Virus record (IMG/VR): IMGVR_UViG_3300032236_000548
Span: 32,001 to 96,000 of that record
Source: a virus
Length of the DNA stretch: 64,000 nucleotides
Strand: one strand, 5' to 3'
Part shown: piece by piece, positions 1-64,000 of the stretch
Numbering within the stretch: the first letter of the stretch is position 1
How the letters are laid out: every line of letters starts with the position of its first letter
The notes under the pieces: model-generated
The model's input: only the letters and a program-made list of their open reading frames with translations
Told to the model about the DNA's origin: nothing
Database searches by the model: none
Made by a program: the position numbers and the translations under genes

Positions 1-7
1 TCTATTC

Positions 8-1330
8 ATGAGCGATCCATGCTACCGCGTTATTTCTTCTTTGGAAGATCATCCTAGCCGTTTGAACAAAGAAGCTATTATTTTGATACAAGCTCAAGAT
101 GGCAACAAAGAATTCTTTGAAGGTTGTCGCCTAGCACTAGATCCAATGATTACCTTTGGACTTAAACAAATATCGGAGAAAACAGATGAAGACGGCCCTG
201 GCTTACCTTGGGACAGTTTTACTCTCGCTCTTACTGGTTTCATTACTCGCAATGTCACCGGTAATACAGCACGGACTATGATTGAAACTATGATGAAATC
301 AGCTACCAAAAAAGAGTGGAATGGCTGGTATCGTCGGATCCTTATCAAAGACTTGCGTTGCGGAGTAAGCGAAAAAACAATTAACAAAGTAGTGGAGAAG
401 AAATATGCTGACTATAGCATTCCTGTTTTCGGTTGTCAACTTGCTCACGATAGTGCAAATCATGAGTCTAAAGTGTCAGGAAAGAAACTTATCGAAGTTA
501 AACTTGATGGGGTTAGGGTTATCACTATTGTTCGCTGTGACGGCCGTGTCGATATGTTTAGTCGGAATGGTAAAGAGCTGGTAAACTTTCCGCAAATTGC
601 TGAACAGATTAGTAACGTAGTTAAATCAGACCCTCCACCATATGATCTAGTATTAGACGGTGAAGTAATGTCTAGCAGTTTCCAAGACTTAATGAAACAA
701 GTACATCGTAAGAGTGATGTTCAAAGTGAAGACGCTATTCTTAATTTGTTTGACGTTATTCCATTAGAAGACTTTGAAAAAGGTGTTTGGGATAGAAAAC
801 AATCGGATCGTAGTGACATGGTTTACTACTGGCATAAAAAGCATAAAGATGCATTACCTAATGTTGCAGTTGTTGGGCACGAGCTTGTTGATTTAAATAC
901 AGACGAAGGGCAAAAGCGTTTTAAAGAAATTAACGCTCAGGCAATTGTTGGTGGCTACGAAGGTATTATGATTAAAGATCCAGAAGCTGGATACGAATGT
1001 AAGCGTAGTGTAGCATGGTTGAAACTAAAGCCCTTTATCGAAGTATCGTTGGAGGTAACTGGTGTTGAAGAAGGAACTGGTAAGAATGTTGGCAAACTTG
1101 GTGCGCTTATTTGCGAAGGTACCGACGATGGTAAAGCAATCCGTGTCAACGTGGGATCCGGTTTTACTGATGCTAATCGCGATGAATATTGGAGCGATCG
1201 TACAGGCCTACTTGGAAACATTGTCGAAGTGAGAGCCGATGCTATTACACAAAATCAAGACGGTACTTATAGTTTGCGATTTCCACGCTTTAAAGGTTTT
1301 AGAGGATTTCAAGCAGGTGAAAAAATTTAA
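8..1330 (+). CDS. lig: ATP-dependent DNA ligase
   Basis: Motif I EVKLDGVR, motif III VLDGE, motif IV EGIMIK, WLKLKP, and an OB-fold C-terminus with VGSGF and SLRFPRF. Confidence 0.95.
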   Translation: MSDPCYRVISSLEDHPSRLNKEAIILIQAQDGNKEFFEGCRLALDPMITFGLKQISEKTDEDGPGLPWDSFTLALTGFITRNVTGNTARTMIETMMKSATKKEWNGWYRRILIKDLRCGVSEKTINKVVEKKYADYSIPVFGCQLAHDSANHESKVSGKKLIEVKLDGVRVITIVRCDGRVDMFSRNGKELVNFPQIAEQISNVVKSDPPPYDLVLDGEVMSSSFQDLMKQVHRKSDVQSEDAILNLFDVIPLEDFEKGVWDRKQSDRSDMVYYWHKKHKDALPNVAVVGHELVDLNTDEGQKRFKEINAQAIVGGYEGIMIKDPEAGYECKRSVAWLKLKPFIEVSLEVTGVEEGTGKNVGKLGALICEGTDDGKAIRVNVGSGFTDANRDEYWSDRTGLLGNIVEVRADAITQNQDGTYSLRFPRFKGFRGFQAGEKI

Positions 1331-1331
1331 C

Positions 1332-1577
1332 ATGGAAAGATTGCGTGTAATTGGTATGATTGTCCTTGTAGGATCCATACTAATTCTAGCATGGCCAGTT
1401 CAACTGATAGACGATGATATACACACTCATCGTTTCTGTGCATACGGGCAAGTATACGTAGAATTCCAACACGGCTCTAGCAGATGGGGCACAACATTTT
1501 TAGATGAATACGGACATCCTATTTCATGCAATGAAGACGATGTCAAAACACAAACAGCACACAAGGAAGTAATATGA
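1332..1577 (+). CDS. small hypothetical protein with N-terminal TM/signal segment
   Basis: ATG at 1332 directly after the ligase stop (track start 1239 is overextended); hydrophobic VIGMIVLVGSILILAW; ATGA overlap with the next gene. Confidence 0.65.
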   Translation: MERLRVIGMIVLVGSILILAWPVQLIDDDIHTHRFCAYGQVYVEFQHGSSRWGTTFLDEYGHPISCNEDDVKTQTAHKEVI

Positions 1578-2410
1578 GTAGAACTCATTATTGGACAATT
1601 GGAAAGTTTGCAGATTGGGTGCGAGGAACTCCTAAACTCAAAATGGGTACCAGTGAGCAATGGGGCGAGTGGGAACGCAAAGCTCAAGGCTATAGTAAAC
1701 TACGGTACTGGCTAGCAGAAGAAGGATTAGACTATGCTCAAAAAATTGTTTTCTTTATCCCAGATACAATCCATGCGATTAAGTATTATATTAATAACCG
1801 CTATATCACTCGCAGTCACGCTCTTACTGCCCATCCTCGCGATATTAAACCTGGGGCTTGGCGTGATGTGGGAGACCGTTTTTTGCCTTGCCTATTTAAT
1901 GAGCTACAGGATTTTGTGGAAGTGGAACTCGCCTGGTGGCACCTTGCCTGGAGCCCAGAAGAAAGACCAAAATACAATATGCCATGGTGGGCAGTCGGTT
2001 GGTGGCGTATACGTACATGGCGTTGCCCACAAGCTGGATTGGACAACCTCGAGTGGCAACGACAGCTTCGTTGGAAAGAAGACGAAGTTGGGCCCAACTC
2101 AGACAGCTTGGGCAAACTTACACCACAAGCAGTTAAAGCACAAGAGATTCTTGACCTGTACACATGGTGGACACAAGTATATCGTAATCGTCCAGAACCA
2201 ATGGAAGCCAGTGGTTGGAGTGCTTACTGTGAAGCCGCAAGACTTGCAAACGGTGGCAAATTAAGTTTCGGCGGTGACAAGACTCCTGAGCTTGCTAAGA
2301 TGAGCAAAGTTGCTATGAAGAAGCTACACAAGATGGAAGCTGATTACGAAAAAGAAGACGAACAAATGATGATTCGACTAATAAAAGTTCGACACGGCCT
2401 CTGGACTTAA
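1574..2410 (+). CDS. hypothetical Trp-rich phage protein
   Basis: 278-aa ORF, AAGGA SD upstream, coupled to the previous gene. Confidence 0.8.
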   Translation: MSRTHYWTIGKFADWVRGTPKLKMGTSEQWGEWERKAQGYSKLRYWLAEEGLDYAQKIVFFIPDTIHAIKYYINNRYITRSHALTAHPRDIKPGAWRDVGDRFLPCLFNELQDFVEVELAWWHLAWSPEERPKYNMPWWAVGWWRIRTWRCPQAGLDNLEWQRQLRWKEDEVGPNSDSLGKLTPQAVKAQEILDLYTWWTQVYRNRPEPMEASGWSAYCEAARLANGGKLSFGGDKTPELAKMSKVAMKKLHKMEADYEKEDEQMMIRLIKVRHGLWT

Positions 2411-2417
2411 TAAGTAC

Positions 2418-3677
2418 ATGATGGATAAAAAAGATACTATATGTGCAATACCGTGGATGCACTTAAATTTCGAACCCAACGGTAAGGTAGTTCCTTGTTG
2501 TTTAACCAGTCACCACAATTATTTTGCAGGTGACTTAAACACACAAACTATTGATGAGATTTGGAATAGCGACAACATGAAATCGTTGCGTAAGCAAATG
2601 ATTAATGGCGAGCGTCCAAAGATTTGTGATACTTGTTGGAACAAAGAAGATGTCACAGGAGTAAGTGGACGGTTTTATCAAAACAGAGACTTTCCAGATG
2701 TTCTTAAAAAGATCCCTGACATTACATTAGAAGACGGTACTTGTACTGAGATGGAGCTCAAGTATTGGGACTTCCGTTTTAGTAACTTGTGTAATTATAA
2801 ATGTCGCAGTTGCGGTCCACGCTATAGTTCTGCATGGGTGCCTGATGCTAAAAAGCTCGGCTACACCGACCAAGAAAAAGTATGGAATATCGAAGCAGTT
2901 GAGAACAAAGCAAACGTCGACTTCCTAGAGGATCAGATAGACACTGTTCGTAGAATTTATTTTGCCGGTGGCGAACCCTTACTCATGGACGAGCACTGGC
3001 AGATACTTGACAAACTAGTAGAACGTAAACGTTTTGATGTTAAGTTAAGTTACAATACTAATGTTAGCACACTAACCTATGGTAAGAAGAATGTAGTTGA
3101 CTATTGGAAACAATGGCAATTAGGTAAACTAGAAGTATGGCCTAGTATTGACGAAATTGGTGAACGTGCTGAATTGATACGCAGTGGTACAGTCTGGAGT
3201 AAAGTAGAAGAAAACTTGAAAGAACTTGCCAAGTACGATAATATCATCTTGCGTCCTGGTATGACTATCGGTGCATGGAACGTTCGTAGACTTCCTACCA
3301 TTATCACATACTTGACCGACTTAGGAGTAGTTCGCCGCCATCCTGAAATTTATCAGTATGTTAACTATAATAATTTCTTTATAAACTTACTAGATCATCC
3401 TAGACATTACCATGTGGGTATTTTACCAGATGGCTACAAAAATGAAACTATCAAAGAGCTAGAAGCATTTGCCGAAGAATACAATAAAAAGTATAATACA
3501 GATATAAGTTCAGTCTTCACACAAATAATACACGAGCTTAAACAGCCTCATGATCCAGAAGCGGCTAAACGATTCTTACATACTACAAAACGTGTAGACG
3601 ATATCAGAGATGAGAAATTCTTTGATGTTGTTCCTGAACTTGCTATCATAAGAGATATGTACCCAGGAGTGTACTAA
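2418..3677 (+). CDS. radical SAM protein with N-terminal SPASM/twitch-like Cys cluster
   Basis: CNYKCRSC (CxxxCxxC) and FAGGEPL; N-terminal C..PW...G.V.PCC...CDTC. Confidence 0.9.
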   Translation: MMDKKDTICAIPWMHLNFEPNGKVVPCCLTSHHNYFAGDLNTQTIDEIWNSDNMKSLRKQMINGERPKICDTCWNKEDVTGVSGRFYQNRDFPDVLKKIPDITLEDGTCTEMELKYWDFRFSNLCNYKCRSCGPRYSSAWVPDAKKLGYTDQEKVWNIEAVENKANVDFLEDQIDTVRRIYFAGGEPLLMDEHWQILDKLVERKRFDVKLSYNTNVSTLTYGKKNVVDYWKQWQLGKLEVWPSIDEIGERAELIRSGTVWSKVEENLKELAKYDNIILRPGMTIGAWNVRRLPTIITYLTDLGVVRRHPEIYQYVNYNNFFINLLDHPRHYHVGILPDGYKNETIKELEAFAEEYNKKYNTDISSVFTQIIHELKQPHDPEAAKRFLHTTKRVDDIRDEKFFDVVPELAIIRDMYPGVY

Positions 3678-3678
3678 T

Positions 3679-4611
3679 ATGAGTACCATTGCTGTATTTG
3701 AAATGATGGATAAGAATCGAACTCCATATGCATTAACGTTCAACTTATACAACTCATCACTGGCCAAACGCTGGCAAGCAATGGTAGAACAAAATGTACA
3801 AGCTCAGCACGAGATTTACGCAAGTTTTATTAACCTTACTTACGACAGGCTTCCTGAAGTATTAGAAGAGCTTAATGAAATGGTTGCTATAATTAATCGC
3901 AACTATGATAAAAAGTTACCCGAGTTTATTAGCACAGAAATTTTAGATCAGCAAATCTTAAATGACTTGCATGAAGAGTACGAAGTGTACGGCGGTAGAA
4001 TCGATCAATTCGAATCTAAAAAATTACACGCAAGTTTTTTAAGATTAAACGAATTGATTCATGCTTGTGAAGAAATGACTGCAACCAAGGATAAGAAGTT
4101 TATCCCCATGAGTGCGCTAATCGACTATTACCCACAGGGCATACACGAGCCTTTGAAGGATCAGGATAAAGTATACCTAACTACAGACTTCAATTGGGGC
4201 AAGTTGTATCTAGGGTATAACACCTTAGGAAAAGATTGGTTAGAAGTGCAACGTCATAACGACTTAGATGTTATACTGAGAAATCAAGTTCGTAAGCAAG
4301 AAAGATTTGCCGCCGAATGTTGGTTAAACTTTACACAAGACGATACGTGTAAGTGGAATGCAACTCAGTTTGAAAAGTGGTATGATAAGTTATCTCCCGA
4401 GATACAAGCACAAGTTCCCGTAGACGACATGTCTGCGCTGGCATTAGGCAGATATGAAATTGGAACACTAGAGATTACAGAAAATTTCTTAGAATACCAC
4501 AATAACAAATCTGATTGGTTAGTTCCAGAACATCCGATAAAAGCAAAGTGGAACAAAGAAGTGTTTTCCACATTTAAAATAGTCAAGAGCATTAAGTTCA
4601 TAAATGTCTAA
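3679..4611 (+). CDS. hypothetical protein in the radical SAM cluster
   Basis: 310-aa ORF tightly packed between two radical SAM genes. Confidence 0.75.
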   Translation: MSTIAVFEMMDKNRTPYALTFNLYNSSLAKRWQAMVEQNVQAQHEIYASFINLTYDRLPEVLEELNEMVAIINRNYDKKLPEFISTEILDQQILNDLHEEYEVYGGRIDQFESKKLHASFLRLNELIHACEEMTATKDKKFIPMSALIDYYPQGIHEPLKDQDKVYLTTDFNWGKLYLGYNTLGKDWLEVQRHNDLDVILRNQVRKQERFAAECWLNFTQDDTCKWNATQFEKWYDKLSPEIQAQVPVDDMSALALGRYEIGTLEITENFLEYHNNKSDWLVPEHPIKAKWNKEVFSTFKIVKSIKFINV

Positions 4612-5533
4612 AATTATAGAAATAAAACAGCACACTCCTGACTTATATTTGACTTGGGTCATTAATAATATATGCACCAACAAATGTAGTTACTGCCCAC
4701 CTAACCTACACAACGGTACTAACCATAACTACGAATGGGAACAGGCTGAAGCATTTATACAAGAGTTACTTAAACGCTATCCTAAAATACAACTAGCTAT
4801 CAGCGGTGGCGAACCAACACTAAGTCCATTTCTTAAAGACATGGTTAAAATGTTTAGTGATGCTGGGCATCCAGTAGGCATGACTACAAACGGTGCTAGA
4901 ACTGTAAGATACTTTGAAGAAATTTCTCAGTATATGAGCTACATTGTTATGAGCTACCATCCAAGTTTTGAAGACCCTGAGTTGTTAGAAAAGGCATTAG
5001 CCTGCGCCCAACATACAAAAACAACTGTAGCTGTTATGATGGATAGTAGACATTTTGATCAAAGTCTAGCAATGTATTATAAATTACGTACATATGATGT
5101 GTTACAAGTAGAGCCTTGGAGAATTACTCCTTGGATTAAAAATAATACAGTAGGATGCGACTACACTGAAGATCAGCTACGGATACTTAGTTCATTATCA
5201 ACCAAAGAAATGAATAACCCAGTTGTGCCAAAAAATGAAGGAACAATGGGTGCAACCTTTTATTTCGAAGATGGATCTGAGCAAAACAGTAACGCACAAG
5301 ATTTAATTAATGAAAAGCTCACTAACTTTTATGGTTGGGAGTGTGACATCGGACTTAATAGTTTATATGTAAGGTTAGACGGCGGAGTACGGTTGGGTAA
5401 CTGTATTAGCTCTAGCTACATAGGAAATATACAAAATTATAAAGATATACAATGGCCGACAAAATCGTTTATATGTCCGCAGACATTCTGCCATTGCACA
5501 ACTGACGTATACGTATCAAAGAGACCAGTATGA
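4604..5533 (+). CDS. radical SAM protein with C-terminal twitch-like Cys cluster
   Basis: CTNKCSYC, SGGEPTL and TTNG; C-terminal CDIG...NC...CPQTFCHC. Confidence 0.9.
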   Translation: MSKIIEIKQHTPDLYLTWVINNICTNKCSYCPPNLHNGTNHNYEWEQAEAFIQELLKRYPKIQLAISGGEPTLSPFLKDMVKMFSDAGHPVGMTTNGARTVRYFEEISQYMSYIVMSYHPSFEDPELLEKALACAQHTKTTVAVMMDSRHFDQSLAMYYKLRTYDVLQVEPWRITPWIKNNTVGCDYTEDQLRILSSLSTKEMNNPVVPKNEGTMGATFYFEDGSEQNSNAQDLINEKLTNFYGWECDIGLNSLYVRLDGGVRLGNCISSSYIGNIQNYKDIQWPTKSFICPQTFCHCTTDVYVSKRPV

Positions 5534-6336
5534 CAACTTTAAGAATATATGGAGACAGCTACGGCGCACCATTTGAAGGAAGCGGTTGGCCTAATATGTT
5601 GTCCAAGAAACTTGGCGCACCTGTAATTAATACTGCTATTCCCGGAGCCAGTACAGAATATGCCGCATTGAAACTTGCACGAGATATACAGCGTAATCTT
5701 ATTAAAGATGGGGATATTGTAATTTTTGTTCCTAGTACACCAGGAAGGTTACATCTCGATTATCAAATCAGGCAAGATGCTAGTACTGCGGCAACATACT
5801 TGCACGGCGATAAACAAATTAAAAAAGAAGACCATCCTTGGTTCTTTGAAAATCGCAAACACATAGAATGGTTATTAGTTAATCAAAGCCATGATATTAA
5901 CTTATTAAATCATGAAAGCTATTTGAATTTAATACGTCAAGTTGCACTAGGTAGACCCGAGTGTTTATTCATAGTATTAAAAAATAGCGATTGGCGATTT
6001 CATATTCCAGTTGGCAAACCTTCTGAAAACTTTTTAATGCCAAATATACTTCTAAACGAAATATCCCAAACGGAAGTCGAAGGGTACGTTTCATATTTTG
6101 ATTTTGTAGAACATACTCAAGTTGATGTTAGAGCGAACCATTTAACAGTTCCCAATTTAACAATATTGGCTGACTTATTATTTGAAAGTATTAATACCCG
6201 TTCTGTAGATAACTTTACATATGATAAATTCAAATCAAATGTTATTAAGAAAATTCACTCAAAAGAAGAATATCACGAGTGTGTAAACAAAGGTTTACTA
6301 ACTTTCCAGCATTGGATTTTGGATAGAATAGGTTGA
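5530..6336 (+). CDS. hypothetical protein, SGNH/GDSL-like
   Basis: N-terminal IYGDSY...W...N.AIPGAS block and a late NHL motif, resembling SGNH hydrolases. Confidence 0.55.
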   Translation: MTTLRIYGDSYGAPFEGSGWPNMLSKKLGAPVINTAIPGASTEYAALKLARDIQRNLIKDGDIVIFVPSTPGRLHLDYQIRQDASTAATYLHGDKQIKKEDHPWFFENRKHIEWLLVNQSHDINLLNHESYLNLIRQVALGRPECLFIVLKNSDWRFHIPVGKPSENFLMPNILLNEISQTEVEGYVSYFDFVEHTQVDVRANHLTVPNLTILADLLFESINTRSVDNFTYDKFKSNVIKKIHSKEEYHECVNKGLLTFQHWILDRIG

Positions 6337-6361
6337 CACCTTGGCATTTTGATACTATAAT
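6333..6361 (+). promoter_or_regulatory. consensus sigma70 (early) promoter
   Basis: TTGACA (6333-6338), 17 nt, TATAAT (6356-6361). Confidence 0.85.
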
Positions 6362-6393
6362 ATAAGTATTGTTAAACAAAGCAGGAGCTAAAA

Positions 6394-7581
6394 TTGGCCA
6401 AAACAGCTACAAAAACTCGCGTTACCAAAAAGCAAGTTATTGCACACCGTACTAAAGCAACCAAAGATCACAGCCCAACTTGGGAAAATGTAGAACAAAT
6501 GGATGCTGACCAATTTTTGCGTCACTGGCACAATGCAATGTCTTACTACCGTCTAGAGTTTAGCGGTAAAGATTTGAAACCCGCAGTTATCAAATGGATG
6601 ACTAACGAAGGTTGTACAAAAGAAGACATCGCCGCTTTTAAGAAAACTAAAGACAACCGTTGTAACAGCACAATGGGCGCTATTGCAAGTTGTTTGCTCC
6701 GCGGTATGCCCGCAGTTCGAGCAGACTTTAATGACGGGCGTGATACTGCCGCATGGTTGCGTGGACAGATTGTTGACGTTATTGAGCAAGGTAAGAATGA
6801 CGTGGAAGATGAAGTTGTTGAAACCAAGCCCACAGTTGTACAGCCTAGTATTCAAGAACGTGTTAAAGATGCCGCTTATCGCATGACTGAAGAATTGGAA
6901 GATGCTATCGAAGGCTTCCAAGTAGATGCTGAAAACTTTGATCCAAAAGCATTTAAAGTTCTTAACTTGCTCAAAGGTAAAGAAGTCAAAGCCGCTCATG
7001 CTCGTATCATCAAAGGCTTTTACGAAAAAGATTTGGCTGAATTGGAGGAACTTGCTAGCGGCAAGGGCGACGAGCAGTTGAAAGAAGGTTACGCACATCG
7101 TAGCAAAAAGCAAATTCGTAGTTTGATTACATTCTATCAAGAAATTATGAGTGCTTGCGATATGCTTGCCCAAGAAGCTAAAGTTAACCGTAAGCCACGC
7201 AAGACTAAGGTTGTTCCTAAAGACAAGATTGTTGCTAAACTCAAGTACATGAAGTCTAACGAGCCACTTAAACTTGTGTCAATTAACCCTACTGATATTA
7301 TTGGTTCTAAAGAATTGTGGATCTTTAACACTAAGACACGCAAATTGGGCAAGTATATTGCTAGCGAGTTTGCAGACTTGGGTGTAAAAGGCACTACAAT
7401 TACAGGCTTCGACGAGTTTAAGAGTGTTCAAAAGACTATTCGTAAGCCCGAAGAAAAGCTCAAAGAGTTCAAAGCGGCCGGCAAGGTACAGTTGCGTAAG
7501 TTCCTAGAGGATATTAACGCTACAGATACTAAAATGAACGGTCGTATTAACGAAGATACAGTATTGCTTAAAGTAGCATAA
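6394..7581 (+). CDS. basic hypothetical phage protein (early)
   Basis: 395-aa ORF with TTG start and AGGAG SD, behind a consensus promoter. Confidence 0.85.
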   Translation: MAKTATKTRVTKKQVIAHRTKATKDHSPTWENVEQMDADQFLRHWHNAMSYYRLEFSGKDLKPAVIKWMTNEGCTKEDIAAFKKTKDNRCNSTMGAIASCLLRGMPAVRADFNDGRDTAAWLRGQIVDVIEQGKNDVEDEVVETKPTVVQPSIQERVKDAAYRMTEELEDAIEGFQVDAENFDPKAFKVLNLLKGKEVKAAHARIIKGFYEKDLAELEELASGKGDEQLKEGYAHRSKKQIRSLITFYQEIMSACDMLAQEAKVNRKPRKTKVVPKDKIVAKLKYMKSNEPLKLVSINPTDIIGSKELWIFNTKTRKLGKYIASEFADLGVKGTTITGFDEFKSVQKTIRKPEEKLKEFKAAGKVQLRKFLEDINATDTKMNGRINEDTVLLKVA

Positions 7582-7598
7582 GGGTACAGCAAAACATG

Positions 7599-7606
7599 GA
7601 TAAATA
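7599..7606 (+). promoter_or_regulatory. T4-like late promoter (TAAATA core)
   Basis: GATAAATA 20 nt before a structural gene; the same core recurs upstream of many genes in the window. Confidence 0.65.
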
Positions 7607-7626
7607 CTCCAAAGAGAGTATTTTCC

Positions 7627-9057
7627 ATGGCCCAAACAATCAACGATAGCATTATTCAAATAGTACAAGCCGAGCTTGCCGATTCAAACGGCACGTTTAC
7701 GCATACTGGCGACTATACAATAAATGGTACATTAACAGTTTCTAGTCTAGTTACTAGAACCGGTGACGGTGCCGCACCCGGAAATTTTACTGCAAATTCT
7801 GAACAAGAATTAAATGGACAAGGTATACACTGGAAATCAGATGTTACTGATAATATTCTAGCATATCGTTTAGGAAGCAGACTATGGACCAACGCAAACT
7901 TTGATTTGTCAGCTGGCTCTGCTTATAAAATTGATAACAACGATGTACTAACTGCCACAGCGTTAGGCGGAGTTATTCGACACAGTAGCCTTACCAGCGT
8001 AGGTACTTTGGAAAGTTTAGCAGTATCAGGCGATACTAGCCTCGCAGATTTTGCATTTTTCAGTAGCACATTTAATCGCTTGGGTTTAGGTGTTGAAGAA
8101 CCCGAAGCTGCCATTAACATTTTAGAAAACAATGTTAGCATTGTATTGGGTAGTCCAGCTATAGGCACAGGGCAAGTGGGTACATTTAGCAATCACGATT
8201 TTGCGATTGTTACCGATAACCTATCACGTATTACAGTTAAAAATAACGGTGATGTTACTGTAGCAGGTAATGTAACTATTAATGGACAACTAACAGTATC
8301 TAATATCGTTTCGGACAGCAGAATCGATCGTACACATCCATTAGAATTTAATGCTACACGAGATACAAGTATCTATGGATTAGGATTAATTTGGAGCGGC
8401 ACCGGCTATGCTCGTCAATTAATCATGATGAGTTCTCCTGATAGATTGTACACCACTGAAAGTTTTGACATTGGTGAAAATCAAACTTACCATGTCAATG
8501 GTAAACCCGTATTAAGCGAAACTGCATTGGGTGCGGGCGTAGTACGTTCAAACTTATCTACAGTAGGTACACTAGATTCACTAACTGTATCAGGATTAGC
8601 AACACTACACGGCGGTGTGGATGCTAGCACAAGCGATGTTACTGCTAAAACTTTAACATTTAACGACGGTGATTCTATTGTTTCTTACAGCACTGCCGGT
8701 GCTAATGCTAGTTCAAGTTTTGCACTAAGCGTACAGAACAAAGAAATTATCTACGGTGATGGTAATCAGATTAGTATCGGTGATAAGAGTTTACAAGCTA
8801 AACCTGTAAAAGTATTTGGCAAACTAAGTGTAGGTATTAATAACCCAGATCCAACAGTTAATTTTAGCGTAAATGGAGATGTTAGTATCGGCGGTAAACG
8901 CTTTACTAGTGCTACAGAAGCACCTACATCTGGTAGCTATCAACTTGGTGACATTTGTTGGAATAGTGCTCCGCATACTAACAGCTATGTTGGCTGGGTG
9001 TGTGTAGTTGCCGGCACACCAGGTCAATGGTGTGGCTTTGGACAAATTGCTAGTTAA
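7627..9057 (+). CDS. tail fibre/spike-like structural protein
   Basis: G/S/T/N-rich beta repeats; internal duplication (SSLTSVGTLESLAVSG / SNLSTVGTLDSLTVSG); C-terminal APTSG...GD..WN..P...GWVC...GTPGQW..FG tailspike-type motif. Confidence 0.7.
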   Translation: MAQTINDSIIQIVQAELADSNGTFTHTGDYTINGTLTVSSLVTRTGDGAAPGNFTANSEQELNGQGIHWKSDVTDNILAYRLGSRLWTNANFDLSAGSAYKIDNNDVLTATALGGVIRHSSLTSVGTLESLAVSGDTSLADFAFFSSTFNRLGLGVEEPEAAINILENNVSIVLGSPAIGTGQVGTFSNHDFAIVTDNLSRITVKNNGDVTVAGNVTINGQLTVSNIVSDSRIDRTHPLEFNATRDTSIYGLGLIWSGTGYARQLIMMSSPDRLYTTESFDIGENQTYHVNGKPVLSETALGAGVVRSNLSTVGTLDSLTVSGLATLHGGVDASTSDVTAKTLTFNDGDSIVSYSTAGANASSSFALSVQNKEIIYGDGNQISIGDKSLQAKPVKVFGKLSVGINNPDPTVNFSVNGDVSIGGKRFTSATEAPTSGSYQLGDICWNSAPHTNSYVGWVCVVAGTPGQWCGFGQIAS

Positions 9058-9117
9058 ACTAGTCGTATTTAAATCAACGAAGTCTCAATAAATATTTGCT
9101 TAAGAGCGAATATTATT

Positions 9118-9453
9118 ATGGGACCTATTACCCGAGAACTATACAAACAAATTAAAGGCTGGAGGATCTACTCTGTTATCGCTCCGGCACTATTTTGTGC
9201 GAGTGCGGCTTTATTGTATCTAAAATACGGAACTCCCTTCCAATCAATTTTTTTCACAGGCTTGATTGTTTTGAGTGTAACTTGTATTAGTTGGTGGCAT
9301 TGGAGCCTTTCGACTATGGTTACCATGCTTGCCATTATGAAAGATACCGACGACCACTTTAAAGAAGTTGCTGAAAAATTGGAGCAACTACGTATCCAAA
9401 ATGGTGGCAGACCTGAATTAAAATTAGTCAAACCCGTTGACAACGATAAGTAA
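9118..9453 (+). CDS. two-TM membrane protein
   Basis: Two hydrophobic segments and a charged tail; TAAATA at 9089-9094 upstream. Confidence 0.7.
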   Translation: MGPITRELYKQIKGWRIYSVIAPALFCASAALLYLKYGTPFQSIFFTGLIVLSVTCISWWHWSLSTMVTMLAIMKDTDDHFKEVAEKLEQLRIQNGGRPELKLVKPVDNDK

Positions 9454-9464
9454 GAGTATATAAT
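9437..9464 (+). promoter_or_regulatory. consensus sigma70 promoter for queD
   Basis: TTGACA (9437-9442), 16 nt, TATAAT (9459-9464). Confidence 0.8.
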
Positions 9465-9470
9465 AGTTAT

Positions 9471-9517
9471 ATTGCGGCCTTAGACGCTCATCCCGCATTA
9501 TAAATTCTGCGTGTCAT
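9471..9517 (+). ncRNA. candidate preQ1-I-like riboswitch / H-type pseudoknot in the queD leader
   Basis: P1 TGCGG (9473-77) pairs with CCGCA (9493-97); 15-nt loop ending CATC; A-rich tail TTATAAA; downstream GCGT/GTGTC can pair with loop GACGC; lies between the promoter and queD. Confidence 0.5.
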
Positions 9518-9539
9518 TGCTAAATCTTAGGAGATAACA

Positions 9540-10046
9540 ATGGCAAATTTACAACCGGTTGCTTACAAATATCAAAGCACAAAAGAATATGTAGACGCAT
9601 TTCCATGCGCCTATAGACAGTGGAGGGCAGATAGCCACTGTAATTTGATCCATGGATATGCTTTTAGCATGAAGTTCTATTTTGGGACTAACGACTTAGA
9701 CGTTCGTAATTGGGCGGCTGATTACGGTGGATTAAAAGAACTCAAAAGTATGCTAGAAGATCAATTTGATCACACTTTATTGGTAAGTGAAGATGATCCA
9801 GAATTGGCTACTTACAAACTGCTACAAGAAAAGAAATTGGCTAAACTAACTATCCTACCTCGTTTAGGATGCGAAGGTTTAGCAGACATGCTGTACAAGT
9901 ATGTAAACGGTGTTTACATTCCAGACATGTGGGGACAAGGCGAAGCCGATCGCTTATGGTGCTACCGTGTGGAAGTTAGAGAAACTCAAAGTAATATGGC
10001 ATTTAGAGAAGGGCACCGCGAGTGGAATGAGGATCTTCTTTCGTAA
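9540..10046 (+). CDS. queD: 6-pyruvoyl-tetrahydropterin synthase / QueD-like protein
   Basis: SHCNLIHGY, DYGGLKELK...FDHTLL, GCEGLA and VRET motifs of the PTPS/QueD T-fold; AGGAG SD. Confidence 0.85.
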   Translation: MANLQPVAYKYQSTKEYVDAFPCAYRQWRADSHCNLIHGYAFSMKFYFGTNDLDVRNWAADYGGLKELKSMLEDQFDHTLLVSEDDPELATYKLLQEKKLAKLTILPRLGCEGLADMLYKYVNGVYIPDMWGQGEADRLWCYRVEVRETQSNMAFREGHREWNEDLLS

Positions 10047-10197
10047 ATTTTGGCGCATTTGGGCCAAAGCGTTAGGTGAAAAAGCAGGCAAAACGGACGA
10101 GGAATCGGACCGAATTGCTTGCATTCGAACCCTAATTGTGTTATCATATGTACTTACAAACACTTTTATAATCGCAGGCGTCATAAGGCATTGGTAA
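10027..10197 (+). CDS. small membrane protein
   Basis: MRIFFRKFWRIWAKALGEKAG...IRTLIVLSYVLTNTFIIAGVIRHW; its stop overlaps the uvsE ATG (TAATG). Confidence 0.65.
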   Translation: MRIFFRKFWRIWAKALGEKAGKTDEESDRIACIRTLIVLSYVLTNTFIIAGVIRHW

Positions 10198-11222
10198 TGA
10201 AACGTATAGGCTTCGCATGTAAATGGATCGATCATCCACATCAAACAGACGGTATTGGCAAAGACGATGATGCCAAACAATACAACACAGGCACAACTAC
10301 TATTTCTTGGTTAAATAGACAATCGAGAGATATCGCGGAGCAGAAATTATGGGACCTAATGGTAGGCAATATCGAAGCAACAAGGAAGTTGGTTGAACGT
10401 GTCAGCACACTTGACAGTTCTCTTCGGATGGTTAGGATTAGTAGTGACATTCTGCCTGCTTATACTCACGCTGACTTTGCTGATTATTGGCGTAAACCTG
10501 ACGTTGTATCATACGCCGAAACCCACTTTAAGAGAGTGGGTGACATTGCTCGCAATAGCAATGTTCGCTTGTCTATGCATCCTGGCCAATTTACTGTGCT
10601 GGCAAGTGATAACCCAGGGATTGTCGAACGCTCGATCGCAGAGTTTGAATACCATGCTGATATGGCCCGCTGGATGGGATATGGAAAAACATTCCAAGAT
10701 TTTAAAATCAACGTCCATATCTCCGGCAAACAAGGCCCTGAAGGCATTAGACGTGCCTACGGAAAACTAACACCCGAAGCCCGTAACTGTATTACTATCG
10801 AAAACGAGGAAAACTCTCATGGACTTACTGACTGTCTCACTATTAGTGATATTGTCCCCATTGTTCTTGACATACATCATCATTGGATACGAGAAGGGGA
10901 ATATATTCAACCTAACGATGACCGCGTTAAAATGGTTGTTGATAGCTGGCGCGGCCTCCGTCCCACTTGTCATTATAGTATCAGCCGTGAAGATGTACTT
11001 GTGGGGCACTCCGGTAACGTTGCACCGAATCATGCCCAACTTCTTTTAGAAGGTTACAAAAAGCAAAAGCTCAGGGCACATTCAGACTTTTACTGGAATA
11101 CAGCAACGAATGAATGGGCTCTGAGCTTTTTAGATACTCACGATATTATGTGCGAATCTAAAGGCAAAAACTTAGCTAGTTTTGCCCTTTACGAACAAGC
11201 TAAAAAACTTACTCTGCTTTAG
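10197..11222 (+). CDS. uvsE: UV DNA damage endonuclease (UvsE/UVDE)
   Basis: RIGFAC, RISSDILP, RLSMHPGQF, IENEE, VLDIHHH and AHSD motifs; true start is ATG 10197. Confidence 0.92.
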   Translation: MKRIGFACKWIDHPHQTDGIGKDDDAKQYNTGTTTISWLNRQSRDIAEQKLWDLMVGNIEATRKLVERVSTLDSSLRMVRISSDILPAYTHADFADYWRKPDVVSYAETHFKRVGDIARNSNVRLSMHPGQFTVLASDNPGIVERSIAEFEYHADMARWMGYGKTFQDFKINVHISGKQGPEGIRRAYGKLTPEARNCITIENEENSHGLTDCLTISDIVPIVLDIHHHWIREGEYIQPNDDRVKMVVDSWRGLRPTCHYSISREDVLVGHSGNVAPNHAQLLLEGYKKQKLRAHSDFYWNTATNEWALSFLDTHDIMCESKGKNLASFALYEQAKKLTLL

Positions 11223-11460
11223 GCTTTTTAGGAGCACGTGGCTTTTTAACAGCTGGTGCTTTCTTAGCCGATGGCTTTTTCTTAGCAGGTTTTGCAGGTG
11301 CAATATCAACTTGACCAGCACCTTCTACTACTACAGAAGCTGGTGGCTCGCCAACTACGACAGGCACGTCACTGATTGTAGAAACACTAGGTGTTTCAAC
11401 TTTGTATGGTGCTACTGGCTCGTCTGCTTTTTTAAAGAAACTTTTGAAAAATTTTAACAT
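11209..11460 (-). CDS. small protein with a Lys/Ala/Pro-rich histone-like tail
   Basis: KPAKKKPSAKKAPAVKKPRAPKK; GGAGG SD and a minus-strand TAAATA (11480-11485). Confidence 0.75.
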   Translation of the reverse strand: MLKFFKSFFKKADEPVAPYKVETPSVSTISDVPVVVGEPPASVVVEGAGQVDIAPAKPAKKKPSAKKAPAVKKPRAPKKPKAE

Positions 11461-11479
11461 GGTATTTTATCCTCCAAGA

Positions 11480-11497
11480 TATTTACCTCGATAAATA
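11480..11497. promoter_or_regulatory. back-to-back divergent late promoters
   Basis: TATTTA (11480-85, minus strand) and TAAATA (11492-97, plus strand). Confidence 0.6.
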
Positions 11498-11501
11498 CAC
11501 T

Positions 11502-12062
11502 ATGTATAATTTTATCAAGCATATTACTTTAAATGAGGGCAAAACACCCAAGACTTTAACCCAAACAAAATTGCCGTATAGCCGCGATGATTTGGAGCCA
11601 AGTATCAGCGAAGATACTATAAACTATCACTATGGTAAACTATACAAAGCATACGTAGAACGTTTTAATAACGGCGAAGGCGATGCTGATTTTAATGAAG
11701 CAGGTGCTTTTTTACACGATTTATTGTTTACACAATACCAGGCACCAAGCAGTAGTAACACTCCAGACGGTTCTGCGGGCGAACTAATCACTAAACATTT
11801 TAAAACTTTTGATAACTTTAAAGAAAAGTTTCAAAAAGAAGCTATGGCAGTGCAAGGTAGCGGCTGGGTTTACTTGTCACACAGGGGCGAAATTAAAACA
11901 ATCAAAAACCATGAAATTAAGATGGATATTGTATTGTTAATCGACTGGTGGGAGCATGCCTGGGCATTGGACTACCAAGCAGATAAAAAGAAGTACCTAG
12001 CTAATCAGTGGAAAATTATCAACTGGAACGTTATTAGTTCTAGAATTGGTCTAGTGTCTTAA
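11502..12062 (+). CDS. sod: Fe/Mn superoxide dismutase
   Basis: LPY...LEP.IS..T..YH, FLHDLLF, QGSGW and DWWEHAW..DY; all four metal ligands appear to be present. Confidence 0.9.
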   Translation: MYNFIKHITLNEGKTPKTLTQTKLPYSRDDLEPSISEDTINYHYGKLYKAYVERFNNGEGDADFNEAGAFLHDLLFTQYQAPSSSNTPDGSAGELITKHFKTFDNFKEKFQKEAMAVQGSGWVYLSHRGEIKTIKNHEIKMDIVLLIDWWEHAWALDYQADKKKYLANQWKIINWNVISSRIGLVS

Positions 12063-12327
12063 GACTACTAACTGGCATATCCCAAACTTTACGCGACTCA
12101 ACACCCTTTTCCTGTGCAAACTTCTTAGCGTCACAATCTCCGCAAACGTGATAGTAGTTATTGTTTAACCTATTAGGATCCATTGATCCTTTATCGCGTT
12201 TAAAAATTCCCTGGCAACAATCGCAACGAAATATTACCACACGTTTCTTACGAAAATATGTGTGGTTGTTCCCACGCTTACTTGTTCGCATGTATTGTGT
12301 TTGCTGGTATTCTGTTCCTAAGTACAT
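12040..12327 (-). CDS. small Cys-rich (zinc-ribbon-like) protein
   Basis: CDCC...CGDC; minus-strand TAAATA at 12333-12338 just before the ATG. Confidence 0.7.
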   Translation of the reverse strand: MYLGTEYQQTQYMRTSKRGNNHTYFRKKRVVIFRCDCCQGIFKRDKGSMDPNRLNNNYYHVCGDCDAKKFAQEKGVESRKVWDMPVSSLKTLDQF

Positions 12328-12397
12328 GATTGTATTTACTAGTTTACATTAAGATTATAAAACGCCTTTGATAAATATTATATCGAGGGCTAAAATT

Positions 12398-12721
12398 GTG
12401 ATCACAATTACTGAATCAGCAAAAACAAAAATTAAAGACATCCTTTATCAAGAAGGAAACCCAAGTTTAGCACTACGTACTTTTGTCCAAGGAGGTGGCT
12501 GTAGCGGTTTTAGTTACGGTTTTACACTAGACGAAGTAGCGAACGAAGACGATTTTGAAATCCCTGTTGATGAGTTTCGAGTGCTTGTAGACAGCATGAG
12601 TATGCAATACATGACAGGTGCAGAAATAGATTATAAAGAAGAGCTAATGGGCAGTAGTTTCACTATAAAGAATCCTAATGCGACAACACAATGCGGCTGC
12701 GGTAGCAGTTTCGGAGTTTAA
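12398..12721 (+). CDS. A-type Fe-S cluster carrier (IscA/ErpA/HesB family)
   Basis: GGGCSGFSY and NPNA...CGCGSSF; probable GTG start at 12398 after a GAGG SD. Confidence 0.93.
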
Positions 12722-12724
12722 TAA

Positions 12725-15700
12725 ATGACACAACAAATAATTGATATTGGTATACAAGGTAATGACGGAACTGGTGATAGTATCCGTACATCGTTTAACA
12801 AAGTTAACCAAAACTTTACCGAAATTTATGCAATTTTTGGTGCTGGCGGCAGTATTAAATTTGGAAACTTAGCAGATGCTCCAGGTAGTAGTACTTTTAC
12901 TATCGTTAGTGCTAGCGGCAATGGTACCCAAGCTACATTAAACTTTGCCAATCCTAACCCAGGTTTAGGACTTCCGTTTAGTATTGGTCAAAATATTGTT
13001 ATCACTGGCACACTTCCTAGCGGATATAATGGTGCTTATACTGTCACTAACGCAACGCCAACTAGTGTTACTTTTGCAAATACTACAACAGCCGCTATTA
13101 CCCAAACAGGTAAAATTGCAGGAACTGCATATAGCTCTAACCAAGTTATTATGGCTAGCACTACTGGCAATAGCTTAACTGCTAGAGATATTGTAGGTAT
13201 TAATGGTATTACCATTGATGCTTCAGATAACAATCAATTGATTATTGGTTCCAATTCTGGAGGATTGATCACTGATCCACAGCCAACACTTGGTACACAC
13301 ATGAATGCCGATCAGTTTATTATCGGTAATTTAGCAGATCCTGATCCAAGTCTTGTAACACAATTTAATGCTGTATTTGCTAGTAAAGGATATACAACAA
13401 CTATTGGCCAAATGGCTGTTACTGTTAACTACGCTAACAATCATTACTTGCAAGTTACTAACGGACAGGTAGTAGGTCCATTGCGTGTTCGCGCACAACC
13501 AACCGTTGCACAAACAAATGATCCTGATTATGATCCAACATTAAGTGGAAACTATGTATCAACAGAAGCCATTCAACGTAAAGATGCTATTTTACGTAGC
13601 GGCGACAAGATGGCTGGAACTTTAACCCTAAGTGATCACCCAGGTAGTATGGCCGGTGCAGGAACACCAAATGGTGCAGATGATTTGCAAGCGGCTACAA
13701 AGTTCTATGTTGACAACAACACTCATTATAGTAATGTAAACTTGTATGTTAGTACAGGCGGCGATGATACACAAAGAAAAACTCCATTAGGACGCGAAGG
13801 TCGTGCTCCTCAGTACGCTTATAAAACTGTCGGTGCGGCTGCTCTACAAGCACAAAACTTAATTAACTTGTCGTTCACAGAGCCTGGCCCTTACAGACAA
13901 ACTGTTGCTTACACTATTGGACCATCTCAGTACACAAGTAGTGTTACTAGTGTAAGTTTCAGTGGAGGAAATAGTGGTATACAGGGTTATTTAGATGCGG
14001 CTAGTTTGTTAGAATCAAACAAAACATTTATTCAAAACGAAACATTAGCTTATCTAAACCAAAAATATGTAAACACATTTACATTTGATAAAACTCGTTA
14101 TAGCAATATCATATCTGACATTGTCGACGGCGTAGCATATGACTTAGTTTTAGGTACAAACTTTAACTCTACTACACAAGCAAGCATCTTATTCAATGCA
14201 TATAATAGTGATGTTGTTGGAAACTTATCAACCATCATTGCGGCTATTCAAAATGCTGAGAGCCAAATTTTAAATTATTCATATAATACCGATAACACAC
14301 GAACATATATCGGTAAAGTAATTAACGCTCTATGCTATGACTTAGAGTTTGGATCTAACTTCCAAAGTATTCAAGTAGGTTTAGGATTTAAGTATGCAAA
14401 TACTGGATTGGAAACAACTCCTACCGTTATTAATACTGTTGCTACTGCAACTAGCGGTACTGCGATCGGTACAGACAGTTCTATTTCTGGAACTACGTTA
14501 GTTGTAGGTGGATCAGTTACTGGTACATTTGCCGTAGGAATGACCTTAAGTGGCATTGGCATTACTCCCGGAACAACTATCACAGCACTGGGTACTGGTA
14601 CAGGCGGAGCAGGTTCTTACACAATTAGTACAAGTTACTCTGGTGGTCTTTCGCATGTAAGAGTTACAGGTGTTAATAATCGAATTACAGTTAGTAGCAC
14701 ACAAAGTATGGTTGTTGGTTCTGCTATTGTGTTTACTGGAACTAGTTTTGGTAACTTAATTGCAGGTAATACATATTACATTAACAGTATTCCCGATAGT
14801 GCAAATATTACTATTAGTTCATCGTTTGGTGGATCTGACTACTCTCTAGCAACTGCTACAGGTAGCATGGTGGCTAATACAACGGCTCCTTCAGAAATTG
14901 CAAGTGCGTTGACAAACTTGGCTAATCAAATTACATTGTTGCCTGCCGTTTCATCAACTCCTTCAATTGTTAATTCTATTAATGCAATTCTTAAAAATAT
15001 TAGTGATATTATTGTCACTGGAACATTGCCTGCGCCAACTTATCCGCCAGTTACTACTGGCACTGGTTTTAGTTATAACTCAGCTAAGTGTGCTCGCGAC
15101 GTTGGACTTATTGTTAATGCAGTATTAGACGATATTATTTTTAATACAAACTATCGCTCGTTGACTGCGGCGTTTGCATATTTACGAAGCTATAGTAATG
15201 TAGTAACAACTAGTCAAAAAGCACAAACAATTGCCGGTATTAATAATGCTAGAGATCAAATCATTGCATTAGTAAGTTCTAATAACGCGGCTGTAACTGC
15301 TATTACTGGCAAGTTTGGCATCATCACAACAATTATTAATAATGTCAGTGCTTCTGGTGCACCGAGTGTATCGTTTACCAATCCAGGAAATACAGCAGTT
15401 GGTATCGTTAACGGTGCCGCTGAATTACAATCAAATCGTCAATTCTTAATCGATGAAACTATTGCATACGTTAAAGCTAATCTTAGCCCAAATAGTATTC
15501 CTTTATACGATGAAACAAGTTGCCGTCGTGACACCGGATACATTGTTGATGCATTAACATTTGACTTATTATACGGTGGCAATAGTGCGACAGTTGTTGC
15601 CGCGGATGCTTACTTTAACGGTGTAACTAGTACCATTAGTCAAGAAACTACTGCGGTTGCAAGTGCGTTCACACACTTACAAGCTATCATTGGTAACATT

Positions 15701-18700
15701 ATTCAAGCAAATACTTCTTGGACCAAGACTACCGGCAACGTTACAAATCAAAGCACAGTAGTAGGAGTTGGTTCTCCAGCTGCCGCATCGACTGTTAGTA
15801 CATTATTAGGTTATGTTATTGCTATCGTTAACGGAGGAACTTCGGCAGGACCTGCTGTTATTGCTCCAACATACGCAAACGGTGTAAATTACAGTTCTTA
15901 TTCTTCTGTACAAACTACTATATTATCTAGTTTAACAAGCATCGAGTCGAACGTTATAACATTCCTAAATGAAACTTATGTTTCATCAACAGGTCAAGTA
16001 AGTGCTGTTAACTTATTGTTAAACAATATTAATTTTATTCAAGCTGAGATTGTTGCGTACCTACTAGCAAACTATCCAACAGTAACTTATAACAAGGCCA
16101 CTTGCCAGCGAGATGTAAAATATATTATCTGGGCATTATGTTATGACATCACTTACGGTGGTAACAGCCAAAGTATATACGCCGGTTTACAATACTGGAT
16201 CAACAATGCATATCAGATTGCTGGATACGAACAAGCGGCTACAGTAAGTGCAATCGGTTATCTTGGAACTATTGCACAGAATATTGTACAAAATCAAACT
16301 CCAGTTAAACTATATCAAACTGGTGTAATTCAATATGCAAATACTACATTAAGTGGCGGTAGTGTAGCTACTTCTAGCATTAATACTAACATTGGTACAA
16401 TTCAAAGTATCGTGGCTAGTAGCTCACAACCTAGTGTGTCGGTCACTTACCCAACCACAAGTGCCGTTGCATCAACATTGACTACCGCTGTTGCGGCAAT
16501 TACTGCCGATACAACAACTTTAGAATCGAATGCTATCACTTATATTGATACAAACTTCCCAGTATTGAATAATAGTATTCAAAAGACTACTATTACAAAT
16601 CTATTCAATACTGTAACTAATATTCTAAATGGTGGCATCGGTAGTAGAACACGACCTACATACGCAACTACAGGATTTAGTTCAAGTATCGTACAAGCAC
16701 AGTCTGCAATTTTAGCTAACATTGATTTTATTACAGCTGAAACAAATGCATGGATTAATTCTCAATACCCAGGTGTAACATATGATCCTGTTGCATCTGC
16801 TAGAGATTTGTCATTTGTTTTAGAAGCGATTGTTTACGACATTACCTACGGTGGTAGTGCGGCTACGACTCAAGCGGCTAACCAATATTATGCAAACGGT
16901 GTTGCACAACTAGTGACTGGATTACCTTCAGTTTGTTCGGCTGCACTTAACCATGCATTAAACGTAACTCAAAACGTTGTATCAAACAGTTTAGTGACTC
17001 CAAGTGCTGGTAATTATATTACTACAACTGGTGCTAGTGGTGACGGTGTCAACGTTACTATCACATTTGCACCACAAGCAACTCCTCCTTATAGCATTGG
17101 CCAAGTAATTGCTATTCAAGGTGTTACTCCAACGGGGTACAATACTAATAATGGTGCAGGTGTAACTGTTACCAACTGTACTACTACCAGTGTAACTTTT
17201 GCAAGTACTGCCAGTGGCGCACAAACTATTGCAGGAAAAATTACAAAACAAGTTTTAAATTCATCATGGACACAAAGCTATGCTCAAAGTGCCGTTGTTA
17301 ATACTTTGTTTGGAATTGTAACTGGTGTAATCGGAAGTAACAGTGTAGCTACTCCTGTATATCCAGTAATCACTAGTTACGATAATGCATTGCAAGCAAC
17401 ATTTGGTATTATTACAAACAATACATACACTATTTCAAATAATGTAGTAACATACTTGACTAATACATTTAGTGGTGGATTTAGTTATAACGAAGCAACT
17501 TGCTACAGAGACCTTGGTTACATTATCGACGGACAAGTGATTGACTTGTTAACAGACGGAACTTATCAAAGTATTACCGCAGGTAAGAGTTATTACAAAA
17601 ACGTAAGTGCAAAGGCAATTGCGATTGGCTCACAGTACTCTGAAACAGTTGATGGTATTCAGTTTGCACAACAACTTGCAATTCAAGTTTTAAATCAAAC
17701 AGTACAAACACGTTATCAAACATTAATATCTCAAGTTACTGATAATACTAAAAATGCTACTGTAGGTACAAACGTTGCTACAGGTACATTTGTAAGCAAC
17801 ACAACAACTACATTGACATTAACTAGTATTACAGGAGTTATTGTTCCAGGTATGGTGATAACTGGTACTGGATTTACAAATAGCACTCCAGTAACTATTA
17901 CAAGTATTTTAAATTCAAGCACTGTATCAATTAGCGCGGCACCTGCTGGAACTCCTAGCGGTACTATTACATTAACTGCTACACCAGTTACAACATTAAA
18001 TGCCAACATGAATACTATTATTAGTATTATCAATGGCGGTGTTGGTGCGGCTCCTACACCAAGTTTTGGTAGCGGATACTATACTGTTACATTCAGTAAC
18101 GGTGGTAATGGTTATGTTGATCAAGGTCAGGCTGGTTCAAATCACATTATTCCAGGAAAGATTTTAGTAGGAGATACATCTAGCTCATACGGTCAAATTG
18201 TTAGTTATGTACCTGGAGTAAGTTCTAACAACGACACAGTTACATTGAACATGACTCGCCCAGGGTTCTTTGCATACATTCCAACAACTGCAACTGCAAC
18301 TGCTGGTAGTACTACACTTACTGTAACTGCAACAAGTTATACAACTGCATTTAATAGCACTTCAAACATTGTTGTTGGGTTAGGTGTAACTGGCGTTAAT
18401 ATTCCGTTAGGTGCAACGGTTACTGCTATTATAGGAAATACTGTAACCATTAGCACTCCTACACTAGGAATTCTAACTAGCAGTAACGTTGTATTCGGTG
18501 AATTACTAGATTTCGGTGAAACTGTTTCAGAACAAAACATTACCATTTATGTTGAAAGCGGTATCTATTATGAAGATTACCCAATTAAGTTATCAGCCAA
18601 CGTAACAATTCGCGGTGACGACTTCCGTAGAACAATTATTCGTCCGTTGAATCGTATTAGTCAATCACCATGGCGCAATGTATTCTTCTACCGCGATACT

Positions 18701-21700
18701 ATTATCGACGGTATGCAACTTGGATTGATTAATTTCTCAGGTACAGACTACGCGGCTGCTACCGGTTCAGGTGCAACTTTAAGTGGAACTACTGGTAACA
18801 TTACCATTACATTGACTACTGGACAAGCAAGCCCAACATGGATTGGTAAAGTTATTGTGGACCAGACTAGCGAAACAGGTATTGCTGGTAAGGCTGTGAT
18901 TAATACCGTTAGCGGTAACGTAATGAACTGTACTGTAGTGTATCCGTTTGCGGCGGTAATAACATACCCAAGCGGTTCATGGCACATGTACGACACTATC
19001 AACTATGGACGTCACTACTTGACTAACCCATCGTTGCCAGAAAGTCCAAGCAATCCGGCATTAAACAACAAGTTAATGGACGTATTCTTAACTAACGATG
19101 CTAACCGTGTTAAGTTAATTACATGTCAAGGCCACGGCGGATTTATGATGGTACTCGACCCAGAAGGTCAGATCAAAACTAAATCTCCATATGCTCAAGA
19201 ATCTGCTAGCTTCTCTGGAAGTATAAACAGAAAACGTTTTGCTGGTGGTCAATTCATTGACGGCTTTGCTGGACGTTTATTTGGTACTATCACTGGTGTA
19301 AGTAATAGCGGGTATACAATTACTGTAACTGGATCTACTAATAGTGGGTTGGATGTACGTGCTCCACAAACTCCTTGTGCATTCTATGTACAAGGTAATC
19401 GTTATCAAATTAACAATGTGTTGAGCTACAATAATACAACTGCTACTGTTGTATTAGGTTTAGATACAAGTACACCATTCTACCCAAGTGCTACCTATAG
19501 CAACTCATTATTGTATTCAAACATTGCAAGTGTTGTCGATGGCATTAGCTATGACATGGCATTTGGTAGTAACTATCAAAGTATTAAGACTGGTATTACA
19601 TTCTTGCAACCTGCAAATTCTGTTGTAGGTCTAAGCGAGTCAATTATTACACAAAGTTTTAGTTATGTTGCCACACAAATTAATGCGTTACCTGGGGTAG
19701 ATAGTCCTGGTAAGACTGCAATTAATAACAACGTAACTATTATTAATAACATTATTAATAACGGTATTTTTGGAAATAGTACTGCCGGTATTCCAACAGT
19801 TGTGTTCCCTAACCCAGCTAACGTAACTGCAAACGTTTCTAATGCAAAATTATTGCTACAAGCTAATAAAGCATTTATACAAGCTGAAGTTGTTGCTCGT
19901 GTTTCTGCCAACTATAACGTAGGCGGCTTTGCTGGTTATAGTGCATTAACATTATCTAATAACATTGGTTTTGCAATTGATGCTATCACTTATGACTTAT
20001 TATACGGCGGAACAAGTAGCGTATATGACGTTGCACAATGGATGTACTTCCCAGCATTAGCTACTTTATATACTGCGGCTATGGGTTACTTGGGTACAGT
20101 TGCTGGACAAATTGTTCAGAAAACTAATGTAACACGAACAAACGGTAATACACTATTCCAAGTAACTACAGGATATACTGCGGCTACAAGTACTCAAGCA
20201 ACTACAATTACTTCGTTATGTGCTGTTCTAGCTGACTATACAACTGATGGCACATTTGGCAGTTCAACAAGAACATTGCCAACTGTTTCAAGTACAACAA
20301 CTACAAGTTCATTAGCTACTGATTTTAATAATATTCAAACAGCAAAATCAACATTACAATCTACTACAATTACCTATGCTAACAACGGTTCTGGTATTGT
20401 TATTAATATTGAAATGGGCGGTAATAAGTCCATGTTGGCCAACGACTTTACACAGATTAACGACTTAGGTTATGGTATTCTATGTACTAACGCTGGTTTA
20501 ACTGAACAAGTTTCAACATTTACCTACTACTGTTATACAGCTTACTGGGCGTTGAATGGTGGACAGATTCGTTCTGTTGCTGGTTCAAACTCAAACGGTG
20601 TGTTTGGTTTACGTGGCACTGGTTCAGACGTAACTGAACTACCTAACGCAGTTAACCTTGCTTACAACATGGTACAAAGTGCTCGTGTTTACAAACAAGG
20701 CGCATACTCTACTGCAATGCAACCGACTTCTACTCAGCAAGCATTAACAGTTTACATCACTAACTGGGAATACTTGCCAGCTGGTACAAGTGAATTAGAA
20801 ATTGACCACACACTTGCTGGTGGTGGAATTGCACGTTATGAAATCAGTACTGTTGCACATACTCCAGTTAACGTTAACGGACAAAACGTTCTTAGCTTGA
20901 CATTGAGTACAAGCGGTAATAACCAAACTAGTGCTAGCGGTTTACAATATGCATTATACGATGGACAAATTGTTACAATTCGTGTTCTAAGTAATATTAA
21001 GTTTTACAACATTAGTAACGTAAAACCAGTTCGTCCAAGTACAGCGTTACAATATAGTAACAACTTGGCCAGCATCTATCGTATTATTGCGTATAACTTA
21101 ACAGAAGCAACTGGTGAGGCACTACCTGCTCACCAATCATTGCTACAGATGGATACTTCGTTTGCTTACTATAAGTTTGTTGTCGATACAACAAATATGT
21201 ACAACGCTGATCCATCAGTATACATAACATTAGGTACTGTTGCATTAAGCCCTGCTAGTACAATTGGTACAACATTATATGTTGTAACAAGTAGTCTTAC
21301 AAATGGTGCACCAGTTGTTGGACAATATGTTGGCGGTTACGGATATCAAAACTGTGTTGTAACAAACGTTACAACTAGTGGTGCTAACACAGTTATTACT
21401 ACAAGCACTCCACCAAGTGTAGCGCCAGTAGGAAATGTTTGGTTCTCCACAACCACAATGGGTGCTCAAGTTGGCGACAACAAGATTGCTGTATTGCAGA
21501 TTAGTGATACCGCAACTATTAGCCAATTAAATTCAGGTACTTACGTATTTGGTTGGGCAGGTCGTACACATCGTGTTATCAGTTATGTTGTTCCACAAAC
21601 TATTGCATCTGGATCATTTGGTACTGGTAGTACCAGCAGTTATACTCTAGTTGTTAACAACGTTGCTGGAACTATTACTCCTGGACAGATTGTTACAGGA

Positions 21701-24700
21701 AATGGTTTTAACGGTACACAAACTGTTAGCAGTGTATCAACTAGTATCATAACCGGTACATCTAATATTCAAGCTACTATTACATTAAGTGCATATCCAT
21801 CAAGTACTCCTAGCGGAACTATTACATTTGGTGGTGCAAACACTAACGGTTACTTACAGATTGATCCAAACCCTGTAATCAATATTAGTGCTGTAGGTAC
21901 CGGTGTAAGTGCCATGACTTATCAGAGCAATACATTAGAGACTGGTAGTACTACAAGTAAAATTGTTACATTTAACTTGCCATACAATTCATTGTATACA
22001 TATCCTCCAGTCGACAGCTTCTTAACTGTTACAGGAAATGCCAATGCAAAGTATAACGGTTCATATCAAGTAACTAGCTTTACAAATGCTAGCCAGTTAA
22101 CTGTTGCATCGACAACTAGCTTGCAAGTTGGTATGGTTGTAAGTACCAGCACAAGCGGTGCGTTTATTGAAAGTTCAGTAACAAATCCAAGTGGTACTAC
22201 AATTATTCAAAGTATTGATAGTCCGACACAGTTTACAGTTGCTCCAGCTATTTGGGCTCCTGTAGGAACTACTATCAACGCTATCTTAGTAGCCACTGTT
22301 GCAAGTATTACAATTTCCAATGCAGGTAGCGGATATACTAGTGCTCCAACAATTATATTCAGCGGTGGTGGTGCGGCTAGCCAAGCACTTGCAACATGTA
22401 GTATTGTTAACGGCAGTATTAGCCAAGTTGTTTTAGTAAGTCCAGGTTATGGTTATACTAGCGTTCCAACAATTACCTTAAGTGGTAATAGTGGTAGTGT
22501 ATTCAACACTACAATTGGAACTAACTTGATAACTTTAAACTCAAGTGCTAACTTACAAGTTAACCAAGTTATTATATTTGGCGGTAGTGTGTTTGGCGGT
22601 ATTGTATCTGGTACACAATATTATATTGCTAGTATCAATGGTAACCAAATTACTATTAGTGCAAGTACTGGCGGTGTTGGTATTATTACATTAACAACTG
22701 CAAGTGGTGCAGGTATGACATGGAGCACTCCAGGTAATGCTGTACTAACTCCAGTATTAACAAGTAGTCCAACTGCTGTTGTAACCACACTAGCAGGTTC
22801 AGATGTTCTACAATTAAGTTTACTATATCCAACTGATCCAGGTACTAGCGGCAATGCTACTGCTACTTCTAACGCAGTTGCTACTTTAAGCACTAGTTCA
22901 ATTAACAGTAGCGGTGTATTAACAGTTGGAACTGTAAGCGGAACTGTTGCGGCTGGTATGGTGTTAACTGGTGGTCCTAACACAGGTTCAGGTATTGCTC
23001 AAATCAATTCATATGCTACTACTGCCACAAGCGGTAACGGTACTACTGTAACTATTTCGTTCTCTGCACAGACATTTGTTCCATATGCAGTTGGCCAGAC
23101 AATCTTTGTTTCAGGCGTAACTCCAGCTGGATACAACGGAACATATATCGTAACTGCGGCAACGACTAGCTCGGTTAGCTATACTAATGCAACTACTGGC
23201 GCACAAACTATTGCTGGTACTGTTGCAAGTAATGTCTACACTTATATTACTGCTAATATTAGCGGTAGTGGTGCAGGTTCTACATGGCAAACTGCTACAA
23301 GTCAAGGTACTAACTTTACTGTTGCATCATCGACTATTACTGGCACTAACAACTTAGTAACACTAAGCTCTAACACTAACGTTAGTGTTGGTAACACGAT
23401 TACATTTGCAGGAACAGCATTTGGTAATCTTAGCGTAGCTACTGTTAGTGCTGGCTCATTTGTAGTTGGTCAAACTTATACTATTACTAGTGTAGGTTCT
23501 AATACAACTACAACAACTACAACAAACTTTACACTAATTGGTGCTCCTAACAATAACGTTGGAACAGTCTTTACTGCGACTGGCGCAGGTAGTGGAAGCG
23601 GCCAGGGATTGATAACATACTATATCACTGAAGTTATTGGTTCAAGTGTTGGTATCAGTGCTGTCAAAGGCGGTACTAACGTAACCTTAACTGGTGCAAC
23701 TGGTGCAAGTTTAACATACTACACTCCAGGATATACATTCGGTACAAGCTATACTGCAACAACATTTGGCAGTGTTTCAGGAACAGGTCCATACTTAGTT
23801 ACTTTAAACATTCCAACAACAACTGCTCCTACTACAAGCGTATATTATTATGTTAGTGGTAACAGCAATGCATTGTATAACGGTTACTGGCAAGCAACAA
23901 GTAGTACTACAACAAGTATTACATTGAGCTATCCATATAACCCAGGTACTTATGGTATTAGTAGTATTACTACAGTTACTAGAGAAGCGACATCTGCTAC
24001 TAGTTCAAGTTTAGGTCTTGCAAGACCATTCAATCCTAACTCAAGTACTACATTACGTCTAGGCTACCCAGCAACAGGTGGCGCACAGATTACTGTTCGT
24101 ATTAGTACTTGCCGTGCTACAGGACATGACTTCTTAGATATTGGTACTGGTGGTTTCATTACTACTAACTATCCAAACCAGATTTATGGTAACGCGGCTC
24201 TTAGTGCTAATGAAAGTAATGACGTTGTTGAAGAAACAACAGGTCGCGTATTCCACGTATCAACAGACCAAAACGGTATCTTCCGTGTAGGACGCTTCTT
24301 CAAAGTTGACCAAGGTACTGGTACAGTTACATTCAGTGCTAGTATTGCGTTGAGTAACTTGGACGGTTTAGGATTTAAGCGTGGTGTTGTTGTAAGTGAA
24401 TTCTCAACAGATCCTTACATGACAGAAAACGCCGCCGACGTTGTACCAGTACAGTCAGCAGTTCGTAGCTTTATGGACTACAGATTAGGTTTAGACTACG
24501 GTGGTAGTCCAGTTCCAACATCTGGTTTAATTGGCCCAGGATTCTTACCACTGAACGGTGTGTTAAGTATGAAGGGTAACTTAAACATGGCAAGTTACAC
24601 AATTGGTAACTTAACAATGCCAGTTAGTAACGTTACACAGTACGATGCGGCTAACAGAGGTTATGTAGATGCTAACGCAACTGCATTGAATAACTTATAC

Positions 24701-26692
24701 AAATTAAACGATGTAGCTACTGGTGCTATTGCAACTTATGTAAGTTTCAGTAGCGTAGGAAATACTGTAACATTGCAAGGTGTTTATGGTACTATTGTTC
24801 CAGGCATGGTTATTAGTGGAACTGGATTTAGTGGTGGACAAGTTGTTTTAAGTGTAAACATAACACCGGGTGCAACTTCAGCAATTGGTGGTAGCGGTAC
24901 TGTTACTCTAAACGGTCCATATAACACTACTCCTAACGGTGTATTAACATTTAATAATCTTGCAAATGGTAACTTCATTGTTTACGATTCAACATTTAAT
25001 CAATGGACTAACATTGTTCCGCCAACTGGTACAAGTAATAATAACCAAGTTGCTATTACATACACCCATGGAACTCCAGGATATTTGACTGCAACTATTC
25101 AACCAGGTGTTATTGTTAACTCAATGGTTAGTACTAGTGCGGCAATTGCACAAAGCAAGTTAGCATTGCAACCTGCAACTGCACAACCTGCAGGACAAAG
25201 TTCTTATGTACAAAGTACATTAGGCCTAAGTAGCTTCAACAATCAAGTGTTTACTTCAACTAATGGTTGGATTAATTTAGCTCAAGCTAATAGTGTCACT
25301 GCTACTTACGTGTCAGGCGGTACTTCAGGTACTACAATGACTGTGTCTAGTACAACTAACATTGTACCAGGAATGATTGTAACTGGACTTGGTTTTACAA
25401 GTTATACACAAACTGTTGTTAGCGTTCCTAATGGAACTACACTTATTCTAAGTGCTGTTGCTGACGGAGTTCCAAGTGGTACATTACAATTCTCAAATAG
25501 CGGTATTGGTTTAAGTTACTTACAACAAATTGGTACTGGGTACGTGTTAGGTAACAGAAGCGGTATTTCTGCAAGCCCACAATTAATTACTCCAGGTAAC
25601 ATTGTTGCTGACGGTGATGGTTTGAAGAATGCATTGTTCAGCATACCAAATACTGTTAGTTCAAACGTTAACGCAGTAGCAATGCTAGCATTGTATGACG
25701 GTGCAACTACTACAAATAACCAATACGGTGTTATCGGTATTACTACTACTGGTGTTGCTAGTAAGTTAGTTAAGACTGGTTCTGATGGTTCAATTAGTGC
25801 GGCATTGATTAACGTAGGTGGCTACAAAGCAATTACATCTAGCGGTAGTACAATTAGTTTCTACACACCTGGACAGTTCTCATTCATGAGTAGTCAGGAC
25901 GTTAGTGGTAGTAGTACAACTACTATCAACGGTGTGTTGAATGCGGCTGGTACATTAATTACAACTACACTTGAAACTGGTGCTAGTGTTGCTACTACAG
26001 GTACAATTACTGGTCAATGGAGTTTAGGTGCGTTAAGCTCAATTAACGCAAGTGCTGGTACATTACAGTCTAACAACCTAACATCTGGTAGTGCAAGTAC
26101 AGCTGGTACATTTACTGGTTTGTGGACATTTGCTCAAGCTACTACAATGTCAAGTAATTTAACTGTTAATGGCACTATTGTAACTCCAACAATCAGCAGT
26201 CCAACAATTAGTGGCGCTATTACAACTACTAATATCACAACAGGCGATGCGTATACTGCTGGTACTATTACTGGTGCATGGAGCTTAAGTGCTAACAGTA
26301 CATTACAAGCTACTTACGCTGACTTAGCTGAGTATTACGAAGGCGATGCACAGTATGAGCCGGGAACTGTTTTAGTGTTTGGCGGTGACAAAGAAGTCAC
26401 AACAACTGACATGATTAATGATACACGTTCAGCTGGTGTAGTAACAACAAACCCAGCGTATGTAATGAACTCAGAACAAACTGGTATTAAAGTTTGTCTA
26501 GCACTTGCAGGACGTATTCCATGTAAAGTTGTAGGCCGTGTTAAGAAAGGAGACATGTTAACTACAAGTGCTACTCCTGGATATGCTGTTAAAGCATTGA
26601 CTCCAACACTAGGTGCTATTATTGGTAAGGCATTAGAGGATAAAGACTACGGCGAGGCCGGAGTAATTCAAATTGCTGTAGGGAGAGCATAA
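12725..26692 (+). CDS. giant (4655 aa) virion structural protein, baseplate/tail-associated
   Basis: N-terminal NDGTGD.IR..F.KVN.NF.E.Y (T4 gp9/gp10-like); helical CxRD repeats; G.YNG.Y.VT beta modules; C-terminal ADLAEYY...GRIPCKV.G...KGD chaperone/autocleavage-like domain. Confidence 0.85.
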   Translation: MTQQIIDIGIQGNDGTGDSIRTSFNKVNQNFTEIYAIFGAGGSIKFGNLADAPGSSTFTIVSASGNGTQATLNFANPNPGLGLPFSIGQNIVITGTLPSGYNGAYTVTNATPTSVTFANTTTAAITQTGKIAGTAYSSNQVIMASTTGNSLTARDIVGINGITIDASDNNQLIIGSNSGGLITDPQPTLGTHMNADQFIIGNLADPDPSLVTQFNAVFASKGYTTTIGQMAVTVNYANNHYLQVTNGQVVGPLRVRAQPTVAQTNDPDYDPTLSGNYVSTEAIQRKDAILRSGDKMAGTLTLSDHPGSMAGAGTPNGADDLQAATKFYVDNNTHYSNVNLYVSTGGDDTQRKTPLGREGRAPQYAYKTVGAAALQAQNLINLSFTEPGPYRQTVAYTIGPSQYTSSVTSVSFSGGNSGIQGYLDAASLLESNKTFIQNETLAYLNQKYVNTFTFDKTRYSNIISDIVDGVAYDLVLGTNFNSTTQASILFNAYNSDVVGNLSTIIAAIQNAESQILNYSYNTDNTRTYIGKVINALCYDLEFGSNFQSIQVGLGFKYANTGLETTPTVINTVATATSGTAIGTDSSISGTTLVVGGSVTGTFAVGMTLSGIGITPGTTITALGTGTGGAGSYTISTSYSGGLSHVRVTGVNNRITVSSTQSMVVGSAIVFTGTSFGNLIAGNTYYINSIPDSANITISSSFGGSDYSLATATGSMVANTTAPSEIASALTNLANQITLLPAVSSTPSIVNSINAILKNISDIIVTGTLPAPTYPPVTTGTGFSYNSAKCARDVGLIVNAVLDDIIFNTNYRSLTAAFAYLRSYSNVVTTSQKAQTIAGINNARDQIIALVSSNNAAVTAITGKFGIITTIINNVSASGAPSVSFTNPGNTAVGIVNGAAELQSNRQFLIDETIAYVKANLSPNSIPLYDETSCRRDTGYIVDALTFDLLYGGNSATVVAADAYFNGVTSTISQETTAVASAFTHLQAIIGNIIQANTSWTKTTGNVTNQSTVVGVGSPAAASTVSTLLGYVIAIVNGGTSAGPAVIAPTYANGVNYSSYSSVQTTILSSLTSIESNVITFLNETYVSSTGQVSAVNLLLNNINFIQAEIVAYLLANYPTVTYNKATCQRDVKYIIWALCYDITYGGNSQSIYAGLQYWINNAYQIAGYEQAATVSAIGYLGTIAQNIVQNQTPVKLYQTGVIQYANTTLSGGSVATSSINTNIGTIQSIVASSSQPSVSVTYPTTSAVASTLTTAVAAITADTTTLESNAITYIDTNFPVLNNSIQKTTITNLFNTVTNILNGGIGSRTRPTYATTGFSSSIVQAQSAILANIDFITAETNAWINSQYPGVTYDPVASARDLSFVLEAIVYDITYGGSAATTQAANQYYANGVAQLVTGLPSVCSAALNHALNVTQNVVSNSLVTPSAGNYITTTGASGDGVNVTITFAPQATPPYSIGQVIAIQGVTPTGYNTNNGAGVTVTNCTTTSVTFASTASGAQTIAGKITKQVLNSSWTQSYAQSAVVNTLFGIVTGVIGSNSVATPVYPVITSYDNALQATFGIITNNTYTISNNVVTYLTNTFSGGFSYNEATCYRDLGYIIDGQVIDLLTDGTYQSITAGKSYYKNVSAKAIAIGSQYSETVDGIQFAQQLAIQVLNQTVQTRYQTLISQVTDNTKNATVGTNVATGTFVSNTTTTLTLTSITGVIVPGMVITGTGFTNSTPVTITSILNSSTVSISAAPAGTPSGTITLTATPVTTLNANMNTIISIINGGVGAAPTPSFGSGYYTVTFSNGGNGYVDQGQAGSNHIIPGKILVGDTSSSYGQIVSYVPGVSSNNDTVTLNMTRPGFFAYIPTTATATAGSTTLTVTATSYTTAFNSTSNIVVGLGVTGVNIPLGATVTAIIGNTVTISTPTLGILTSSNVVFGELLDFGETVSEQNITIYVESGIYYEDYPIKLSANVTIRGDDFRRTIIRPLNRISQSPWRNVFFYRDTIIDGMQLGLINFSGTDYAAATGSGATLSGTTGNITITLTTGQASPTWIGKVIVDQTSETGIAGKAVINTVSGNVMNCTVVYPFAAVITYPSGSWHMYDTINYGRHYLTNPSLPESPSNPALNNKLMDVFLTNDANRVKLITCQGHGGFMMVLDPEGQIKTKSPYAQESASFSGSINRKRFAGGQFIDGFAGRLFGTITGVSNSGYTITVTGSTNSGLDVRAPQTPCAFYVQGNRYQINNVLSYNNTTATVVLGLDTSTPFYPSATYSNSLLYSNIASVVDGISYDMAFGSNYQSIKTGITFLQPANSVVGLSESIITQSFSYVATQINALPGVDSPGKTAINNNVTIINNIINNGIFGNSTAGIPTVVFPNPANVTANVSNAKLLLQANKAFIQAEVVARVSANYNVGGFAGYSALTLSNNIGFAIDAITYDLLYGGTSSVYDVAQWMYFPALATLYTAAMGYLGTVAGQIVQKTNVTRTNGNTLFQVTTGYTAATSTQATTITSLCAVLADYTTDGTFGSSTRTLPTVSSTTTTSSLATDFNNIQTAKSTLQSTTITYANNGSGIVINIEMGGNKSMLANDFTQINDLGYGILCTNAGLTEQVSTFTYYCYTAYWALNGGQIRSVAGSNSNGVFGLRGTGSDVTELPNAVNLAYNMVQSARVYKQGAYSTAMQPTSTQQALTVYITNWEYLPAGTSELEIDHTLAGGGIARYEISTVAHTPVNVNGQNVLSLTLSTSGNNQTSASGLQYALYDGQIVTIRVLSNIKFYNISNVKPVRPSTALQYSNNLASIYRIIAYNLTEATGEALPAHQSLLQMDTSFAYYKFVVDTTNMYNADPSVYITLGTVALSPASTIGTTLYVVTSSLTNGAPVVGQYVGGYGYQNCVVTNVTTSGANTVITTSTPPSVAPVGNVWFSTTTMGAQVGDNKIAVLQISDTATISQLNSGTYVFGWAGRTHRVISYVVPQTIASGSFGTGSTSSYTLVVNNVAGTITPGQIVTGNGFNGTQTVSSVSTSIITGTSNIQATITLSAYPSSTPSGTITFGGANTNGYLQIDPNPVINISAVGTGVSAMTYQSNTLETGSTTSKIVTFNLPYNSLYTYPPVDSFLTVTGNANAKYNGSYQVTSFTNASQLTVASTTSLQVGMVVSTSTSGAFIESSVTNPSGTTIIQSIDSPTQFTVAPAIWAPVGTTINAILVATVASITISNAGSGYTSAPTIIFSGGGAASQALATCSIVNGSISQVVLVSPGYGYTSVPTITLSGNSGSVFNTTIGTNLITLNSSANLQVNQVIIFGGSVFGGIVSGTQYYIASINGNQITISASTGGVGIITLTTASGAGMTWSTPGNAVLTPVLTSSPTAVVTTLAGSDVLQLSLLYPTDPGTSGNATATSNAVATLSTSSINSSGVLTVGTVSGTVAAGMVLTGGPNTGSGIAQINSYATTATSGNGTTVTISFSAQTFVPYAVGQTIFVSGVTPAGYNGTYIVTAATTSSVSYTNATTGAQTIAGTVASNVYTYITANISGSGAGSTWQTATSQGTNFTVASSTITGTNNLVTLSSNTNVSVGNTITFAGTAFGNLSVATVSAGSFVVGQTYTITSVGSNTTTTTTTNFTLIGAPNNNVGTVFTATGAGSGSGQGLITYYITEVIGSSVGISAVKGGTNVTLTGATGASLTYYTPGYTFGTSYTATTFGSVSGTGPYLVTLNIPTTTAPTTSVYYYVSGNSNALYNGYWQATSSTTTSITLSYPYNPGTYGISSITTVTREATSATSSSLGLARPFNPNSSTTLRLGYPATGGAQITVRISTCRATGHDFLDIGTGGFITTNYPNQIYGNAALSANESNDVVEETTGRVFHVSTDQNGIFRVGRFFKVDQGTGTVTFSASIALSNLDGLGFKRGVVVSEFSTDPYMTENAADVVPVQSAVRSFMDYRLGLDYGGSPVPTSGLIGPGFLPLNGVLSMKGNLNMASYTIGNLTMPVSNVTQYDAANRGYVDANATALNNLYKLNDVATGAIATYVSFSSVGNTVTLQGVYGTIVPGMVISGTGFSGGQVVLSVNITPGATSAIGGSGTVTLNGPYNTTPNGVLTFNNLANGNFIVYDSTFNQWTNIVPPTGTSNNNQVAITYTHGTPGYLTATIQPGVIVNSMVSTSAAIAQSKLALQPATAQPAGQSSYVQSTLGLSSFNNQVFTSTNGWINLAQANSVTATYVSGGTSGTTMTVSSTTNIVPGMIVTGLGFTSYTQTVVSVPNGTTLILSAVADGVPSGTLQFSNSGIGLSYLQQIGTGYVLGNRSGISASPQLITPGNIVADGDGLKNALFSIPNTVSSNVNAVAMLALYDGATTTNNQYGVIGITTTGVASKLVKTGSDGSISAALINVGGYKAITSSGSTISFYTPGQFSFMSSQDVSGSSTTTINGVLNAAGTLITTTLETGASVATTGTITGQWSLGALSSINASAGTLQSNNLTSGSASTAGTFTGLWTFAQATTMSSNLTVNGTIVTPTISSPTISGAITTTNITTGDAYTAGTITGAWSLSANSTLQATYADLAEYYEGDAQYEPGTVLVFGGDKEVTTTDMINDTRSAGVVTTNPAYVMNSEQTGIKVCLALAGRIPCKVVGRVKKGDMLTTSATPGYAVKALTPTLGAIIGKALEDKDYGEAGVIQIAVGRA

Positions 26693-27180
26693 TGAGTCGA
26701 CAATCTATAAACATTGGACAGTCTGCAAACGATCGCAACGGAGATCCGTTGCGTACAGCATTTAATAAAATAAATGCCAACTTTATTGAGTTATATGGAA
26801 ACTTAACCACATACTTGCCAAGCCCGACTGGAAATGGTGGGAAGTTTTTAACAACAGATGGTAGTTCATTAATTTGGCAAACATTACCGACCCCTGCTCC
26901 TAGTTCGGCACCAATTACTGCCAGTGCAACTGCTCCAAATAGTCATCCAGATGGTACTCTTTGGTACGACGAAGTCAGTGGCAGATTGTATGTATATTAT
27001 GATGGCGGATGGGTCGATGCTAGTCCGCGTGGTGTTGGTGTTGCCGCCAGTGTTGGGTTAGGTACAAAAGCCGCTAACGATACAGGAACTGCTGGGCAGA
27101 TAAGTTACGATGCAAATTACATATATATTTGTACAGCAACGAACACATGGAAAAGATCACCATTGACTGGTGGATATTAA
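26692..27180 (+). CDS. short baseplate/fibre adaptor protein
   Basis: Same N-terminal ND..GD.LR.AF.KIN.NF.ELY motif; G.LWYD...GRLYVYY..WV module; C-terminal G..GQI.YD..YIYIC...NTW knob. Confidence 0.75.
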   Translation: MSRQSINIGQSANDRNGDPLRTAFNKINANFIELYGNLTTYLPSPTGNGGKFLTTDGSSLIWQTLPTPAPSSAPITASATAPNSHPDGTLWYDEVSGRLYVYYDGGWVDASPRGVGVAASVGLGTKAANDTGTAGQISYDANYIYICTATNTWKRSPLTGGY

Positions 27181-27195
27181 TTAAGGACACAATCG

Positions 27196-30100
27196 ATGGC
27201 AATTTTAAATTTCCCAGATCATCCGCAGACTGGTGATCAATATACAGGTGATAACGGTACTACTTATATATTTGATGGTGTTAAATGGTTAGGGACCGCA
27301 GGTGCAGGAACTAGTGGCACTAATAGTATTGTTAACAATGGTAATACTGTTCAAATAGACAGTACTGGTAAGTTAGTATTACCCGCATACTCATTACCTA
27401 ACACTACAGGTACAGCAGGGCAAGTATTGGTATGGCCAGGAAGTGGCACAACATTAACATGGGCTACACAAAGTGGCAGTGGCGGAGGTAGCGGATCTAG
27501 TTTAACTAACGGCGGTTACTCGGTATCATTAGGTGTTGACGGTTACTTAAATTTACCTAACGGACTAGATACTGCTGGTGCATTGTTACAGAGCGCAAGT
27601 CCTATAAGAGTTAACAGCAACGGTCATTTCTGGACATTTGGAGCAGACGGCAAACTATCGTTTCCTCCCACAGTAGCTTCTCCAGTAGGTACAACAACTC
27701 AAGCGTTTGGTATGGGCAATTTGTTTGCTTGGGAAGACGGCGACAATTGGACTATTGCTACTGGTAATCCTAGTACTGGTGCATTTGGAGAAACTGGCAT
27801 CAGCATCAGTCCAGGTATTGAAAGTAATGCTTATCTAAATCTTCCTTCTGACACAGATATCGGCAATGGGGCAACAACAACGCTGGCCAACTTTAGCGGC
27901 AATGTTGTGATACAGTCCGCCGATGGTAACTGGGTATTTGGTAAAGATAATTCAACAATATTCCCTAACAGCACCCTAACCACTGACAAATTATCTATAC
28001 AAGGTGCTCCATATACTATACAAATCACAGACAGCGGCGGTGTATGGCCTCCTGCTGTTAATACATACACAAGACTACCTGGGCTTGGAGATCCAAAATG
28101 GGTTCCAGCTAATTACAATGCCAGCAGTGACTCTTATATAACATTTTCTAATGGCCTTTGGGCACTTAGTAGTCCAAGTTTCCCTCATCCTGTTTATGTA
28201 AACACAGGAACACTATACGCTCCTTCAGCAACTTGGAATCCTGATACACAATTTGGTCTTGGATCTGGTAACCCCACAGGTGCTTATACCTACAACACTT
28301 GGTTATTTGATTCTAATGGAGATTTAACAGCACCAGGCGATATTGTTGTTGGTGGCGGCCTCAACGCCGGCGGACAAGAACAACACTTTATCATTGACAG
28401 TTCTAACTACTGGACCAGCATCCAGTGGAAAAACTTTGCCAATCCTCAAGATCCTGGTACTACGCCGTTTGAATGTCAAGCACAGTTGCTAAGAGTATTT
28501 GCCAACAATAATACAGTCACTAGTGAGTGTAATGTTCAAAATCCTCGTGAAGAACTAGTAGCAGTAACAGTTGTTCGACCTGATAATACAAACTACAATG
28601 GTTTGATGATCAGTACCAGCGAAAGAAAAATTCCAGATGCTCCGTACAATGACGGAACTGGTGCAAGACACGATTTCTTATTTGGTGGTGATGGTTATCT
28701 AACTATGGAAAGCCTACACCTACAAGGTCACTTAAAAGGTGTAGATGGTAGCACCGGTTCAACAGGACAAGTATTAACACGTCAAAGCAATGGAGGCGCG
28801 GCTTGGGCAAATGCCACAGGAGGAAGTGGTAGTGTAGTATTCCGCACTGTTAGCTATCCAGCAGGTGCAGATGGTGATACACAGGGCACAATCGCTGTTG
28901 ACAACACTGGTAAAATTTATCTGTGTCTCACAACTTGGGCGGCGTCAAGTACAGTAACTTATAGCGCAACTAACAACACAGACTATGCTATCAGTCAAAG
29001 CGCCGGGCATCTTCTTATGTATCAAATAACTCCGTCAACCTTGCCAGACATACAGGCATTGTTTGGTACGTTTAACAACTATCAATATAACTATCCAACT
29101 CCCGGTGACTTTACACTAGAAGTTCCAGGCATCACTGGTCCTAGAACTGTTACCGCTTGTGGATATCTTTCAGGTAGCGGCGATATATGGTTTGATATTG
29201 CCTATGTGTCAGGAGATCCTACAACAGTTTCAATCGGTGATGCAGTAACAATTCACTATACTCCACAACAGCCTGCTATTTGGGAAAAAGTTGGAGCCAC
29301 CGGTAATATTAAATTTGACGGACAAAATATTAGCACTGACGTTGGCTCAAGCATCTACATAAAGTCAACCAGCGACTCAACAGATGATACCGAAGTTGAC
29401 ATTGGTACACATTATGTTGACATTTACACCTATAATGACACTTCAGGTAGTTCAGCAGAACTATACATAAACAATGCTGATCATGCTAATCCCTACGCTT
29501 ATATCTATACACAAGCACACAACAGTGCCTCTAAACAATGGACATTTAACAAGGATGGTAACATTGTATTTCCAGATAACACAGTACAGACCACTGCCTA
29601 TGTACCTGGATCTACTGATCCATTGATATGGGCAGTACAAGCCGTATCGAATACCAAAGCAACTTTCATGCAAGCAGTGACTCACGACAGCGTAGGCAAC
29701 GCTATCGCGCTGATGTGGCAAGGTAACTGGAATGGTCCCGGCGAAGGCAAAGCCACTATAGTCAAACTAGACGACCACGGTAACCCAGTATGGGCTATAG
29801 ACCTAGCCGATGGCAACAGCGTTAACCCTTGGAGTTTATGCTGTGACGCTAACAATGATGTATATGTAATTACACAGCGAGTCAATGGCAGTGGCTATTA
29901 CAACAACGCCGTGGTAAAATTAAGCACTAGTAATGGTGGCATCTTGTGGCAAACTGATATACAGGATTCACAGAACTCTAATAATATGCAGGCTGTGCCA
30001 ATGGTGTATAGTTCAGGCGAACTTAGTTTCAATGGCATTGTAATTGCTGGTACTGCCTATAACGGAACAGACAATGATTTCTTTGTAACATTTATTAACA

Positions 30101-31569
30101 ACGACGGCTCAGTACCTGCTCCATCGGTTTTACTTGGCGATCAATATGAGCAGGCGGCATATAGTGTAGCAGTTAATAATACTACAGGTGATATTTTATT
30201 TGTGGGTAGAAAACAGAGTAATACTGACGCACACTATTATCTGGAGATGGTTAAACTCAACATTGCAAGCCCAAGTCCTGGTTGGCAAAAACAAGTTTCA
30301 GTAACTGGTGACAATTATAATGTTCAAGGTACCGACTGCTGTTTACTAGCAGATGGTAACTGGGCTATACTGGCCACACACGGTCACAGCAGTGGCGCTG
30401 GCATTATAACTATGAAGGTCAGTAATACCGATGGTAGTGTTATGTGGAGTAGAGAAGTTAGTCAAGGCTGTCAGGCAGTTAGCTCTAGTTTAACCACAGG
30501 CAGTGATGGAAATATTTACATTTCGGGAATAACTTTCAATGGACAAACTATTCCCCCATATGGCTTACCGTTAACCAGCAGAGTAGTAGCAGCCTATAAC
30601 ACCAGCGGCACTAGCCTGTGGCAAAAATGGTTTGGAGCACCGGGTAGCAATTCACTTGTTGATGGTAACTCCTTTAACAGCATAGGTTTCGCGGGTAAAC
30701 TTTTATCAATATCTAACGATCACCTACTTCTAGGATCATCTCTTCTTACATTCCCCGACGGTTCATATCCTTCAACATCAATAGGTGTTGTTGTACAAAT
30801 TCCAACAGGCAGTGACAATCAAGTAATTGGACCATTTGAACTTACCAACAGTAATTTATCGGGTACTAGTGTTGCAATGACTGTGGCAGATACTGAATTT
30901 ACCTTTAGTCAAGGTAGTCAAACGTTTGGTTCAGGATCAACAATATCTGGTACTAACAGTTCAGTATCTTGGACAAAATTTAACTCGGGCGTTAGACCAA
31001 ATCAGCTAGCCGCTAGCACCAAGACTCTAACACTACAGACAAATGGTTTGCTAGTTGATGAAAATATCAGAAGCATCACAGGTGAGTTTAACGGCCTTAC
31101 TGAAAACACTGGTAACTATAGCAACAGCCAAATTTCAATTAGAAATGCTTCGGGTTACAAACGTATCAACAACTTGGACAGCGCACCGCAGACTTGGTTT
31201 AATGTCAGCGATGTGGCCACTCAGTTAGGAGTCAATCAATACTGGATTACCAGTGTAAGTATGGAATTCCAAGTGACCAGCAGTGGACTTGGTAACAGCG
31301 GTGACGTCTGTACAATGGTAGGAACTATTTTAATGGCTCACGACTATAGTTGGGGCAGAAACAGTGTCACACACACTGAAACAGCTATCTATGGCAACGA
31401 CGATAACGCAGACGCTTATGTATTTGCTAACTTGGAACTATGGAATGCACCAAATGGTAATATGCAATTGAAAACCTACAGAACTGACGGCAACAGTGGA
31501 CAACAGCTAGACATTATGTGGACAGCTCGAGTCTTTATTAACCCAATGCTGGTAGAAAGATACTGCTAA
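27196..31569 (+). CDS. long tail fibre / receptor-binding protein
   Basis: N-terminal LNFP..P..GD.Y...G.TY.FDGVKW; repeated W.F..DG.L.FP units; beta-propeller-like G..LW/W.K repeats in the distal half. Confidence 0.75.
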   Translation: MAILNFPDHPQTGDQYTGDNGTTYIFDGVKWLGTAGAGTSGTNSIVNNGNTVQIDSTGKLVLPAYSLPNTTGTAGQVLVWPGSGTTLTWATQSGSGGGSGSSLTNGGYSVSLGVDGYLNLPNGLDTAGALLQSASPIRVNSNGHFWTFGADGKLSFPPTVASPVGTTTQAFGMGNLFAWEDGDNWTIATGNPSTGAFGETGISISPGIESNAYLNLPSDTDIGNGATTTLANFSGNVVIQSADGNWVFGKDNSTIFPNSTLTTDKLSIQGAPYTIQITDSGGVWPPAVNTYTRLPGLGDPKWVPANYNASSDSYITFSNGLWALSSPSFPHPVYVNTGTLYAPSATWNPDTQFGLGSGNPTGAYTYNTWLFDSNGDLTAPGDIVVGGGLNAGGQEQHFIIDSSNYWTSIQWKNFANPQDPGTTPFECQAQLLRVFANNNTVTSECNVQNPREELVAVTVVRPDNTNYNGLMISTSERKIPDAPYNDGTGARHDFLFGGDGYLTMESLHLQGHLKGVDGSTGSTGQVLTRQSNGGAAWANATGGSGSVVFRTVSYPAGADGDTQGTIAVDNTGKIYLCLTTWAASSTVTYSATNNTDYAISQSAGHLLMYQITPSTLPDIQALFGTFNNYQYNYPTPGDFTLEVPGITGPRTVTACGYLSGSGDIWFDIAYVSGDPTTVSIGDAVTIHYTPQQPAIWEKVGATGNIKFDGQNISTDVGSSIYIKSTSDSTDDTEVDIGTHYVDIYTYNDTSGSSAELYINNADHANPYAYIYTQAHNSASKQWTFNKDGNIVFPDNTVQTTAYVPGSTDPLIWAVQAVSNTKATFMQAVTHDSVGNAIALMWQGNWNGPGEGKATIVKLDDHGNPVWAIDLADGNSVNPWSLCCDANNDVYVITQRVNGSGYYNNAVVKLSTSNGGILWQTDIQDSQNSNNMQAVPMVYSSGELSFNGIVIAGTAYNGTDNDFFVTFINNDGSVPAPSVLLGDQYEQAAYSVAVNNTTGDILFVGRKQSNTDAHYYLEMVKLNIASPSPGWQKQVSVTGDNYNVQGTDCCLLADGNWAILATHGHSSGAGIITMKVSNTDGSVMWSREVSQGCQAVSSSLTTGSDGNIYISGITFNGQTIPPYGLPLTSRVVAAYNTSGTSLWQKWFGAPGSNSLVDGNSFNSIGFAGKLLSISNDHLLLGSSLLTFPDGSYPSTSIGVVVQIPTGSDNQVIGPFELTNSNLSGTSVAMTVADTEFTFSQGSQTFGSGSTISGTNSSVSWTKFNSGVRPNQLAASTKTLTLQTNGLLVDENIRSITGEFNGLTENTGNYSNSQISIRNASGYKRINNLDSAPQTWFNVSDVATQLGVNQYWITSVSMEFQVTSSGLGNSGDVCTMVGTILMAHDYSWGRNSVTHTETAIYGNDDNADAYVFANLELWNAPNGNMQLKTYRTDGNSGQQLDIMWTARVFINPMLVERYC

Positions 31570-31586
31570 TTAACTGGAAATAAAAA

Positions 31587-32147
31587 ATGACAAGAGCATA
31601 CTATAGAAGAATAACTGGATCTACAATGCAAGGTGACGGCGGCCAAGTTGCTGAAAAAGCTGGCACCTTGGTAGTCAATGCAGACGGTACACTACACCTA
31701 CACGATGGGAGTACATCCGGTGGATTGCCTCTAGTGGTAGACAGTGATTGGGTAAATCCCAACGATCATACTTGGAAGATACGTACCTACAACGATGGGG
31801 CCGCTGTGAGTTTTGATGGCACTACACCTGTGGTATGGTTTGATGTGGCTAATAGCCCATCGGGCCTAGATCAGTTCCGCGGTGCTATTATTGAGTATCA
31901 CGCTTTTACCAGTCAAGGAACAATAGTTGGAACTATTCACATAGCCGACGATTATCAACCAGGGGATGCTTTTACGCACACTGAACATATGAGTGGCAGT
32001 CCCAATCTACAAACAGTACATCTTTGGGGCCCAGATGTTAGCTTGACTCGCGGGCGCCTATGTTTCAAGCGCACAGATGGACAAGCTGCCACACTAATGA
32101 TACAGTGGACCGCTAAGATATTCTACGGCTACGAAGCTGACTGCTAA
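31587..32147 (+). CDS. tail-fibre-associated protein
   Basis: L.LHDG.T.GG module; C-terminus (KRTDG...QWTAKIF...C) resembles that of 27196..31569. Confidence 0.65.
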   Translation: MTRAYYRRITGSTMQGDGGQVAEKAGTLVVNADGTLHLHDGSTSGGLPLVVDSDWVNPNDHTWKIRTYNDGAAVSFDGTTPVVWFDVANSPSGLDQFRGAIIEYHAFTSQGTIVGTIHIADDYQPGDAFTHTEHMSGSPNLQTVHLWGPDVSLTRGRLCFKRTDGQAATLMIQWTAKIFYGYEADC

Positions 32148-32164
32148 GATTAAGGAAAAATTAA

Positions 32165-33532
32165 ATGGCACAATTCAAACGATTTAACTCAAGCGAGAAT
32201 CCTACTAGGTCAGATACTACCGCGGCCTATCCTAATGGTACGTTGACTTGGGATGATACTAACGGACTTAGACTACACGACGGTTCGACATTAGGTGGTA
32301 ACGCTATTGGTAGTGGTGGAGGTGGCGACCATATGACTGTTCGCAATAGTACACTACAGTTAGACGGTGCAGGTGTTGCTTGGACTGGTTCGTACGGCGC
32401 CGGTGACTATAACTACGGTGGATTTTACTCTGCAGATACTAACAACACATTATTCACATTTAGTTCAAACGGTACACCAAGTATGAGTGTACAGTTAGAC
32501 GGAGCATTGTTTGTAGGTAGTTCAGCTCCTCCTAACTCGGCTGGTGTAAACATTACAAACCCAGGATGGATTGTAGCAACAGGTGGTGCTAAGTTTGGTG
32601 GAGACATCAATACTGCTGGCGCTATGGGTATTACCGGCGGTATTACTTGGAGTACTAGCGGTTCACAAATCTTTGAAGACAGTAGTTTAGTTATGTACAG
32701 TCCTAGTGCTGACGTGGTGCTGACAGCAGGTGAAGCCGCTCTATCACTACTACCAAACGGTGTACTACAAGTTCCTCCTATTTTACAAGGCGGTGGCGGA
32801 GATCCTAACGTCTACATACAGGTTCAAGCTAACGGCGGATGGGAAACCTGGACATTTGATAACAACGGTGCGTTAACCATTCCTGGTTATCTTAATTTAC
32901 CCGGCAATGCTAACATTGTAGCATCCACTAACCTAAGTATATACAGCAATAGCAATAGCACAGTTGATATTGGTTCAGCTAATGCCAATGTAGTAGTGTA
33001 TGGTGGTAACGTTGAAATTTTAACTAACAACCAAAACGGACAAGCAAAAGCCTGGACTTGGTATCCAAACGGCAACCTTACTTTCCCAGACGGCGGATCT
33101 TTACGTGTAGCTAACCCTCCAACACACAGTACAGGTACTCCTGGCGACAAAGCAGGTATGATAGCCTTTGATAACACAGCTATATATTATTGTACTCAAG
33201 ATTATTTTTCAATTAGCTTAACAGTAAACAATATTAGAGGCCCATCTCAAGGTGCTACGTATAGTAATAATGGCGGCGGATTTGGTATTATGGTAGGATT
33301 TGATGGACCTATTTCTGGATTAGCCAGTGGTCAAACATTTACCTACAATGGTGTTCTACGCACAATACAAGACGTTACTAATACATCTGATCAGTATGCT
33401 AACATCATATTCACACCATATGTAGACACAAGTGACTTGGCCAGCTTCACAGCCGGAACACAGTTAAGTATTTCCGCAGGAAGTCCATCAAATATTTGGG
33501 TCAAGACTCCGTGGGCAATAACTAGCTGGTAA
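32165..33532 (+). CDS. tail fibre protein
   Basis: LRLHDGSTLGG module, WTF...G.L..P repeats and a C-terminal G..GD.AG.IAFD...YYC knob. Confidence 0.7.
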   Translation: MAQFKRFNSSENPTRSDTTAAYPNGTLTWDDTNGLRLHDGSTLGGNAIGSGGGGDHMTVRNSTLQLDGAGVAWTGSYGAGDYNYGGFYSADTNNTLFTFSSNGTPSMSVQLDGALFVGSSAPPNSAGVNITNPGWIVATGGAKFGGDINTAGAMGITGGITWSTSGSQIFEDSSLVMYSPSADVVLTAGEAALSLLPNGVLQVPPILQGGGGDPNVYIQVQANGGWETWTFDNNGALTIPGYLNLPGNANIVASTNLSIYSNSNSTVDIGSANANVVVYGGNVEILTNNQNGQAKAWTWYPNGNLTFPDGGSLRVANPPTHSTGTPGDKAGMIAFDNTAIYYCTQDYFSISLTVNNIRGPSQGATYSNNGGGFGIMVGFDGPISGLASGQTFTYNGVLRTIQDVTNTSDQYANIIFTPYVDTSDLASFTAGTQLSISAGSPSNIWVKTPWAITSW

Positions 33533-33541
33533 AAAAGAAAT

Positions 33542-35554
33542 ATGTCATTAACTATTCGTACTACAACTATCAAAGGCGCAATGACCTTACGCACTCAGCC
33601 AGATGTCTTATTCTGGATAGATGCTAACAACATAGATAGTTATAACTCTACTCCTCCCGGTGGTAGTATACACTTTGTAGGCGCATCAAATCAATACTTA
33701 ACTGTACCAGCAGACTCAAGAGTTACATTAGGTACAAGTGATTTTACTTTAGAGTTTTGGCTATACCAAACATCACGCGGTGCTTATCCTACAGCATTCT
33801 TATACGATAATGCGGCCTCTGGCACAAGTCCAACCAGCTTCTTTATGTCTGTTGGAGATAGCAGTAGTGTTTTATTATCTGATGGCGGCAATAGCTGGAG
33901 TTTAGGGTTAAGTTGGACAGCACCATCTCTAAACCATTGGCACCACTACGCTCTTGTACGACAGGGTACTACATTTACAATGTATGTAGATGGAAGTAGT
34001 GTTGCTACAGGTACAAGTAGTTATGATATACCAGCACAAAACGGATCTTTACAAATTGGCGGAGCAAATGATTCTAACGTGGTGCTCGATGGTTACTTGA
34101 CTAACTTTAGATTGATCCGAGGTTCGGCTATATACCAAAGCAACTTTACACCGCAGACTACACCTCTAGCTGGTGGATCTAATACAACCTTTTTGTTAAG
34201 AGCACACGATGCTGGTACACTCTTAACAGATTCAAGTGGTAAAGATTTTACCACAACAAATAATAACGGTGCTACATGGAGTAACAAATCTCCCTTTGGT
34301 TCTGGAAGTGTAACGTGGAACGACATTAGCGGTAATGGACATGTTGTAACTCTACACAATGGAGCCGCATACGATACTGACGGTATTAGTTTTGACTATA
34401 CACAACAACAGTACGGTGACTTTGCTCCAGCTAATATGTTCACAGGCGACTTTACTGCCATTACTTGGATCTATCTACGCAGTTATCAATCTTGGAGTCG
34501 TGTGTTTGACTTTGGCAACGGAGCCGGTGTAAACAATATTATATTAGCGGCTACTGGAAGTACTACTGGAGAACCAGTGTACGCTAACATTAACAGTAGC
34601 AACCTTCAGGCCAATGTCCAAGTTCCACTAAATCGATGGGTACAATTAGTAGCAGTACAAGAAGGTAATACTGGCTTAATTTATATGAACGGACAGCTAA
34701 TAGCTTCAGCGACTAACAACGGTGGAACTACTATAGCAAACCGTATCTATAATTATATCGGTCGTAGCAACTGGGAACAGGATGCTTACCTAGATGCTAA
34801 GATTGCGTCTATTAAGATTTATAATCGTTCTCTACGTTCTAGTGAAATATTAACAGACTATCATACCAACGGCCCTTCTACAATCGTTCAAAGCGGCCTA
34901 CTCTTAAACTTTGATGCCGCAACATACAGCGGCACAGGTGATTGGATTGACGCGGCCAACGGTGTACACGCTACTCCTTACAATACACCTGCTTGGAGTA
35001 GTGACAACGGTGGAATCTTTACCTTAGCATCTAATAACCTACAATATTTCTCAGTACCTTGGCCTACATTCCAACCTACATACACTATTGATATATGGTT
35101 TAACTATACTGGTGGTCAACCAGGTGGTGCGTGTTTAATCAGTGACGAATTTACCGGTGCTCCGTTTAATTTTACTATTGCAGCCGCCGGAAGCGGAATA
35201 AAAACAGGATGGTATACAACAAACTGGGACGGACAATGGGTTCCCAATAATACCTACACAGCATTTCCAAACGACGGATCAACTTGGTATAACATTGTTA
35301 TGTCTGTAGGTGCTACAGAATATAATGATTATCTCAACGGCACGTTGAGTTACGGTCCAGGCAGATATGGTATCGAAATCAATGGTGCTCCAAACGGTAG
35401 TAGTCCCACACAGAGATTCTTTATTGGACATCGTTGGGATTTACCTGAATCAGTCAATGCCAAAATTGGTGTAGTCAACATCTACAATCGTGCGCTGACT
35501 GCTGAAGAAGTTACTCAAAACTTCAACTACTATCGTTCACGCTACGGACTATGA
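33542..35554 (+). CDS. multi-LamG/concanavalin A-like lectin domain virion protein
   Basis: DFTLEFW...WHHYALVR.G...YVDG; WVQLVAV...YMNG...IKIYNR.L; VNIYNRALTAEEV.QNF. Confidence 0.85.
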   Translation: MSLTIRTTTIKGAMTLRTQPDVLFWIDANNIDSYNSTPPGGSIHFVGASNQYLTVPADSRVTLGTSDFTLEFWLYQTSRGAYPTAFLYDNAASGTSPTSFFMSVGDSSSVLLSDGGNSWSLGLSWTAPSLNHWHHYALVRQGTTFTMYVDGSSVATGTSSYDIPAQNGSLQIGGANDSNVVLDGYLTNFRLIRGSAIYQSNFTPQTTPLAGGSNTTFLLRAHDAGTLLTDSSGKDFTTTNNNGATWSNKSPFGSGSVTWNDISGNGHVVTLHNGAAYDTDGISFDYTQQQYGDFAPANMFTGDFTAITWIYLRSYQSWSRVFDFGNGAGVNNIILAATGSTTGEPVYANINSSNLQANVQVPLNRWVQLVAVQEGNTGLIYMNGQLIASATNNGGTTIANRIYNYIGRSNWEQDAYLDAKIASIKIYNRSLRSSEILTDYHTNGPSTIVQSGLLLNFDAATYSGTGDWIDAANGVHATPYNTPAWSSDNGGIFTLASNNLQYFSVPWPTFQPTYTIDIWFNYTGGQPGGACLISDEFTGAPFNFTIAAAGSGIKTGWYTTNWDGQWVPNNTYTAFPNDGSTWYNIVMSVGATEYNDYLNGTLSYGPGRYGIEINGAPNGSSPTQRFFIGHRWDLPESVNAKIGVVNIYNRALTAEEVTQNFNYYRSRYGL

Positions 35555-36180
35555 AAATACGTCCTGCTGATACTAGAGGTATGTTGATTACCAACTGGAT
35601 TGTTAGTCGCAGAACATTTAGCAACAACAGCTACTGGGACCCCAAGTATATGAATTGGGGTAATCTCAAAGTTATCAACGATGATATCCAACAGCCGGGT
35701 AATATGGTGCCTAATCATCCTCATCGCAACTACGATATATTAGGATATCTAGTAGAAGGCGAACTGGAGCATACTGACAGTTTAGGTAATGTCAGCAGAG
35801 CTCGTCCTGGGCAAGTACAGCACATGTGGTGTGGTAAGGAAATATGGCACACTGAAGCATCAGTAGGCCAAGTACCTGCACGTTATCTACAGCTATGGAT
35901 CACTCCCAAAGACGAGTATAGAGATACAGAACCTTACTACGAAATCATAGACAAATCACCAGAGTTTGGTCCTATAGCAGTAGACTTAAAACAGGATATG
36001 ACAGTCAGTGCTGGTATATTAACTGATACTATTACTGTTGGCTCTAGCTATTTGTATGTAGTTAAAGGTGCTTGTTTTGTAAATGGTGTAAAATTACGTG
36101 AAGGTGATGGTGCAGAGCTGGTTTCAGCTACTCTTAAACCTGTACGTGGCCCACATTTGTTATTGTTCGAAAACCGCTAA
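35551..36180 (+). CDS. pirin-like (YhhW-type) bicupin protein
   Basis: RRTFS...YWDP.YM.WG.L.VINDD, HPH, G.L.H.DSLGN, HTE and LQLWI. Confidence 0.88.
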   Translation: MKIRPADTRGMLITNWIVSRRTFSNNSYWDPKYMNWGNLKVINDDIQQPGNMVPNHPHRNYDILGYLVEGELEHTDSLGNVSRARPGQVQHMWCGKEIWHTEASVGQVPARYLQLWITPKDEYRDTEPYYEIIDKSPEFGPIAVDLKQDMTVSAGILTDTITVGSSYLYVVKGACFVNGVKLREGDGAELVSATLKPVRGPHLLLFENR

Positions 36181-36201
36181 ATATACTAAAGAGAACGTAA
36201 A

Positions 36202-36684
36202 ATGACCCAACAAACAATTTTCTTAGGAACTTACGCAAACGACGGTACAGGCGATGATATTCGCACGGCGTTTACTAAAGTTAACTCTAATTTTACTGAT
36301 TTATATCATTCACTTTCAACGCTGAATGGGCAAAATATTGGTTCAGGGCAAGGTGTATTTTCATCAGATGTTGCAGGAGTAATGAGTTTTAAGAGTATTA
36401 CTGGAAGCAACGGTATTGTTGTAACTAGTACAAGTAATACTGTAAACATTGCGGCTACTACACAACCTACACATTTAGTATCAGATACCTCGCCCAGTCT
36501 AGGCGGCAACTTAACATTAAACGGTAATAATATTATTGGCAATGGTGACGTACAAACTACAGTATGGGGTATCGACATTCGCACACTTAGCACACAAGTG
36601 AACACAGCATTAACTACAGGGTTTGGAGACTTAGGAACATTTAGTGTTCCTTTAGGAAACCCGTTTGATTTAGGAACCTTTTAA
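36202..36684 (+). CDS. short baseplate/fibre adaptor protein
   Basis: Third copy of the NDGTGDDIR.AF.KVN.NF N-terminus; DTSPSLGGNL.LNG motif; TAAATA at 36178. Confidence 0.75.
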   Translation: MTQQTIFLGTYANDGTGDDIRTAFTKVNSNFTDLYHSLSTLNGQNIGSGQGVFSSDVAGVMSFKSITGSNGIVVTSTSNTVNIAATTQPTHLVSDTSPSLGGNLTLNGNNIIGNGDVQTTVWGIDIRTLSTQVNTALTTGFGDLGTFSVPLGNPFDLGTF

Positions 36685-36700
36685 GGTAGGAGAAGAATAA

Positions 36701-38194
36701 ATGGCATTACAAATACGAAGAGGATTAGCGTCTAACAGAACGTCAATTACTCCTGCACAAGGCGAAGTACTTTATACAACTGACACAAAACTACTTTATG
36801 TGGGCGACGGTTCAACTGCTGGTGGAACACCAGTTGCTCCTGTTACTACAGTTAACGGTTTAACTGGTAACGTTGCACTAGTAACTGACAACATTGCCGA
36901 AGGCGGCAATCCATCAACTAGTAACAAATATTTTACAACAAACAGAGCAAAAGATACCATTGGAACAATGCTAACATCTGGAACTCTGAGCGGGTTAACT
37001 ATCACTTATGACGCTGGTGCTCATGCAATCACCATTACTAATACTAACGTAATCCAATCAGGTACTACAAATAGTTTAGCATACTGGGCAAGTAATGGCA
37101 CTACATTGACCCCAAGTGCAAACTTAACTTGGAACGAAGCTGGAAACGTTTTATCAAATATTAACGGCGCATTCCAAATTACTGCAAACAATGGTGGTCG
37201 TGCAATGTTGACTACTCAAACGTTTAATAATTCTGCAACTGGAAATAACTACCTTACATTCCAAAAAGCAAGAGGAACAAACATAACTCCTACTACACTA
37301 GTAGCTGGAGATGCTATTCATGCACTTAATTTCTTAGGATACGATGGAACTGGATATGTCAACGCAGTGTCTCTTGTAGGCGCATCTAATGCGGGTAATC
37401 CTATTAGTACAGGTATTGTACCTGGATATTTCTACATCAGTTCAATGGACGCAACTGGTGTTACCAGTATTCGATTCAGAATTAGTCCAACCGGTACTGC
37501 TACATTTGGTCCAGTTGCTACTACTGACACTGGAACAGGCGGTGTAGCTATTACACAAACTGTAACTGGATCTACTAGAACTACTTTACGTTTATCTAAC
37601 TATTTTTCAGATGTTGCCGCTAATAACTTGCAATTTAACAAGTATCGTGGAACTATTGCCTCACCAACAGTTGTTGTACAAAATGACGAACTATCGGCAA
37701 TCTATTCTAGAGGGTACGACGGTGCAGCCGCAGTAAACGCAAGTAGTATAAAAACTATTGTAGACGGTGCTGTCACTACTGGTAAAATTCCAGGAGCAAT
37801 CGTATTCAGCGTTGCAAACACCGCTGGAACATTAGTACAAACAACTAAGATTGGAAACGATGGAACTTTAACACATAACGGTTCTATGACTACTACTAGT
37901 ACTCCTGGAACTATATGGAACTACGATTCATCAAGCTCTACTATCAATTTAATTGTAGGCGGTACTGTAGCATTCCGTAATTTCTCAGGAAGCATTTTAG
38001 TCAACTGTTATAATTCAGGAACTGTAACACAATACCTATGCGGTGGCGGAAGTACACCGATTGCAGTTGGTTCTTCGAAGGTAACACCAACTGGCACTAT
38101 GGCCGCTACTAGCGGAATTAGTGGATATACATTTACTGCTACTGAATTGGGATTACATAGTTTCTATGTAATCAGAACACGAAGTGGAGCATAA
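36701..38194 (+). CDS. tail fibre with an Mtd-like N-terminal domain
   Basis: MALQIRRG...PAQGE..YTTDTK.LYVGDG.TAGG; two K.RGT...PT....D repeats. Confidence 0.75.
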   Translation: MALQIRRGLASNRTSITPAQGEVLYTTDTKLLYVGDGSTAGGTPVAPVTTVNGLTGNVALVTDNIAEGGNPSTSNKYFTTNRAKDTIGTMLTSGTLSGLTITYDAGAHAITITNTNVIQSGTTNSLAYWASNGTTLTPSANLTWNEAGNVLSNINGAFQITANNGGRAMLTTQTFNNSATGNNYLTFQKARGTNITPTTLVAGDAIHALNFLGYDGTGYVNAVSLVGASNAGNPISTGIVPGYFYISSMDATGVTSIRFRISPTGTATFGPVATTDTGTGGVAITQTVTGSTRTTLRLSNYFSDVAANNLQFNKYRGTIASPTVVVQNDELSAIYSRGYDGAAAVNASSIKTIVDGAVTTGKIPGAIVFSVANTAGTLVQTTKIGNDGTLTHNGSMTTTSTPGTIWNYDSSSSTINLIVGGTVAFRNFSGSILVNCYNSGTVTQYLCGGGSTPIAVGSSKVTPTGTMAATSGISGYTFTATELGLHSFYVIRTRSGA

Positions 38195-38202
38195 GTTTAA
38201 TC

Positions 38203-40992
38203 ATGTCCTTAAATATTTGGACTAAAGATTCAGGATTTAATTTTGGAAATTATCCCGAAGAGCTGTACATTGATATTGCGTTGCCTGTTGCAGGCGATGA
38301 CGGCGTATCATACAAAGTAATTTCTGGGAAGCTTCCCGGTGGGCTGAGAATCTCTGGGAATCACATTGTAGGAAATCCTTACATTGTAGCAAATAATACA
38401 AGTTTTAATTTTTGTATTAGAGCTACAAAAGGTGTACTTATTAGTGACCGCAGTTTCTTTATTGTAATTACTGGAAATAATCAACCACACTTTGTTGATT
38501 TACCAGGCGATTTACCTATTGGGCCTGCAAAACAATTATATGTACTAGACAGCACCCACGTTAGCTATCAGATCGAAGCGTTTGATTTAAACGTTGCGGC
38601 TGGACAGACTTTAACATATTTTATCGGAAGCGACGACGGTGCATTGCCTAAAGGTGTTACACTAAGTCCGTCAGGATTGATAAGTGGGTTTATTGAGCCA
38701 ACTGTTAAAATTACACCCAAAGATGGTAACGGTACTTACGACAATAGTTACTTTGATGCTGTAGTTTATGATTTTGCTACATTACCAACTGACGGGTTTG
38801 ATAGCTATCAGTATGACGATGTATTTTATGACTTTAACTTAGCGTCAGCACCTCCCACAACCTTAAACGTAAACTACCAATTCCGTGTTACATTAACAGA
38901 CGGTGTAAATTACGCTCAACGAATTTTTAAAATATTTGTAGTTGGAACAGATCAGTTTAGAGCTGACAGTACTACATTTGACAGCATGGTAAACGGGTTT
39001 ACCAGCGATGTAACATATCTAAGAGCACCAGTTTGGATTACTAATTCAGATTTAGGAACTCATAGAGCAAACAATTATCTGACTGTTCCTATTGCCCTAT
39101 ATGATAACTTAGATGTTATTTTTAGATTAGAGCCAACAAATAAAGAAGTGTATGCTGTAAGTTATCAAGTAGAAAGTACAGATAATAATCCAGGTATTAC
39201 ATTTAACGGAACACTTACACAAAATAATGCTATAGTAACTAATGTAACAAATATTTCATATATTAAAGTTGGTCAAACTATTACTGGATTTAATATTGCA
39301 AGAGGTACTGTTGTTAGTAGTAAAACTAACTCAACCATTACCTTATCTATTCCTGCATTAGGTAATGCAACTTTAGCAACATTAACTGCTGGCGGTGACG
39401 AACTTACAGTTACTAATGTTAAGGGAACCATTGAAGTAGGACAGTTCTTAACATTTGACAACTATTTAGACGGTGCATCTGGAACTATCTATAAAGTTGC
39501 TGCCGTAACTCCTCTTGTAAATAGCGCATACAGAATTAAACTATACAGTTTATTAGAATTAAATATTCCAAACGGAGTGCCGTTTTATCTTGGAACTCTA
39601 AGCAAACTGCCTACTGGGGTTGAGTTTGATCCTGGAACTGGTGACATATACGGTCAGTTGCCGTATCAGCCGGCAATTACCACTAGCTATGAATTTACTA
39701 TTACTGCTACACGTATCGGTGATAAGATTACCGAATCATTAAATGCTAGTAAGACTTTTACTATTAGTGTATTAGGAGATATCGATAGTGTAATTTCGTG
39801 GAATACTCCTGCTAACCTAGGAACTATACCAGCAAACTATATTTGCAATCTTGCAGTTAGCGCATCGACAACTGTTCCAGATGCTGTAGTGCTTTACGAA
39901 TTGATCGGTGGAAAATTGCCTCCAGGATTAACATTAAACCTTGATGGCGAAATTATCGGTACAACAAATCAGTATTATAACACAATTACAAAAGTTTCTG
40001 GTCTAACTACTTTTGATAATGGTCACATGACCTTTGATCAAAATACTAGTACTATCGACAGAGTGTTTGTTGCCACTATTAAAGCAAGAGATCAATTTAA
40101 CTTTAGTGCTATAACTAGAGACTTTACAATTACAATAACTACACCAAATGCTGTTGCATATAGTAATATTGTAACTCGCCCATATTTAAAATTAGATCAA
40201 AGAGTGGTATGGAAATCATTTATCAATGATAGTTCTATCTTTACTCCTGGTAGTATATATAGAACAAACGACCCAAGTTTTGGTTTGCAGTCAGATTTAA
40301 AAATGCTTGTATATGCAGGTGTTCAAACACAAGTGGCGGCCGCATACGTTGGCGCAATGGGACTAAACTTTAAACGTAAACGTTTTCAATTTGGTAGTGT
40401 CGAGAAAGCTATTGCTATCGATCCTAATACTGGAAATAGTGTTTATGAAGTTGTATATGTTCAAATGGTAGATCCTAAAGAACCACACGGAAAACATTTG
40501 CCGCTTAAGATAACAACTCGATTTGGAACAGAATCTGATAAGATTACTGCTGATAATAGTACTAACTACTTTAGACAAGACTTGGAAGATTTAAATGCAA
40601 ACGCACCAACTAGCGGTCCAGACATTCCAGTATTGACTGTTGATAGTACTGGGTATGAAGTAAGCAATCCTAACCCAGATACATACTTTCCAAACAGTAT
40701 TACTAACTGGCAAACAAGATTAAGCGGCGTAGGGTTATCAGAACGTAACTATTTGCCGCTCTGGATGCGAAGTGTTCCAGCAGGGCAAAAGCAACAATTA
40801 GGTTATACCCTGAGCGTACCGCTTTGTTTCTGTAAGCCCGGAACAGCAGATAAGATAATTTTAAACATCAAATACAGTGGTTTTGACTTCAAAGTACTAG
40901 ACTACGAAATAGACAGATTCATAATAGATAATGTCACCGGTCAACAAGGCGATAAATATCTAGTATTCAGAAACGATAGGATAACCGTATGA
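38203..40992 (+). CDS. baseplate wedge-like protein with putative Ig-like repeats
   Basis: Repeated G.LP.GL.L...G.I.G units; C-terminal YLPLWMRS...FDFK.LDYEIDRFIID. Confidence 0.7.
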   Translation: MSLNIWTKDSGFNFGNYPEELYIDIALPVAGDDGVSYKVISGKLPGGLRISGNHIVGNPYIVANNTSFNFCIRATKGVLISDRSFFIVITGNNQPHFVDLPGDLPIGPAKQLYVLDSTHVSYQIEAFDLNVAAGQTLTYFIGSDDGALPKGVTLSPSGLISGFIEPTVKITPKDGNGTYDNSYFDAVVYDFATLPTDGFDSYQYDDVFYDFNLASAPPTTLNVNYQFRVTLTDGVNYAQRIFKIFVVGTDQFRADSTTFDSMVNGFTSDVTYLRAPVWITNSDLGTHRANNYLTVPIALYDNLDVIFRLEPTNKEVYAVSYQVESTDNNPGITFNGTLTQNNAIVTNVTNISYIKVGQTITGFNIARGTVVSSKTNSTITLSIPALGNATLATLTAGGDELTVTNVKGTIEVGQFLTFDNYLDGASGTIYKVAAVTPLVNSAYRIKLYSLLELNIPNGVPFYLGTLSKLPTGVEFDPGTGDIYGQLPYQPAITTSYEFTITATRIGDKITESLNASKTFTISVLGDIDSVISWNTPANLGTIPANYICNLAVSASTTVPDAVVLYELIGGKLPPGLTLNLDGEIIGTTNQYYNTITKVSGLTTFDNGHMTFDQNTSTIDRVFVATIKARDQFNFSAITRDFTITITTPNAVAYSNIVTRPYLKLDQRVVWKSFINDSSIFTPGSIYRTNDPSFGLQSDLKMLVYAGVQTQVAAAYVGAMGLNFKRKRFQFGSVEKAIAIDPNTGNSVYEVVYVQMVDPKEPHGKHLPLKITTRFGTESDKITADNSTNYFRQDLEDLNANAPTSGPDIPVLTVDSTGYEVSNPNPDTYFPNSITNWQTRLSGVGLSERNYLPLWMRSVPAGQKQQLGYTLSVPLCFCKPGTADKIILNIKYSGFDFKVLDYEIDRFIIDNVTGQQGDKYLVFRNDRITV

Positions 40993-41588
40993 CAAGTAAT
41001 ATAAACTATGCCGCAATTAGCACCACTTACCCTGTAGCAGGACAGGATAACGATAGCCAAGGATTCCGTGATAATTTCACAGCAATTTCAGCTGGGCTTG
41101 CTACTGCGAAAAATGAAATTAGTGCATTACAAACTAACAGTTTATTAGCTGTTGATTTAGCTACTAGTACAAATCCAGTAGTAAACAATATGTTAGGCAG
41201 TACACTTAGAAACGGTTTATATGTTCAATTCAACGGTGTATTTTTTAACGGGGGTACAGTTTCCACTAGTGCCGATGTTAACCTAAACAACGGTCCTATA
41301 CAACAATTTACCGCTAGCGGCAACATCACTTTAACATTTAAAAACTGGCCAACTAGTGGCCAATATGCTGTTGTCCGTGTTATGCTAATCGGTGATCAGC
41401 AAAGTACAAGAACTGTAACACTAGCAACATCTAATGCAGGGTTAATTAAACCAGCAACAGGTTGGGCAAACGGAAGTAGTCTACCAGCTACTGTAACTTT
41501 AGGTACTAATGGCAAGTATGAAGTTATTGAAGCATGGACTGTAGACGCAGGCGCTCACGTATTCCTTAAAGCAATAGGCGAATACTAA
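40989..41588 (+). CDS. structural protein (baseplate/tail)
   Basis: YPVAGQDNDSQGFRDNF..I...L..A..EI..LQ N-terminus; TAAATA at 40953. Confidence 0.65.
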   Translation: MTSNINYAAISTTYPVAGQDNDSQGFRDNFTAISAGLATAKNEISALQTNSLLAVDLATSTNPVVNNMLGSTLRNGLYVQFNGVFFNGGTVSTSADVNLNNGPIQQFTASGNITLTFKNWPTSGQYAVVRVMLIGDQQSTRTVTLATSNAGLIKPATGWANGSSLPATVTLGTNGKYEVIEAWTVDAGAHVFLKAIGEY

Positions 41589-41818
41589 TGCATCCTTTAG
41601 CCGGTGATTTGAGTCCGCTCAAAGATTCTGAACTTGAAGAAAAAATCCAGAGTCTGACTAAAAAGTATTTTATGACTGGCAACTTTGATGTGAAAAATCA
41701 AATAGCCGGATTATTAGAAGATTACAACGCAGAATTGAGCAGACGCAGAGCGGCGGCCTTAAAGAAATTAATGGATAGTCGCGATAAAAGCCTTGACAAA
41801 CTAATTAAAGTCAACTAA
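41588..41818 (+). CDS. small coiled-coil hypothetical protein
   Basis: 76 aa, TAATG coupling to the previous gene. Confidence 0.7.
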   Translation: MHPLAGDLSPLKDSELEEKIQSLTKKYFMTGNFDVKNQIAGLLEDYNAELSRRRAAALKKLMDSRDKSLDKLIKVN

Positions 41819-41821
41819 AAT
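41793..41821 (+). promoter_or_regulatory. sigma70 promoter, probably giving a leaderless mRNA
   Basis: TTGACA (41793-98), 17 nt, TAAAAT (41816-21); ATG at 41828 with no SD. Confidence 0.7.
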
Positions 41822-41827
41822 GTTGAC

Positions 41828-42337
41828 ATGCGACTAGACAAATTCGGTAATCCTATTTTTAATTCAATTGATATATTCAAAGCCTTATATACAGGCAAGC
41901 TAACCAGCATCAAAGATATCACTGTAGACTATAACGAAGATATTGAAAAGTTAGAAGAAACTGCTGGTTTTACTTTTCAACGATTCAATGATCAATTAGA
42001 CTCTATATCTGTCGAAGATTTTGATCAAGCACTTCAGTGCGATTGGTTTATGCCTCCAGAATACAGAGACTTTGATGTAGAAGAATACTGTATTAGTAGG
42101 TGTACTACTGACGAACAAAAACAACGTGTTTTTGACGAAATGGAAGAATACCAAGCTCGGGGAATGATACCTTTACTTCAATGGACTAAACACTTTGTAG
42201 ATACTTGCACTGAAAACGGTATTGTCTGGGGTGTAGGACGTGGCTCTAGCGTAGCAAGTTTTGTACTGTTTTTACTAGGCGTACATCAAATAGATTCAGT
42301 CAAATATAATTTAGACTGGCAGGAATTCCTGAGATAA
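41828..42337 (+). CDS. DNA polymerase III alpha (DnaE)-like fragment
   Basis: GIVWGVGRGSSVASFVLFLLGVHQIDSVKYNLDWQEFL matches the DnaE G.GRGS..GS.V.Y.LGIT..DP..Y.L.FERFL segment; only 169 aa. Confidence 0.8.
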   Translation: MRLDKFGNPIFNSIDIFKALYTGKLTSIKDITVDYNEDIEKLEETAGFTFQRFNDQLDSISVEDFDQALQCDWFMPPEYRDFDVEEYCISRCTTDEQKQRVFDEMEEYQARGMIPLLQWTKHFVDTCTENGIVWGVGRGSSVASFVLFLLGVHQIDSVKYNLDWQEFLR

Positions 42338-42364
42338 GTAATAGTATAATCCAAGGAGAGTTAT

Positions 42365-42670
42365 ATGGCTCAAAAAGAACAACAAAGACAAGTTTATCGC
42401 AGTGCTCGCGGTAAGGAAGTTGATTTAAATAAATTAATTTCTAAAAATGAGCTTACTATTGCTGTAGGCAATATGGGTGTAAATGCTCGCGGAGATAAAA
42501 TTGGCCCAGGTGGCAAAATTATTCCTAAAGCACAACTTCAAGGTAGCAATCAGGACATTCCTAATCAAATTAATGTTCCAGAAGTAGTAGAACCTGTAGC
42601 ATCTGCTCCAGCTACTCCAGCCCAAAAAGCTAAGAACATTGCAAGCATGGATCCGGAAGGCAACGAATGA
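42365..42670 (+). CDS. hypothetical phage protein
   Basis: AGGAG SD; YRSARGKEVD...AVGNM.VNARGD.IG.GG. Confidence 0.75.
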   Translation: MAQKEQQRQVYRSARGKEVDLNKLISKNELTIAVGNMGVNARGDKIGPGGKIIPKAQLQGSNQDIPNQINVPEVVEPVASAPATPAQKAKNIASMDPEGNE

Positions 42671-43062
42671 ACGTAGTACAAGGCAAGATTATTCCAATTC
42701 GTGACAATGTATTAGTCACAGATATGAACTTCGATGCACGTACGACAGCAGGAGGAATTATTCTGCAAAGCGATGACGGCAAAAGCGAAGGTATTCGTCA
42801 CCGTTGGGGACGAGTATGGGCTATCGGGCCAGCACAGCAAGATGTCAAAGTAGGTGAATGGATTCTTGTTGAACACGGTCGTTGGACTCGAGGAGTTACT
42901 GTAGTAGATGAAAATGGAGACGAAATTGTCATTCGTCGAATTGACCTTAATGCAATCTTAATGGTAACCGACGAAGAACCAGGCGATAATACTTACGGCT
43001 ATCATAGCCAAGTACAACATGCAACATTCGATCCAGGTTCATTTATGCGTCCATCGTTTTAA
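42667..43062 (+). CDS. groES: GroES-like co-chaperonin
   Basis: PIRDNVLV...TAGGIIL...G.V.AIGP...VKVGE.IL. Confidence 0.85.
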   Translation: MNVVQGKIIPIRDNVLVTDMNFDARTTAGGIILQSDDGKSEGIRHRWGRVWAIGPAQQDVKVGEWILVEHGRWTRGVTVVDENGDEIVIRRIDLNAILMVTDEEPGDNTYGYHSQVQHATFDPGSFMRPSF

Positions 43063-43080
43063 ATTTTAATGATTCGAGTA

Positions 43081-43106
43081 ACAGGGCTATTGACTAGCCC
43101 TGTTTT
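43081..43106 (+). terminator. intrinsic terminator overlapping a sigma70 promoter
   Basis: ACAGGGCTA-ttgac-TAGCCCTGT followed by TTT; TTGACT (43090-95), 17 nt, TACAAT (43113-18). Confidence 0.7.
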
Positions 43107-43136
43107 CACCTGTACAATAGAGAAAAGGAGAATCAT

Positions 43137-43280
43137 ATGGGCTTTGTCTTAGAAATAGTAGTGCTATTAGCTTCGTTGTACTATGCTAAAGAAGAATACG
43201 ACAATCAACGAATCGGATATGCCATGCTGTGGGCAAGTCTTGTTGGTTGGAACTTACACACAATATTAGGAACGCTATGA
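43137..43280 (+). CDS. 47-aa two-TM membrane peptide (missing from the ORF track)
   Basis: AAGGAG SD; MGFVLEIVVLLASLYYAKEEYDNQRIGYAMLWASLVGWNLHTILGTL; ATGA overlap with the clamp loader. Confidence 0.7.
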   Translation: MGFVLEIVVLLASLYYAKEEYDNQRIGYAMLWASLVGWNLHTILGTL

Positions 43281-44191
43281 AAGAATTATGGGTAGAGAAA
43301 TACAGACCGGCAGAGTTAGACGGTTATGTGTTTAAAGATGAACAACAAAAGAGTCAAATTGAAAATTGGATCAAAGACGGAATTATTCCTCACTTGTTGT
43401 TCAGCGGCAATGCTGGTGTAGGTAAAACTACCCTAGCAAAAATTCTAATTAATAAACTGGATGTACAAGAAACCGATGTACTGTATGCAAACGGTTCTAA
43501 AGAAGCACGTAAAGTCGAATGGGTAGACAAACTTATCGGTTTTTGCCAAACAATGCCGTTTGGAGATTTTAAAATTGTCTTAATCGACGAGGCAGACTAC
43601 ATGAACGTAAACTCAGTTCAACCTGCACTACGTAATTTAATGGAAGAATATAGTAACAGCGTAAGATTTATTCTAACTTGTAACTATCCTAACAAACTTA
43701 TTCCAGCTATCCATAGTCGTTGCCAACGTTTACACATTGAAAAAACAGACTTTACTGAATTTACTGCTCGTGCGGCCACTGTACTAGTAAGCGAAAATGT
43801 AGAATTTGATTTAGATACACTAGACACTTATGTTAAAGGTACATATCCAGACTTGCGTAAATGTTTGAACAACTTGCAAATGAACAGTATCGATGGCAAG
43901 TTGATTAGTCCTGAAACTACCGACTCTAGTACTGACTACAGAGTTGACATGGTGGATTTATTCAAGAAGGGTGAGATTAGCAAAGCACGTAAACTAGTTT
44001 GTAGCCAAGCACTTCCTGAAGAGATGGAAGAAATTTATCGCTGGTTGTATGAAAACGTGAATATTTTCGGCGACGAAGAGAAACAGGATAAGGCAATTCT
44101 TATCATTAAACAAGGTCTTGTAGACCATACACTAGTTAGCGACCCGGAGATTAACCTGGCCGCTACCCTAATTAGATTAGGACATCTTTAA
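43277..44191 (+). CDS. sliding-clamp loader AAA+ subunit (RFC small / T4 gp44-like)
   Basis: WVEKYRP, GNAGVGKTT, IDEAD, FILTCNY and SRC; true start is ATG 43277. Confidence 0.93.
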   Translation: MKELWVEKYRPAELDGYVFKDEQQKSQIENWIKDGIIPHLLFSGNAGVGKTTLAKILINKLDVQETDVLYANGSKEARKVEWVDKLIGFCQTMPFGDFKIVLIDEADYMNVNSVQPALRNLMEEYSNSVRFILTCNYPNKLIPAIHSRCQRLHIEKTDFTEFTARAATVLVSENVEFDLDTLDTYVKGTYPDLRKCLNNLQMNSIDGKLISPETTDSSTDYRVDMVDLFKKGEISKARKLVCSQALPEEMEEIYRWLYENVNIFGDEEKQDKAILIIKQGLVDHTLVSDPEINLAATLIRLGHL

Positions 44192-44214
44192 AAAGGGCCG
44201 CAAGGCCCTTTTTT
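44190..44214. terminator. bidirectional intrinsic terminator
   Basis: AAAAGGGCC-GCAA-GGCCCTTTTTT between convergent genes (GNRA loop). Confidence 0.88.
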
Positions 44215-44932
44215 ATTCTCCATATACAGACAACACCTCCTTCACTGCATTATGGCGTTCGATGTCTTTGGCTTCAAATTGAATGATATCAATATGTTCC
44301 AGATATTCTTTTTGTGCGAGTAGGTTACAGAAATCAATCAGACCATTATCGCTCAATCGGTCTGCTTGTGCTAAATCACCTGTGACTACCATCTTAGAGC
44401 CCTCTCCTAAACGGGTTAGTAGCATCTTCATTTGATTTACTGTTGCGTTTTGCATTTCATCTGCAACGATATATGCGTTTTTAAATGTGCGGCCACGCAT
44501 ATAGGCCAATGGGCTTATCTCGATAACACCTTCCTCTAGCATTTTAGCTATTTCTTTTTGTTGATAATATTCGCCCAAGACATCAAAAATAGGTCTTGTC
44601 CAAGGTGCCATCTTTTCATTTAAGTCACCTGGTAAAAATCCTAAATCTTCGTCTACGGACACGGCGGGTCTTGTCACAACGATCTTGTCAACTTTCCCTT
44701 CCTGAAACATTTTAATTCCGTGTTGTACTGCTAGCATAGTCTTACCCGTGCCTGCTGGACCAATAGCAAGTACTATGCTAGTGGCTTCCTCATACAATTT
44801 CTGGAGATAAAGTTTCTGATTAGCATTACGTGCCTGAATACTGACACGTTGCTTTTTTGCCGGAAGATACGGCTGAAAGTCAATTATGTTAACTTCTGAT
44901 GTAAAACGCTTTTTCACTCGTTGTTTACTCAT
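44213..44932 (-). CDS. phoH: PhoH-like ATPase
   Basis: GPAGTGKT, TRPAV, LGFLPG, PLAYMRGRTF, DEMQN, TGDLAQ.D and DIERH. Confidence 0.95.
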   Translation of the reverse strand: MSKQRVKKRFTSEVNIIDFQPYLPAKKQRVSIQARNANQKLYLQKLYEEATSIVLAIGPAGTGKTMLAVQHGIKMFQEGKVDKIVVTRPAVSVDEDLGFLPGDLNEKMAPWTRPIFDVLGEYYQQKEIAKMLEEGVIEISPLAYMRGRTFKNAYIVADEMQNATVNQMKMLLTRLGEGSKMVVTGDLAQADRLSDNGLIDFCNLLAQKEYLEHIDIIQFEAKDIERHNAVKEVLSVYGE

Positions 44933-45096
44933 CTAGTTGTGCTCCTACTCTACATGGTTAAAGCAGGACTTGTAGTGACCGCCTTTGATAACTACAGAGG
45001 TCCTACACTATTATTTACTGATTTCCTAGAATAATAAAGTGATACGTTATGATTTTAAACCAGCTAAATAAGTATAGAGGATTCTAGGACATTAAC

Positions 45097-45654
45097 ATGC
45101 ACCACGACATTTTAGACGTTATTAAAAACATTGAAGATCTATACGAAAACAACAGTAGTCTAGCTGTTTTAAAGGACTTTGAACGTGTGTTAGACGAAAT
45201 GGATATGTACGTCTACGAGAACTGGGAAGATGGCGAATTAGCTTATGGCCCAAAAGTTGACCGTCACTGGATTACTGCTGGATTTATGTGGGACAAAGAT
45301 AAGATGCCTAACCCAATTGCCGCCAAGCGTTTGACAGAGTTAGGCTGTAAAGTTACGTATCAAAAGAGTCATTTACTAGAACCACGCAAGATTCGCACAC
45401 ACGAAGATATTCGTCCTAATAGTAAAAAAGGAAAGTTAGATCGCAAGCCTATATGGATTGTAGAAATCACTATGCCTAAGAAAGTAGCCTTTGATATGTA
45501 TAAAGGCTACATGGACAAAATGAAAAACGAAAATAAAGACACTGGTGCACCTACAGGAGGCGACGGAGCTCCAGCACCAGGAGGAGCAGCCGCACCAGCC
45601 GCACCGGCAGCACCAGCAGGCGGTGGAGCAAATCCAGCTGCCGCACCAGCATAA
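45097..45654 (+). CDS. hypothetical phage protein with a Pro/Ala tail
   Basis: 185 aa; TAAATA at 45065-70. Confidence 0.8.
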   Translation: MHHDILDVIKNIEDLYENNSSLAVLKDFERVLDEMDMYVYENWEDGELAYGPKVDRHWITAGFMWDKDKMPNPIAAKRLTELGCKVTYQKSHLLEPRKIRTHEDIRPNSKKGKLDRKPIWIVEITMPKKVAFDMYKGYMDKMKNENKDTGAPTGGDGAPAPGGAAAPAAPAAPAGGGANPAAAPA

Positions 45655-45664
45655 GGAATATAGC

Positions 45665-46387
45665 ATGAGTTTACGTGCGGATGATTTAAGAGACCTAGTC
45701 AAAAAAGTTTTTGAGATAGATAGCTATCAAAGCAAACTAGGCAATGACGCAGATGTTTGTGTACTAAGTTTCACTGTTGACGAACAAGATCCTGCTAAGG
45801 ATTTAGAAAACTTTATTGAAATGGGTTATGCATTTGTGCTTGATGCAGATGTGACTCCCGGAGAATTAGACGACGGGAAGTATAGAGTCTATGTTGAATT
45901 AGAACGCACACGTCACTTACCTGAACAAATTTCTGAAATCATTGAAGGTGTTAAAAAAGTATCAGGCTTAGAAGATATGCGTTTCAGATATTTTAAAAGT
46001 TTCAAAAGCATTCCAGCTACTGAAGAAAATTTAAGATTATCTGTTCCAAAGAATAAAAACGAATACGAAGAAATTACTCAAAGAAATAAGCTAGACAATT
46101 TTAGCAACTTCTTTAGCAATAGTTATGCAGACAGTTTAGATGTAATGGAAGAAAGCATTACATTTAAAAGACCATACAGTGGTCCTGTCTCATTTAATAT
46201 CTTAGATAGCGGTAGTAAACGTGATATCTATGATAGCATTAAGGGTCCTATCTTTTTAGAAAGCAAGGACATGGCCGAAGTAATGTTCCTAACTAAAATT
46301 ATTGGTAACTATAACATTACTAAAATTGGCAATAAATTTATATTTGAAAACAGCGGCTGGGCCGTTGCACTTGAAAGGAAAGCATAA
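45665..46387 (+). CDS. hypothetical phage protein
   Basis: Start MSLRADDL at 45665 after an AAGGA SD (track start is overextended). Confidence 0.8.
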   Translation: MSLRADDLRDLVKKVFEIDSYQSKLGNDADVCVLSFTVDEQDPAKDLENFIEMGYAFVLDADVTPGELDDGKYRVYVELERTRHLPEQISEIIEGVKKVSGLEDMRFRYFKSFKSIPATEENLRLSVPKNKNEYEEITQRNKLDNFSNFFSNSYADSLDVMEESITFKRPYSGPVSFNILDSGSKRDIYDSIKGPIFLESKDMAEVMFLTKIIGNYNITKIGNKFIFENSGWAVALERKA

Positions 46388-47019
46388 TGGCATCGGAATT
46401 TACATTTAATTTTACAGCAGACAAGTTAGCGGCTTGTTTACCAGGTAATCAATACATTGAACACTGGCACGAAGCATTATCAAAAATTCTTCCTGATTAT
46501 GATATCAATACTCCGCAACGTGTTGGTGCATTTCTAGCACAAACAGCACACGAGTCTGGCGGATACAAAGCTCTTAAAGAGAACTTGAACTATCGTGCAG
46601 AAACATTGATGAAAGTTTGGCCACGATATTTCCCTAGCATGGATGTTGCTAATCAATACGCACACAATCAAGAAGCTATTGCAAACCGTGCATACGCTAA
46701 TCGTATGGGCAACGGTGACGAGGCAAGCGGTGACGGTTTCCGTTATTGCGGTCGTGGACTTATTCAGTTGACTGGTAAGTCTAATTATCAACGTTTTGCA
46801 GAAAGTATTGAAACACCAGTAGAAGAAATTCCAGATTTCTTAGCTACATTTGAAGGTGCAATCCAATCAGCTTGCTGGTTCTGGGAAACAAATAACCTAA
46901 ATGATTTTGCAGATACCGGAGACATTTTAACAATGACTAAGCGTATCAACGGTGGCACTTTAGGATTAGCAGAACGTCAACAGCACTATCAACACTTCAT
47001 GCAAATTCTTCAGAGTTAA
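46387..47019 (+). CDS. endolysin, glycoside hydrolase family 19
   Basis: FLAQTAHESGG, ENLNY, GDGFRYCGRGLIQLTGKSNY, SACWFW and TKRINGG. Confidence 0.92.
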   Translation: MASEFTFNFTADKLAACLPGNQYIEHWHEALSKILPDYDINTPQRVGAFLAQTAHESGGYKALKENLNYRAETLMKVWPRYFPSMDVANQYAHNQEAIANRAYANRMGNGDEASGDGFRYCGRGLIQLTGKSNYQRFAESIETPVEEIPDFLATFEGAIQSACWFWETNNLNDFADTGDILTMTKRINGGTLGLAERQQHYQHFMQILQS

Positions 47020-47021
47020 TC

Positions 47022-47492
47022 ATGGGACAGATAGAGTGGATGCTTAGTATAATACCTGATGCGGTATTAAACTGGTTTTACTGGGGTGTTATTGCTTTAG
47101 GGTTTTCTGGACTTGTAGCCGGATGGTTAGGCAAGTGGATTCCAGTGTACGGAAAGTATGCTCAGTTTCTAAAACCTATTGGTATTGCATTACTTGTAGT
47201 AGGTGTGTGGTTGCGCGGCGGCTACGATACAGAAATGGCATGGAGAGCTAAGGTCAAAGAGGCGCAAGCCAAAGTAGCCAAGGCAGAAGAAGCCAGCAAA
47301 GATGCTAATGCAAAACTAACAGAAGAACGCGGTAAAAAAGCTAAAGTTAGAACAGAATACATTACTACTGTTAAAGAGCGTATTGTAAAAGATACACAAA
47401 TTATCGATGCAGAATGTAAGGTTGCTCCTGAAGCAATTAAAGATCTTAACGATGCCGCAATTAATCCTACTAAAAAGGAGGTTGCAAAATGA
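47022..47492 (+). CDS. i-spanin (Rz-like)
   Basis: N-terminal TM segments, coiled-coil body and a C-terminal Cys; directly after the endolysin and overlapping a lipoprotein gene. Confidence 0.7.
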   Translation: MGQIEWMLSIIPDAVLNWFYWGVIALGFSGLVAGWLGKWIPVYGKYAQFLKPIGIALLVVGVWLRGGYDTEMAWRAKVKEAQAKVAKAEEASKDANAKLTEERGKKAKVRTEYITTVKERIVKDTQIIDAECKVAPEAIKDLNDAAINPTKKEVAK

Positions 47493-47752
47493 ACCGACTT
47501 ATATTAATAGGCGTGTTGTTACTGTCAGGGTGTGCATCATCTGTTCCAGTAGCAATGAAATTCCCTGAAGTTCCAGCAGACATGCTAGTAGCTTGCCCTG
47601 ATTTAAAATTAGCGCCGGATACTACTAAATTAAGCGAAGTACTTCCAGTTGTAGCGGACAACTATGGGCAATATTATAGCTGTAAAGACAACACAGACAG
47701 CTGGATAGAATGGTATAATACCCAAAAGAAGATATTTGACAGCGTGAAATAA
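47489..47752 (+). CDS. o-spanin (Rz1-like lipoprotein)
   Basis: Lipobox LLLSGC, then a Pro-rich segment with two more Cys. Confidence 0.78.
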   Translation: MNRLILIGVLLLSGCASSVPVAMKFPEVPADMLVACPDLKLAPDTTKLSEVLPVVADNYGQYYSCKDNTDSWIEWYNTQKKIFDSVK

Positions 47753-47783
47753 ATACGTATATAACAGCCAAAAGGAGCGAACT

Positions 47784-48392
47784 ATGGAAAAAGATAGCGA
47801 TTGGATGCAAAAACTATGGCGTCCAGCAATGGGATGGATGTACATGTTAATCTGTCTACTAGACATGGCAGTATTCCCAGTACTATGGTCATTGTTACAA
47901 GCAATGACACACATGCCGATTACACAATGGAATCCACTAACCTTACAAGGTGCAGGTTTATTCCATATTGCAATGGGCGCAGTTTTAGGTATTGCGGCTT
48001 TTGGTCGTACACAAGAAAAATTAGCAGGTACTGCCGCTAACCCAACTGCTACATCACAAATAACAACTACCAATACTAACATGAGCGGTGTTCCAGCTGG
48101 CATGTCAGGCGGCTTTGGTGGTGCACCAAGTTTTGGAGGAGCAAGCAATGGCGGATTCGGCGGTAACAACTCATCATTCGGCGGGGCTCCAACATTTGGC
48201 GCTCCTGCGGCAGGAGGCTTCGGTGCTTCCAGCGGTGGTTTTGGGGCAACAACATCTCCAGCACCAGCCGCAAGTGGCTTTGGCGGAAGCGGGTTTGGAG
48301 GCGCACCTACAACAGGTTTCGGTTCAACAACGCCAGCAGTAAACGCAAAAGGTCTAAAGGTTATTCCCCAAGACCCAGATCCAGTTCTATAA
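47784..48392 (+). CDS. putative holin with a long GF-rich tail
   Basis: WRPAMGW.Y...TM...FHIAMGAVLGI.AFGRTQEK, as in the 3-TM gene-transfer-release holin type; adjacent to the lysis genes. Confidence 0.65.
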   Translation: MEKDSDWMQKLWRPAMGWMYMLICLLDMAVFPVLWSLLQAMTHMPITQWNPLTLQGAGLFHIAMGAVLGIAAFGRTQEKLAGTAANPTATSQITTTNTNMSGVPAGMSGGFGGAPSFGGASNGGFGGNNSSFGGAPTFGAPAAGGFGASSGGFGATTSPAPAASGFGGSGFGGAPTTGFGSTTPAVNAKGLKVIPQDPDPVL

Positions 48393-48402
48393 GGAAAATA
48401 TT

Positions 48403-48597
48403 ATGAAAAAGTTTCTAGTTGCATTAAACATTGTAATTTGGTCAATTGTATGTGTTGAATTAGCACATGCAGAGCCTGCTAAAAAACCAGTAGCAGAAAA
48501 GAAGGCGCCAGCTAAGAAAGAAGTTAAAAAACATCAAAAATTCGAAGGCACAAAAGTAGAAGGTACTAAACCAGATACTCCAGCTAAGAAGAAGTAA
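48403..48597 (+). CDS. small secreted Lys-rich protein
   Basis: Signal peptide ending AHA; basic mature part. Confidence 0.7.
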   Translation: MKKFLVALNIVIWSIVCVELAHAEPAKKPVAEKKAPAKKEVKKHQKFEGTKVEGTKPDTPAKKK

Positions 48598-48610
48598 TTA
48601 AGTCAAAAAC

Positions 48611-48639
48611 TTGACTGGCTCCTTATAAGATAGTATAAT
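48611..48639 (+). promoter_or_regulatory. sigma70 promoter inside nested inverted repeats
   Basis: TTGACT (48611-16), 17 nt, TATAAT (48634-39). Confidence 0.75.
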
Positions 48640-48670
48640 TACTATATTATTTGGAGCCTTTTTTACGACC

Positions 48671-49546
48671 ATGACTGATTATTACCAAACACTAGGTGTT
48701 AGCGAAACAGCTAGCCCAGACGAAATTAAAAAAGCCTACAGAAAATTGGCTAATCAGCATCATCCAGACAAGGGTGGAGACCAAGCCAAATTTAAAGATA
48801 TTTCTGTAGCATACGATACACTGAGCGATGCTAACAAAAAAGCCGAATACGATCAACAACGTATGTATGGCAATAGCACACACTCATTCCATTCGGGAGG
48901 CGGATTTGATCCGTTTAGCGGAATGTTCGGTGGCGGTGGAAGTCCGTTCCCGCAAGGTCATCCTTTCAACGACATCTTTAGAGGTATGGGACGCGGTGCT
49001 GGGCAGATGAGAAAGAACAGAGACTTGAATATACAATGTACTATCTCATTTATAGATTCTTATCAAGGTAAACAACTAGAAGCAAACTACAGATTACCAA
49101 GTGGTAAAAATCAAACTGTAGTTATTAATGTTCCAGCTGGTATATTGCACGGAGATACAATTAAGTATCAAGGGTTAGGTGACGATAGTGTTCCTAACAT
49201 ACAGCGTGGTGATCTTAATGTAACTATTCTAGTTCAGCCTGATCCTAAATTTGCCCGTAACGGGGACGACTTATATACAACTATCTTTATTAATCCAATA
49301 GAAGCTATGATTGGTTGTAGGAAAACAATACAAACAATTTCTGGCGGGACAATGGATTTAGATATTCGTGCAGGAGTCGAGCATGGTGTCGAGTTTGCTA
49401 GCAATGGTAACGGATTTACTAATGTAAACACTGGGCGCAAAGGACGATTTGTTACTGTAGTTCATATTAGAACTCCAGCAATTAACGATCCAGCAATAGT
49501 AGCAAGACTGAGAGACATTAATGCCGACATTAGTAACCTTCCCTAA
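48671..49546 (+). CDS. DnaJ/CbpA-type co-chaperone (class B, no Zn finger)
   Basis: J domain with HPD, G/F-rich linker and a DnaJ C-terminal domain (GDL.V.I...P...F.R.GDDL). Confidence 0.92.
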   Translation: MTDYYQTLGVSETASPDEIKKAYRKLANQHHPDKGGDQAKFKDISVAYDTLSDANKKAEYDQQRMYGNSTHSFHSGGGFDPFSGMFGGGGSPFPQGHPFNDIFRGMGRGAGQMRKNRDLNIQCTISFIDSYQGKQLEANYRLPSGKNQTVVINVPAGILHGDTIKYQGLGDDSVPNIQRGDLNVTILVQPDPKFARNGDDLYTTIFINPIEAMIGCRKTIQTISGGTMDLDIRAGVEHGVEFASNGNGFTNVNTGRKGRFVTVVHIRTPAINDPAIVARLRDINADISNLP

Positions 49547-50027
49547 TCAAGTACTTAAACAACAAGCAGAACCTTTTCAATTTGAAACTGAGCAAGATTT
49601 AGAAAATGCTCGTCAACTTGAAATTGATATGGTTAAACTTATGATTGAGAGTAACGGAATTGGGCTTGCCGCAAATCAAGTCGGAATACTCAAAAGAGTA
49701 TTTGCTATACGTTTGCAGGATCAGGTTCCATTTTGTATGTTCAACCCGATAATTGTTTCACACACAGATGATATTGTAGAAGCAGAAGAAGGATGTTTGA
49801 GCTTTCCTAACTTGTGGCTCAAAGTAAAACGTCCTAGTTCAATTACTGCCGAATACTTTGACAGACAAGGAAAAAAGTGTATAATAGAATTGAAGGGAAT
49901 AGATGCTAGATGTTTCCAACATGAATTGGATCATTTGGATGGTGTTTGCTTCACAGATAAAATTAGTCCATTAAAACTAGCATTAGCTAAAAAGAAATTA
50001 CAAAAGAGGAAGAAATTCAATGGTTGA
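49521..50027 (+). CDS. def: peptide deformylase
   Basis: GIGLAANQ, EGCLS and QHELDHLDG. Confidence 0.95.
   Translation: MPTLVTFPNQVLKQQAEPFQFETEQDLENARQLEIDMVKLMIESNGIGLAANQVGILKRVFAIRLQDQVPFCMFNPIIVSHTDDIVEAEEGCLSFPNLWLKVKRPSSITAEYFDRQGKKCIIELKGIDARCFQHELDHLDGVCFTDKISPLKLALAKKKLQKRKKFNG
49858..49885 (+). promoter_or_regulatory. internal sigma70 promoter in def, upstream of clpA
   Basis: TTGACA (49858-63), 16 nt, TATAAT (49880-85). Confidence 0.65.
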
Positions 50028-52290
50028 ACCTAGTGATAACCTACAAGCGGTATTTGAAAAAGCAATTGATACTGCTAAGAAACTACATCACGAATACTTA
50101 ACAATCGAACATTTACTGTTTGCTATGTTAATGGAAGAAGGATTTGCTAATACTGTACAAGGGTTTGGTGCTAATGCTGATAACTTAAAACAAGAACTAG
50201 CAGACTATCTTCAAAACAAATGTGCAGAAATTACCATTGAAGACGTGGTTGTTAAGCCTAAAAAGACACAAGCCGTTGAACGTGTACTCAATCGTGCATT
50301 TACACAAACATTGTTTAATGGACGTCAGCGTATCGAGCCAACAGATGTTTTTCTTGCTATGATTGGCGAAAAACGTAGTTGGGCAAACTACTATATTCAA
50401 AAGGCTAATATTGACAAAGACAAATTTGCCGACTATTTGAATAATACTGTTGAAGAAGGTGAAGAAGAAGCGCCACAAGACAATCAAGGCGAACGTGCTT
50501 TGAAAGCATTTACAACAGACTTGAATGACCAAGTTATTAAGAACAAAGTTGATCCAGTTATCGGTCGAATTGACGAACTAGAAAACATTGCGTTGGCTTT
50601 AGGCCGTCGTAGTAAAAACAACGTAATCCTTGTTGGAGATCCTGGTGTAGGCAAGACGGCTATAGCCGAAGGTTTAGCATACAACATAGTTAAGGGCGCA
50701 GTCCCAGATTTCCTCAAAGATTACAAAGTATTCAGCTTAGATATTTCAGCTATGCTTGCTGGTAGTAAATATCGCGGTGACTTTGAAGAACGTTTTAAAC
50801 ACGTTATTAAAGCATTGCAGAAGAAAGGCAAGACTGTGTTGTTTATTGACGAAGCACACATGATTAGTGGTGCAGGTTCAGCAAGCAATTCAGCTAACGA
50901 CCTTGCTAACATGATGAAACCTGCGTTGTCTAAAGGTAATATTAAAGTTATTGCCTCAACTACTTGGGAAGAATATCGTAAACACTTTGAAAAGGATCGT
51001 GCGTTGATGCGCCGTTTCCAACGCATTACTGTCGACGAGCCTACACAAGAAATGACTGTTAGCATTTTGCAAGGTATTAAGAAATACTACGAACAATACC
51101 ATAATGTCAAAATTCGTAATGATGCTATCCAAGCGGCTGTTAAGCTGTCTGTTAAGTATCAAACAGATAAGAAGCTTCCAGATAAGGCAATTGACTTAAT
51201 TGACGTAGCATGTTCACGCTTTAATTTGAAACTTGCCGATGAACGTATTATCGGCGAACATGAGATTCAATACGAACTTGCTAAAATGATTCAAATGCCA
51301 GAAGAAAAGATTATGGAAACTGAGTCTAGCAACCTTGCCAGCTTACAAGACAACTTGCAAGCAGAAGTATACGGACAAGATCTTGCTCTTACAGAAATTG
51401 TAGACAAGATTATGGTTGCACAAGCTGGTTTGAAATCAGAAAACAAGCCAATTGGTAGTTTTGTATTCATGGGGCCAACTGGTACAGGTAAAACTGAAAC
51501 TGCTAAAGCCCTTGCTAAACACTTGGGTACTAAGTTGCTACGCTTTGATATGAGTGAATATCAAGAAAAGCATAGTATCTCTAAGCTAATTGGTAGCCCT
51601 CCTGGTTATGTTGGCTTTGAAGAGAACGCTGGATTGTTAATTACACAGATTCAAGAGAACCCAAATGCTGTTCTGTTGTTTGACGAAGTAGAAAAGTCAC
51701 ATCCAGATGTAACAACTGTATTGTTACAAATGATGGATAATGGATTTATTACTGGTTCGAATGGTAAGAAAGCTGATTGCCGTAACTTAATCCTTATTCT
51801 AACCACTAACGCTGGCGCACAAGATGCTGAGAAGAACGTTATCGGCTTTGGCACACAGGAAAAAGAGTACAGCGATAAAGACTTGAAGAAGTTCTTTACA
51901 CCAGAGTTCCGCAATCGTTTAGATGGCATCATGACATTTAACAAGTTGGGCAAAGAAACTATGGTTAAGATTGTTGGTAAGTTTATCGACGAACTACGTG
52001 CTCAAGTTAAAGAGAAAGGTGTTAAAGTCAAGCTAGATAAGGAAAGTACTAACTGGCTGATTGCTAAAGGCTTTGATCCTAAGATGGGCGCTCGTCCGTT
52101 ACAACGTGTTATTGACAAGGAAATTAAACGTCCGTTGGCAAAGGCTATGTTGTTTGGGGACTTGAAAGCTGGAGGTACTGCGTCAATTACTGTTGAAAAC
52201 GATCAACTAGTACTTGTATCAACTCCTAAAGAAGTTAAAGTAGCTTTATTAACAGTAGATGCTACTAAAGAGGAGTCGAATGCTGTATAA
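50020..52290 (+). CDS. clpA: ATP-dependent Clp protease ATPase subunit ClpA
   Basis: HEYLTIEHLL N-domain; two AAA+ modules (GDPGVGKT and GPTGTGKT); KYRGDFEER; IGF ClpP-docking loop; no ClpB M-domain. Confidence 0.93.
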   Translation: MVEPSDNLQAVFEKAIDTAKKLHHEYLTIEHLLFAMLMEEGFANTVQGFGANADNLKQELADYLQNKCAEITIEDVVVKPKKTQAVERVLNRAFTQTLFNGRQRIEPTDVFLAMIGEKRSWANYYIQKANIDKDKFADYLNNTVEEGEEEAPQDNQGERALKAFTTDLNDQVIKNKVDPVIGRIDELENIALALGRRSKNNVILVGDPGVGKTAIAEGLAYNIVKGAVPDFLKDYKVFSLDISAMLAGSKYRGDFEERFKHVIKALQKKGKTVLFIDEAHMISGAGSASNSANDLANMMKPALSKGNIKVIASTTWEEYRKHFEKDRALMRRFQRITVDEPTQEMTVSILQGIKKYYEQYHNVKIRNDAIQAAVKLSVKYQTDKKLPDKAIDLIDVACSRFNLKLADERIIGEHEIQYELAKMIQMPEEKIMETESSNLASLQDNLQAEVYGQDLALTEIVDKIMVAQAGLKSENKPIGSFVFMGPTGTGKTETAKALAKHLGTKLLRFDMSEYQEKHSISKLIGSPPGYVGFEENAGLLITQIQENPNAVLLFDEVEKSHPDVTTVLLQMMDNGFITGSNGKKADCRNLILILTTNAGAQDAEKNVIGFGTQEKEYSDKDLKKFFTPEFRNRLDGIMTFNKLGKETMVKIVGKFIDELRAQVKEKGVKVKLDKESTNWLIAKGFDPKMGARPLQRVIDKEIKRPLAKAMLFGDLKAGGTASITVENDQLVLVSTPKEVKVALLTVDATKEESNAV

Positions 52291-52918
52291 AACCACTAAG
52301 CGTCTGTTTAGAGGAATTTATCAGTATAAGATTGTACTGACATGTGCAGGCGCCGGCTATTTTAGAAATGCAGACTTAGACAATGTTGCATTACAATTAG
52401 TCGACGCCGAAGCAATGTTAAAGGATACACGTAAAACTCCTTCGTACAAACTTCAGCACATAAAAACATTAGAAGATCTTGAGTATGCACAAGGGCTACA
52501 CCTGGCCCTTGTCAAGATGCAGGACATGGAAATCCGTGTAGAAAGTCCATGGATTACCATTTACTCTAATAATAAAAAAGATATAGATACACTAGCTAAA
52601 ATAGATAAATCTAAAGTAAAATATATCAGCCAACCTGAAGCAAATACAGCATTAGCCGCTGGGACTATAGTAATGCCCAAGATGGACTACGATTATCGTG
52701 TTACAATGGGTAAAACTAACCAGCCAAACCCTAGTTTCATTGCTTGGGCACAAACAAATAAAAAATGCAAATTAACTAAAAGTTGCATTAGAGATTTAGA
52801 GAAATCGCGTAGTTGGGGCGGCACACATTTTTATATCACGGGTGATAATAACTTACTCTTAGCTAAGATGCATCTGGGCGGTTGCATAGCTAAAGTAGAG
52901 CGCATCGTTAAAAACTAA
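52280..52918 (+). CDS. hypothetical phage protein
   Basis: AGGAG SD before ATG 52280. Confidence 0.75.
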   Translation: MLYKTTKRLFRGIYQYKIVLTCAGAGYFRNADLDNVALQLVDAEAMLKDTRKTPSYKLQHIKTLEDLEYAQGLHLALVKMQDMEIRVESPWITIYSNNKKDIDTLAKIDKSKVKYISQPEANTALAAGTIVMPKMDYDYRVTMGKTNQPNPSFIAWAQTNKKCKLTKSCIRDLEKSRSWGGTHFYITGDNNLLLAKMHLGGCIAKVERIVKN

Positions 52919-52987
52919 AGCCTTTGCAAAAGCGATAAATACTCTAACCGCAGAGATTTCTGCTGAACAGTAAAAACGGGCTTAAAA

Positions 52988-53359
52988 ATGCGTATAAAAG
53001 AACTATTAGAGGGCAAATATTTTGACGATATGAAGTTTGTCAAGCAAGAAGGCGACAAACGCGATATCGACTTTGATTTACCCGATGATCTTATACATTT
53101 CATGCACAACGATGACGATGTTTATCGCCGCCATCTTTTTCCTAAAATAGCACATTGTATCGATCAAGTTAAAGTTAAAAAACCTACAGATTTAGAAATT
53201 TTCAAACCAGCTGTTCAACACAGCTACAAACTATACATTAAAAAGTTTCCTATTCGCGAATTACCTACCGAGCTAGGTGACAAGATGATGGAACGTATTT
53301 GTGGTAAGTTGCACGATGATACCCTTCAAGATATCAAAGACGGTGTTTACAAGGATTAA
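52988..53359 (+). CDS. hypothetical late protein with an MRIKELLE leader
   Basis: GATAAATA at 52934-41; shared N-terminal motif. Confidence 0.78.
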   Translation: MRIKELLEGKYFDDMKFVKQEGDKRDIDFDLPDDLIHFMHNDDDVYRRHLFPKIAHCIDQVKVKKPTDLEIFKPAVQHSYKLYIKKFPIRELPTELGDKMMERICGKLHDDTLQDIKDGVYKD

Positions 53360-53361
53360 TC

Positions 53362-54603
53362 GTGTTACTAAGAGAACTATTCATTAGAGAAAATGTTAAA
53401 CCTGCTGAAACTAAAAAGAAACAAGTAGGCAGAGCATTCAACCACCCTGAAGATTTAACATTCATGAATGGTAGTAAAGGTGCTATTAAAGCACTCGAGC
53501 ACATTAAAAAGATCGGAACAGATTCTAGCGCAGTTCGTTTAAAGTGGGACGGTGCTCCTCAAGTATACTGGGGTTGGAATTGGAATGAACAAACTGGTCA
53601 ACACGAATTTGTAACCGCTAACCATAATGGTTGGTTACGTGGAGGCGGTGGCACTAGTGATGTTAGTGAGTTTACTAACCAACATGGCATTTTTAATTTT
53701 ATTGCTAACCGTAGCGGTAGTGCTAAAACTCCTGAAGAACAACAACAACGTGAAATATTTGCCAAAGAGTTTAGCTTCTTACATCCTGTTTTAGAAAAAG
53801 CAACAAAGCGTCCTAAGAAAGGTAAGAGTTTATTCTTCTATGCTGATGGATTATTCTTACAGCCTCCAAGAGTGGATGCTAACGGTGTTTATAACTTACA
53901 TCCTAATCCAAAAGGTAATACAGTTTATCATATTGCACAAGATACTGAATTAGGTCAGCGTATTAGCAGTGCCAGAGCAATGATGGTAGGTCATGGAATG
54001 TTTACACACTTTGGTGCTCCAGACGAAGCACAACAGGCAGTAGAAGATTTTAGTCCATACATTGACGATAATGTTTCCGATGTTATTATCCTTGGACCAT
54101 ACTATACACAAATTCAACCACAAGTAGATGTTGAAGCAATCAATCAAGTAGAACAAGATATTGCATCACACGGTGCAGAAATTGACAGTTTCCTTGCTCC
54201 GCTTGCTGGTGTAAGTGGATTTAAAAATATAATCTATCGTTATGTAAACACTATGGCTAAAGAAAGTAATTTACATAATGTAGCACATAACTTTATGACA
54301 TGGGCGCAGGCAAACCCTACAGTTGTAAGTGCTAATCAATATCAAAAAATACAAGAACGTTTACAACAATTCCCAGGCGGCTTAACTGCCATGTTTAATC
54401 TGTTTAGCAGTATTATGCAATTAAAGAATCATATACTTGCACAGTTAGATGCAGACCCCGGTGAGATTAAAGTAAGTAATCCAGAAGGTTGGGTACACTA
54501 CGACAAGAAAGGTGACGACCACATTAAGATGGTGCCGCGTCACGATATAGAAACTCCACATGGAACAACTATTCCAGCGTGGGTACCAGGAATGCCAAAA
54601 TGA
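53362..54603 (+). CDS. covalent nucleotidyltransferase (RNA/DNA ligase-fold)-like protein
   Basis: KWDG (motif I), YADG (III-like), PEGWV (IV) and IKMV (V); no OB domain; GTG start, MLLRELFIRE leader. Confidence 0.6.
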   Translation: MLLRELFIRENVKPAETKKKQVGRAFNHPEDLTFMNGSKGAIKALEHIKKIGTDSSAVRLKWDGAPQVYWGWNWNEQTGQHEFVTANHNGWLRGGGGTSDVSEFTNQHGIFNFIANRSGSAKTPEEQQQREIFAKEFSFLHPVLEKATKRPKKGKSLFFYADGLFLQPPRVDANGVYNLHPNPKGNTVYHIAQDTELGQRISSARAMMVGHGMFTHFGAPDEAQQAVEDFSPYIDDNVSDVIILGPYYTQIQPQVDVEAINQVEQDIASHGAEIDSFLAPLAGVSGFKNIIYRYVNTMAKESNLHNVAHNFMTWAQANPTVVSANQYQKIQERLQQFPGGLTAMFNLFSSIMQLKNHILAQLDADPGEIKVSNPEGWVHYDKKGDDHIKMVPRHDIETPHGTTIPAWVPGMPK

Positions 54604-55640
54604 GATTAAGACAATTATTTGAATCAGGTCATGCTAAAGCAGATGCGGCATTTTGCTTTGGACGTTTTAATCCTCCGCATCAAGGTCATGCAGAAGTTTG
54701 GTCAGCAGTTAAAAACTCTGCACATAAATGGTATATTGGCACAAACCCAACTACTATCGGACCTAACGATCCGTTAGCTTTTAATACTAAGACAGCATGG
54801 ATGACTGCCATCGATCCTGAAATTGAAGGACATATATTAGGCGAAACAAGCGTACTTACACTAGCCGCTAGAATTTTTAGCCACTTAGGCGAAGGTGTAA
54901 CTATTGGTTACGTTACAGACGAAACAGACTGGGCGTGGGCCGGTAAGCTATTACATCAGTACAACGGACAAAAGAGTTTACACGGATATTTTAATTTTAA
55001 AGGTATTATTCATATTCCTAGCCCACGAGTTATGAGTGCTACGAAATTACGTGAAGCCGCTCGTGCAGGCAATGAGGAGCTGTTTTATCAATTAGCTGGC
55101 GTAGATCCAGAACTAAAAGTACATGGAAAATCATTCTTTGAAACCGTAGCAGAAGCATGTGGACAACATCCTATTAAAGCTAAAAAAGTTAAGAAAGAAA
55201 AGGCTGTAGTACAAGAATTAAATTCGATTAAATATGCTAATAAGGTATTAAGAGAAATGAAATTAAGAGAATTGTTCAGAGAAGGCAAAGTTACAGATGT
55301 ACATCCAGATCATGATGCTGTACATCAAGGCGGAGTAAGTAGAAGCCGTGACGTTGGAGGGTACGATCGTGTTTACCACATGAATCGTTTGATGATGGCT
55401 ATGGCTATGGCTAACGGTAAAGATACCAAAGCTGTTGATAGCCCAGAATCAACTTGGGTTGAAAAATTTAACACACACCATCCTTATACCAAAGAAGAAC
55501 ATAATATGATTCATTCGGCATTTAAAACTGTGCCAACTGACAAAGAAGAAATTTCTCCGTGGGAGAAAAGCGAAGAACCTAAAGATACAAACATAGTAAG
55601 CCCTGTGGCTAAATCTAAAAAGAACAAATACGGAATCTAA
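54600..55640 (+). CDS. HxGH cytidylyltransferase-like nucleotidyltransferase fused to a second domain
   Basis: FGRFNPPHQGH and MSATKLR; start ATG 54600; in-frame internal start MKLRELFRE at 55257. Confidence 0.8.
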   Translation: MRLRQLFESGHAKADAAFCFGRFNPPHQGHAEVWSAVKNSAHKWYIGTNPTTIGPNDPLAFNTKTAWMTAIDPEIEGHILGETSVLTLAARIFSHLGEGVTIGYVTDETDWAWAGKLLHQYNGQKSLHGYFNFKGIIHIPSPRVMSATKLREAARAGNEELFYQLAGVDPELKVHGKSFFETVAEACGQHPIKAKKVKKEKAVVQELNSIKYANKVLREMKLRELFREGKVTDVHPDHDAVHQGGVSRSRDVGGYDRVYHMNRLMMAMAMANGKDTKAVDSPESTWVEKFNTHHPYTKEEHNMIHSAFKTVPTDKEEISPWEKSEEPKDTNIVSPVAKSKKNKYGI

Positions 55641-55641
55641 C

Positions 55642-56082
55642 ATGGAACACGATAAGTATCATCTAGCACTTAAGACAGCGTTTGCTAGTGAATATGCCTT
55701 TGCTATCAAGGCACAAAACTTTCATTGGAATTGTGAAGGTCCATTATTTTATCAATTGCATTTGTTATTTGAACGTGTTTACGAAGAAGTATATGGTAGC
55801 ATCGATACGTTTGCTGAACAAATTCGTGCATTACAAGTATACACTCCAGCAAGTTTGGAAAAGTTTAGTATGCTATCAGCAGTCAAAGATGAAAACGAAA
55901 TACTAGATTTTGAAAGTATGCTCCGTGAACTACTAGCAGACAGCGATAAAATGGCTGAGATTTTCCGTATTACGTTCGATATGGCTGAACATCACGGAGA
56001 TCATGGACTAAGTAATTTTTTAGCTGATAGACAAGATGCACACAAGAAGCACAGTTGGATGTTAAGAGCGAGCTTGAAGTAA
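55642..56082 (+). CDS. dps: Dps-family ferritin-like protein
   Basis: NFHWN.EG..F..LH.LFE..Y....D..AE.IR and HKK.SWML. Confidence 0.92.
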   Translation: MEHDKYHLALKTAFASEYAFAIKAQNFHWNCEGPLFYQLHLLFERVYEEVYGSIDTFAEQIRALQVYTPASLEKFSMLSAVKDENEILDFESMLRELLADSDKMAEIFRITFDMAEHHGDHGLSNFLADRQDAHKKHSWMLRASLK

Positions 56083-56294
56083 TGGATGATTTAGCACGTC
56101 TTAAGAAGTTAGCCGGTGTTAATGAATTTAAAGGCCTGCAACCTTACGAGCTAGATGGAATAAACATAAGCATTACTGGAACTGAAAAAGCCAAGTTGAT
56201 GCGTGAAAATAATATTAAACCGGGGACACCCGAATGGTTTCAACTATGGTTTAGTAAGCCTTACTTAACTGGTGAGAAACCTGTAGGAAAATAA
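56082..56294 (+). CDS. small hypothetical protein
   Basis: Start ATG 56082 (TAATG coupling); LARLKKLAG and IKPGTPEWF.LWF. Confidence 0.75.
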   Translation: MDDLARLKKLAGVNEFKGLQPYELDGINISITGTEKAKLMRENNIKPGTPEWFQLWFSKPYLTGEKPVGK

Positions 56295-56296
56295 TT

Positions 56297-57091
56297 ATGA
56301 AAATTGAACATTTAATCGGTCTAACTAAAGAGCAATTATTAGAAATGGACAAGAGCCAGAAAGGTGCTCCAGGTTGGAATATTAGTGACGATGAGCCAGG
56401 CGGCAAGGAACATTACGTTAAAGCAGTTAAAGCTAAAGATGTTGTTAAAAGCGCACACAAAGAGCTTAACAAGGCATTTAAAGGTGTGGATAGAAATAAA
56501 GTCGAAAAGCATAGTTATAAAAAGAATGAATTTGATATGAAAGAAAATCATAGAGATGCTTACGAACGTGACTACGATAGTAGCGTGAGTGGATTCGGCC
56601 GTTCAGCTAGAGATTGGGACGAAGGTGATCAAGAACCACCAAACAATTTTGCTATCTACATTAACGGTAAGAAGTGGAAGGTATTCCCTGGAGAAGGGTA
56701 TCACGCAGACGATCATCGCGAGCGCATTCAGCACCAACGACTACGAGATATGTGTGCTAAAAAAACAGCACAATCAGGTAAGAAATGGTCAGTTCATGCT
56801 ACTGGTGAAAATCCAACTTCTGAAAGTGTATCTGAATCAGCTACAGCAGGCGCTACTAGTGCCGCTAACATTGGAACAGTTGATGCACCTCAGTTAAGTC
56901 CAGGTAAAGCACGTGGTAAAAAGAGCTACACAGGTAGTATGTCTAGTGGCTCAGGTACTAAAGCACCTCCACAACCAGTAGTAAAACAACCTAAAAACAA
57001 GGATGGAACAGCTAAAAATGGCCTGGATATTAAAGGCACAAGTCTGTTCGGCGGGCCCGCTAACGAGGGCGCAGTAATCAAAAGACGCTAA
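56297..57091 (+). CDS. hypothetical protein, probably an internal head protein
   Basis: Charged, low-complexity modules separated by hydrophobic-x-E sites (LLE, MKE, VSE). Confidence 0.7.
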   Translation: MKIEHLIGLTKEQLLEMDKSQKGAPGWNISDDEPGGKEHYVKAVKAKDVVKSAHKELNKAFKGVDRNKVEKHSYKKNEFDMKENHRDAYERDYDSSVSGFGRSARDWDEGDQEPPNNFAIYINGKKWKVFPGEGYHADDHRERIQHQRLRDMCAKKTAQSGKKWSVHATGENPTSESVSESATAGATSAANIGTVDAPQLSPGKARGKKSYTGSMSSGSGTKAPPQPVVKQPKNKDGTAKNGLDIKGTSLFGGPANEGAVIKRR

Positions 57092-57120
57092 ATATATAAA
57101 GAGAATAACGGAGTATACTC

Positions 57121-58605
57121 ATGCCACCAGAATTAGATAATCAAGACCCAGAACTAGACGCACCAGAGATGGGCGCAGAAGATCCAGCAATGGGCGAGCC
57201 AGACGCTGAGCCAGAAATGGCTGAACCAACCGGTGATTCCGAAGTAATCGGACTACACGGTGATGAAGGCGACCGCGAAGGTGCAATGGCTAAAGCTGAT
57301 TTGTTTAAATTAGCTAACTATTCACACAAATTGTACCAACAATTGAATGACGAAGATCAATTAGAGTCATGGGTACAAGCAAAGATTACTAAAGCGGCTG
57401 ACTACATTGCGTCAGTATATCACTATTTAGAATATGAAATGAAGTTCAGCGAATATGGACATCATTTAGATAACAGCGACACATTGAGCGAATCACAAAA
57501 ACGTGCTCTTAAAAATCGCTTAATGGAGGCTAAAATGAGAATTAAAGAATTGAAACAAGCACAAGCAGAAAAAGTTACTATCGCAGAAGGTATTTTACGT
57601 GGCGGTGAACATGAGTGTGCTGAATGCGGTGGTACTGGTATTGTTCATATGCCTGGTATTGAGCCAAGCGAAAAAGCAAAACGTCTAGCTAAAAAGCATG
57701 ACACTTCTACTCGCGCACACTTTGCGGCTATGAAGCGTTTGCAAGCTGAAGGCGATGACGAAATGGAAGAAGGCTTTGAAGCAGGTGCTAAGGCTGGTTC
57801 AGAATTCAAAACAAAGACTGGTGTTGCTACAAAAACTCCAACAGGTTTAAAGCACACAAATACAAGTCATAGTGATGAAGAGCATGGCGAGCCACCAAGC
57901 AAAGTTAAAGCTCGTTCAGCGGCTGACAAAGCAGGCGAGAAAGCTCAAGACAAAGCTGACGAGAAAGAATCTAAAGCATGGGGCAAAGCTAATCCAGGTA
58001 AGCAACACATCTACAAAGATGGTAAGAAAGTTAACGAAGCCAAACTAAAAGGCAAGCAGACTAAGTTAGATGTTGATAAAGATGGCGACATTGAAGCAGA
58101 CGACCTAGCTGACTTACGTGCTGGCAAGAAGGCTAAGAAAGTTTCTGAGGCTGCTAAACCAAGTGCTGGTTTAAGCAAAGAGAAAAAATCTGCTGTAGTT
58201 AAGAAAGCCAAAGCTGGTGGAGACATTGGTAAGCCAGGTAAGAGCTTTGACAAAGTAGCTAAGGCTGCTGGTGGTGGTAAGAAAGGCGAGAAGATTGCCG
58301 CTGCCGCTATGTGGAAGAACATTAAAGAAACTACTGCATACCTAGCTGAAAAGAAAAAGAAAGAAAAAATGACTGATGAGAATTTAACAGTTGTTCCAAA
58401 TCCATCAGGTGCTAAGGATGCTGAAGAAGCTAAGAAATTAGGTGCCGCAATGCCTAAGCCAGCAGGTTCAGCAAAAGATCCAATCAGCGAATCAGCACGT
58501 TTACGTGAATTAACTGGACGTTTGAACCGTGCTGAAAGACCAGCATTAGTTGAAAATCGTGAAGTTGATCAAATCCGTGCATTGACACAACGTCTATTGG
58601 GATAA
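57121..58605 (+). CDS. modular charged protein, probably prohead core/internal
   Basis: Acidic N-terminus, CAECGGTG, EF-hand-like DVDKDGDIEADD and Lys-rich modules; TAAATA at 57089. Confidence 0.75.
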   Translation: MPPELDNQDPELDAPEMGAEDPAMGEPDAEPEMAEPTGDSEVIGLHGDEGDREGAMAKADLFKLANYSHKLYQQLNDEDQLESWVQAKITKAADYIASVYHYLEYEMKFSEYGHHLDNSDTLSESQKRALKNRLMEAKMRIKELKQAQAEKVTIAEGILRGGEHECAECGGTGIVHMPGIEPSEKAKRLAKKHDTSTRAHFAAMKRLQAEGDDEMEEGFEAGAKAGSEFKTKTGVATKTPTGLKHTNTSHSDEEHGEPPSKVKARSAADKAGEKAQDKADEKESKAWGKANPGKQHIYKDGKKVNEAKLKGKQTKLDVDKDGDIEADDLADLRAGKKAKKVSEAAKPSAGLSKEKKSAVVKKAKAGGDIGKPGKSFDKVAKAAGGGKKGEKIAAAAMWKNIKETTAYLAEKKKKEKMTDENLTVVPNPSGAKDAEEAKKLGAAMPKPAGSAKDPISESARLRELTGRLNRAERPALVENREVDQIRALTQRLLG

Positions 58606-58612
58606 TATTCCG

Positions 58613-59959
58613 ATGGACATGAAGCGCATACTACAGGCGATGGATGGTGTTGCTACAAAGCCTGTAGCAGGTGCTAATGACATGGCACGATTCTTACGTG
58701 CTGTTACAGAAGCCGATATCAATCAAGAAGTCGTTGAAGACGAAGTAATTGACAATGGAGATGGTTCTACTAGAACTAATCATCCAGACGGGACATATAC
58801 TATATCCGACGGTGGCGGTATCACAACATACGATGCCCAAGGAACTGTTATTAAACATAACAGTCCTAGCTTTGCTGGATATTCGCAATCAACAGATAGT
58901 AAAGGTCAAGTTACAAAAAACTTTAACCAAGGGCCTATGAGTATACAGCAAGGTCCACAAGGAACTACTGCTAACTATCAATTAGGAGATAAGAATTTAC
59001 AAACAACTGTTAAAGAAGACAGTTTAAGTAAATTCCTGTCAATTATCGATAAAAATAATGTTAGTATTCTTAACGAAGGTGCTAACCCGCATAAAGTCAG
59101 TTTGCCAGTACAAATGGCAATGCAACATTATCAAAAGCCACAAGAGCCTATTAAAACTGTAGGACGTAACAATACGTTTGGCAAATACTTCCACAAAGTA
59201 GAACAAGAAGTTAACGAAGCTGTTGCAGAAGAACAAGCACAAAAACGTCAACTAATTAATCAGTATGCTAGTGTTATTGCTGAACGTGTCTTAATGAAAG
59301 AAGCCGCTAATCCAGCACAACAGGCTGCTATTGCTATTTCTAAAAAGAAAGAACAACAAGCAGACGAAAGCCTTAAGTCAGACAATCCATGCTGGAAGGG
59401 ATATCATCCTGTAGGTACTAAGAAGAAGGGCGGGCGTACTGTTCCTAACTGTGTACCAACTAACGAAAATGAAATTCCAGGACATAGTATGGGATTTACC
59501 GGTGGAGTTGGTCCAGGCATTCAGAGTAGTGTTGCTGAAACTCCGTTAGAATTAGATCGCGATAATCCAATGGCTAGTATGGTACATAGTCATCAAGGTG
59601 CTAATCCTGGCAGTATTGAATATCGTATTATGCGAGCACGTCGTCAATTACAAGATTTGGCTAAACAAGCTGAAAGCGATAGTCCGCTAGTATGGCAACA
59701 CATTGCTAGATTATTTCCAGAACTAGCAATGAACATTGAGCAAATTAATCACGGACTTGGTGAATTAAAGAACATCCGTAGCAAAGGCGGAAAGAATAGC
59801 AAAAATATTCCTGCCTTAGAATCCGTATTGCCAACAATTAAACCAAAAACAATTAAACCAAAAGCAAAGACAAGCGTATGTAAAGCTGGTCAAGTGCAAA
59901 CTGGAATGCAAACAAAGGATGGTAAATCTGTGCCCAAGTGCTCAGTAACTAAGAAATAA
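58613..59959 (+). CDS. modular protein, probably an internal head protein
   Basis: MDMKRIL leader; two Cys-flanked motifs (CWKGY...VPNC and CKAG...VPKC); many hydrophobic-x-E sites. Confidence 0.72.
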   Translation: MDMKRILQAMDGVATKPVAGANDMARFLRAVTEADINQEVVEDEVIDNGDGSTRTNHPDGTYTISDGGGITTYDAQGTVIKHNSPSFAGYSQSTDSKGQVTKNFNQGPMSIQQGPQGTTANYQLGDKNLQTTVKEDSLSKFLSIIDKNNVSILNEGANPHKVSLPVQMAMQHYQKPQEPIKTVGRNNTFGKYFHKVEQEVNEAVAEEQAQKRQLINQYASVIAERVLMKEAANPAQQAAIAISKKKEQQADESLKSDNPCWKGYHPVGTKKKGGRTVPNCVPTNENEIPGHSMGFTGGVGPGIQSSVAETPLELDRDNPMASMVHSHQGANPGSIEYRIMRARRQLQDLAKQAESDSPLVWQHIARLFPELAMNIEQINHGLGELKNIRSKGGKNSKNIPALESVLPTIKPKTIKPKAKTSVCKAGQVQTGMQTKDGKSVPKCSVTKK

Positions 59960-59971
59960 CAGGAAGATGAT

Positions 59972-62578
59972 ATGAACTTAAGAGACTTAATGACTAAACT
60001 TGATACAATTTCAGAAGCAGATTCTACTGGCCGTATCGATTATAAAGCCAATCAAGCCCAAGATGCTAAAGAGAAGGCAATTGCCGATGTTAAACAAATG
60101 GCAAGTACACCGTTGAATAGCATTCCTCGTTTTGGTGTTGCTATTGATCCAAAAACTGGACAAATTTTCTACGGTGATGCTGGCGGAGAAACTGGTAACC
60201 CATCACCAAAAGGTTATCCATACAAGTGGATGCAACCAAACGGTCCAGCCGAAAGTGTTAGAGATGGCAATCGTATTCGTGCATCAGGTTTAGAAATTGT
60301 AGAAAAGAATGGTTATGCTTATGTCGATCCTACTAAACTTGCAACAATTGGTGACGGTGGTGGTGGCAAACCTGATAACAAACCAGTAGGTCCACAAGGT
60401 AAAGATACAAGTGCAGACGATGCCGCAAAGTTAGAAGCATTGACAAATCAATTAGATGCACTATTGCAAGGCGGTGGCGGTGGACAGCCTGTAACTCCAC
60501 ATCCTCATATTCCTCCAAAGATCGATCCTAAGACTGGAAAACCATTTAATTGGAAGGAACTTGCGGCCGCTGGTGCAGTAAGTGCGATGCCAGGAGCAAT
60601 GGTTGGCGGACTACCAGGTGCGGCTCTTACTGGTGCAACTGGCGCCGGTGTCGATGCATATCATCAACTACATAAAGAAGGTAAAGAATATAGTATTGCT
60701 CAAGCATTAGTTGAAAGTTTTGATTATCAATTAAATGAAAAGCAATCCTGGATGGGAGATATTCCAGGCGCTAACTATGATGCATCATTTGGTGTTAAAC
60801 AACCTGAAGCTCCTGTATACGATCCTAATCAAAAATATAGAGATGCATTAGCAAATCAAGATAAAGTAGCGGCTGAAAAGAAAGCCGCATCTGATGCTAG
60901 ATTAAAATCAATGATGCCCGAACCAACAGCACCTGCTACAACAGCTCCGGCTAAGACAGCTCCTAATTTTGGTGGCGGTCAAATGCAAGGTAACGTATCT
61001 AGTGTCAAATACGACGCACCAAACTTAACAAAAGTTGCACCGTCTAGTGCTGCCGCAGGTGCAGAAACAAAGATTGCTACCAGTTTAGAAAAAGCTGGTG
61101 TGCCAATTGCTAAAAATGCCGAACAAGCTGCCGCAACTGTTGCCGCTAAAGCTGGTACTAAAGCCGGTGGAAAGATTTTAAGTAAACTAATTCCTGGTGT
61201 TGGATTAGTTGTAGGTACTATCGATGCCGTTAAACGTGCTCAAGAAGGCGACTGGACTGGGGCCGCAATGGCAGGTGCTAGTGGTTTATTGAGTTTAGTA
61301 CCAGGTGTAGGTGGTGCAGTTGCTATGGGATTAGATGCCGCTAACATTGCACGTGACTACAAAGCTGGCAAATTTAGTTCCGACGGCGGCGCTGGTGGTG
61401 GTGGCGCACACGGTGGTTCTACTACCGGCGGTGATGCAAAACTAGTTCAATTACAAAAAATAATTGGAGCTAAACCAGATGGGTTGATGGGGCCGGAAAC
61501 TAGCGAAAAGCTAAAAGCATGGCAACAAAAGAATGGTATTAAAGTAGACGGTCAACCAGGCCCAGAAACTTATGGCAAAGCTGGTATTAAAGAAGAACAA
61601 GTTACTGTTGCAGAAAGTATCCGCAACATGCAACAACGTCTACAGTTAATTGAAACTAAAGCACAGATTAAACAAAAACTAGAACAACGCTATCACTTAG
61701 ACGAGTACTGCTACATGTACAATAGTCGTGGTGAGCAAATTACAGACTTAGTTGAAATTGCTGTTATTAACGAAGCATATGCAAACGGTGAAGTTGATAT
61801 CGACGAAGGTGTTTGGAGTGACTTGTTTAAGGGCGGAATGGAATACGGCGGTAAAGCTCTAAAAGGTATTAAAGACTTTACAGGTGCCGCAGTTAAAGGC
61901 GGCGCAAGTCCAGCGGCAGCAGAAAGATTAGCAGGACAGGCTGGTATTACTGGTGCTAAGAAAGCTGGTTTGAAAACTGGTGCGGCTATTGCTAAAAATC
62001 CAATTAAAGCAGCCTTAGGTGCTACAGCATTAGGCGCAGGTGCCGGTTTAGCATTAGGCGGCGGCAAACCTACAACTACTACAGACACCGGAGGTGGTGG
62101 CGGTGGTGGAGGTGGTGGCGGTGGTGGTGGAGGTGGTGGTTCACAAACCGGCACAACTGATACTCCAGCAACTCCTACTGATCCAAAGATCCAAGAGATT
62201 ATCAAGCAAATGAAAGAGTTAATGATGTCGCACGGTGATGAACCAAACCCAGCACCAATTTGGGTACAAGCAACATCACATGCTCAAGCAGTTATTGATA
62301 AAGCTGAACATGCTAGCAAAGAACAAACTGCTTCCGATGCCAAAGCTTCTCAAGCAGACAAGACTGCGGTAGCAGGTGCTACTCCAACAACTACTCCAGA
62401 TAGTGGTCAAGCTGGTAGCCCAGCTGGAACAACTGGTACTCCAAAATCAAATGCAGTTAATGTTAGTGGAGCGGCAGATATTCCAGGAGTCAAAAGCGAT
62501 AAACAAGATTCAACAGTGAAAGTTTATAAAGAAGATGATGAACTAGCTCGTTGGTTAAGAATCGCCCGCGGACAGTAA
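59972..62578 (+). CDS. large protein with a peptidoglycan-binding domain and Gly/Ala-rich hydrophobic helices
   Basis: LQ..IG..PDG.MGPET...LK.WQ..NG..VDG..GPET (PG_binding_1-like); MNLRDLMTKLDTISE leader; Gly17 linker. Confidence 0.78.
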   Translation: MNLRDLMTKLDTISEADSTGRIDYKANQAQDAKEKAIADVKQMASTPLNSIPRFGVAIDPKTGQIFYGDAGGETGNPSPKGYPYKWMQPNGPAESVRDGNRIRASGLEIVEKNGYAYVDPTKLATIGDGGGGKPDNKPVGPQGKDTSADDAAKLEALTNQLDALLQGGGGGQPVTPHPHIPPKIDPKTGKPFNWKELAAAGAVSAMPGAMVGGLPGAALTGATGAGVDAYHQLHKEGKEYSIAQALVESFDYQLNEKQSWMGDIPGANYDASFGVKQPEAPVYDPNQKYRDALANQDKVAAEKKAASDARLKSMMPEPTAPATTAPAKTAPNFGGGQMQGNVSSVKYDAPNLTKVAPSSAAAGAETKIATSLEKAGVPIAKNAEQAAATVAAKAGTKAGGKILSKLIPGVGLVVGTIDAVKRAQEGDWTGAAMAGASGLLSLVPGVGGAVAMGLDAANIARDYKAGKFSSDGGAGGGGAHGGSTTGGDAKLVQLQKIIGAKPDGLMGPETSEKLKAWQQKNGIKVDGQPGPETYGKAGIKEEQVTVAESIRNMQQRLQLIETKAQIKQKLEQRYHLDEYCYMYNSRGEQITDLVEIAVINEAYANGEVDIDEGVWSDLFKGGMEYGGKALKGIKDFTGAAVKGGASPAAAERLAGQAGITGAKKAGLKTGAAIAKNPIKAALGATALGAGAGLALGGGKPTTTTDTGGGGGGGGGGGGGGGGGSQTGTTDTPATPTDPKIQEIIKQMKELMMSHGDEPNPAPIWVQATSHAQAVIDKAEHASKEQTASDAKASQADKTAVAGATPTTTPDSGQAGSPAGTTGTPKSNAVNVSGAADIPGVKSDKQDSTVKVYKEDDELARWLRIARGQ
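62090..62140 (+). repeat. GGN microsatellite encoding Gly17
   Basis: 17 consecutive GGA/GGT/GGC codons. Confidence 0.9.
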
Positions 62579-62581
62579 AAT

Positions 62582-62607
62582 AAATGGCAGACTAGTTCTG
62601 CCATTTT
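62582..62607 (+). terminator. intrinsic terminator
   Basis: AAATGGCAGA-ctagt-TCTGCCATTTT directly after the 62578 stop. Confidence 0.8.
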
Positions 62608-62629
62608 CACCTCTAAAATTTCTTAAAGG

Positions 62630-62658
62630 TTGATTTTGTAAGATAAGTAGTTTATAAT
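62630..62658 (+). promoter_or_regulatory. sigma70 promoter
   Basis: TTGATT (62630-35), 17 nt, TATAAT (62653-58). Confidence 0.72.
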
Positions 62659-62680
62659 AGGCAAATAAAGGAGAATTAAT

Positions 62681-62938
62681 ATGGCAGGTCGTTCATACGG
62701 TGCAGAAGAAAAGGCAAAATTAGAGCGTTTGATTTCGGAAGGTAGTACAGTACTACGTGAAATTGAAGACTTATCAGAAGGCTTAAAAGAAACTGTTAAA
62801 GCAGTTGCAGAAGAACTACAGGTAAAACCTAGTGTTATTAATCGTGCTATTAAGATTGCTCATAAAGGCGATTGGAGTTCGCATAACGAAGACTGGGAAG
62901 AAATTGAAGCAATTTTGGATATCACCAAGCGTATCTAA
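62681..62938 (+). CDS. small dsDNA-binding protein (T4 DsbA/GapR-like)
   Basis: 85-aa helical protein (EIEDL.E.LKE.VK.VAEEL...P.VINRAIKIA); AAGGAG SD; family call by resemblance only. Confidence 0.55.
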   Translation: MAGRSYGAEEKAKLERLISEGSTVLREIEDLSEGLKETVKAVAEELQVKPSVINRAIKIAHKGDWSSHNEDWEEIEAILDITKRI

Positions 62939-63020
62939 TAAGTATTGCTAGGAAAGGTCGGCGGACCATAATCCGCACAAAGGGTATTTGCAAGCCTAAA
63001 ATTGCAATGGAGAAGAAACT

Positions 63021-64000
63021 ATGTCTTATGTAGACGCATGGTTTGACCGCGAGAACGACATCGTTAAAGTGGTTGAACGCAACAAGAAAGGCGATAGGGA
63101 ATTTAGAGACATTCCTGTACGCCATACATTTTATGTAAAAGACCCACGCGGCAAATTTCAATCAATCTATGGAGATGCACTAACACGCATTGTCTGTAAG
63201 AACACAAAAGAACTACGCAAAGAACAAGCCATTAACAGTGGCAAGGAAATGTTTGAATCAGACATTAATCCAATCTTTGTAACATTAAGTGAAAACTATC
63301 TTAATCAAGATGCTCCAAAATTAAATGTAGCATTTTTCGATATTGAGGTAGATTTCGATCCAGAGCGAGGCTATGCTAGTCCAGACGATGCATTTATGCC
63401 AATTACTGCGATTGCAATCTACCTACAATGGTTAGAGACTATGGTATGTTTAGCAATTCCGCCTAAAGGTTTAAAGATGGAAAATGCTAAGGAAATGGTT
63501 AAAGAATTTCCTAATACTATGTTGTTTGATAACGAAGCAGATTTACTAGATACGTTTTTAGATTTAATTAAAGACGCAGATATTATTAGTGGTTGGAATA
63601 GCGAAGGCTTCGATATCCCGTATACTACTAACCGCGTTACAAAAGTTTTAAGCAAAGAAGATACTAGACGTTTTTGTTTGTTTGATCAGTTTCCAAAAAA
63701 ACGTGAATACGAAAAGTTTGGTCGTCAAAGTACAACATACGATTATATCGGTCGTGTACACTTAGACTATCTAGAGCTATATCGTAAGTACACATATGAA
63801 GAACGCCATAGCTATCGACTAGATGCTATTGCCGAATATGAACTAGGCAAACGTAAAACACAATACGAAGGCACTTTGGATCAGTTATACAACAATGACT
63901 TTAAAACATTTGTTGAATACAACATCAATGACTGTAAACTGCTTGACGATTTAGACAAGAAGTTAAAGTTTATGGATCTTGCCAATACGCTGGCTCATGA
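63021..64000 (+). CDS. family B DNA polymerase (T4 gp43-like), 5' part, truncated by the window end
   Basis: Open from ATG 63021 to the end; ExoI FFDIEVD, ExoII GWNSEGFDIPY, HLDYLELY, SYRLDAI and ExoIII YNINDC; absent from the ORF track. Confidence 0.93.
   Translation, partial: MSYVDAWFDRENDIVKVVERNKKGDREFRDIPVRHTFYVKDPRGKFQSIYGDALTRIVCKNTKELRKEQAINSGKEMFESDINPIFVTLSENYLNQDAPKLNVAFFDIEVDFDPERGYASPDDAFMPITAIAIYLQWLETMVCLAIPPKGLKMENAKEMVKEFPNTMLFDNEADLLDTFLDLIKDADIISGWNSEGFDIPYTTNRVTKVLSKEDTRRFCLFDQFPKKREYEKFGRQSTTYDYIGRVHLDYLELYRKYTYEERHSYRLDAIAEYELGKRKTQYEGTLDQLYNNDFKTFVEYNINDCKLLDDLDKKLKFMDLANTLAH

Follow-up and report, generated by a model that had tools for sequence, protein, structure and literature searches.

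The window analysed here is the 64,000-nucleotide stretch that covers positions 32,001 to 96,000 of the IMG/VR virus record IMGVR_UViG_3300032236_000548. This record, from an uncultured giant phage, comprises 104,655 bases, is estimated to be 28% complete, and carries virion and baseplate genes. A queD-like gene in the window has a leader of 70 bases, and directly behind the promoter, between genes, lies a pseudoknot. The features of the locus are the following.

9437-9464, + strand: sigma-70-type promoter (-35 TTGACA at 9437-9442, 16-nt spacer, -10 TATAAT at 9459-9464), with 12 of 12 positions matching the consensus
9473-9477, + strand: 5' strand of helix P1, partner 9493-9497, 99.4-99.5% paired in both of the alignments described below
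9478-9482, + strand: loop 1, with a variable first nucleotide, the nearly invariant C9479 and U9480, and then a spacer that measures 0-8 nt in relatives
9483-9487, + strand: 5' strand of helix P2, within the P1 loop, partner 9511-9515; all 5 pairs change on both sides
9488-9492, + strand: loop 2 (UCAUC), ending in the invariant C9492, 95-100% conserved at each position
9493-9497, + strand: 3' strand of P1, partner 9473-9477
9498-9510, + strand: loop 3 of 13 nt, with an A-rich part (A9500, A9502-9504) followed by the nearly invariant U9506-C9510 (UCUGC)
9511-9515, + strand: 3' strand of P2, common to the sequestering helix, from the comparative alignments
9512-9519, + strand: 5' strand of the sequestering helix, overlapping the 3' strand of P2 at 9512-9515, present in the minimum-free-energy fold
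9529-9533, + strand: Shine-Dalgarno sequence AGGAG, in the loop of the sequestering helix, as read from the sequence
9538-9545, + strand: 3' strand of the sequestering helix, made up of two bases, the ATG at 9540-9542 and codon 2
9540-10046, + strand: gene for a QueD-like 6-carboxy/6-pyruvoyl-tetrahydropterin synthase (PTPS) of 168 aa (PF01242, E = 1.5e-14; phrog_2389, E = 6.5e-35)
10027-10197, + strand: open reading frame of 56 aa with a hydrophobic C-terminal stretch, overlapping the queD stop

The position of the promoter predicts a transcript start near 9471. The original prediction had named both a perfect sigma-70 promoter and a start at about 9471, and the match at 12 of 12 positions confirms it. 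A 5-bp P1, an A-rich tail and an AGGAG Shine-Dalgarno sequence had been described as well, and all three were recovered at the same positions. For the pseudoknot between loop and tail, two overlapping registers had been offered; the GUGUC register (9483-9487 with 9511-9515) held up and the GCGU register did not. The resulting putative aptamer is an H-type pseudoknot of 43 nt (9473-9515), in which the 5 bp of P1 enclose a 15-nt loop.

The nested-fold energy of the leader is ordinary (z = -0.86) and lies within the range of shuffled sequence. This would be in keeping with a chance hairpin, or with a stretch that is kept merely through conservation of the promoter or of neighbouring coding sequence, and the case for more than chance therefore rests on comparison. 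A search of IMG/VR with the QueD protein gave at least 597 loci; the best 80 of these show 84-93% protein identity, and the same leader is present in nearly all of them. A covariance model that has P2 as its structure and was built on 13 leaders resembling that of the window gave 80 matches in the QueD loci and the window. In the alignment of 68 distinct leaders collected via QueD (A5), P1 and P2 together are 97.7% paired, 8 of the 10 pairs change on both sides, and none of 500 shuffles reached as high a value; control pairings with slid partners were 38-51% paired. A second alignment (A7; 99 matches, 89 distinct rows) was collected with a DNA pattern that makes no use of queD, of any P2 position or of most of the variable P1 positions. 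Here, 96.1% pairing was found, with two-sided changes in 7 of the 10 pairs and, again, 0 of 500 shuffles as high. It should be noted that P2, but not P1, was part of the covariance model to which both alignments were fitted; in P1, AU/UA, GC/CG and CG/UA/AU exchanges were seen.

Across the two sets, about 150 distinct leaders of related uncultured phages keep the pseudoknot through compensating changes. The conservation and covariation that had been anticipated among related phage leaders are thus present (96-98% paired, 7-8 of 10 pairs with two-sided changes, 0 of 500 shuffles). Counts of individual events are uncertain because the leaders appear to recombine, as indicated by 44 changes of platform class on the QueD tree and by one insertion of a homing endonuclease. 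A promoter matching at least 10 of 12 consensus positions was found in 40 of 165 related leaders, with its -10 element ending 6-9 nt 5' of P1, and a late-type TAAATA or TAAGTA motif, ending mostly 5-11 nt 5' of P1, was found in 78 of the 165. In most leaders the aptamer begins at the predicted transcript start. The types of promoter upstream thus differ between lineages, and the RNA is nevertheless kept. We therefore give next to no credence to the view that the element is a chance hairpin or a by-product of promoter or coding conservation, since it is intergenic, stays while the promoters change, and shows compensatory changes in both helices in two sets, none of which was matched by shuffling. 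Judged by these comparisons, the pseudoknot is real and conserved, and chance is excluded.

The loops of the pseudoknot were analysed in 63 distinct leaders of the queD-selected set. C9479 and U9480 are each 97% conserved, C9492 is 100% and U9491 95% conserved, and conservation ranges from 94 to 100% for A9500, A9502, A9504 and positions 9506-9510. The first position of loop 1 is A, C or U in 17, 19 and 26 sequences, respectively, and P2 varies freely, with 26 distinct strand pairs among the 63 sequences. Nearly invariant loops combined with a free P2 represent the pattern that is expected of a pocket-forming aptamer. In addition, the identity of loop-3 positions 4 and 6 (9501 and 9503) follows that of the middle P1 pair. 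Of 88 leaders with C-G at this pair, 83 have a pyrimidine at position 4, and all 46 leaders with U-A or A-U have an A there. Independent contrasts on the QueD tree went in the same direction about 9.5 times and in the opposite direction 0 times (p about 0.004). This is suggestive of a base triple between loop 3 and P1 but does not prove it, because the sites are at most 10 nt apart and the leaders appear to have recombined.

The leaders use three classes of expression platform (A, B and C), and the window belongs to class A. In classes A and C, a sequestering helix is formed by nucleotides 2-5 of the P2 3' strand and the 3-4 nt that follow; its other side consists of the AUG, the bases immediately 5' of it and codon 2. 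Across 75 leaders, this helix is 88.4% paired, with 0 of 500 shuffles as high and with 27-65% for slid partners; one of its pairs occurs as CG in 46 leaders and as UA in 23, and an eighth pair is confined to class A. In class B, the last two nucleotides of the P2 3' strand start a hairpin whose 3' arm masks the beginning of the Shine-Dalgarno sequence. The loop of this hairpin keeps the extended -10-like sequence TGnTAnnnT, from which aptamer-less transcripts could arise. The end of the P2 3' strand pairs with either the AUG or the Shine-Dalgarno sequence in all three platforms. The sequestering helix of the window shares four of the five P2 3' nucleotides (9512-9515), and coexistence with P2 is precluded in all classes.

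The consequences of this competition were estimated with a partition-function model. With the aptamer withheld, the probability that the AUG is unpaired rose from 0.10 in the free fold to 0.53 in class A and from 0.05 to 0.32 in class C, and the probability that the Shine-Dalgarno sequence is unpaired rose from 0.31 to 0.77 in class B. In the window, P2 has a duplex energy of -4.4 kcal/mol, as against -7.7 kcal/mol in the case of the sequestering helix. Since the sequestering duplex is the stronger of the two, the default state should be closed, and since the P2 3' strand alternates with the helix over the AUG, the model predicts that the leader is a translational ON switch. We infer this ON direction from the structure. 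Feedback OFF control is not what the expression platform predicts.

The protein encoded downstream reaches only 31.6 bits against TIGR03367, the QueD equivalog model, of which the cut-off is 89. Its C-x3-H-G-Y motif also occurs in the QueD of Pseudomonas phage Iggy, whose DNA carries dPreQ0 (PMC10484667). Among 206 loci with fetched flanks of a few kb, FolE was present in 75 and QueE in 66, and a PF02592 (YhhQ-family) transporter was found in 12, in nearly all cases directly after queD. An ON switch on a biosynthetic gene, which is sometimes accompanied by an importer of the precursor, is the opposite of end-product feedback and as such speaks against the explanation that we favour below. In two complete relatives, genes for FolE and a QueE-like radical-SAM enzyme lie near queD. 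The gene order in one complete genome runs FolE, HhH-GPD, HIT, the motif, queD, the PF02592 transporter, two unknowns, then a B12-binding radical-SAM protein and QueE.

The FolE, QueE and transporter neighbours, together with queD itself, place the motif, by gene content, in the context of 7-deazaguanine metabolism. The link to que genes that the original prediction had drawn is therefore borne out, both by the queD-like gene downstream and by the FolE, QueE and YhhQ-type transporter genes of relatives. The same is not true here for its premise that phages use QueD for 7-deazaguanine modification of DNA, as the two complete relatives with FolE, QueD and QueE revealed no QueC beyond sub-threshold PP-loop matches, and no TGT or DpdA by Pfam or by similarity to the DpdA of Iggy, although very divergent forms could escape such searches. 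In the window, a radical-SAM gene of 309 aa was considered as a QueE candidate and rejected; its product is not similar to the QueE-like protein of the relatives and gives generic radical-SAM scores only. A reading of QueD, which lies beside UvdE and SOD, in terms of pterins and UV protection was set aside after relatives had turned out to carry QueE and the YhhQ-type transporter.

The distribution of the motif was examined next to its gene context. The record itself and five large relatives, two of which are complete with terminal repeats, each carry the motif once and invariably 5' of the queD-like gene, and neither second copies nor other gene contexts were found in these six large or complete genomes. 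In the pattern search that makes no use of queD, a queD-like gene lies directly downstream in 116 of 125 motif instances. The nine exceptions comprise four contig ends, one queD of which the Shine-Dalgarno sequence had been missed, three cases with a single extra open reading frame before queD, and one divergent PTPS-like gene of 306 aa. A search of 185,579 prokaryote species, each represented by one genome, gave five pattern matches. All five are true matches and lie on MAG contigs of 4-8 kb, four of which were binned as Bacteroidota and one as Nitrospira; these contigs are probably mis-binned phage DNA. Among 50,697 cultured phage records no DNA similarity was detected, the closest cultured QueD is 53% identical, and the covariance model found no match in the queD loci of the cultured phages Iggy, ACP17, X1, R5C and Phosso. 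On these searches, the motif is probably confined to phages and has no cultured carrier among the phages searched.

At gathering thresholds, Rfam 15 returned no family on the whole window or on 20 diverse relatives, and at E ≤ 10 it returned nothing relevant on 9380-9620, where one chance snoRNA match was obtained. The preQ1-I model RF00522, of which the gathering threshold is 39 bits, gave no match at the motif at E ≤ 10; a preQ1 assignment by Rfam is thus not obtained at this site. On the 104-kb record, this model gave matches of 13.5, 12.1 and 9.3 bits, none of them at the motif. The top two, near 13.1-13.2 kb, were inspected and regarded as noise because they lie inside a coding region of 421 aa. 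No description of the motif was found in full-text searches of the freely accessible literature. By these searches, the motif falls outside all catalogued RNA families, preQ1-I included. This bears out the proposal of a possible variant class in the original prediction, which had pointed to the deviation of the loop from the canonical consensus.

The likeness to preQ1-I nevertheless deserves attention. The preQ1-I pseudoknot has about 35-45 nt, examples of its types I-III are known from B. subtilis queC, T. tengcongensis, C. antarcticum and E. coli, and queD with a YhhQ-family transporter is the classic preQ1 regulon. The preQ1-I knot is of the H-type, with a G-C closing pair and a specificity C before the P1 3' strand, and this C is preceded by U in type I and by A in types II and III (PMC11625349). 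A U or UU follows the P1 5' strand, the last A of the A-rich loop 3 reads the ligand, Shine-Dalgarno bases lie in P2, and the representative preQ1 riboswitches tabulated all repress (PMC11625349). More broadly, a Shine-Dalgarno sequence or a terminator strand in P2 or adjoining it is what lets ligand binding repress in this family. The phage motif agrees in being a minimal H-type pseudoknot with a 5-bp P1 closed by G-C, in having an invariant C (C9492) at the place of the specificity base, adjoining the P1 3' strand and with a U in front of it as in type I, in its A-rich loop 3, which would lie along P1, and in its position 5' of queuosine and 7-deazaguanine genes, including queD with a YhhQ-family transporter.

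It could therefore be argued that the motif is a divergent true preQ1-I riboswitch, with preQ1 or preQ0 as its ligand and with repression of queD as a form of end-product feedback, and the shared topology, the G-C-closed P1, the invariant UC, the A-rich loop 3 and the association with queD and the transporter are consistent with this. However, where preQ1-I has the ligand-contacting U or UU, the phage motif has a variable nucleotide and then an invariant CU, and its 13-nt loop 3 ends in the invariant UCUGC rather than in the ligand-contacting A. Moreover, P2 measures 4-7 bp, is free in sequence and lacks the Shine-Dalgarno sequence, which lies 14 nt beyond it, and the P2 3' strand competes with a helix that sequesters the AUG or the Shine-Dalgarno sequence, so that formation of P2 is predicted to free the AUG rather than to hide it. 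The motif was also found on phage-like contigs only, and RF00522 at the site and Rfam on the 20 relatives gave no match. Of the preQ1-I features, the topology, the G-C closure, the UC and the A-rich loop 3 are thus retained, but the U behind P1, the final A of loop 3 and the Shine-Dalgarno sequence in P2 are not. We consider a true preQ1-I riboswitch very improbable.

Other known systems resemble the motif in part. SAM-II, SAM-V, guanidine-III and NAD+-II are likewise compact pseudoknots with conserved loop nucleotides and translational control through nucleotides adjacent to the knot; unlike these, the phage motif is associated with another gene and matches none of their sequences or models in Rfam 15. 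Protein-binding pseudoknot operators occur at the 5' ends of leaders in T4-type phages, and in the T4 gene 32 leader the pseudoknot nucleates binding of the gene's own single-strand-binding protein. The motif shares with this leader an H-type pseudoknot at the extreme 5' end that would govern downstream translation. In contrast to gene 32, the product is an enzyme of the PTPS/QueD family and not a nucleic-acid-binding protein, and the knot competes with a start-codon helix.

These operators raise the question whether the switch is operated by no metabolite at all, but is a protein-binding operator, of the kind seen in the T4 gene 32 leader or in ribosomal-protein operators, an RNA thermometer or a co-transcriptional folding device by which translation is timed in the course of infection. 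Such a view would account for the late-type TAAATA just upstream in many relatives, and the aptamer-less transcripts that may start at the class B TGnTAnnnT would point to stage-dependent rather than ligand-dependent control. On the other hand, about 20 unpaired nucleotides are nearly invariant across a varied P2 and three platforms, which is typical of a small-molecule pocket, and the element is tied to one enzyme gene of one pathway and not to a temporal class of genes. As the regulated product is an enzyme and does not belong to the nucleic-acid-binding proteins, we regard control without a metabolite as unlikely, albeit by no means far-fetched.

The covarying helices, the conserved unpaired nucleotides and a platform that is exclusive with the aptamer are general features of riboswitches. 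We therefore favour the explanation that 9473-9545 is a two-state translational switch, most likely of a new riboswitch class with a preQ1-I-like fold, to which we assign a probability of roughly 0.55. The 43-nt pseudoknot at the very 5' end of the mRNA would be the sensor. Without a stabilising ligand, the longer helix (about -7.7 versus -4.4 kcal/mol) would win, so that the AUG is hidden and translation is off. A ligand bound between P1 and P2, probably by pairing with the invariant C9492, would lock P2; the locked P2 would dissolve the sequestering helix, expose the AUG and turn translation on. Tertiary contacts and the ligand together would provide the extra stabilisation of the knot that opens the AUG. 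We infer that the motif binds a small molecule, namely a guanine-like heterocycle from the 7-deazaguanine or pterin pathway; candidates are the substrate or product of QueD, a 7-deazaguanine intermediate, and guanine.

Riboswitch classes are few, and to our knowledge none is virus-specific. A more far-reaching proposal, which we put forward tentatively and at somewhat less than even odds, is that the motif represents the first member-rich, virus-only riboswitch class, in which a preQ1-I-like knot acts as an ON switch for a guanine-like metabolite and times FolE-QueD-QueE in giant freshwater phages. If true, a 43-nt preQ1-I fold with the opposite output and a changed pocket would show the re-use of the smallest riboswitch scaffold, and would provide a compact ON switch for engineering. 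The motif marks a deazapurine pathway in abundant uncultured giant phages, consisting of FolE, QueD, QueE and sometimes a YhhQ-type transporter, with QueC and DpdA not detected. The identity of the ligand would point to the product and the purpose of this pathway, and the shortness of the RNA makes it amenable to direct binding tests with a few compounds that are available commercially or by enzymatic synthesis.

Lastly, the 56-aa open reading frame downstream of queD has no Pfam match. Its hydrophobic C-terminal stretch suggests that it encodes a membrane protein, which is probably co-translated with queD. Counting that of the window, open reading frames of this kind are present in 69 of the 206 loci; all of them lie downstream of queD on the same strand, mostly directly after it or overlapping it.

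Covariation was observed between positions 4 and 6 of loop 3 (window 9501 and 9503) and the middle pair of P1 (9475-9495). Of the 88 leaders in which this pair is C-G, 83 carry a pyrimidine at position 4 of the loop; where it is U-A or A-U, position 4 is an A (46/46 leaders). On the QueD tree, approximately 9.5 independent contrasts pointed in the same direction and none in the opposite direction. Loop 3 and the middle P1 pair may therefore form a base triple, a view for which genetic linkage and recombination have to be kept in mind as caveats.

In the related locus L009, the queD leader is interrupted by the following feature:
L009:2215-2824, 183-aa ORF with a NUMOD3 motif, inside the queD leader
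Judged by this motif, the product looks like a homing endonuclease. Upstream of the ORF lie an orphaned promoter and the remnant of an older aptamer, consisting of P1 with its loop and ending abruptly straight after the 3' strand of P1; downstream of the ORF lies a complete aptamer with a P1 of a different type from that of the older copy. This arrangement suggests that leader variants have been exchanged, driven by the endonuclease. In another locus (L012:2850-3010), that of a close QueD relative with 90% identity, the aptamer is wholly absent and queD is preceded by a short, plain leader with a sigma-70-like promoter. This leader is a natural deletion, and it could act as an unregulated control.

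In the class B leaders, the loop of the hairpin that sequesters the Shine-Dalgarno sequence contains a conserved TGnTAnnnT (columns 13-21 of the leader alignment A9; for example L033:2964-3011), within which variation is confined to tolerated -10 positions. It is possible that this element is an internal extended -10 promoter. If so, it would give rise to transcripts that lack both the aptamer and the 5' arm.

The QueD-like protein (window 9540-10046; L212:7001-7459 in a related locus) contains a C-x3-H-G-Y motif where E. coli QueD has C-x3-H-G-H, and a Tyr sits at the position of the first zinc-binding His. Because both features are also found in the QueD of Pseudomonas phage Iggy, they are a trait of a phage QueD clade. 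A 306-aa protein at L199:2660-3650, twice the usual length, carries a PTPS/QueD-like region at its N-terminus and is preceded by a divergent motif copy, in which loop 2 ends in CACC and P2 has 4 bp.

Further genes of the window, and the gene order in L211 (G001:15001-31000, minus strand), which is part of a complete 364-kb relative, are as follows:
Window 10027-10197, plus strand, 56-aa ORF sharing the last 20 nt of queD
Window 2418-5533, two radical-SAM genes
L211, minus strand, first part: FolE, HhH-GPD glycosylase-like, HIT, motif, queD, YhhQ-family transporter
L211, minus strand, after the transporter: 289-aa unknown, 660-aa B12-binding radical SAM, 236-aa unknown, QueE-like

The 56-aa ORF matched no Pfam family; its hydrophobic C-terminal stretch suggests a small membrane protein. 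Relatives of this ORF occur 3' of queD on the same strand in 69 of 206 loci, and its place is taken by a PF02592 (YhhQ-family) transporter in 12 others. QueC and TGT/DpdA were looked for in two complete genomes of relatives and none was found; the relatives' pathway may end at CDG or run through unknown enzymes. Of the two radical-SAM proteins of the window, the 419-aa one is of the twitch-domain type (NF033640, 380 bits) and the 309-aa one obtained generic radical-SAM scores only; both were rejected as counterparts of the relatives' QueE-like protein.

Among the prokaryote genome representatives, all five motif matches (L086-L090) were located on short MAG contigs. Four of the bins are Bacteroidota (Crocinitomicaceae, Chitinophagales and an uncultured Bacteroidetes) and one is Nitrospira, which hints weakly at Bacteroidota as hosts of the motif-bearing phages.

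Follow-up and report, generated by a model that had tools for sequence, protein, structure and literature searches.

The N-terminal peptides removed from T4 proteins, as recorded in NC_000866, include MKTYQEFIAE (IPII and IPIII), MAKINELLRE (gp24) and MELITELFDE (Alt). In T4 the gp21 prohead protease takes off both the targeting sequence of IPI, IPII and IPIII and the related propeptides of Alt and gp24. The locus described here resembles T4 in that unrelated proteins begin with a leader of about ten residues, whose core is Glu-(Leu/Phe)-(Phe/Leu/Ile)-x-Glu; individual examples (MRAKEFITE, MLLRELFIRE and MKINDLLTE) are close to the T4 capsid targeting sequences (CTS) just given, although the Glu-hydrophobic core is one residue nearer to Met. 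In phiKZ, 201phi2-1 and SPN3US, a gp21-related protease makes cuts after Glu in many head-internal proteins that are believed to be ejected (PMC5694885). Such trimming and ejection would be common to these phages and the present locus, but their propeptides are mostly longer than 100 residues and have no single short motif in common, and their A/S/G-x-Glu site has a small residue in place of Leu or Ile. The source phage also belongs to a different group, its polB being nearest to those of PA5oct, Phosso and Atu_ph07. In P1, an N-terminal peptide suffices for the capsid entry and delivery of DarB (PMC9024508). The use of such a peptide as a capsid-localisation signal would be common to both cases, but the P1 signal has 30 residues of unrelated sequence and was demonstrated in that study for DarB only.

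The window (64,000 nucleotides, positions 32,001 to 96,000 of IMG/VR record IMGVR_UViG_3300032236_000548) comes from an uncultured jumbo phage within the T4 superfamily; the source record is 104.6 kb long and 28% complete. Positions 52,935-62,606 are one predicted late operon, and all its features given below lie on the plus strand. The first leader gene is preceded, at a distance of 47 nt, by a predicted late-promoter core, ATAAATA (52935-52941). This heptamer occurs nine times in the genome, against about 60 expected (6-7 fold depleted), and eight of the nine copies are within 47 nt upstream of a start on the same strand; the promoter sequence at 52935, GATAAATACTCTAA, is kept in four related sequences (L003, L005, L010 and G001). 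Three TAAATA late promoters had been proposed in the first-pass annotation. That at 52935 has a good core, while the site at 57089-57094, which overlaps the stop codon of g264 and precedes g494 by 26 nt, was found at a fixed distance in six of six sequences compared (the window, L003, L005, L010, G001 and G007). The third, at 55229, lies inside coding sequence yet is conserved. A hairpin of 10 bp with a T run behind it (62582-62606) is the likely end of the operon, and g85, the gene beyond it, is served by a separate sigma-70-like promoter (62630-62658). Bounded thus by conserved predicted promoter cores and a terminator, the operon has an arrangement that suggests late expression. Genes for phage ClpA, ClpP and peptide deformylase accompany the block in every relative examined.

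It had been claimed that a row of unrelated proteins, spanning some 10 kb, begins with nearly the same leader, and this was borne out for about half of the block genes. In the 104.6-kb record the consensus was M-[RKLN]-[LIA]-[RK]-[EQD]-L-[FLM], after which residue 8, 9 or 10 is usually Glu; it may also be described as 7-10 amphipathic residues in the order M, basic or Leu, Leu/Ile/Ala, Arg/Lys, Glu, Leu/Phe, Phe/Leu/Ile. Clear copies occur at the real starts of four genes: MRIKELLE in g123 (52988-53011), MLLRELFIRE in g413 (53362-53391), MRLRQLFE in g346 (54600-54623) and the long form MNLRDLMTKLDTISE in g868 (59972-60016). A fifth gene, g264, has the degenerate MKIEHLI, and a single in-frame internal copy, MKLRELFRE (55257-55283), is nested within g346. 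Hence, the leader is present in five of the ten operon genes plus one nested copy, rather than across the whole 10 kb. When the N-termini of the block genes were compared with the motif, the Dps-like gene, g79, g494 and g448 lacked it; MDMKRIL (58613), at the start of g448, had been counted as a copy, but has Arg where the motif has Glu, Asp or Gln.

The motif proved to be specific to this block. In a six-frame regular expression scan of the 104.6-kb record, true starts matching the motif were confined to the block, except for one unrelated parvulin-like start (MRASHILV). In G001, a relative of 345 kb, the motif was present at 11 of 397 ORF starts but at only 3 of 1976 internal Met (Fisher p = 5.7e-7), while among 89 related loci 249 of 1507 ORFs matched, every one belonging to five block families. 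The starts of replication, tail, chaperone and metabolic genes in the 104.6-kb record and G001 were without it. Each computational check suggested in the first-pass annotation gave a result that favoured its reading. There was no excess of the motif in the cultured polB relatives PA5oct, Vibrio phage 2.275.O, Atu_ph07 and Phosso. With their first 15 residues removed, the leader-bearing proteins fell into five groups, between which there was no BLAST similarity. Glu occupied position 8-10 in 118 of 151 distinct leaders, the next residue being mostly G, N, A or S, and 12 of the 151 had no Glu among residues 8-16; the hydrophobic residue (Leu/Ile) two before this Glu was partly imposed by the regular expression that collected the leaders. 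The Arg, Leu, Phe and Glu codons of the leader vary freely among related loci while the residues are constant, and this synonymous turnover indicates selection on the peptide rather than on the RNA. The leader is also portable, in that extra unrelated genes in syntenic contigs begin MRAKEFITE, MRAKEFLSE or MRLRELIRE.

The first leader gene, g123 (52988-53359), encodes a protein of 123 residues with no match in Pfam, PHROG or Atlas; 83 orthologues in related loci begin MRI-x-[ED]-LLE-[GN], with varying synonymous codons. The two enzymes and the peptidoglycan-binding protein that the first-pass annotation had placed among the cargo could each be recognised. The first enzyme is g413 (53362-54603, GTG start), which matched Pfam DUF6267 (7.4e-16, 58.9 bits against a curated cut-off of 27) and is predicted to be a ligase-fold nucleotidyltransferase. 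Its leader is kept in 120 DUF6267 homologues, which carry PF19782 and extend down to 38% identity, and all have the layout of leader, variable linker and conserved domain. K61-W-D-G64 (KWDG at 53542-53553), E375-G-x-V378 and K389 are invariant, and would correspond to ligase motifs I (KxDG), IV (EGxV) and V (Lys). The AlphaFold2 model had a mean pLDDT of 88, with residues 1-23 below 50 and disordered; its top structural matches were nearly all RNA or DNA ligases (5cot, 1xdn, 1s68, 2hvq), with Z of only 6-7 and a Foldseek E value of about 0.03, and there was no sequence match to PDB.

The second enzyme, g346 (54600-55640), has an ATG that overlaps the preceding stop codon (ATGA), and combines an adenylyltransferase-like domain (residues 12-195) with a C-terminal module of about 127 residues, fused in frame. 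It matched a PHROG cytidyltransferase family (4.6e-14), and Pfam CTP_transf_like below the cut-off. H27, G29 and H30 of the HQGH motif (54678-54689) are invariant and S146-A-T-x-L-R151 is nearly so, while Foldseek returned NadM, NadD, NMNAT and PPAT (E about 1e-4, probability 1.0); on its HxGH and SxTxxR motifs and its modelled Rossmann-like fold, g346 is an HxGH nucleotidyltransferase. AlphaFold2 gave low pLDDT for residues 1-11 and 196-346. The C-terminal module has a nested element of its own (55229-55283), comprising TTAAATA (55229-55235), an AAGG/AAGAG Shine-Dalgarno-like stretch and the internal leader. In 24 distinct related sequences, TTAAATA precedes the nested ATG by 22 nt, although it is inside coding sequence, and there are few synonymous changes upstream of that ATG. 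The module also occurs in G001, and in L003 it is a stand-alone gene bearing the leader.

Downstream of g346 is a leaderless Dps/ferritin-like gene (55642-56082; N-terminus MEHDKYHL), which matched Pfam Ferritin (4e-21) and a PHROG DNA-binding protein (3.8e-29). It is followed by g79 (56082-56294), also leaderless, which has 70 residues from its ATG and begins MDDLARLKKLAGV; it is highly conserved, with 91% identity over the 70-residue orthologue in G001, and its N-terminus is similar to the extreme C-terminus of the scaffold protein of relatives. A variable basic protein with the degenerate leader is encoded by g264 (56297-57091), and genes in the same slot in relatives begin MKINDLLTE, MKMTDLINE or MKIKELLEG. 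The leaderless g494 (57121-58605) has an acidic N-terminal part and a Lys-rich C-terminal part, with a conserved N-terminus (MP-x-[ED]LDN), ARLRELTG near its C-terminal end, and no family match in Pfam or PHROG. The distinct N-terminus of g448 (58613-59959), MDMKRILQAMDG, is separately conserved among relatives; this protein has Cys mini-modules, and residues 203-286 match PHROG families of unknown function. Last is the peptidoglycan-binding protein g868 (59972-62578; 868 residues), with PG_binding_1 at 61469-61573 (Pfam, 1.3e-9) and, by hydropathy scan, two Gly-rich hydrophobic segments (61175-61231 and 61265-61321). Its leader is retained in orthologues, and a G001 protein at 31762 bears the same long form.

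Head genes, including any S77 protease, are absent from the 104.6-kb fragment itself. The gp21-like protease that the first-pass annotation had called for was found in three relatives (G001, G003 and G007; 345, 98 and 270 kb), where Peptidase_S77 was matched at 5.6e-27, 1.2e-26 and 7.8e-27; the ClpA proteins of these protease-bearing relatives are 71-87% identical to that of the source phage. In the two relatives that were inspected in full (G001 and G007) there are portal, scaffold and capsid genes, with the protease beside scaffold and capsid. The G001 capsid protein matched Pfam Gp23 at 2.9e-98 and retains gp23-like ALLE-G and YLME-S sites. In all three relatives, a leader-bearing gene of about 79 residues beginning MILRELFY lies between portal and protease, that is, in the position of gene 67 in the T4 head module.

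The resemblance to T4 extends beyond the leader to late genes (here by predicted promoters), to head genes of T4 type in relatives (portal, scaffold, S77 protease and Gp23 capsid), to a cargo set that differs between relatives and to the enzymatic nature of some cargo, Alt being an enzyme in T4. Unlike T4, the putative cargo lies in one operon of about 10 kb with an in-frame internal leader, and includes ligase-fold and NMNAT/PPAT-fold enzymes and an 868-residue peptidoglycan-binding protein, as opposed to small basic proteins. The same enzyme pair occurs elsewhere: cyanophages S-CAM4 and S-8S53 have adjacent DUF6267-like and 'cytitidyltransferase' genes in the same order, but leaderless and among replication and nucleotide-metabolism genes (MazG, primase-helicase and NrdB). 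The nucleotidyltransferase homologue of PA5oct (EST35_0307) is likewise leaderless.

Not every reading of the leader involves delivery. The tagged proteins might be targeted to the prohead core for assembly only, like T4 gp67 and gp68, and be degraded or expelled at maturation; the most conserved leader gene outside the block does hold the gene 67 position, and the T4 core proteins are also cleaved by gp21 (PMC9026906). However, there is no obvious assembly role for g868, or for two folded enzymes, one of 46 kDa and the other of about 22 kDa. T4 Alt, moreover, shows that an enzyme can be tagged, trimmed and then ejected, and an assembly-only role was considered unlikely. A short helix serving oligomerisation, membrane contact or co-translational folding, spread by recombination and unrelated to the capsid, would agree with the helix that AlphaFold2 predicted at residues 3-8 of g346, and recombination could account for the clustering of leader genes. 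Yet a generic helix leaves unexplained why the leader matches T4, has Glu at 8-10, recurs in the head module and is absent from the homologous enzymes of other phages, and was judged very unlikely.

The ClpA-ClpP protease of the phage itself might instead recognise the leader, as an N-degron or adaptor site, and would then limit late proteins in time or mature them. The clpA gene, which adjoins the deformylase gene, precedes the operon by about 0.7 kb, and G001 and G007 retain ClpA and ClpP as well as the block. Against this, T4 has nearly identical peptides and is not known to have annotated Clp genes, and no ClpA degron with this leader sequence is known; in addition, the leader is found on a head-module gene far from clpA, and ClpA is outside the late transcription unit. 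A Clp tag was accordingly thought highly improbable. As the sequences are short and AT-rich, the similarity could in principle be due to chance or to an mRNA feature such as the translation initiation region, but this is contradicted by the enrichment statistics in the one case, and by synonymous turnover with fixed residues in the other, leaving it a negligible likelihood.

The leader is likely to be this lineage's own version of a T4-type capsid targeting sequence and propeptide, by means of which the capsid is probably loaded with five or six unrelated products of a single late operon. By analogy, we infer that the tagged proteins bind the core, are cleaved, occur in the virion and are delivered. 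The leader would bind the scaffolding core during prohead assembly, so that the tagged protein becomes enclosed; the gp21-type (S77) prohead protease would then cleave after the hydrophobic-x-Glu site, and the mature protein would remain in the head with the DNA, probably to enter the cell at infection like the T4 IPs and Alt. Candidate cargo comprises g123, the DUF6267 RNA-ligase-fold enzyme, the NMNAT/PPAT-fold transferase with its nested-leader module, g264 and g868.

A further proposal, tentative and less likely than not, is that the operon is a plug-in cargo cassette, in which the leader doubles as a module boundary and an enzyme pair has been turned into pre-made, injected enzymes. The internal late-promoter-like site and in-frame leader would allow the module either to ride on the enzyme or to be made alone, relatives would exchange modules at exactly these leader joints, and an ordinary intracellular pair (DUF6267 RNA-ligase fold and NMNAT/PPAT fold) would have been converted to injected enzymes. 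If this were true, the injected enzymes could act before any phage gene expression, for instance in resealing nucleic acid or restoring a nucleotide cofactor attacked by host defences.

Gene layout placed ten tightly packed genes on the plus strand in the predicted late operon at 52,935–62,606 of the window (the block; its genes are named by protein length). Some of them shared a short N-terminal peptide, the leader, of the form M-[RKLN]-[LIA]-[RK]-[EQD]-L-[FLM], usually with Glu at position 8–10. A permissive pattern for this leader was scanned in six frames across the 104.6-kb record. Among true gene starts it matched only those at 52988, 53362, 54600 and 56297 and an unrelated one of parvulin type, and it also hit position 55257, internal and in frame; the start at 59972 was matched by a second leader pattern. 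The Dps-like gene, g79 and g494 carried no leader at the N-terminus, and MDMKRIL (58613), which the first-pass annotation had placed in the leader set, did not fit the motif. The leader is therefore a real feature, but of about half of the block genes only, rather than of the whole ~10 kb as that annotation had supposed. The gene g448 (58613–59959) had a separately conserved N-terminus, MDMKRILQAMDGVATKP, which read MDMKQILQALD in the relative G007; its Cys mini-module, NPCWKGY...VPNCVP, recurred as a degenerate repeat at the C-terminal end of the protein, and a module of this type was also inserted in the transferase linker of a related locus, L011.

The source record, of which the window spans bases 32,001–96,000, is a fragment (104,655 bp, 28% complete by CheckV). 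Four jumbo phages, Phosso, PA5oct, Vibrio phage 2.275.O and Atu_ph07, carry the closest family-B DNA polymerases (~48% identity). Among GenBank phages, megablast gave no match to the block and tblastn none to g413; relaxing the E-value brought up distant homologues from cyanophages and nothing else. An IMG/VR relative, G001 (345,369 bp, 94% complete, ClpA 87% identical to that of the window), was taken in full length as the reference genome of the lineage. Here, 11 of 397 ORF starts carried the leader, whereas among 1976 internal methionines 3 did so (p = 5.7e-7), the conserved nested copy included. Of the 1507 ORFs in 89 related loci from IMG/VR, 249 bore the leader, all from five block families, and ORFs outside these families gave no match; Glu occupied position 8–10 in 118 of 151 distinct leaders. 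The motif scan proposed in the first-pass annotation came out in its favour. In the cultured relatives, the leader DNA pattern did not rise above a reversed-pattern control: PA5oct, Vibrio phage 2.275.O, Atu_ph07 and Phosso. Further leader-type starts beyond the block were seen at G001:31762, 321281, 321886, 322571 and 337314 (minus strand); three of these genes were consecutive at 321–322 kb, and one weakly matched a PHROG family of virion structural proteins. The start of a 2OG-Fe(II) oxygenase in G001, MEIKELF, was attributed to chance and discounted, since the profile of that family already covers the protein from residue 1.

The motif ATAAATA occurred nine times in the source record, compared with ~60 copies expected, and eight of the nine stood 5–47 nt ahead of a gene start on the same strand. 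The copy at 52935 was kept in relatives, and in six genomes TAAATA at 57089 preceded the g494 orthologue by a constant distance; genome-wide depletion and conservation support the late promoters previously proposed at 52936 and 57089. Depletion was 6–7 fold in the source record and about 2-fold in G001 (72 copies versus ~152 expected), and in both genomes the motif was almost confined to sites just upstream of same-strand gene starts, so that it is usable as a late-gene map for the lineage. The 5' untranslated region that follows the first promoter (52942–52987) can pair as a short hairpin, CCGCAGA...TCTGCTG; pairing was also possible in the different sequence of G001 (CCCAA...TTGGG), and a conserved leader-RNA stem may be present. 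The operon probably ends at a 10-bp hairpin plus T run (62582–62606, plus strand), and the next gene, g85, had its own sigma-70-like promoter.

Two explanations of the shared N-terminus could be excluded. Chance does not account for the enrichment at gene starts in G001. A feature of the mRNA was rejected because leader codons varied synonymously across orthologues (Arg as AGA, CGC, CGT or CGA; Leu as TTA, CTA, CTG or TTG; Phe as TTT or TTC); the residues remained fixed despite this change, which argues that selection acts on the peptide and not on the mRNA. Nearly all homologues of DUF6267 (n = 120, down to 38% identity) began MLLRELF-x-RE or MRA-x-[ED]F-x-x-E, followed by a variable linker and then a conserved GRAFNH-x-EDL at the opening of the domain. 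In the AlphaFold2 model of g413, mean pLDDT was 88 for the domain and below 50 for residues 1–23. Extra, unrelated block genes in syntenic contigs began MRAKEFITE, MRAKEFLSE, MRLRELIRE or MKINDLLTE. Distant homologues of the enzyme pair in cyanophages S-CAM4 and S-8S53 were leaderless, as was the PA5oct transferase homologue EST35_0307, and thus the tag is an add-on, not integral to the proteins that carry it.

Head machinery was compared in G001 and two other larger IMG/VR relatives, G003 and G007. The gp21-like protease that the first-pass annotation had recommended seeking was present as Peptidase_S77 in all three (G001, E = 5.6e-27), but PF03420 was not found in the fragmentary 104.6-kb source record. 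Around the G001 protease lay a portal-sized gene, an acidic protein, a coiled-coil scaffold and a capsid protein (2.9e-98 to Pfam Gp23), and the head module of G007 was arranged likewise. Between the portal and protease genes of all three relatives was a gene of ~79 residues starting MILRELFY, in the position that gene 67 occupies in T4; in G001 and G003 it was directly preceded by a late-promoter core. The G001 capsid protein aligned at its N-terminus with the gp23 propeptide and contained ALLE-G and YLME-S there. The T4 record gave the N-termini MKTYQEFIAE for IPII and IPIII, MKTFKEFTS for IPI, MAKINELLRE for gp24 and MELITELFDE for Alt. In T4, the first ten residues of IPIII are enough for head incorporation, targeting depending on residues 4 and 7 and processing on residues 8 and 10; ten residues are removed from gp24, and gp21 cleaves after Glu (PMC9026906, PMC9958956, PMC5694885). 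T4 leaders have in common with those described here a Glu-hydrophobic-hydrophobic-x-Glu core, shifted by one residue. Cleavage by gp21 follows a Leu/Ile-x-Glu rule. Overall, the interpretation of the leader operon as a variant of the T4 capsid-targeting system is well supported.

The scaffold protein of the relatives (G001:90124-91218; G007:99918-101009) ended in IDIR(K/R)LAGLK. Compared with this end were the beginning of the leaderless g79, MDDLARLKKLAGV (56082–56120), and ARLRELTG near the C-terminal end of g494 (58501–58521). Such scaffold-tail-like segments may provide a second route into the prohead; because the examples were known before the pattern was defined, its rarity is no fair test.

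The expectation that the block encodes two enzymes and a peptidoglycan-binding protein was supported. g413 is a DUF6267 protein in which the KWDG, EG-x-V and Lys motifs are invariant, and structurally it came closest to RNA and DNA ligases (modest Z, 6–7); residues 12–195 of g346 have an HxGH fold of NMNAT/NaMNAT/PPAT type. Sequence and profile searches with both found nothing in the PDB, and g123 had no protein Atlas match. g868 combined PG_binding_1 with a run of 17 glycines and two hydrophobic segments rich in glycine, features that would suit an ejection protein acting at the cell envelope. The DUF6267 protein of G001 (G001:178603-180456) was 617 aa long and had ~230 additional aa behind the same leader, and the G001 transferase slot (G001:177341-178603) was occupied by another HxGH-like domain (GWGRGMGHKGH), joined to the C-terminal module seen in g346; this is module swapping behind a constant leader. 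The leaderless Dps/ferritin-like gene (55642–56082) lay inside the candidate late cargo operon, in the same place in the G001 block and elsewhere within the block of G007.

In g346, a Lys-rich linker and a conserved IKYANKV-x-RE preceded the in-frame MKLRELFRE, behind which lay a C-terminal module of ~127 residues. Upstream of the internal ATG, TTAAATATGCTAATAAGGTA was kept in 24 distinct relatives with little synonymous change, at the same spacing as at other late promoters. The module was a stand-alone leader gene in the related locus L003 and was fused behind a different enzyme domain in G001. The internal leader would mark the start of a nested late gene or, alternatively, a joint at which a protease would cut a polyprotein.

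Gene neighbourhood is the sole pointer to a role for the leader as a ClpAP tag. The ClpA gene lies ~0.7 kb upstream of the block, and ClpA cannot be separated from the leader, both being present in G001 and G007; this role leaves unexplained the likeness to T4 and the leader copy in the head module. The phage encodes proteins resembling DnaJ, ClpA and ClpP as well as a peptide deformylase (48671–52290 of the window; G000:C1:30581-31171, the source record); G001 and G007 both keep ClpA and ClpP, and a match to the deformylase was obtained in G007. Tagged proteins that serve in head assembly only would agree with the 79-aa head-module protein, but do not fit folded enzymes. Upstream of polB in PA5oct is a block of virion proteins detected by mass spectrometry, with homology limited to g85 (EST35_0310) and the leaderless transferase. 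g85 (62681–62938, outside the operon) encodes 85 aa with 50% identity to EST35_0310, a structural protein according to its annotation, with detection by ESI-MS/MS; both lie upstream of polB.

If the leader is a capsid-targeting propeptide of T4 type, a simple sequence rule would predict head-packed proteins, probably delivered with the phage DNA, across a whole lineage of uncultured giant phages; such sets are otherwise knowable only through virion proteomics of cultured phages. The orphan family DUF6267 would gain a context, as a ligase-fold enzyme that in this lineage bears a head tag and has an HxGH transferase as its partner. Being short and portable, the leader is a candidate packaging tag for T4-style protein-delivery systems, and the gain of a 10-residue tag alone would move enzymes between intracellular and packaged roles.

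Follow-up and report, generated by a model that had tools for sequence, protein, structure and literature searches.

The biology of the capsid-targeting sequences (CTS) of phage T4 has been described (PMC9026906, PMC5694885), and the virion proteome of S-CREM2 includes a cytidylyltransferase, with the caution from its authors that abundant nonstructural proteins may copurify with virions (PMC10665884). Marine cyanomyoviruses are described as ligase-less, gene g30 being reported missing from them (PMC2984593), and a jumbo phage survey describes Rnl1, Rnl2, and RtcB systems, with no mention of the DUF6267 family in the passages retrieved from it (PMC7824862). At least 468 sequenced phages carry DUF6267, always annotated as “hypothetical,” and the family is found in about 900 protein clusters formed at 50% identity; a full-text literature search for DUF6267, PF19782, or “cytitidyltransferase” found no paper.

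We analyzed a 64,000-nucleotide stretch of DNA (hereafter, the window), corresponding to positions 32,001 to 96,000 of the IMG/VR record IMGVR_UViG_3300032236_000548, from an uncultured giant T4-related phage. Two overlapping genes of the window, ORF1 and ORF2, may encode a tagged two-enzyme module that is loaded into the capsid and injected, with ORF1 sealing or adenylylating nucleic-acid ends and ORF2 serving as its partner, a reading to which we assign a probability of roughly 0.5.

ORF1 (53362..54603, + strand) encodes a protein of 413 aa from a GTG start codon, with AGGA 6 nt upstream. The protein matches Pfam family PF19782 (DUF6267) at 58.9 bits (E = 7.4e-16; gathering threshold, 27 bits), aligning well in the N-terminal part only, and the same family is matched by all 36 relatives in alignment A1, in which identity reaches as low as 40%; by these profile comparisons, ORF1 is a divergent DUF6267 member. 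This affiliation with a named family common in T4-like cyanophages had been missed in the earlier note, produced by a model from the sequence alone. The note had read in ORF1 the motif order of covalent nucleotidyltransferases without an OB domain, and each element was recovered on the translation: motif I, KWDG, at 53542..53553; a motif III-like YADG at 53839..53850; and, on adjacent strands of the structural model, motifs IV and V at 54484..54534, namely EGWV (54484–54495; E375 and G376) and KMV (54526–54534; K389). Residues K61-W-D-G64, Y160-A-D162, E375-G376-x-V378, and K389-x-V-P392 are invariant in the 36 relatives, a conservation that, as judged from the alignment, exceeds chance. K61 is the candidate nucleotidyl-lysine, its proposed equivalence to the ligase lysine resting on the order of the motifs and the similarity in fold rather than on residue-level superposition, and motif V has a single lysine (K-x-V-P) instead of the usual K-x-K. 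Because only 24 residues remain after the last motif, ORF1 lacks a C-terminal OB domain; no OB fold was found in its model, and neither PF01068 nor an OB family of Pfam matched the protein.

The AF2 model of ORF1 (pLDDT 90.3; residues 1–22 disordered) carries a helical insert at about residues 257–362. In a VIA-align search of 48,161 chains, the best matches were 5cot (NgrRnl; Z = 7.4), 1xdn (REL1; 7.2), and 1s68 (T4 Rnl2; 6.9), followed by Trl1, DNA ligases, and capping enzymes, with ligase nucleotidyltransferase (NTase) domains aligned over about 170–200 residues; according to the aligner, a Z of 7.4 falls in the range where a common arrangement is possible, and the scores are thus modest. 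Foldseek likewise placed REL1 at the top (best E = 0.037). The ligase-like fold suspected earlier is therefore borne out by the model and by two independent aligners that rank ligases first: ORF1 has, as predicted, the NTase core fold of covalent nucleotidyltransferases (ligases and capping enzymes) and most likely forms a covalent Lys-NMP intermediate. By sequence, searches of PDB entries with ORF1 and its family profile found no ligase; a Pfam scan of the 36 family members at E-values up to 10 returned no ligase family, including PF09511 (Rnl1) and PF09414 (Rnl2); and hhalign of the family profile with T4 Rnl1 gave a probability of 0.2%. The sole ligase hint by sequence is a subthreshold match to PF09511 (E = 0.0016) in a cyanophage orthologue. 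The ordinary DNA ligase that had been noted at 8..1330 (+ strand) is indeed a canonical ATP-dependent enzyme with NTase and OB domains (PF01068, E = 1e-20; PF14743, E = 3e-12), so ORF1 is not the sole ligase-fold gene. A 96%-complete relative also possesses a canonical DNA ligase, no Rnl1- or Rnl2-family genes having been found there, and no end-healing enzyme (kinase/phosphatase) was found adjoining the ORF1–ORF2 pair.

ORF2 (54600..55640, + strand), delineated by its ATGA overlap with ORF1, alignment A2, and an AF2 model, encodes a 346-aa fusion protein. A leader opens the protein and is followed by an HxGH nucleotidyltransferase and a linker rich in Lys; a second leader then precedes a C-terminal module, whose last residues are KKNKYGI. 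Translation probably starts at the ATG at 54600, which overlaps the ORF1 stop codon and has AGGA 9 nt upstream; the GTG at 54579 proposed by the ORF lister is the less likely start. The HxGH (HIGH-type) domain (54630..55184, + strand) is supported by PHROG, profile, Foldseek, and model evidence and contains HQGH (54678–54689) within FGRFNPPHQGH and SATK (55035–55046), both conserved among the homologues in A2. It matches PHROG 3041 (E = 2.6e-14) and PHROG 395, both “cytidyltransferase,” whereas PF01467 scores 19.1 bits, slightly below its 21-bit cutoff. The profile matched the NMN adenylyltransferase (NMNAT) of M. jannaschii (1f9a; E = 0.004), and Foldseek ranked the NadM NMNATs 2qjt/2qjo first (E = 1e-5; probability 1.00), with PPAT and NadD next. 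With pLDDT above 90 across residues 11–195, the N-terminal part of ORF2 is predicted to belong to the HxGH nucleotidyltransferase superfamily with a Rossmann-like fold, closest by profile and fold to NadM-type NMNATs, PPAT and NadD being nearly equal. Both the HxGH gene with its signature motifs and ATGA overlap and its link to NMNATs had been proposed beforehand, and both agree with these results. The internal leader MKLRELFRE (55257–55283) opens a C-terminal module (55257..55640, + strand; low-confidence model) that in relatives is a stand-alone gene of 127–131 aa with the leader at its start (L060, 10531–10926 and 10928–11323; L070, 16167–16550). The earlier note had not recognized that ORF2 includes a second, fused module with a leader of its own.

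Gene neighborhoods of ORF1 relatives were taken from IMG/VR loci, and at 54 of the 72 testable loci the NTase gene lies 0–207 nt downstream of the DUF6267 gene, in the same order. A tblastn search with ORF1 against 50,697 phage records yielded nothing at E = 1e-5, and the link to cultured phages was made only via a more distant family member. In cyanophage S-RIM32, the DUF6267 gene, whose product R1080702_168 is the family prototype (E = 1e-120; 403.7 bits), is followed by the NTase gene with an overlap, as in ORF1–ORF2, and the two genes also adjoin in Melnitz and S-H9-1. An exhaustive profile search identified fusions of DUF6267 with CTP_transf_like (P0280 and P0288), and PHROG 455 covers both domains; no longer, fused forms of ORF1 had turned up in a word-based search. 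The linkage on which the earlier reading depended is thus seen across IMG/VR loci, in cyanophages, and in fused proteins, and on this comparative evidence the pair is ancient and conserved in T4-related phages. The S-RIM32 pair is located among genes for DNA polymerase, UvsX, helicase, MazG, and NrdB, and the complete genome of this phage contains no PF01068 ligase. RaK2-like and PA5oct-like jumbo phages possess the HxGH family without DUF6267.

Both proteins begin with a short leader resembling T4 propeptides. The leader of ORF1, (V/M)LLRELFIRE (10 residues; 53362..53391, + strand), is kept in at least 30 of the 36 relatives in A1 and is a candidate CTS-like propeptide: it has F7, I8, and E10 in common with T4 IPIII (IPII/III propeptide, MKTYQEFIAE) and the ELF-x-E pattern in common with T4 Alt (MELITELFDE). 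ORF2 begins with MRLRQLFE (54600..54623, + strand), and nearly all homologues in A2 conform to M-x-L-R-(E/Q)-L-F-E. The leaders MLLRELFIRE, MRLRQLFE, MKLRELFRE, and MRIKELLE belong to unrelated proteins and end in a gp21-type (L/I)-x-E site. Cleavage motifs of the LxE/IxE type are short and frequent. Against a background of 5.4e-4 per residue for the six-residue leader core, 4 of 117 ORFs have this core after the initiator Met, and all 4 fall inside 10 kb (binomial P of about 6e-7). When all possible starts on either strand of the 104,655-base record were scanned with a regular expression, 5 matches emerged, all at 52988–62578 on the + strand; this clustering exceeds chance. Peptidase_S77, the gp21-type prohead protease, scores above its cutoff in the records of three relatives, one of them G001 (96% complete), and was not found in the phage's own record, itself 28% complete.

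The leader-bearing genes form a block headed by a late-promoter-like box, GATAAATAC (52934..52942, + strand), 46 nt before the first of them. All 7 copies of the ATAAATA sequence are on the + strand, and 6 of them are located 11–53 nt ahead of a gene start; canonical TATAAATA was found 0 times against 7.1 expected, and sigma70-type promoter matches within the block do not exceed chance frequency. By analogy with T4 late promoters, we infer a promoter role for the late-box-like GATAAATA. The first gene of the block (52988..53359, + strand) encodes a 123-aa protein with the leader MRIKELLEGK and no Pfam or PHROG match, and it directly precedes ORF1 in most relatives; the last (59972..62578, + strand) encodes an 868-aa protein with the leader MNLRDLM and a peptidase/endolysin-like region, after which a terminator-like hairpin (62582..62606; strand not assigned) closes the block. 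In all relatives, the block is immediately preceded by genes for PDF, ClpA-like, and DnaJ-like proteins. The likeness to T4 Alt and IPIII, the gp21-type protease of the relatives, and the box ahead of the block all favor the proposal, made in the earlier note, that these N-termini are cargo leaders.

The S-RIM32 orthologues of ORF1 and ORF2 have no leader, so the leader is an add-on and the pair also exists outside injected cargo, a point overlooked earlier; since these leaderless orthologues reside among replication genes, the ancestral role need not include injection. Tagged copies in the Methylophilales phage Melnitz begin with MKKFSEIIE and MLTLINFSKYITE, and the S-CREM2 virion cytidylyltransferase, a distant ORF2 homologue matching the same PHROGs, starts with MKNFSSFLTE. 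S-CREM2 ORF160, a virion protein similar in size to short DUF6267 forms, was considered and is not DUF6267. Judged by polymerase and ClpA, the nearest cultured phage is PA5oct, which carries tail-fiber-like structural genes after ClpA and has neither the leader-bearing block nor DUF6267, so its virion proteome is of no help.

Our preferred model unites these observations as follows. ORF1, as a divergent member of the ligase/capping-enzyme superfamily, would form a Lys61-NMP intermediate and seal or adenylylate a nucleic-acid end, end sealing being our best guess for the pair. ORF2, an NMNAT/PPAT-like HxGH adenylyltransferase, would act together with ORF1, either making or recycling its nucleotide donor or processing the same substrate. 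In the giant phage lineage, each enzyme would have gained a T4-type capsid-targeting propeptide of ~10 residues, the tagged genes occupying a putatively late-transcribed block of similarly tagged proteins. From the T4-type propeptides and such a block it would follow that the enzymes enter the prohead, are trimmed by a gp21-type protease after Glu, and are ejected with the DNA into the cell, ORF2 being cut at its internal leader into two pieces. Since both enzymes start with a T4-like head-loading tag, they are, by analogy, probably injected with the phage DNA. A bolder version, which we hold to be improbable, makes the pair a strand-sealing machine that is self-contained and delivered by the capsid. 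The adenylyl donor of the DUF6267 ligase would be made or regenerated by the HxGH enzyme; if, for instance, this donor were NAD+ formed from NMN and ATP, an NMN/NAD+ cycle would be closed. Nucleic acids cut by defense nucleases, be they phage DNA or host or phage RNA, could then be resealed by the injected enzyme before phage gene expression, even under NAD+ depletion. The untagged DUF6267 enzyme would then be the long-missing ligase of marine cyanomyoviruses.

Several alternatives have to be weighed against the model of an injected end-sealing pair. It is conceivable, although doubtful, that the two genes form a nucleotide-cofactor module in which ORF2 is a true NMNAT restoring NAD+ depleted by defenses, whereas ORF1 adenylylates a small molecule or protein or makes other use of NAD+. 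NadM/NadR-type NMNATs are the nearest sequence and fold relatives of ORF2, cyanophage papers name the enzyme an NMNAT homologue and suggest a role in NAD metabolism (PMC10665884), and the occurrence of the HxGH family without DUF6267 in the jumbo phages mentioned above also counts in favor of this reading. Identity to NMNATs is only about 14%, however, with PPAT and NadD scoring almost equally, and NAD salvage alone leaves the coupling and fusion to a ligase-fold enzyme unexplained. Moreover, a Nampt/NadV-type gene is absent from the 96%-complete relative and from S-RIM32, so there is no complete salvage route and NAD rebuilding alone becomes less likely; of the NAD restoration offered earlier, the NMNAT-like fold of ORF2 stands, and the self-standing pathway is weakened.

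The genomic setting of the S-RIM32 pair among replication genes, in a complete genome without a PF01068 ligase, together with the absence of g30 from cyanomyoviruses (PMC2984593), suits another reading, in which ORF1 works inside the cell as a replication or repair ligase, the “missing” one of cyanomyoviruses, and the N-terminal motif may be a regulatory or degradation tag for phage ClpA/ClpP. The PDF, ClpA-like, and DnaJ-like genes directly before the block in all relatives would accord with such a tag, but this synteny may equally be plain conserved gene order, and the lineage of ORF1 already has a canonical DNA ligase. A tag unconnected with packaging is also at odds with the agreement of the motif, both in length and at key positions, with the propeptides of T4 Alt and IPIII, its presence on a wall-hydrolase-like protein and on low-complexity, internal-protein-like proteins, the late-type box at the head of the block, and the finding in virions of a homologous NTase with a similar N-terminus (PMC10665884); we consider this reading unlikely. 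Very unlikely, in our estimation, is that ORF1, as a capping-enzyme-like protein or some other non-ligase of the superfamily, joins no strands but transfers GMP or AMP to RNA 5′ ends or marks phage nucleic-acid ends. Capping enzymes do match the model (4ckb, Z = 4.9; 1ckm, 4.7; 1p16, 4.7), KxDG is common to ligases and capping enzymes, and motif V has one lysine; nevertheless, RNA and DNA ligases outscore capping enzymes, which usually have the OB domain that ORF1 lacks, and no triphosphatase or methyltransferase partner was found nearby.

A ligase-fold enzyme in the replication region of cyanomyoviruses would fill their reported ligase gap. If the tag is functional, the list of enzymes injected with DNA, such as T4 Alt and virion RNA polymerases, gains a pair of ligase-like and adenylyltransferase enzymes, and the 10-residue tag becomes a module portable across distant T4 relatives.

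Compared with the OB-less RNA ligases, namely, Naegleria NgrRnl (Rnl5; 5cot), Trypanosoma REL1 (1xdn), T4 Rnl2 (1s68/2hvq), T4 Rnl1 (9do4), and the ligase domain of fungal Trl1 (Z = 5.5–7.4 over 170–204 aligned residues in this set), ORF1 is predicted to have a like NTase core, the same order of motif-like residues (KxDG, an acidic motif III, the EG of motif IV, and the motif V Lys), and a helical accessory part in place of an OB fold. In ORF1 this helical part interrupts the chain between motifs IIIa and IV, whereas in the RNA ligases it comes after motif V; motif V reads K-x-V-P versus K-x-K, and a sequence relationship is not detectable; unlike these ligases, ORF1 has a conserved N-terminal GRxFNHxED element and is of a type coupled or fused to an HxGH enzyme. 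With the DUF6267/PHROG 455 proteins of T4-like cyanophages, exemplified by S-RIM32 R1080702_168, ORF1 forms one family and shares the downstream “cytitidyltransferase” partner, although its subfamily is so divergent that pairwise BLAST aligns just the motif I and motif IV–V regions, and ORF1 has a CTS-like leader in a block of tagged, late-type genes, whereas its S-RIM32 orthologue is leaderless among replication genes. ORF2 shares with NadM/NadR NMNATs (1f9a; Francisella and Synechocystis NadM, 2qjt/2qjo) and PPAT (CoaD) the predicted Rossmann-like HxGH fold, the G-R-F-x-P-x-H-x-G-H signature, and the second ISxT/SATK..R motif; it differs from the NMNATs in having no Nudix or NadR kinase domain and from both groups in its fusion to a leader and an unrelated C-terminal module. 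Finally, as in the T4 CTS of IPI–III and Alt, which are cut by the prohead protease gp21 (PMC9026906), the leaders described here are N-terminal peptides of ~10 residues with a final Glu. Targeting and cleavage are demonstrated for T4, whereas here they are proposed from sequence likeness. In T4, the tag is carried by otherwise unrelated proteins, one of which, Alt, is an enzyme injected with the DNA, and sharing across unrelated proteins is seen in the giant phage as well; in the giant phage, however, one leader also lies inside a protein, at the fusion joint of ORF2.

ORF1 (53362–54603, + strand) encodes a 413-aa protein from a GTG start with AGGA 6 nt upstream, and all of the sequence elements that the earlier note had named were recovered, namely KWDG (53542–53553, motif I), YADG (53839–53850), EGWV (54484–54495, motif IV), and KMV (54526–54534, motif V), all on the + strand. 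The protein is matched by Pfam DUF6267 (E = 7e-16) and by PHROG 455, neither of which has an assigned function. Its close homologues in metagenomes number more than 220, and an exhaustive profile search yielded 907 DUF6267-type clusters at 50% identity. Invariant positions in an alignment of 36 relatives, with identities down to 40%, include K61-W-D-G64, Y160-A-D162, E375-G376-x-V378, and K389-x-V-P392, together with the N-terminal element GRxFNHxE and the GH dipeptide at 210–211.

The AlphaFold2 model of ORF1 based on this alignment has a mean pLDDT of 90.3 and a pTM of 0.86, with disorder confined to residues 1–22. Among 48,161 representative PDB chains, the top matches were nucleotidyltransferase (NTase) domains of ligases, including NgrRnl of Naegleria (Z = 7.4), REL1 of Trypanosoma (7.2), and T4 RNA ligase Rnl2 (6.9), followed by a ligase of Prochlorococcus marinus, Trl1, numerous DNA ligases, and T4 Rnl1, with capping enzymes ranking lower; the alignments cover ~170–200 residues, and the Z-scores fall in the range for which the aligner cautions that a match may stem from a common arrangement. 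Foldseek independently placed REL1 and DNA ligases III and IV at the top, with a weak E-value of 0.037. The ligase-type fold proposed previously is thus borne out by the predicted model and by two aligners, albeit with modest scores. Motif I lies at a strand end and motifs IV and V on adjacent strands of the model, so that motif order and strand placement agree with the ligase superfamily, and K61 would be the counterpart of the ligase catalytic lysine. A helical insert of ~105 residues (257–362) precedes motif IV, and just 24 residues follow motif V, confirming that the OB domain is missing; the gene at 8–1330, already noted as a normal DNA ligase, encodes by comparison a canonical ATP-dependent enzyme with its OB domain. 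Sequence methods (PDB sequence searches, a Pfam scan of the 36 members, and hhalign against T4 Rnl1) yielded no ligase link for the ORF1 family, the sole hint being a sub-threshold match of the T4 Rnl1 model inside a cyanophage DUF6267 orthologue (E = 0.0016). We class ORF1 as a divergent member of DUF6267 whose predicted fold is of the ligase type.

ORF2 (54600–55640, + strand; 346 aa) most likely begins with the ATG at 54600, which has AGGA 9 nt upstream and overlaps the ORF1 stop as ATGA. The FGRFNPPHQGH and SATK motifs are present as described, and the HxGH assignment is upheld by both fold and profile matches. Residues 11–195, modelled at pLDDT >90, match HxGH adenylyltransferases in Foldseek with a probability of 1.00, bifunctional NadM NMN adenylyltransferases coming first (E = 1e-5), followed by PPAT, NadD, and archaeal NMNAT at ~14% identity. 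Among PDB sequences, the family profile hits NadR, Francisella NadM, and the NMNAT of M. jannaschii (E = 0.004), and ORF2 also matches PHROGs 3041 and 395, both labelled “cytidyltransferase”; these predicted-fold and profile matches do not define the substrate. Downstream of a Lys-rich linker, a second copy of the leader (REMKLRELFRE, 55257, + strand) opens a poorly modelled C-terminal module (55257–55640) that ends in a conserved tail, KKNKYGI (KKNKYG(I/V) across copies). Many relatives encode the NTase by itself, as a protein of ~200–215 aa, and the C-terminal module as a separate gene of 127–131 aa with the leader at its start (e.g., L070, 16167–16550), sometimes in two paralogous copies (L060, 10531–10926 and 10928–11323). 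ORF2 is therefore a fusion of an HxGH nucleotidyltransferase with another tagged module, in which the junction has retained the tag.

Several observations link the two genes functionally. ORF1 relatives occur in 430 IMG/VR loci, and among the best 80 of these, 72 had enough downstream sequence to be scored: an ORF2-type NTase lies 0–207 nt after the ORF1 relative in 54, within 2.4 kb in 3, and is absent from 15, so that the linkage expected by the earlier note held. Cultured phages were reached via a more distant DUF6267 member. Cyanophage S-RIM32 carries the DUF6267 prototype (E = 1e-120), and the next gene, which overlaps it by 10 nt, encodes a “cytitidyltransferase” 31% identical to the ORF2 domain; Melnitz and S-H9-1 likewise have the two genes side by side. 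Two natural fusions (P0280 and P0288) join DUF6267 to CTP_transf_like in that order, and PHROG 455 spans both domains. DUF6267 proteins occur in 468 phage records and are annotated “hypothetical” throughout, and RaK2-like and PA5oct-like phages carry the NTase family without DUF6267.

Other genes recur at these loci. In some relatives the gene immediately before DUF6267 encodes a Pol-beta-type NTase (GS...DxD); Pol-beta-type genes were noted at L070 7243–8004, L031 7240–8004, and L069 10998–11747. Some members of a second Pol-beta NTase family, PHROG 36119, have leader-like N-termini, and its member S-CREM2 ORF156 (L106 5513–6226) is present in the published virion proteome. In cultured T4-like phages, DUF6267 is preceded by a gene of 360–415 aa with no Pfam match (S-RIM32, L103 3736–4980; Melnitz, L107 2372–3457), the Melnitz copy of which begins with MQGFKTFLSE, resembling a T4 capsid-targeting sequence (CTS).

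Both proteins carry the ~10-residue N-terminal leader, MLLRELFIRE in ORF1. When all potential start codons of the entire record, on either strand, were scanned with M-[KRLNFQ]-[LIAVFM]-[RKNQ]-[EQD]-[LFI]-[LFIMV], five matches were obtained, all on the + strand within 52988–62578: a 123-aa ORF, ORF1, ORF2, the internal ORF2 site, and an 868-aa protein. Four of 117 ORFs have the six-residue core, whose background frequency is 5.4e-4 per residue, directly after the initiator Met (P ~6e-7); codons differ between copies, which argues that selection acts on the peptide. Leader-type starts occur in most genes of the syntenic block in relatives, and a related 356-kb genome has a second leader-bearing cluster. 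The ORF1 leader equals that of T4 IPIII in length and shares F7-I8-x-E10 with it (MKTYQEFIAE, also in IPII), and has ELF-x-E in common with T4 Alt (MELITELFDE). The first 10 residues of IPIII are enough for head targeting, residues 4 and 7 mattering for targeting and 8 and 10 for cleavage after Glu by the prohead protease gp21, and Alt is an enzyme delivered along with the DNA (PMC9026906, PMC5694885). Three related records encode a Peptidase_S77 protease of the gp21 type. The T4 propeptide likeness, the clustering, and the protease in relatives support the proposal that these N-termini are cargo leaders, from which we infer packaging. The S-RIM32 orthologues are untagged, whereas those of Melnitz have a T4-like tag, suggesting a portable add-on. 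The S-CREM2 virion proteome includes a cytidylyltransferase, and its authors describe such enzymes as frequent in cyanophage virions, with co-purification possible (PMC10665884); the S-CREM2 enzyme falls into the PHROGs of ORF2 and begins with MKNFSSFLTE.

The tagged block is preceded by a late-box-like GATAAATAC (52934, + strand). ATAAATA is confined to the + strand, where it occurs seven times (7600, 9088, 11491, 12371, 40952, 47749, and 52935), with six copies 11–53 nt ahead of the start of a gene, and the canonical T4 late box TATAAATA was found 0 times versus 7.1 expected; (G/A)ATAAATA is probably a late-promoter variant. The 868-aa protein (59972–62578, + strand; leader MNLRDLM) has peptidase/endolysin-like regions at residues ~363–560, as expected of an ejected cell-wall hydrolase, for which it is a candidate. 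Its gene, the last of the block, is followed by a hairpin (62582–62606) and a sigma70-like promoter (62630–62658). Relatives' homologues of the 448-aa protein (58613–59959) contain a Cys motif, CWxGY...GK.VPNCV (e.g., L013 13264–14343 and L060 13221–13994; further loci, L107 5083–7035 and L110 1643–2536), which recurs in ORF2-homologue inserts, the Melnitz NTase fusion, and the virion-proteome protein S-CREM2 ORF160, and could form a small zinc-binding module in internal head proteins. Lys/Glu/Ala-rich low-complexity proteins (56297–57091 and 57121–58605), with homologues in L013, L024, and L060, keep the C-terminal ends ...GG(S/P)x(I/V)KR and ...L(T/K)xxL(L/N)G, which may be processing or targeting signals; the 494-aa one has a leader-like ARLRELTGRL near its C-terminus.

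The source record (104,655 bases; CheckV completeness 28%) derives from a large T4-related myovirus. Its family-B DNA polymerase and ClpA-like ATPase are closest to those of jumbo phages such as PA5oct, Phosso, Atu_ph07, and Vibrio phage 2.275.O (~42–49% identity), and the related 356-kb record is 96% complete. DnaJ-like, peptide deformylase, and ClpA-like genes are consecutive at 48671–52290, just upstream of the tagged block; ClpA is 70–90% identical among relatives, with the block adjacent in every case, and a ClpP-like protein is encoded elsewhere (G000 30581–31171). One 4,655-aa ORF (12725–26692) lies amid baseplate/tail-fibre genes, and its N-terminus resembles neighbouring fibre-connector proteins.

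We put at about one half the probability that the pair is a conserved, head-loaded module of a ligase-like protein and an adenylyltransferase, in which the T4-type tag would load both proteins into the head, the prohead protease would trim it, and the trimmed enzymes would leave with the phage DNA, ORF1 working on the ends of nucleic acids. The favoured reaction is the sealing of breaks in RNA or DNA, because nick-sealing RNA ligases come closest to the predicted fold, the 96%-complete relative carries a canonical DNA ligase but no gene for Rnl1 or Rnl2, cyanomyoviruses are reported to have no other ligase (PMC2984593) and S-RIM32 has no PF01068 gene, and a Pol-beta-type NTase lies directly upstream in some relatives. 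An attractive, if speculative, role for the HxGH partner is to make or recycle the adenylyl donor. NAD salvage alone would assign the pair to cofactor metabolism and is less likely, because no Nampt-type gene was found in the 96%-complete relative or S-RIM32. A literature search found no paper naming DUF6267 or PF19782, and the chief importance of the pair lies in a family so common, yet never characterised. Its components belong to groups that are already known, namely HxGH enzymes, the ligase superfamily, and cargo of the T4 CTS type.
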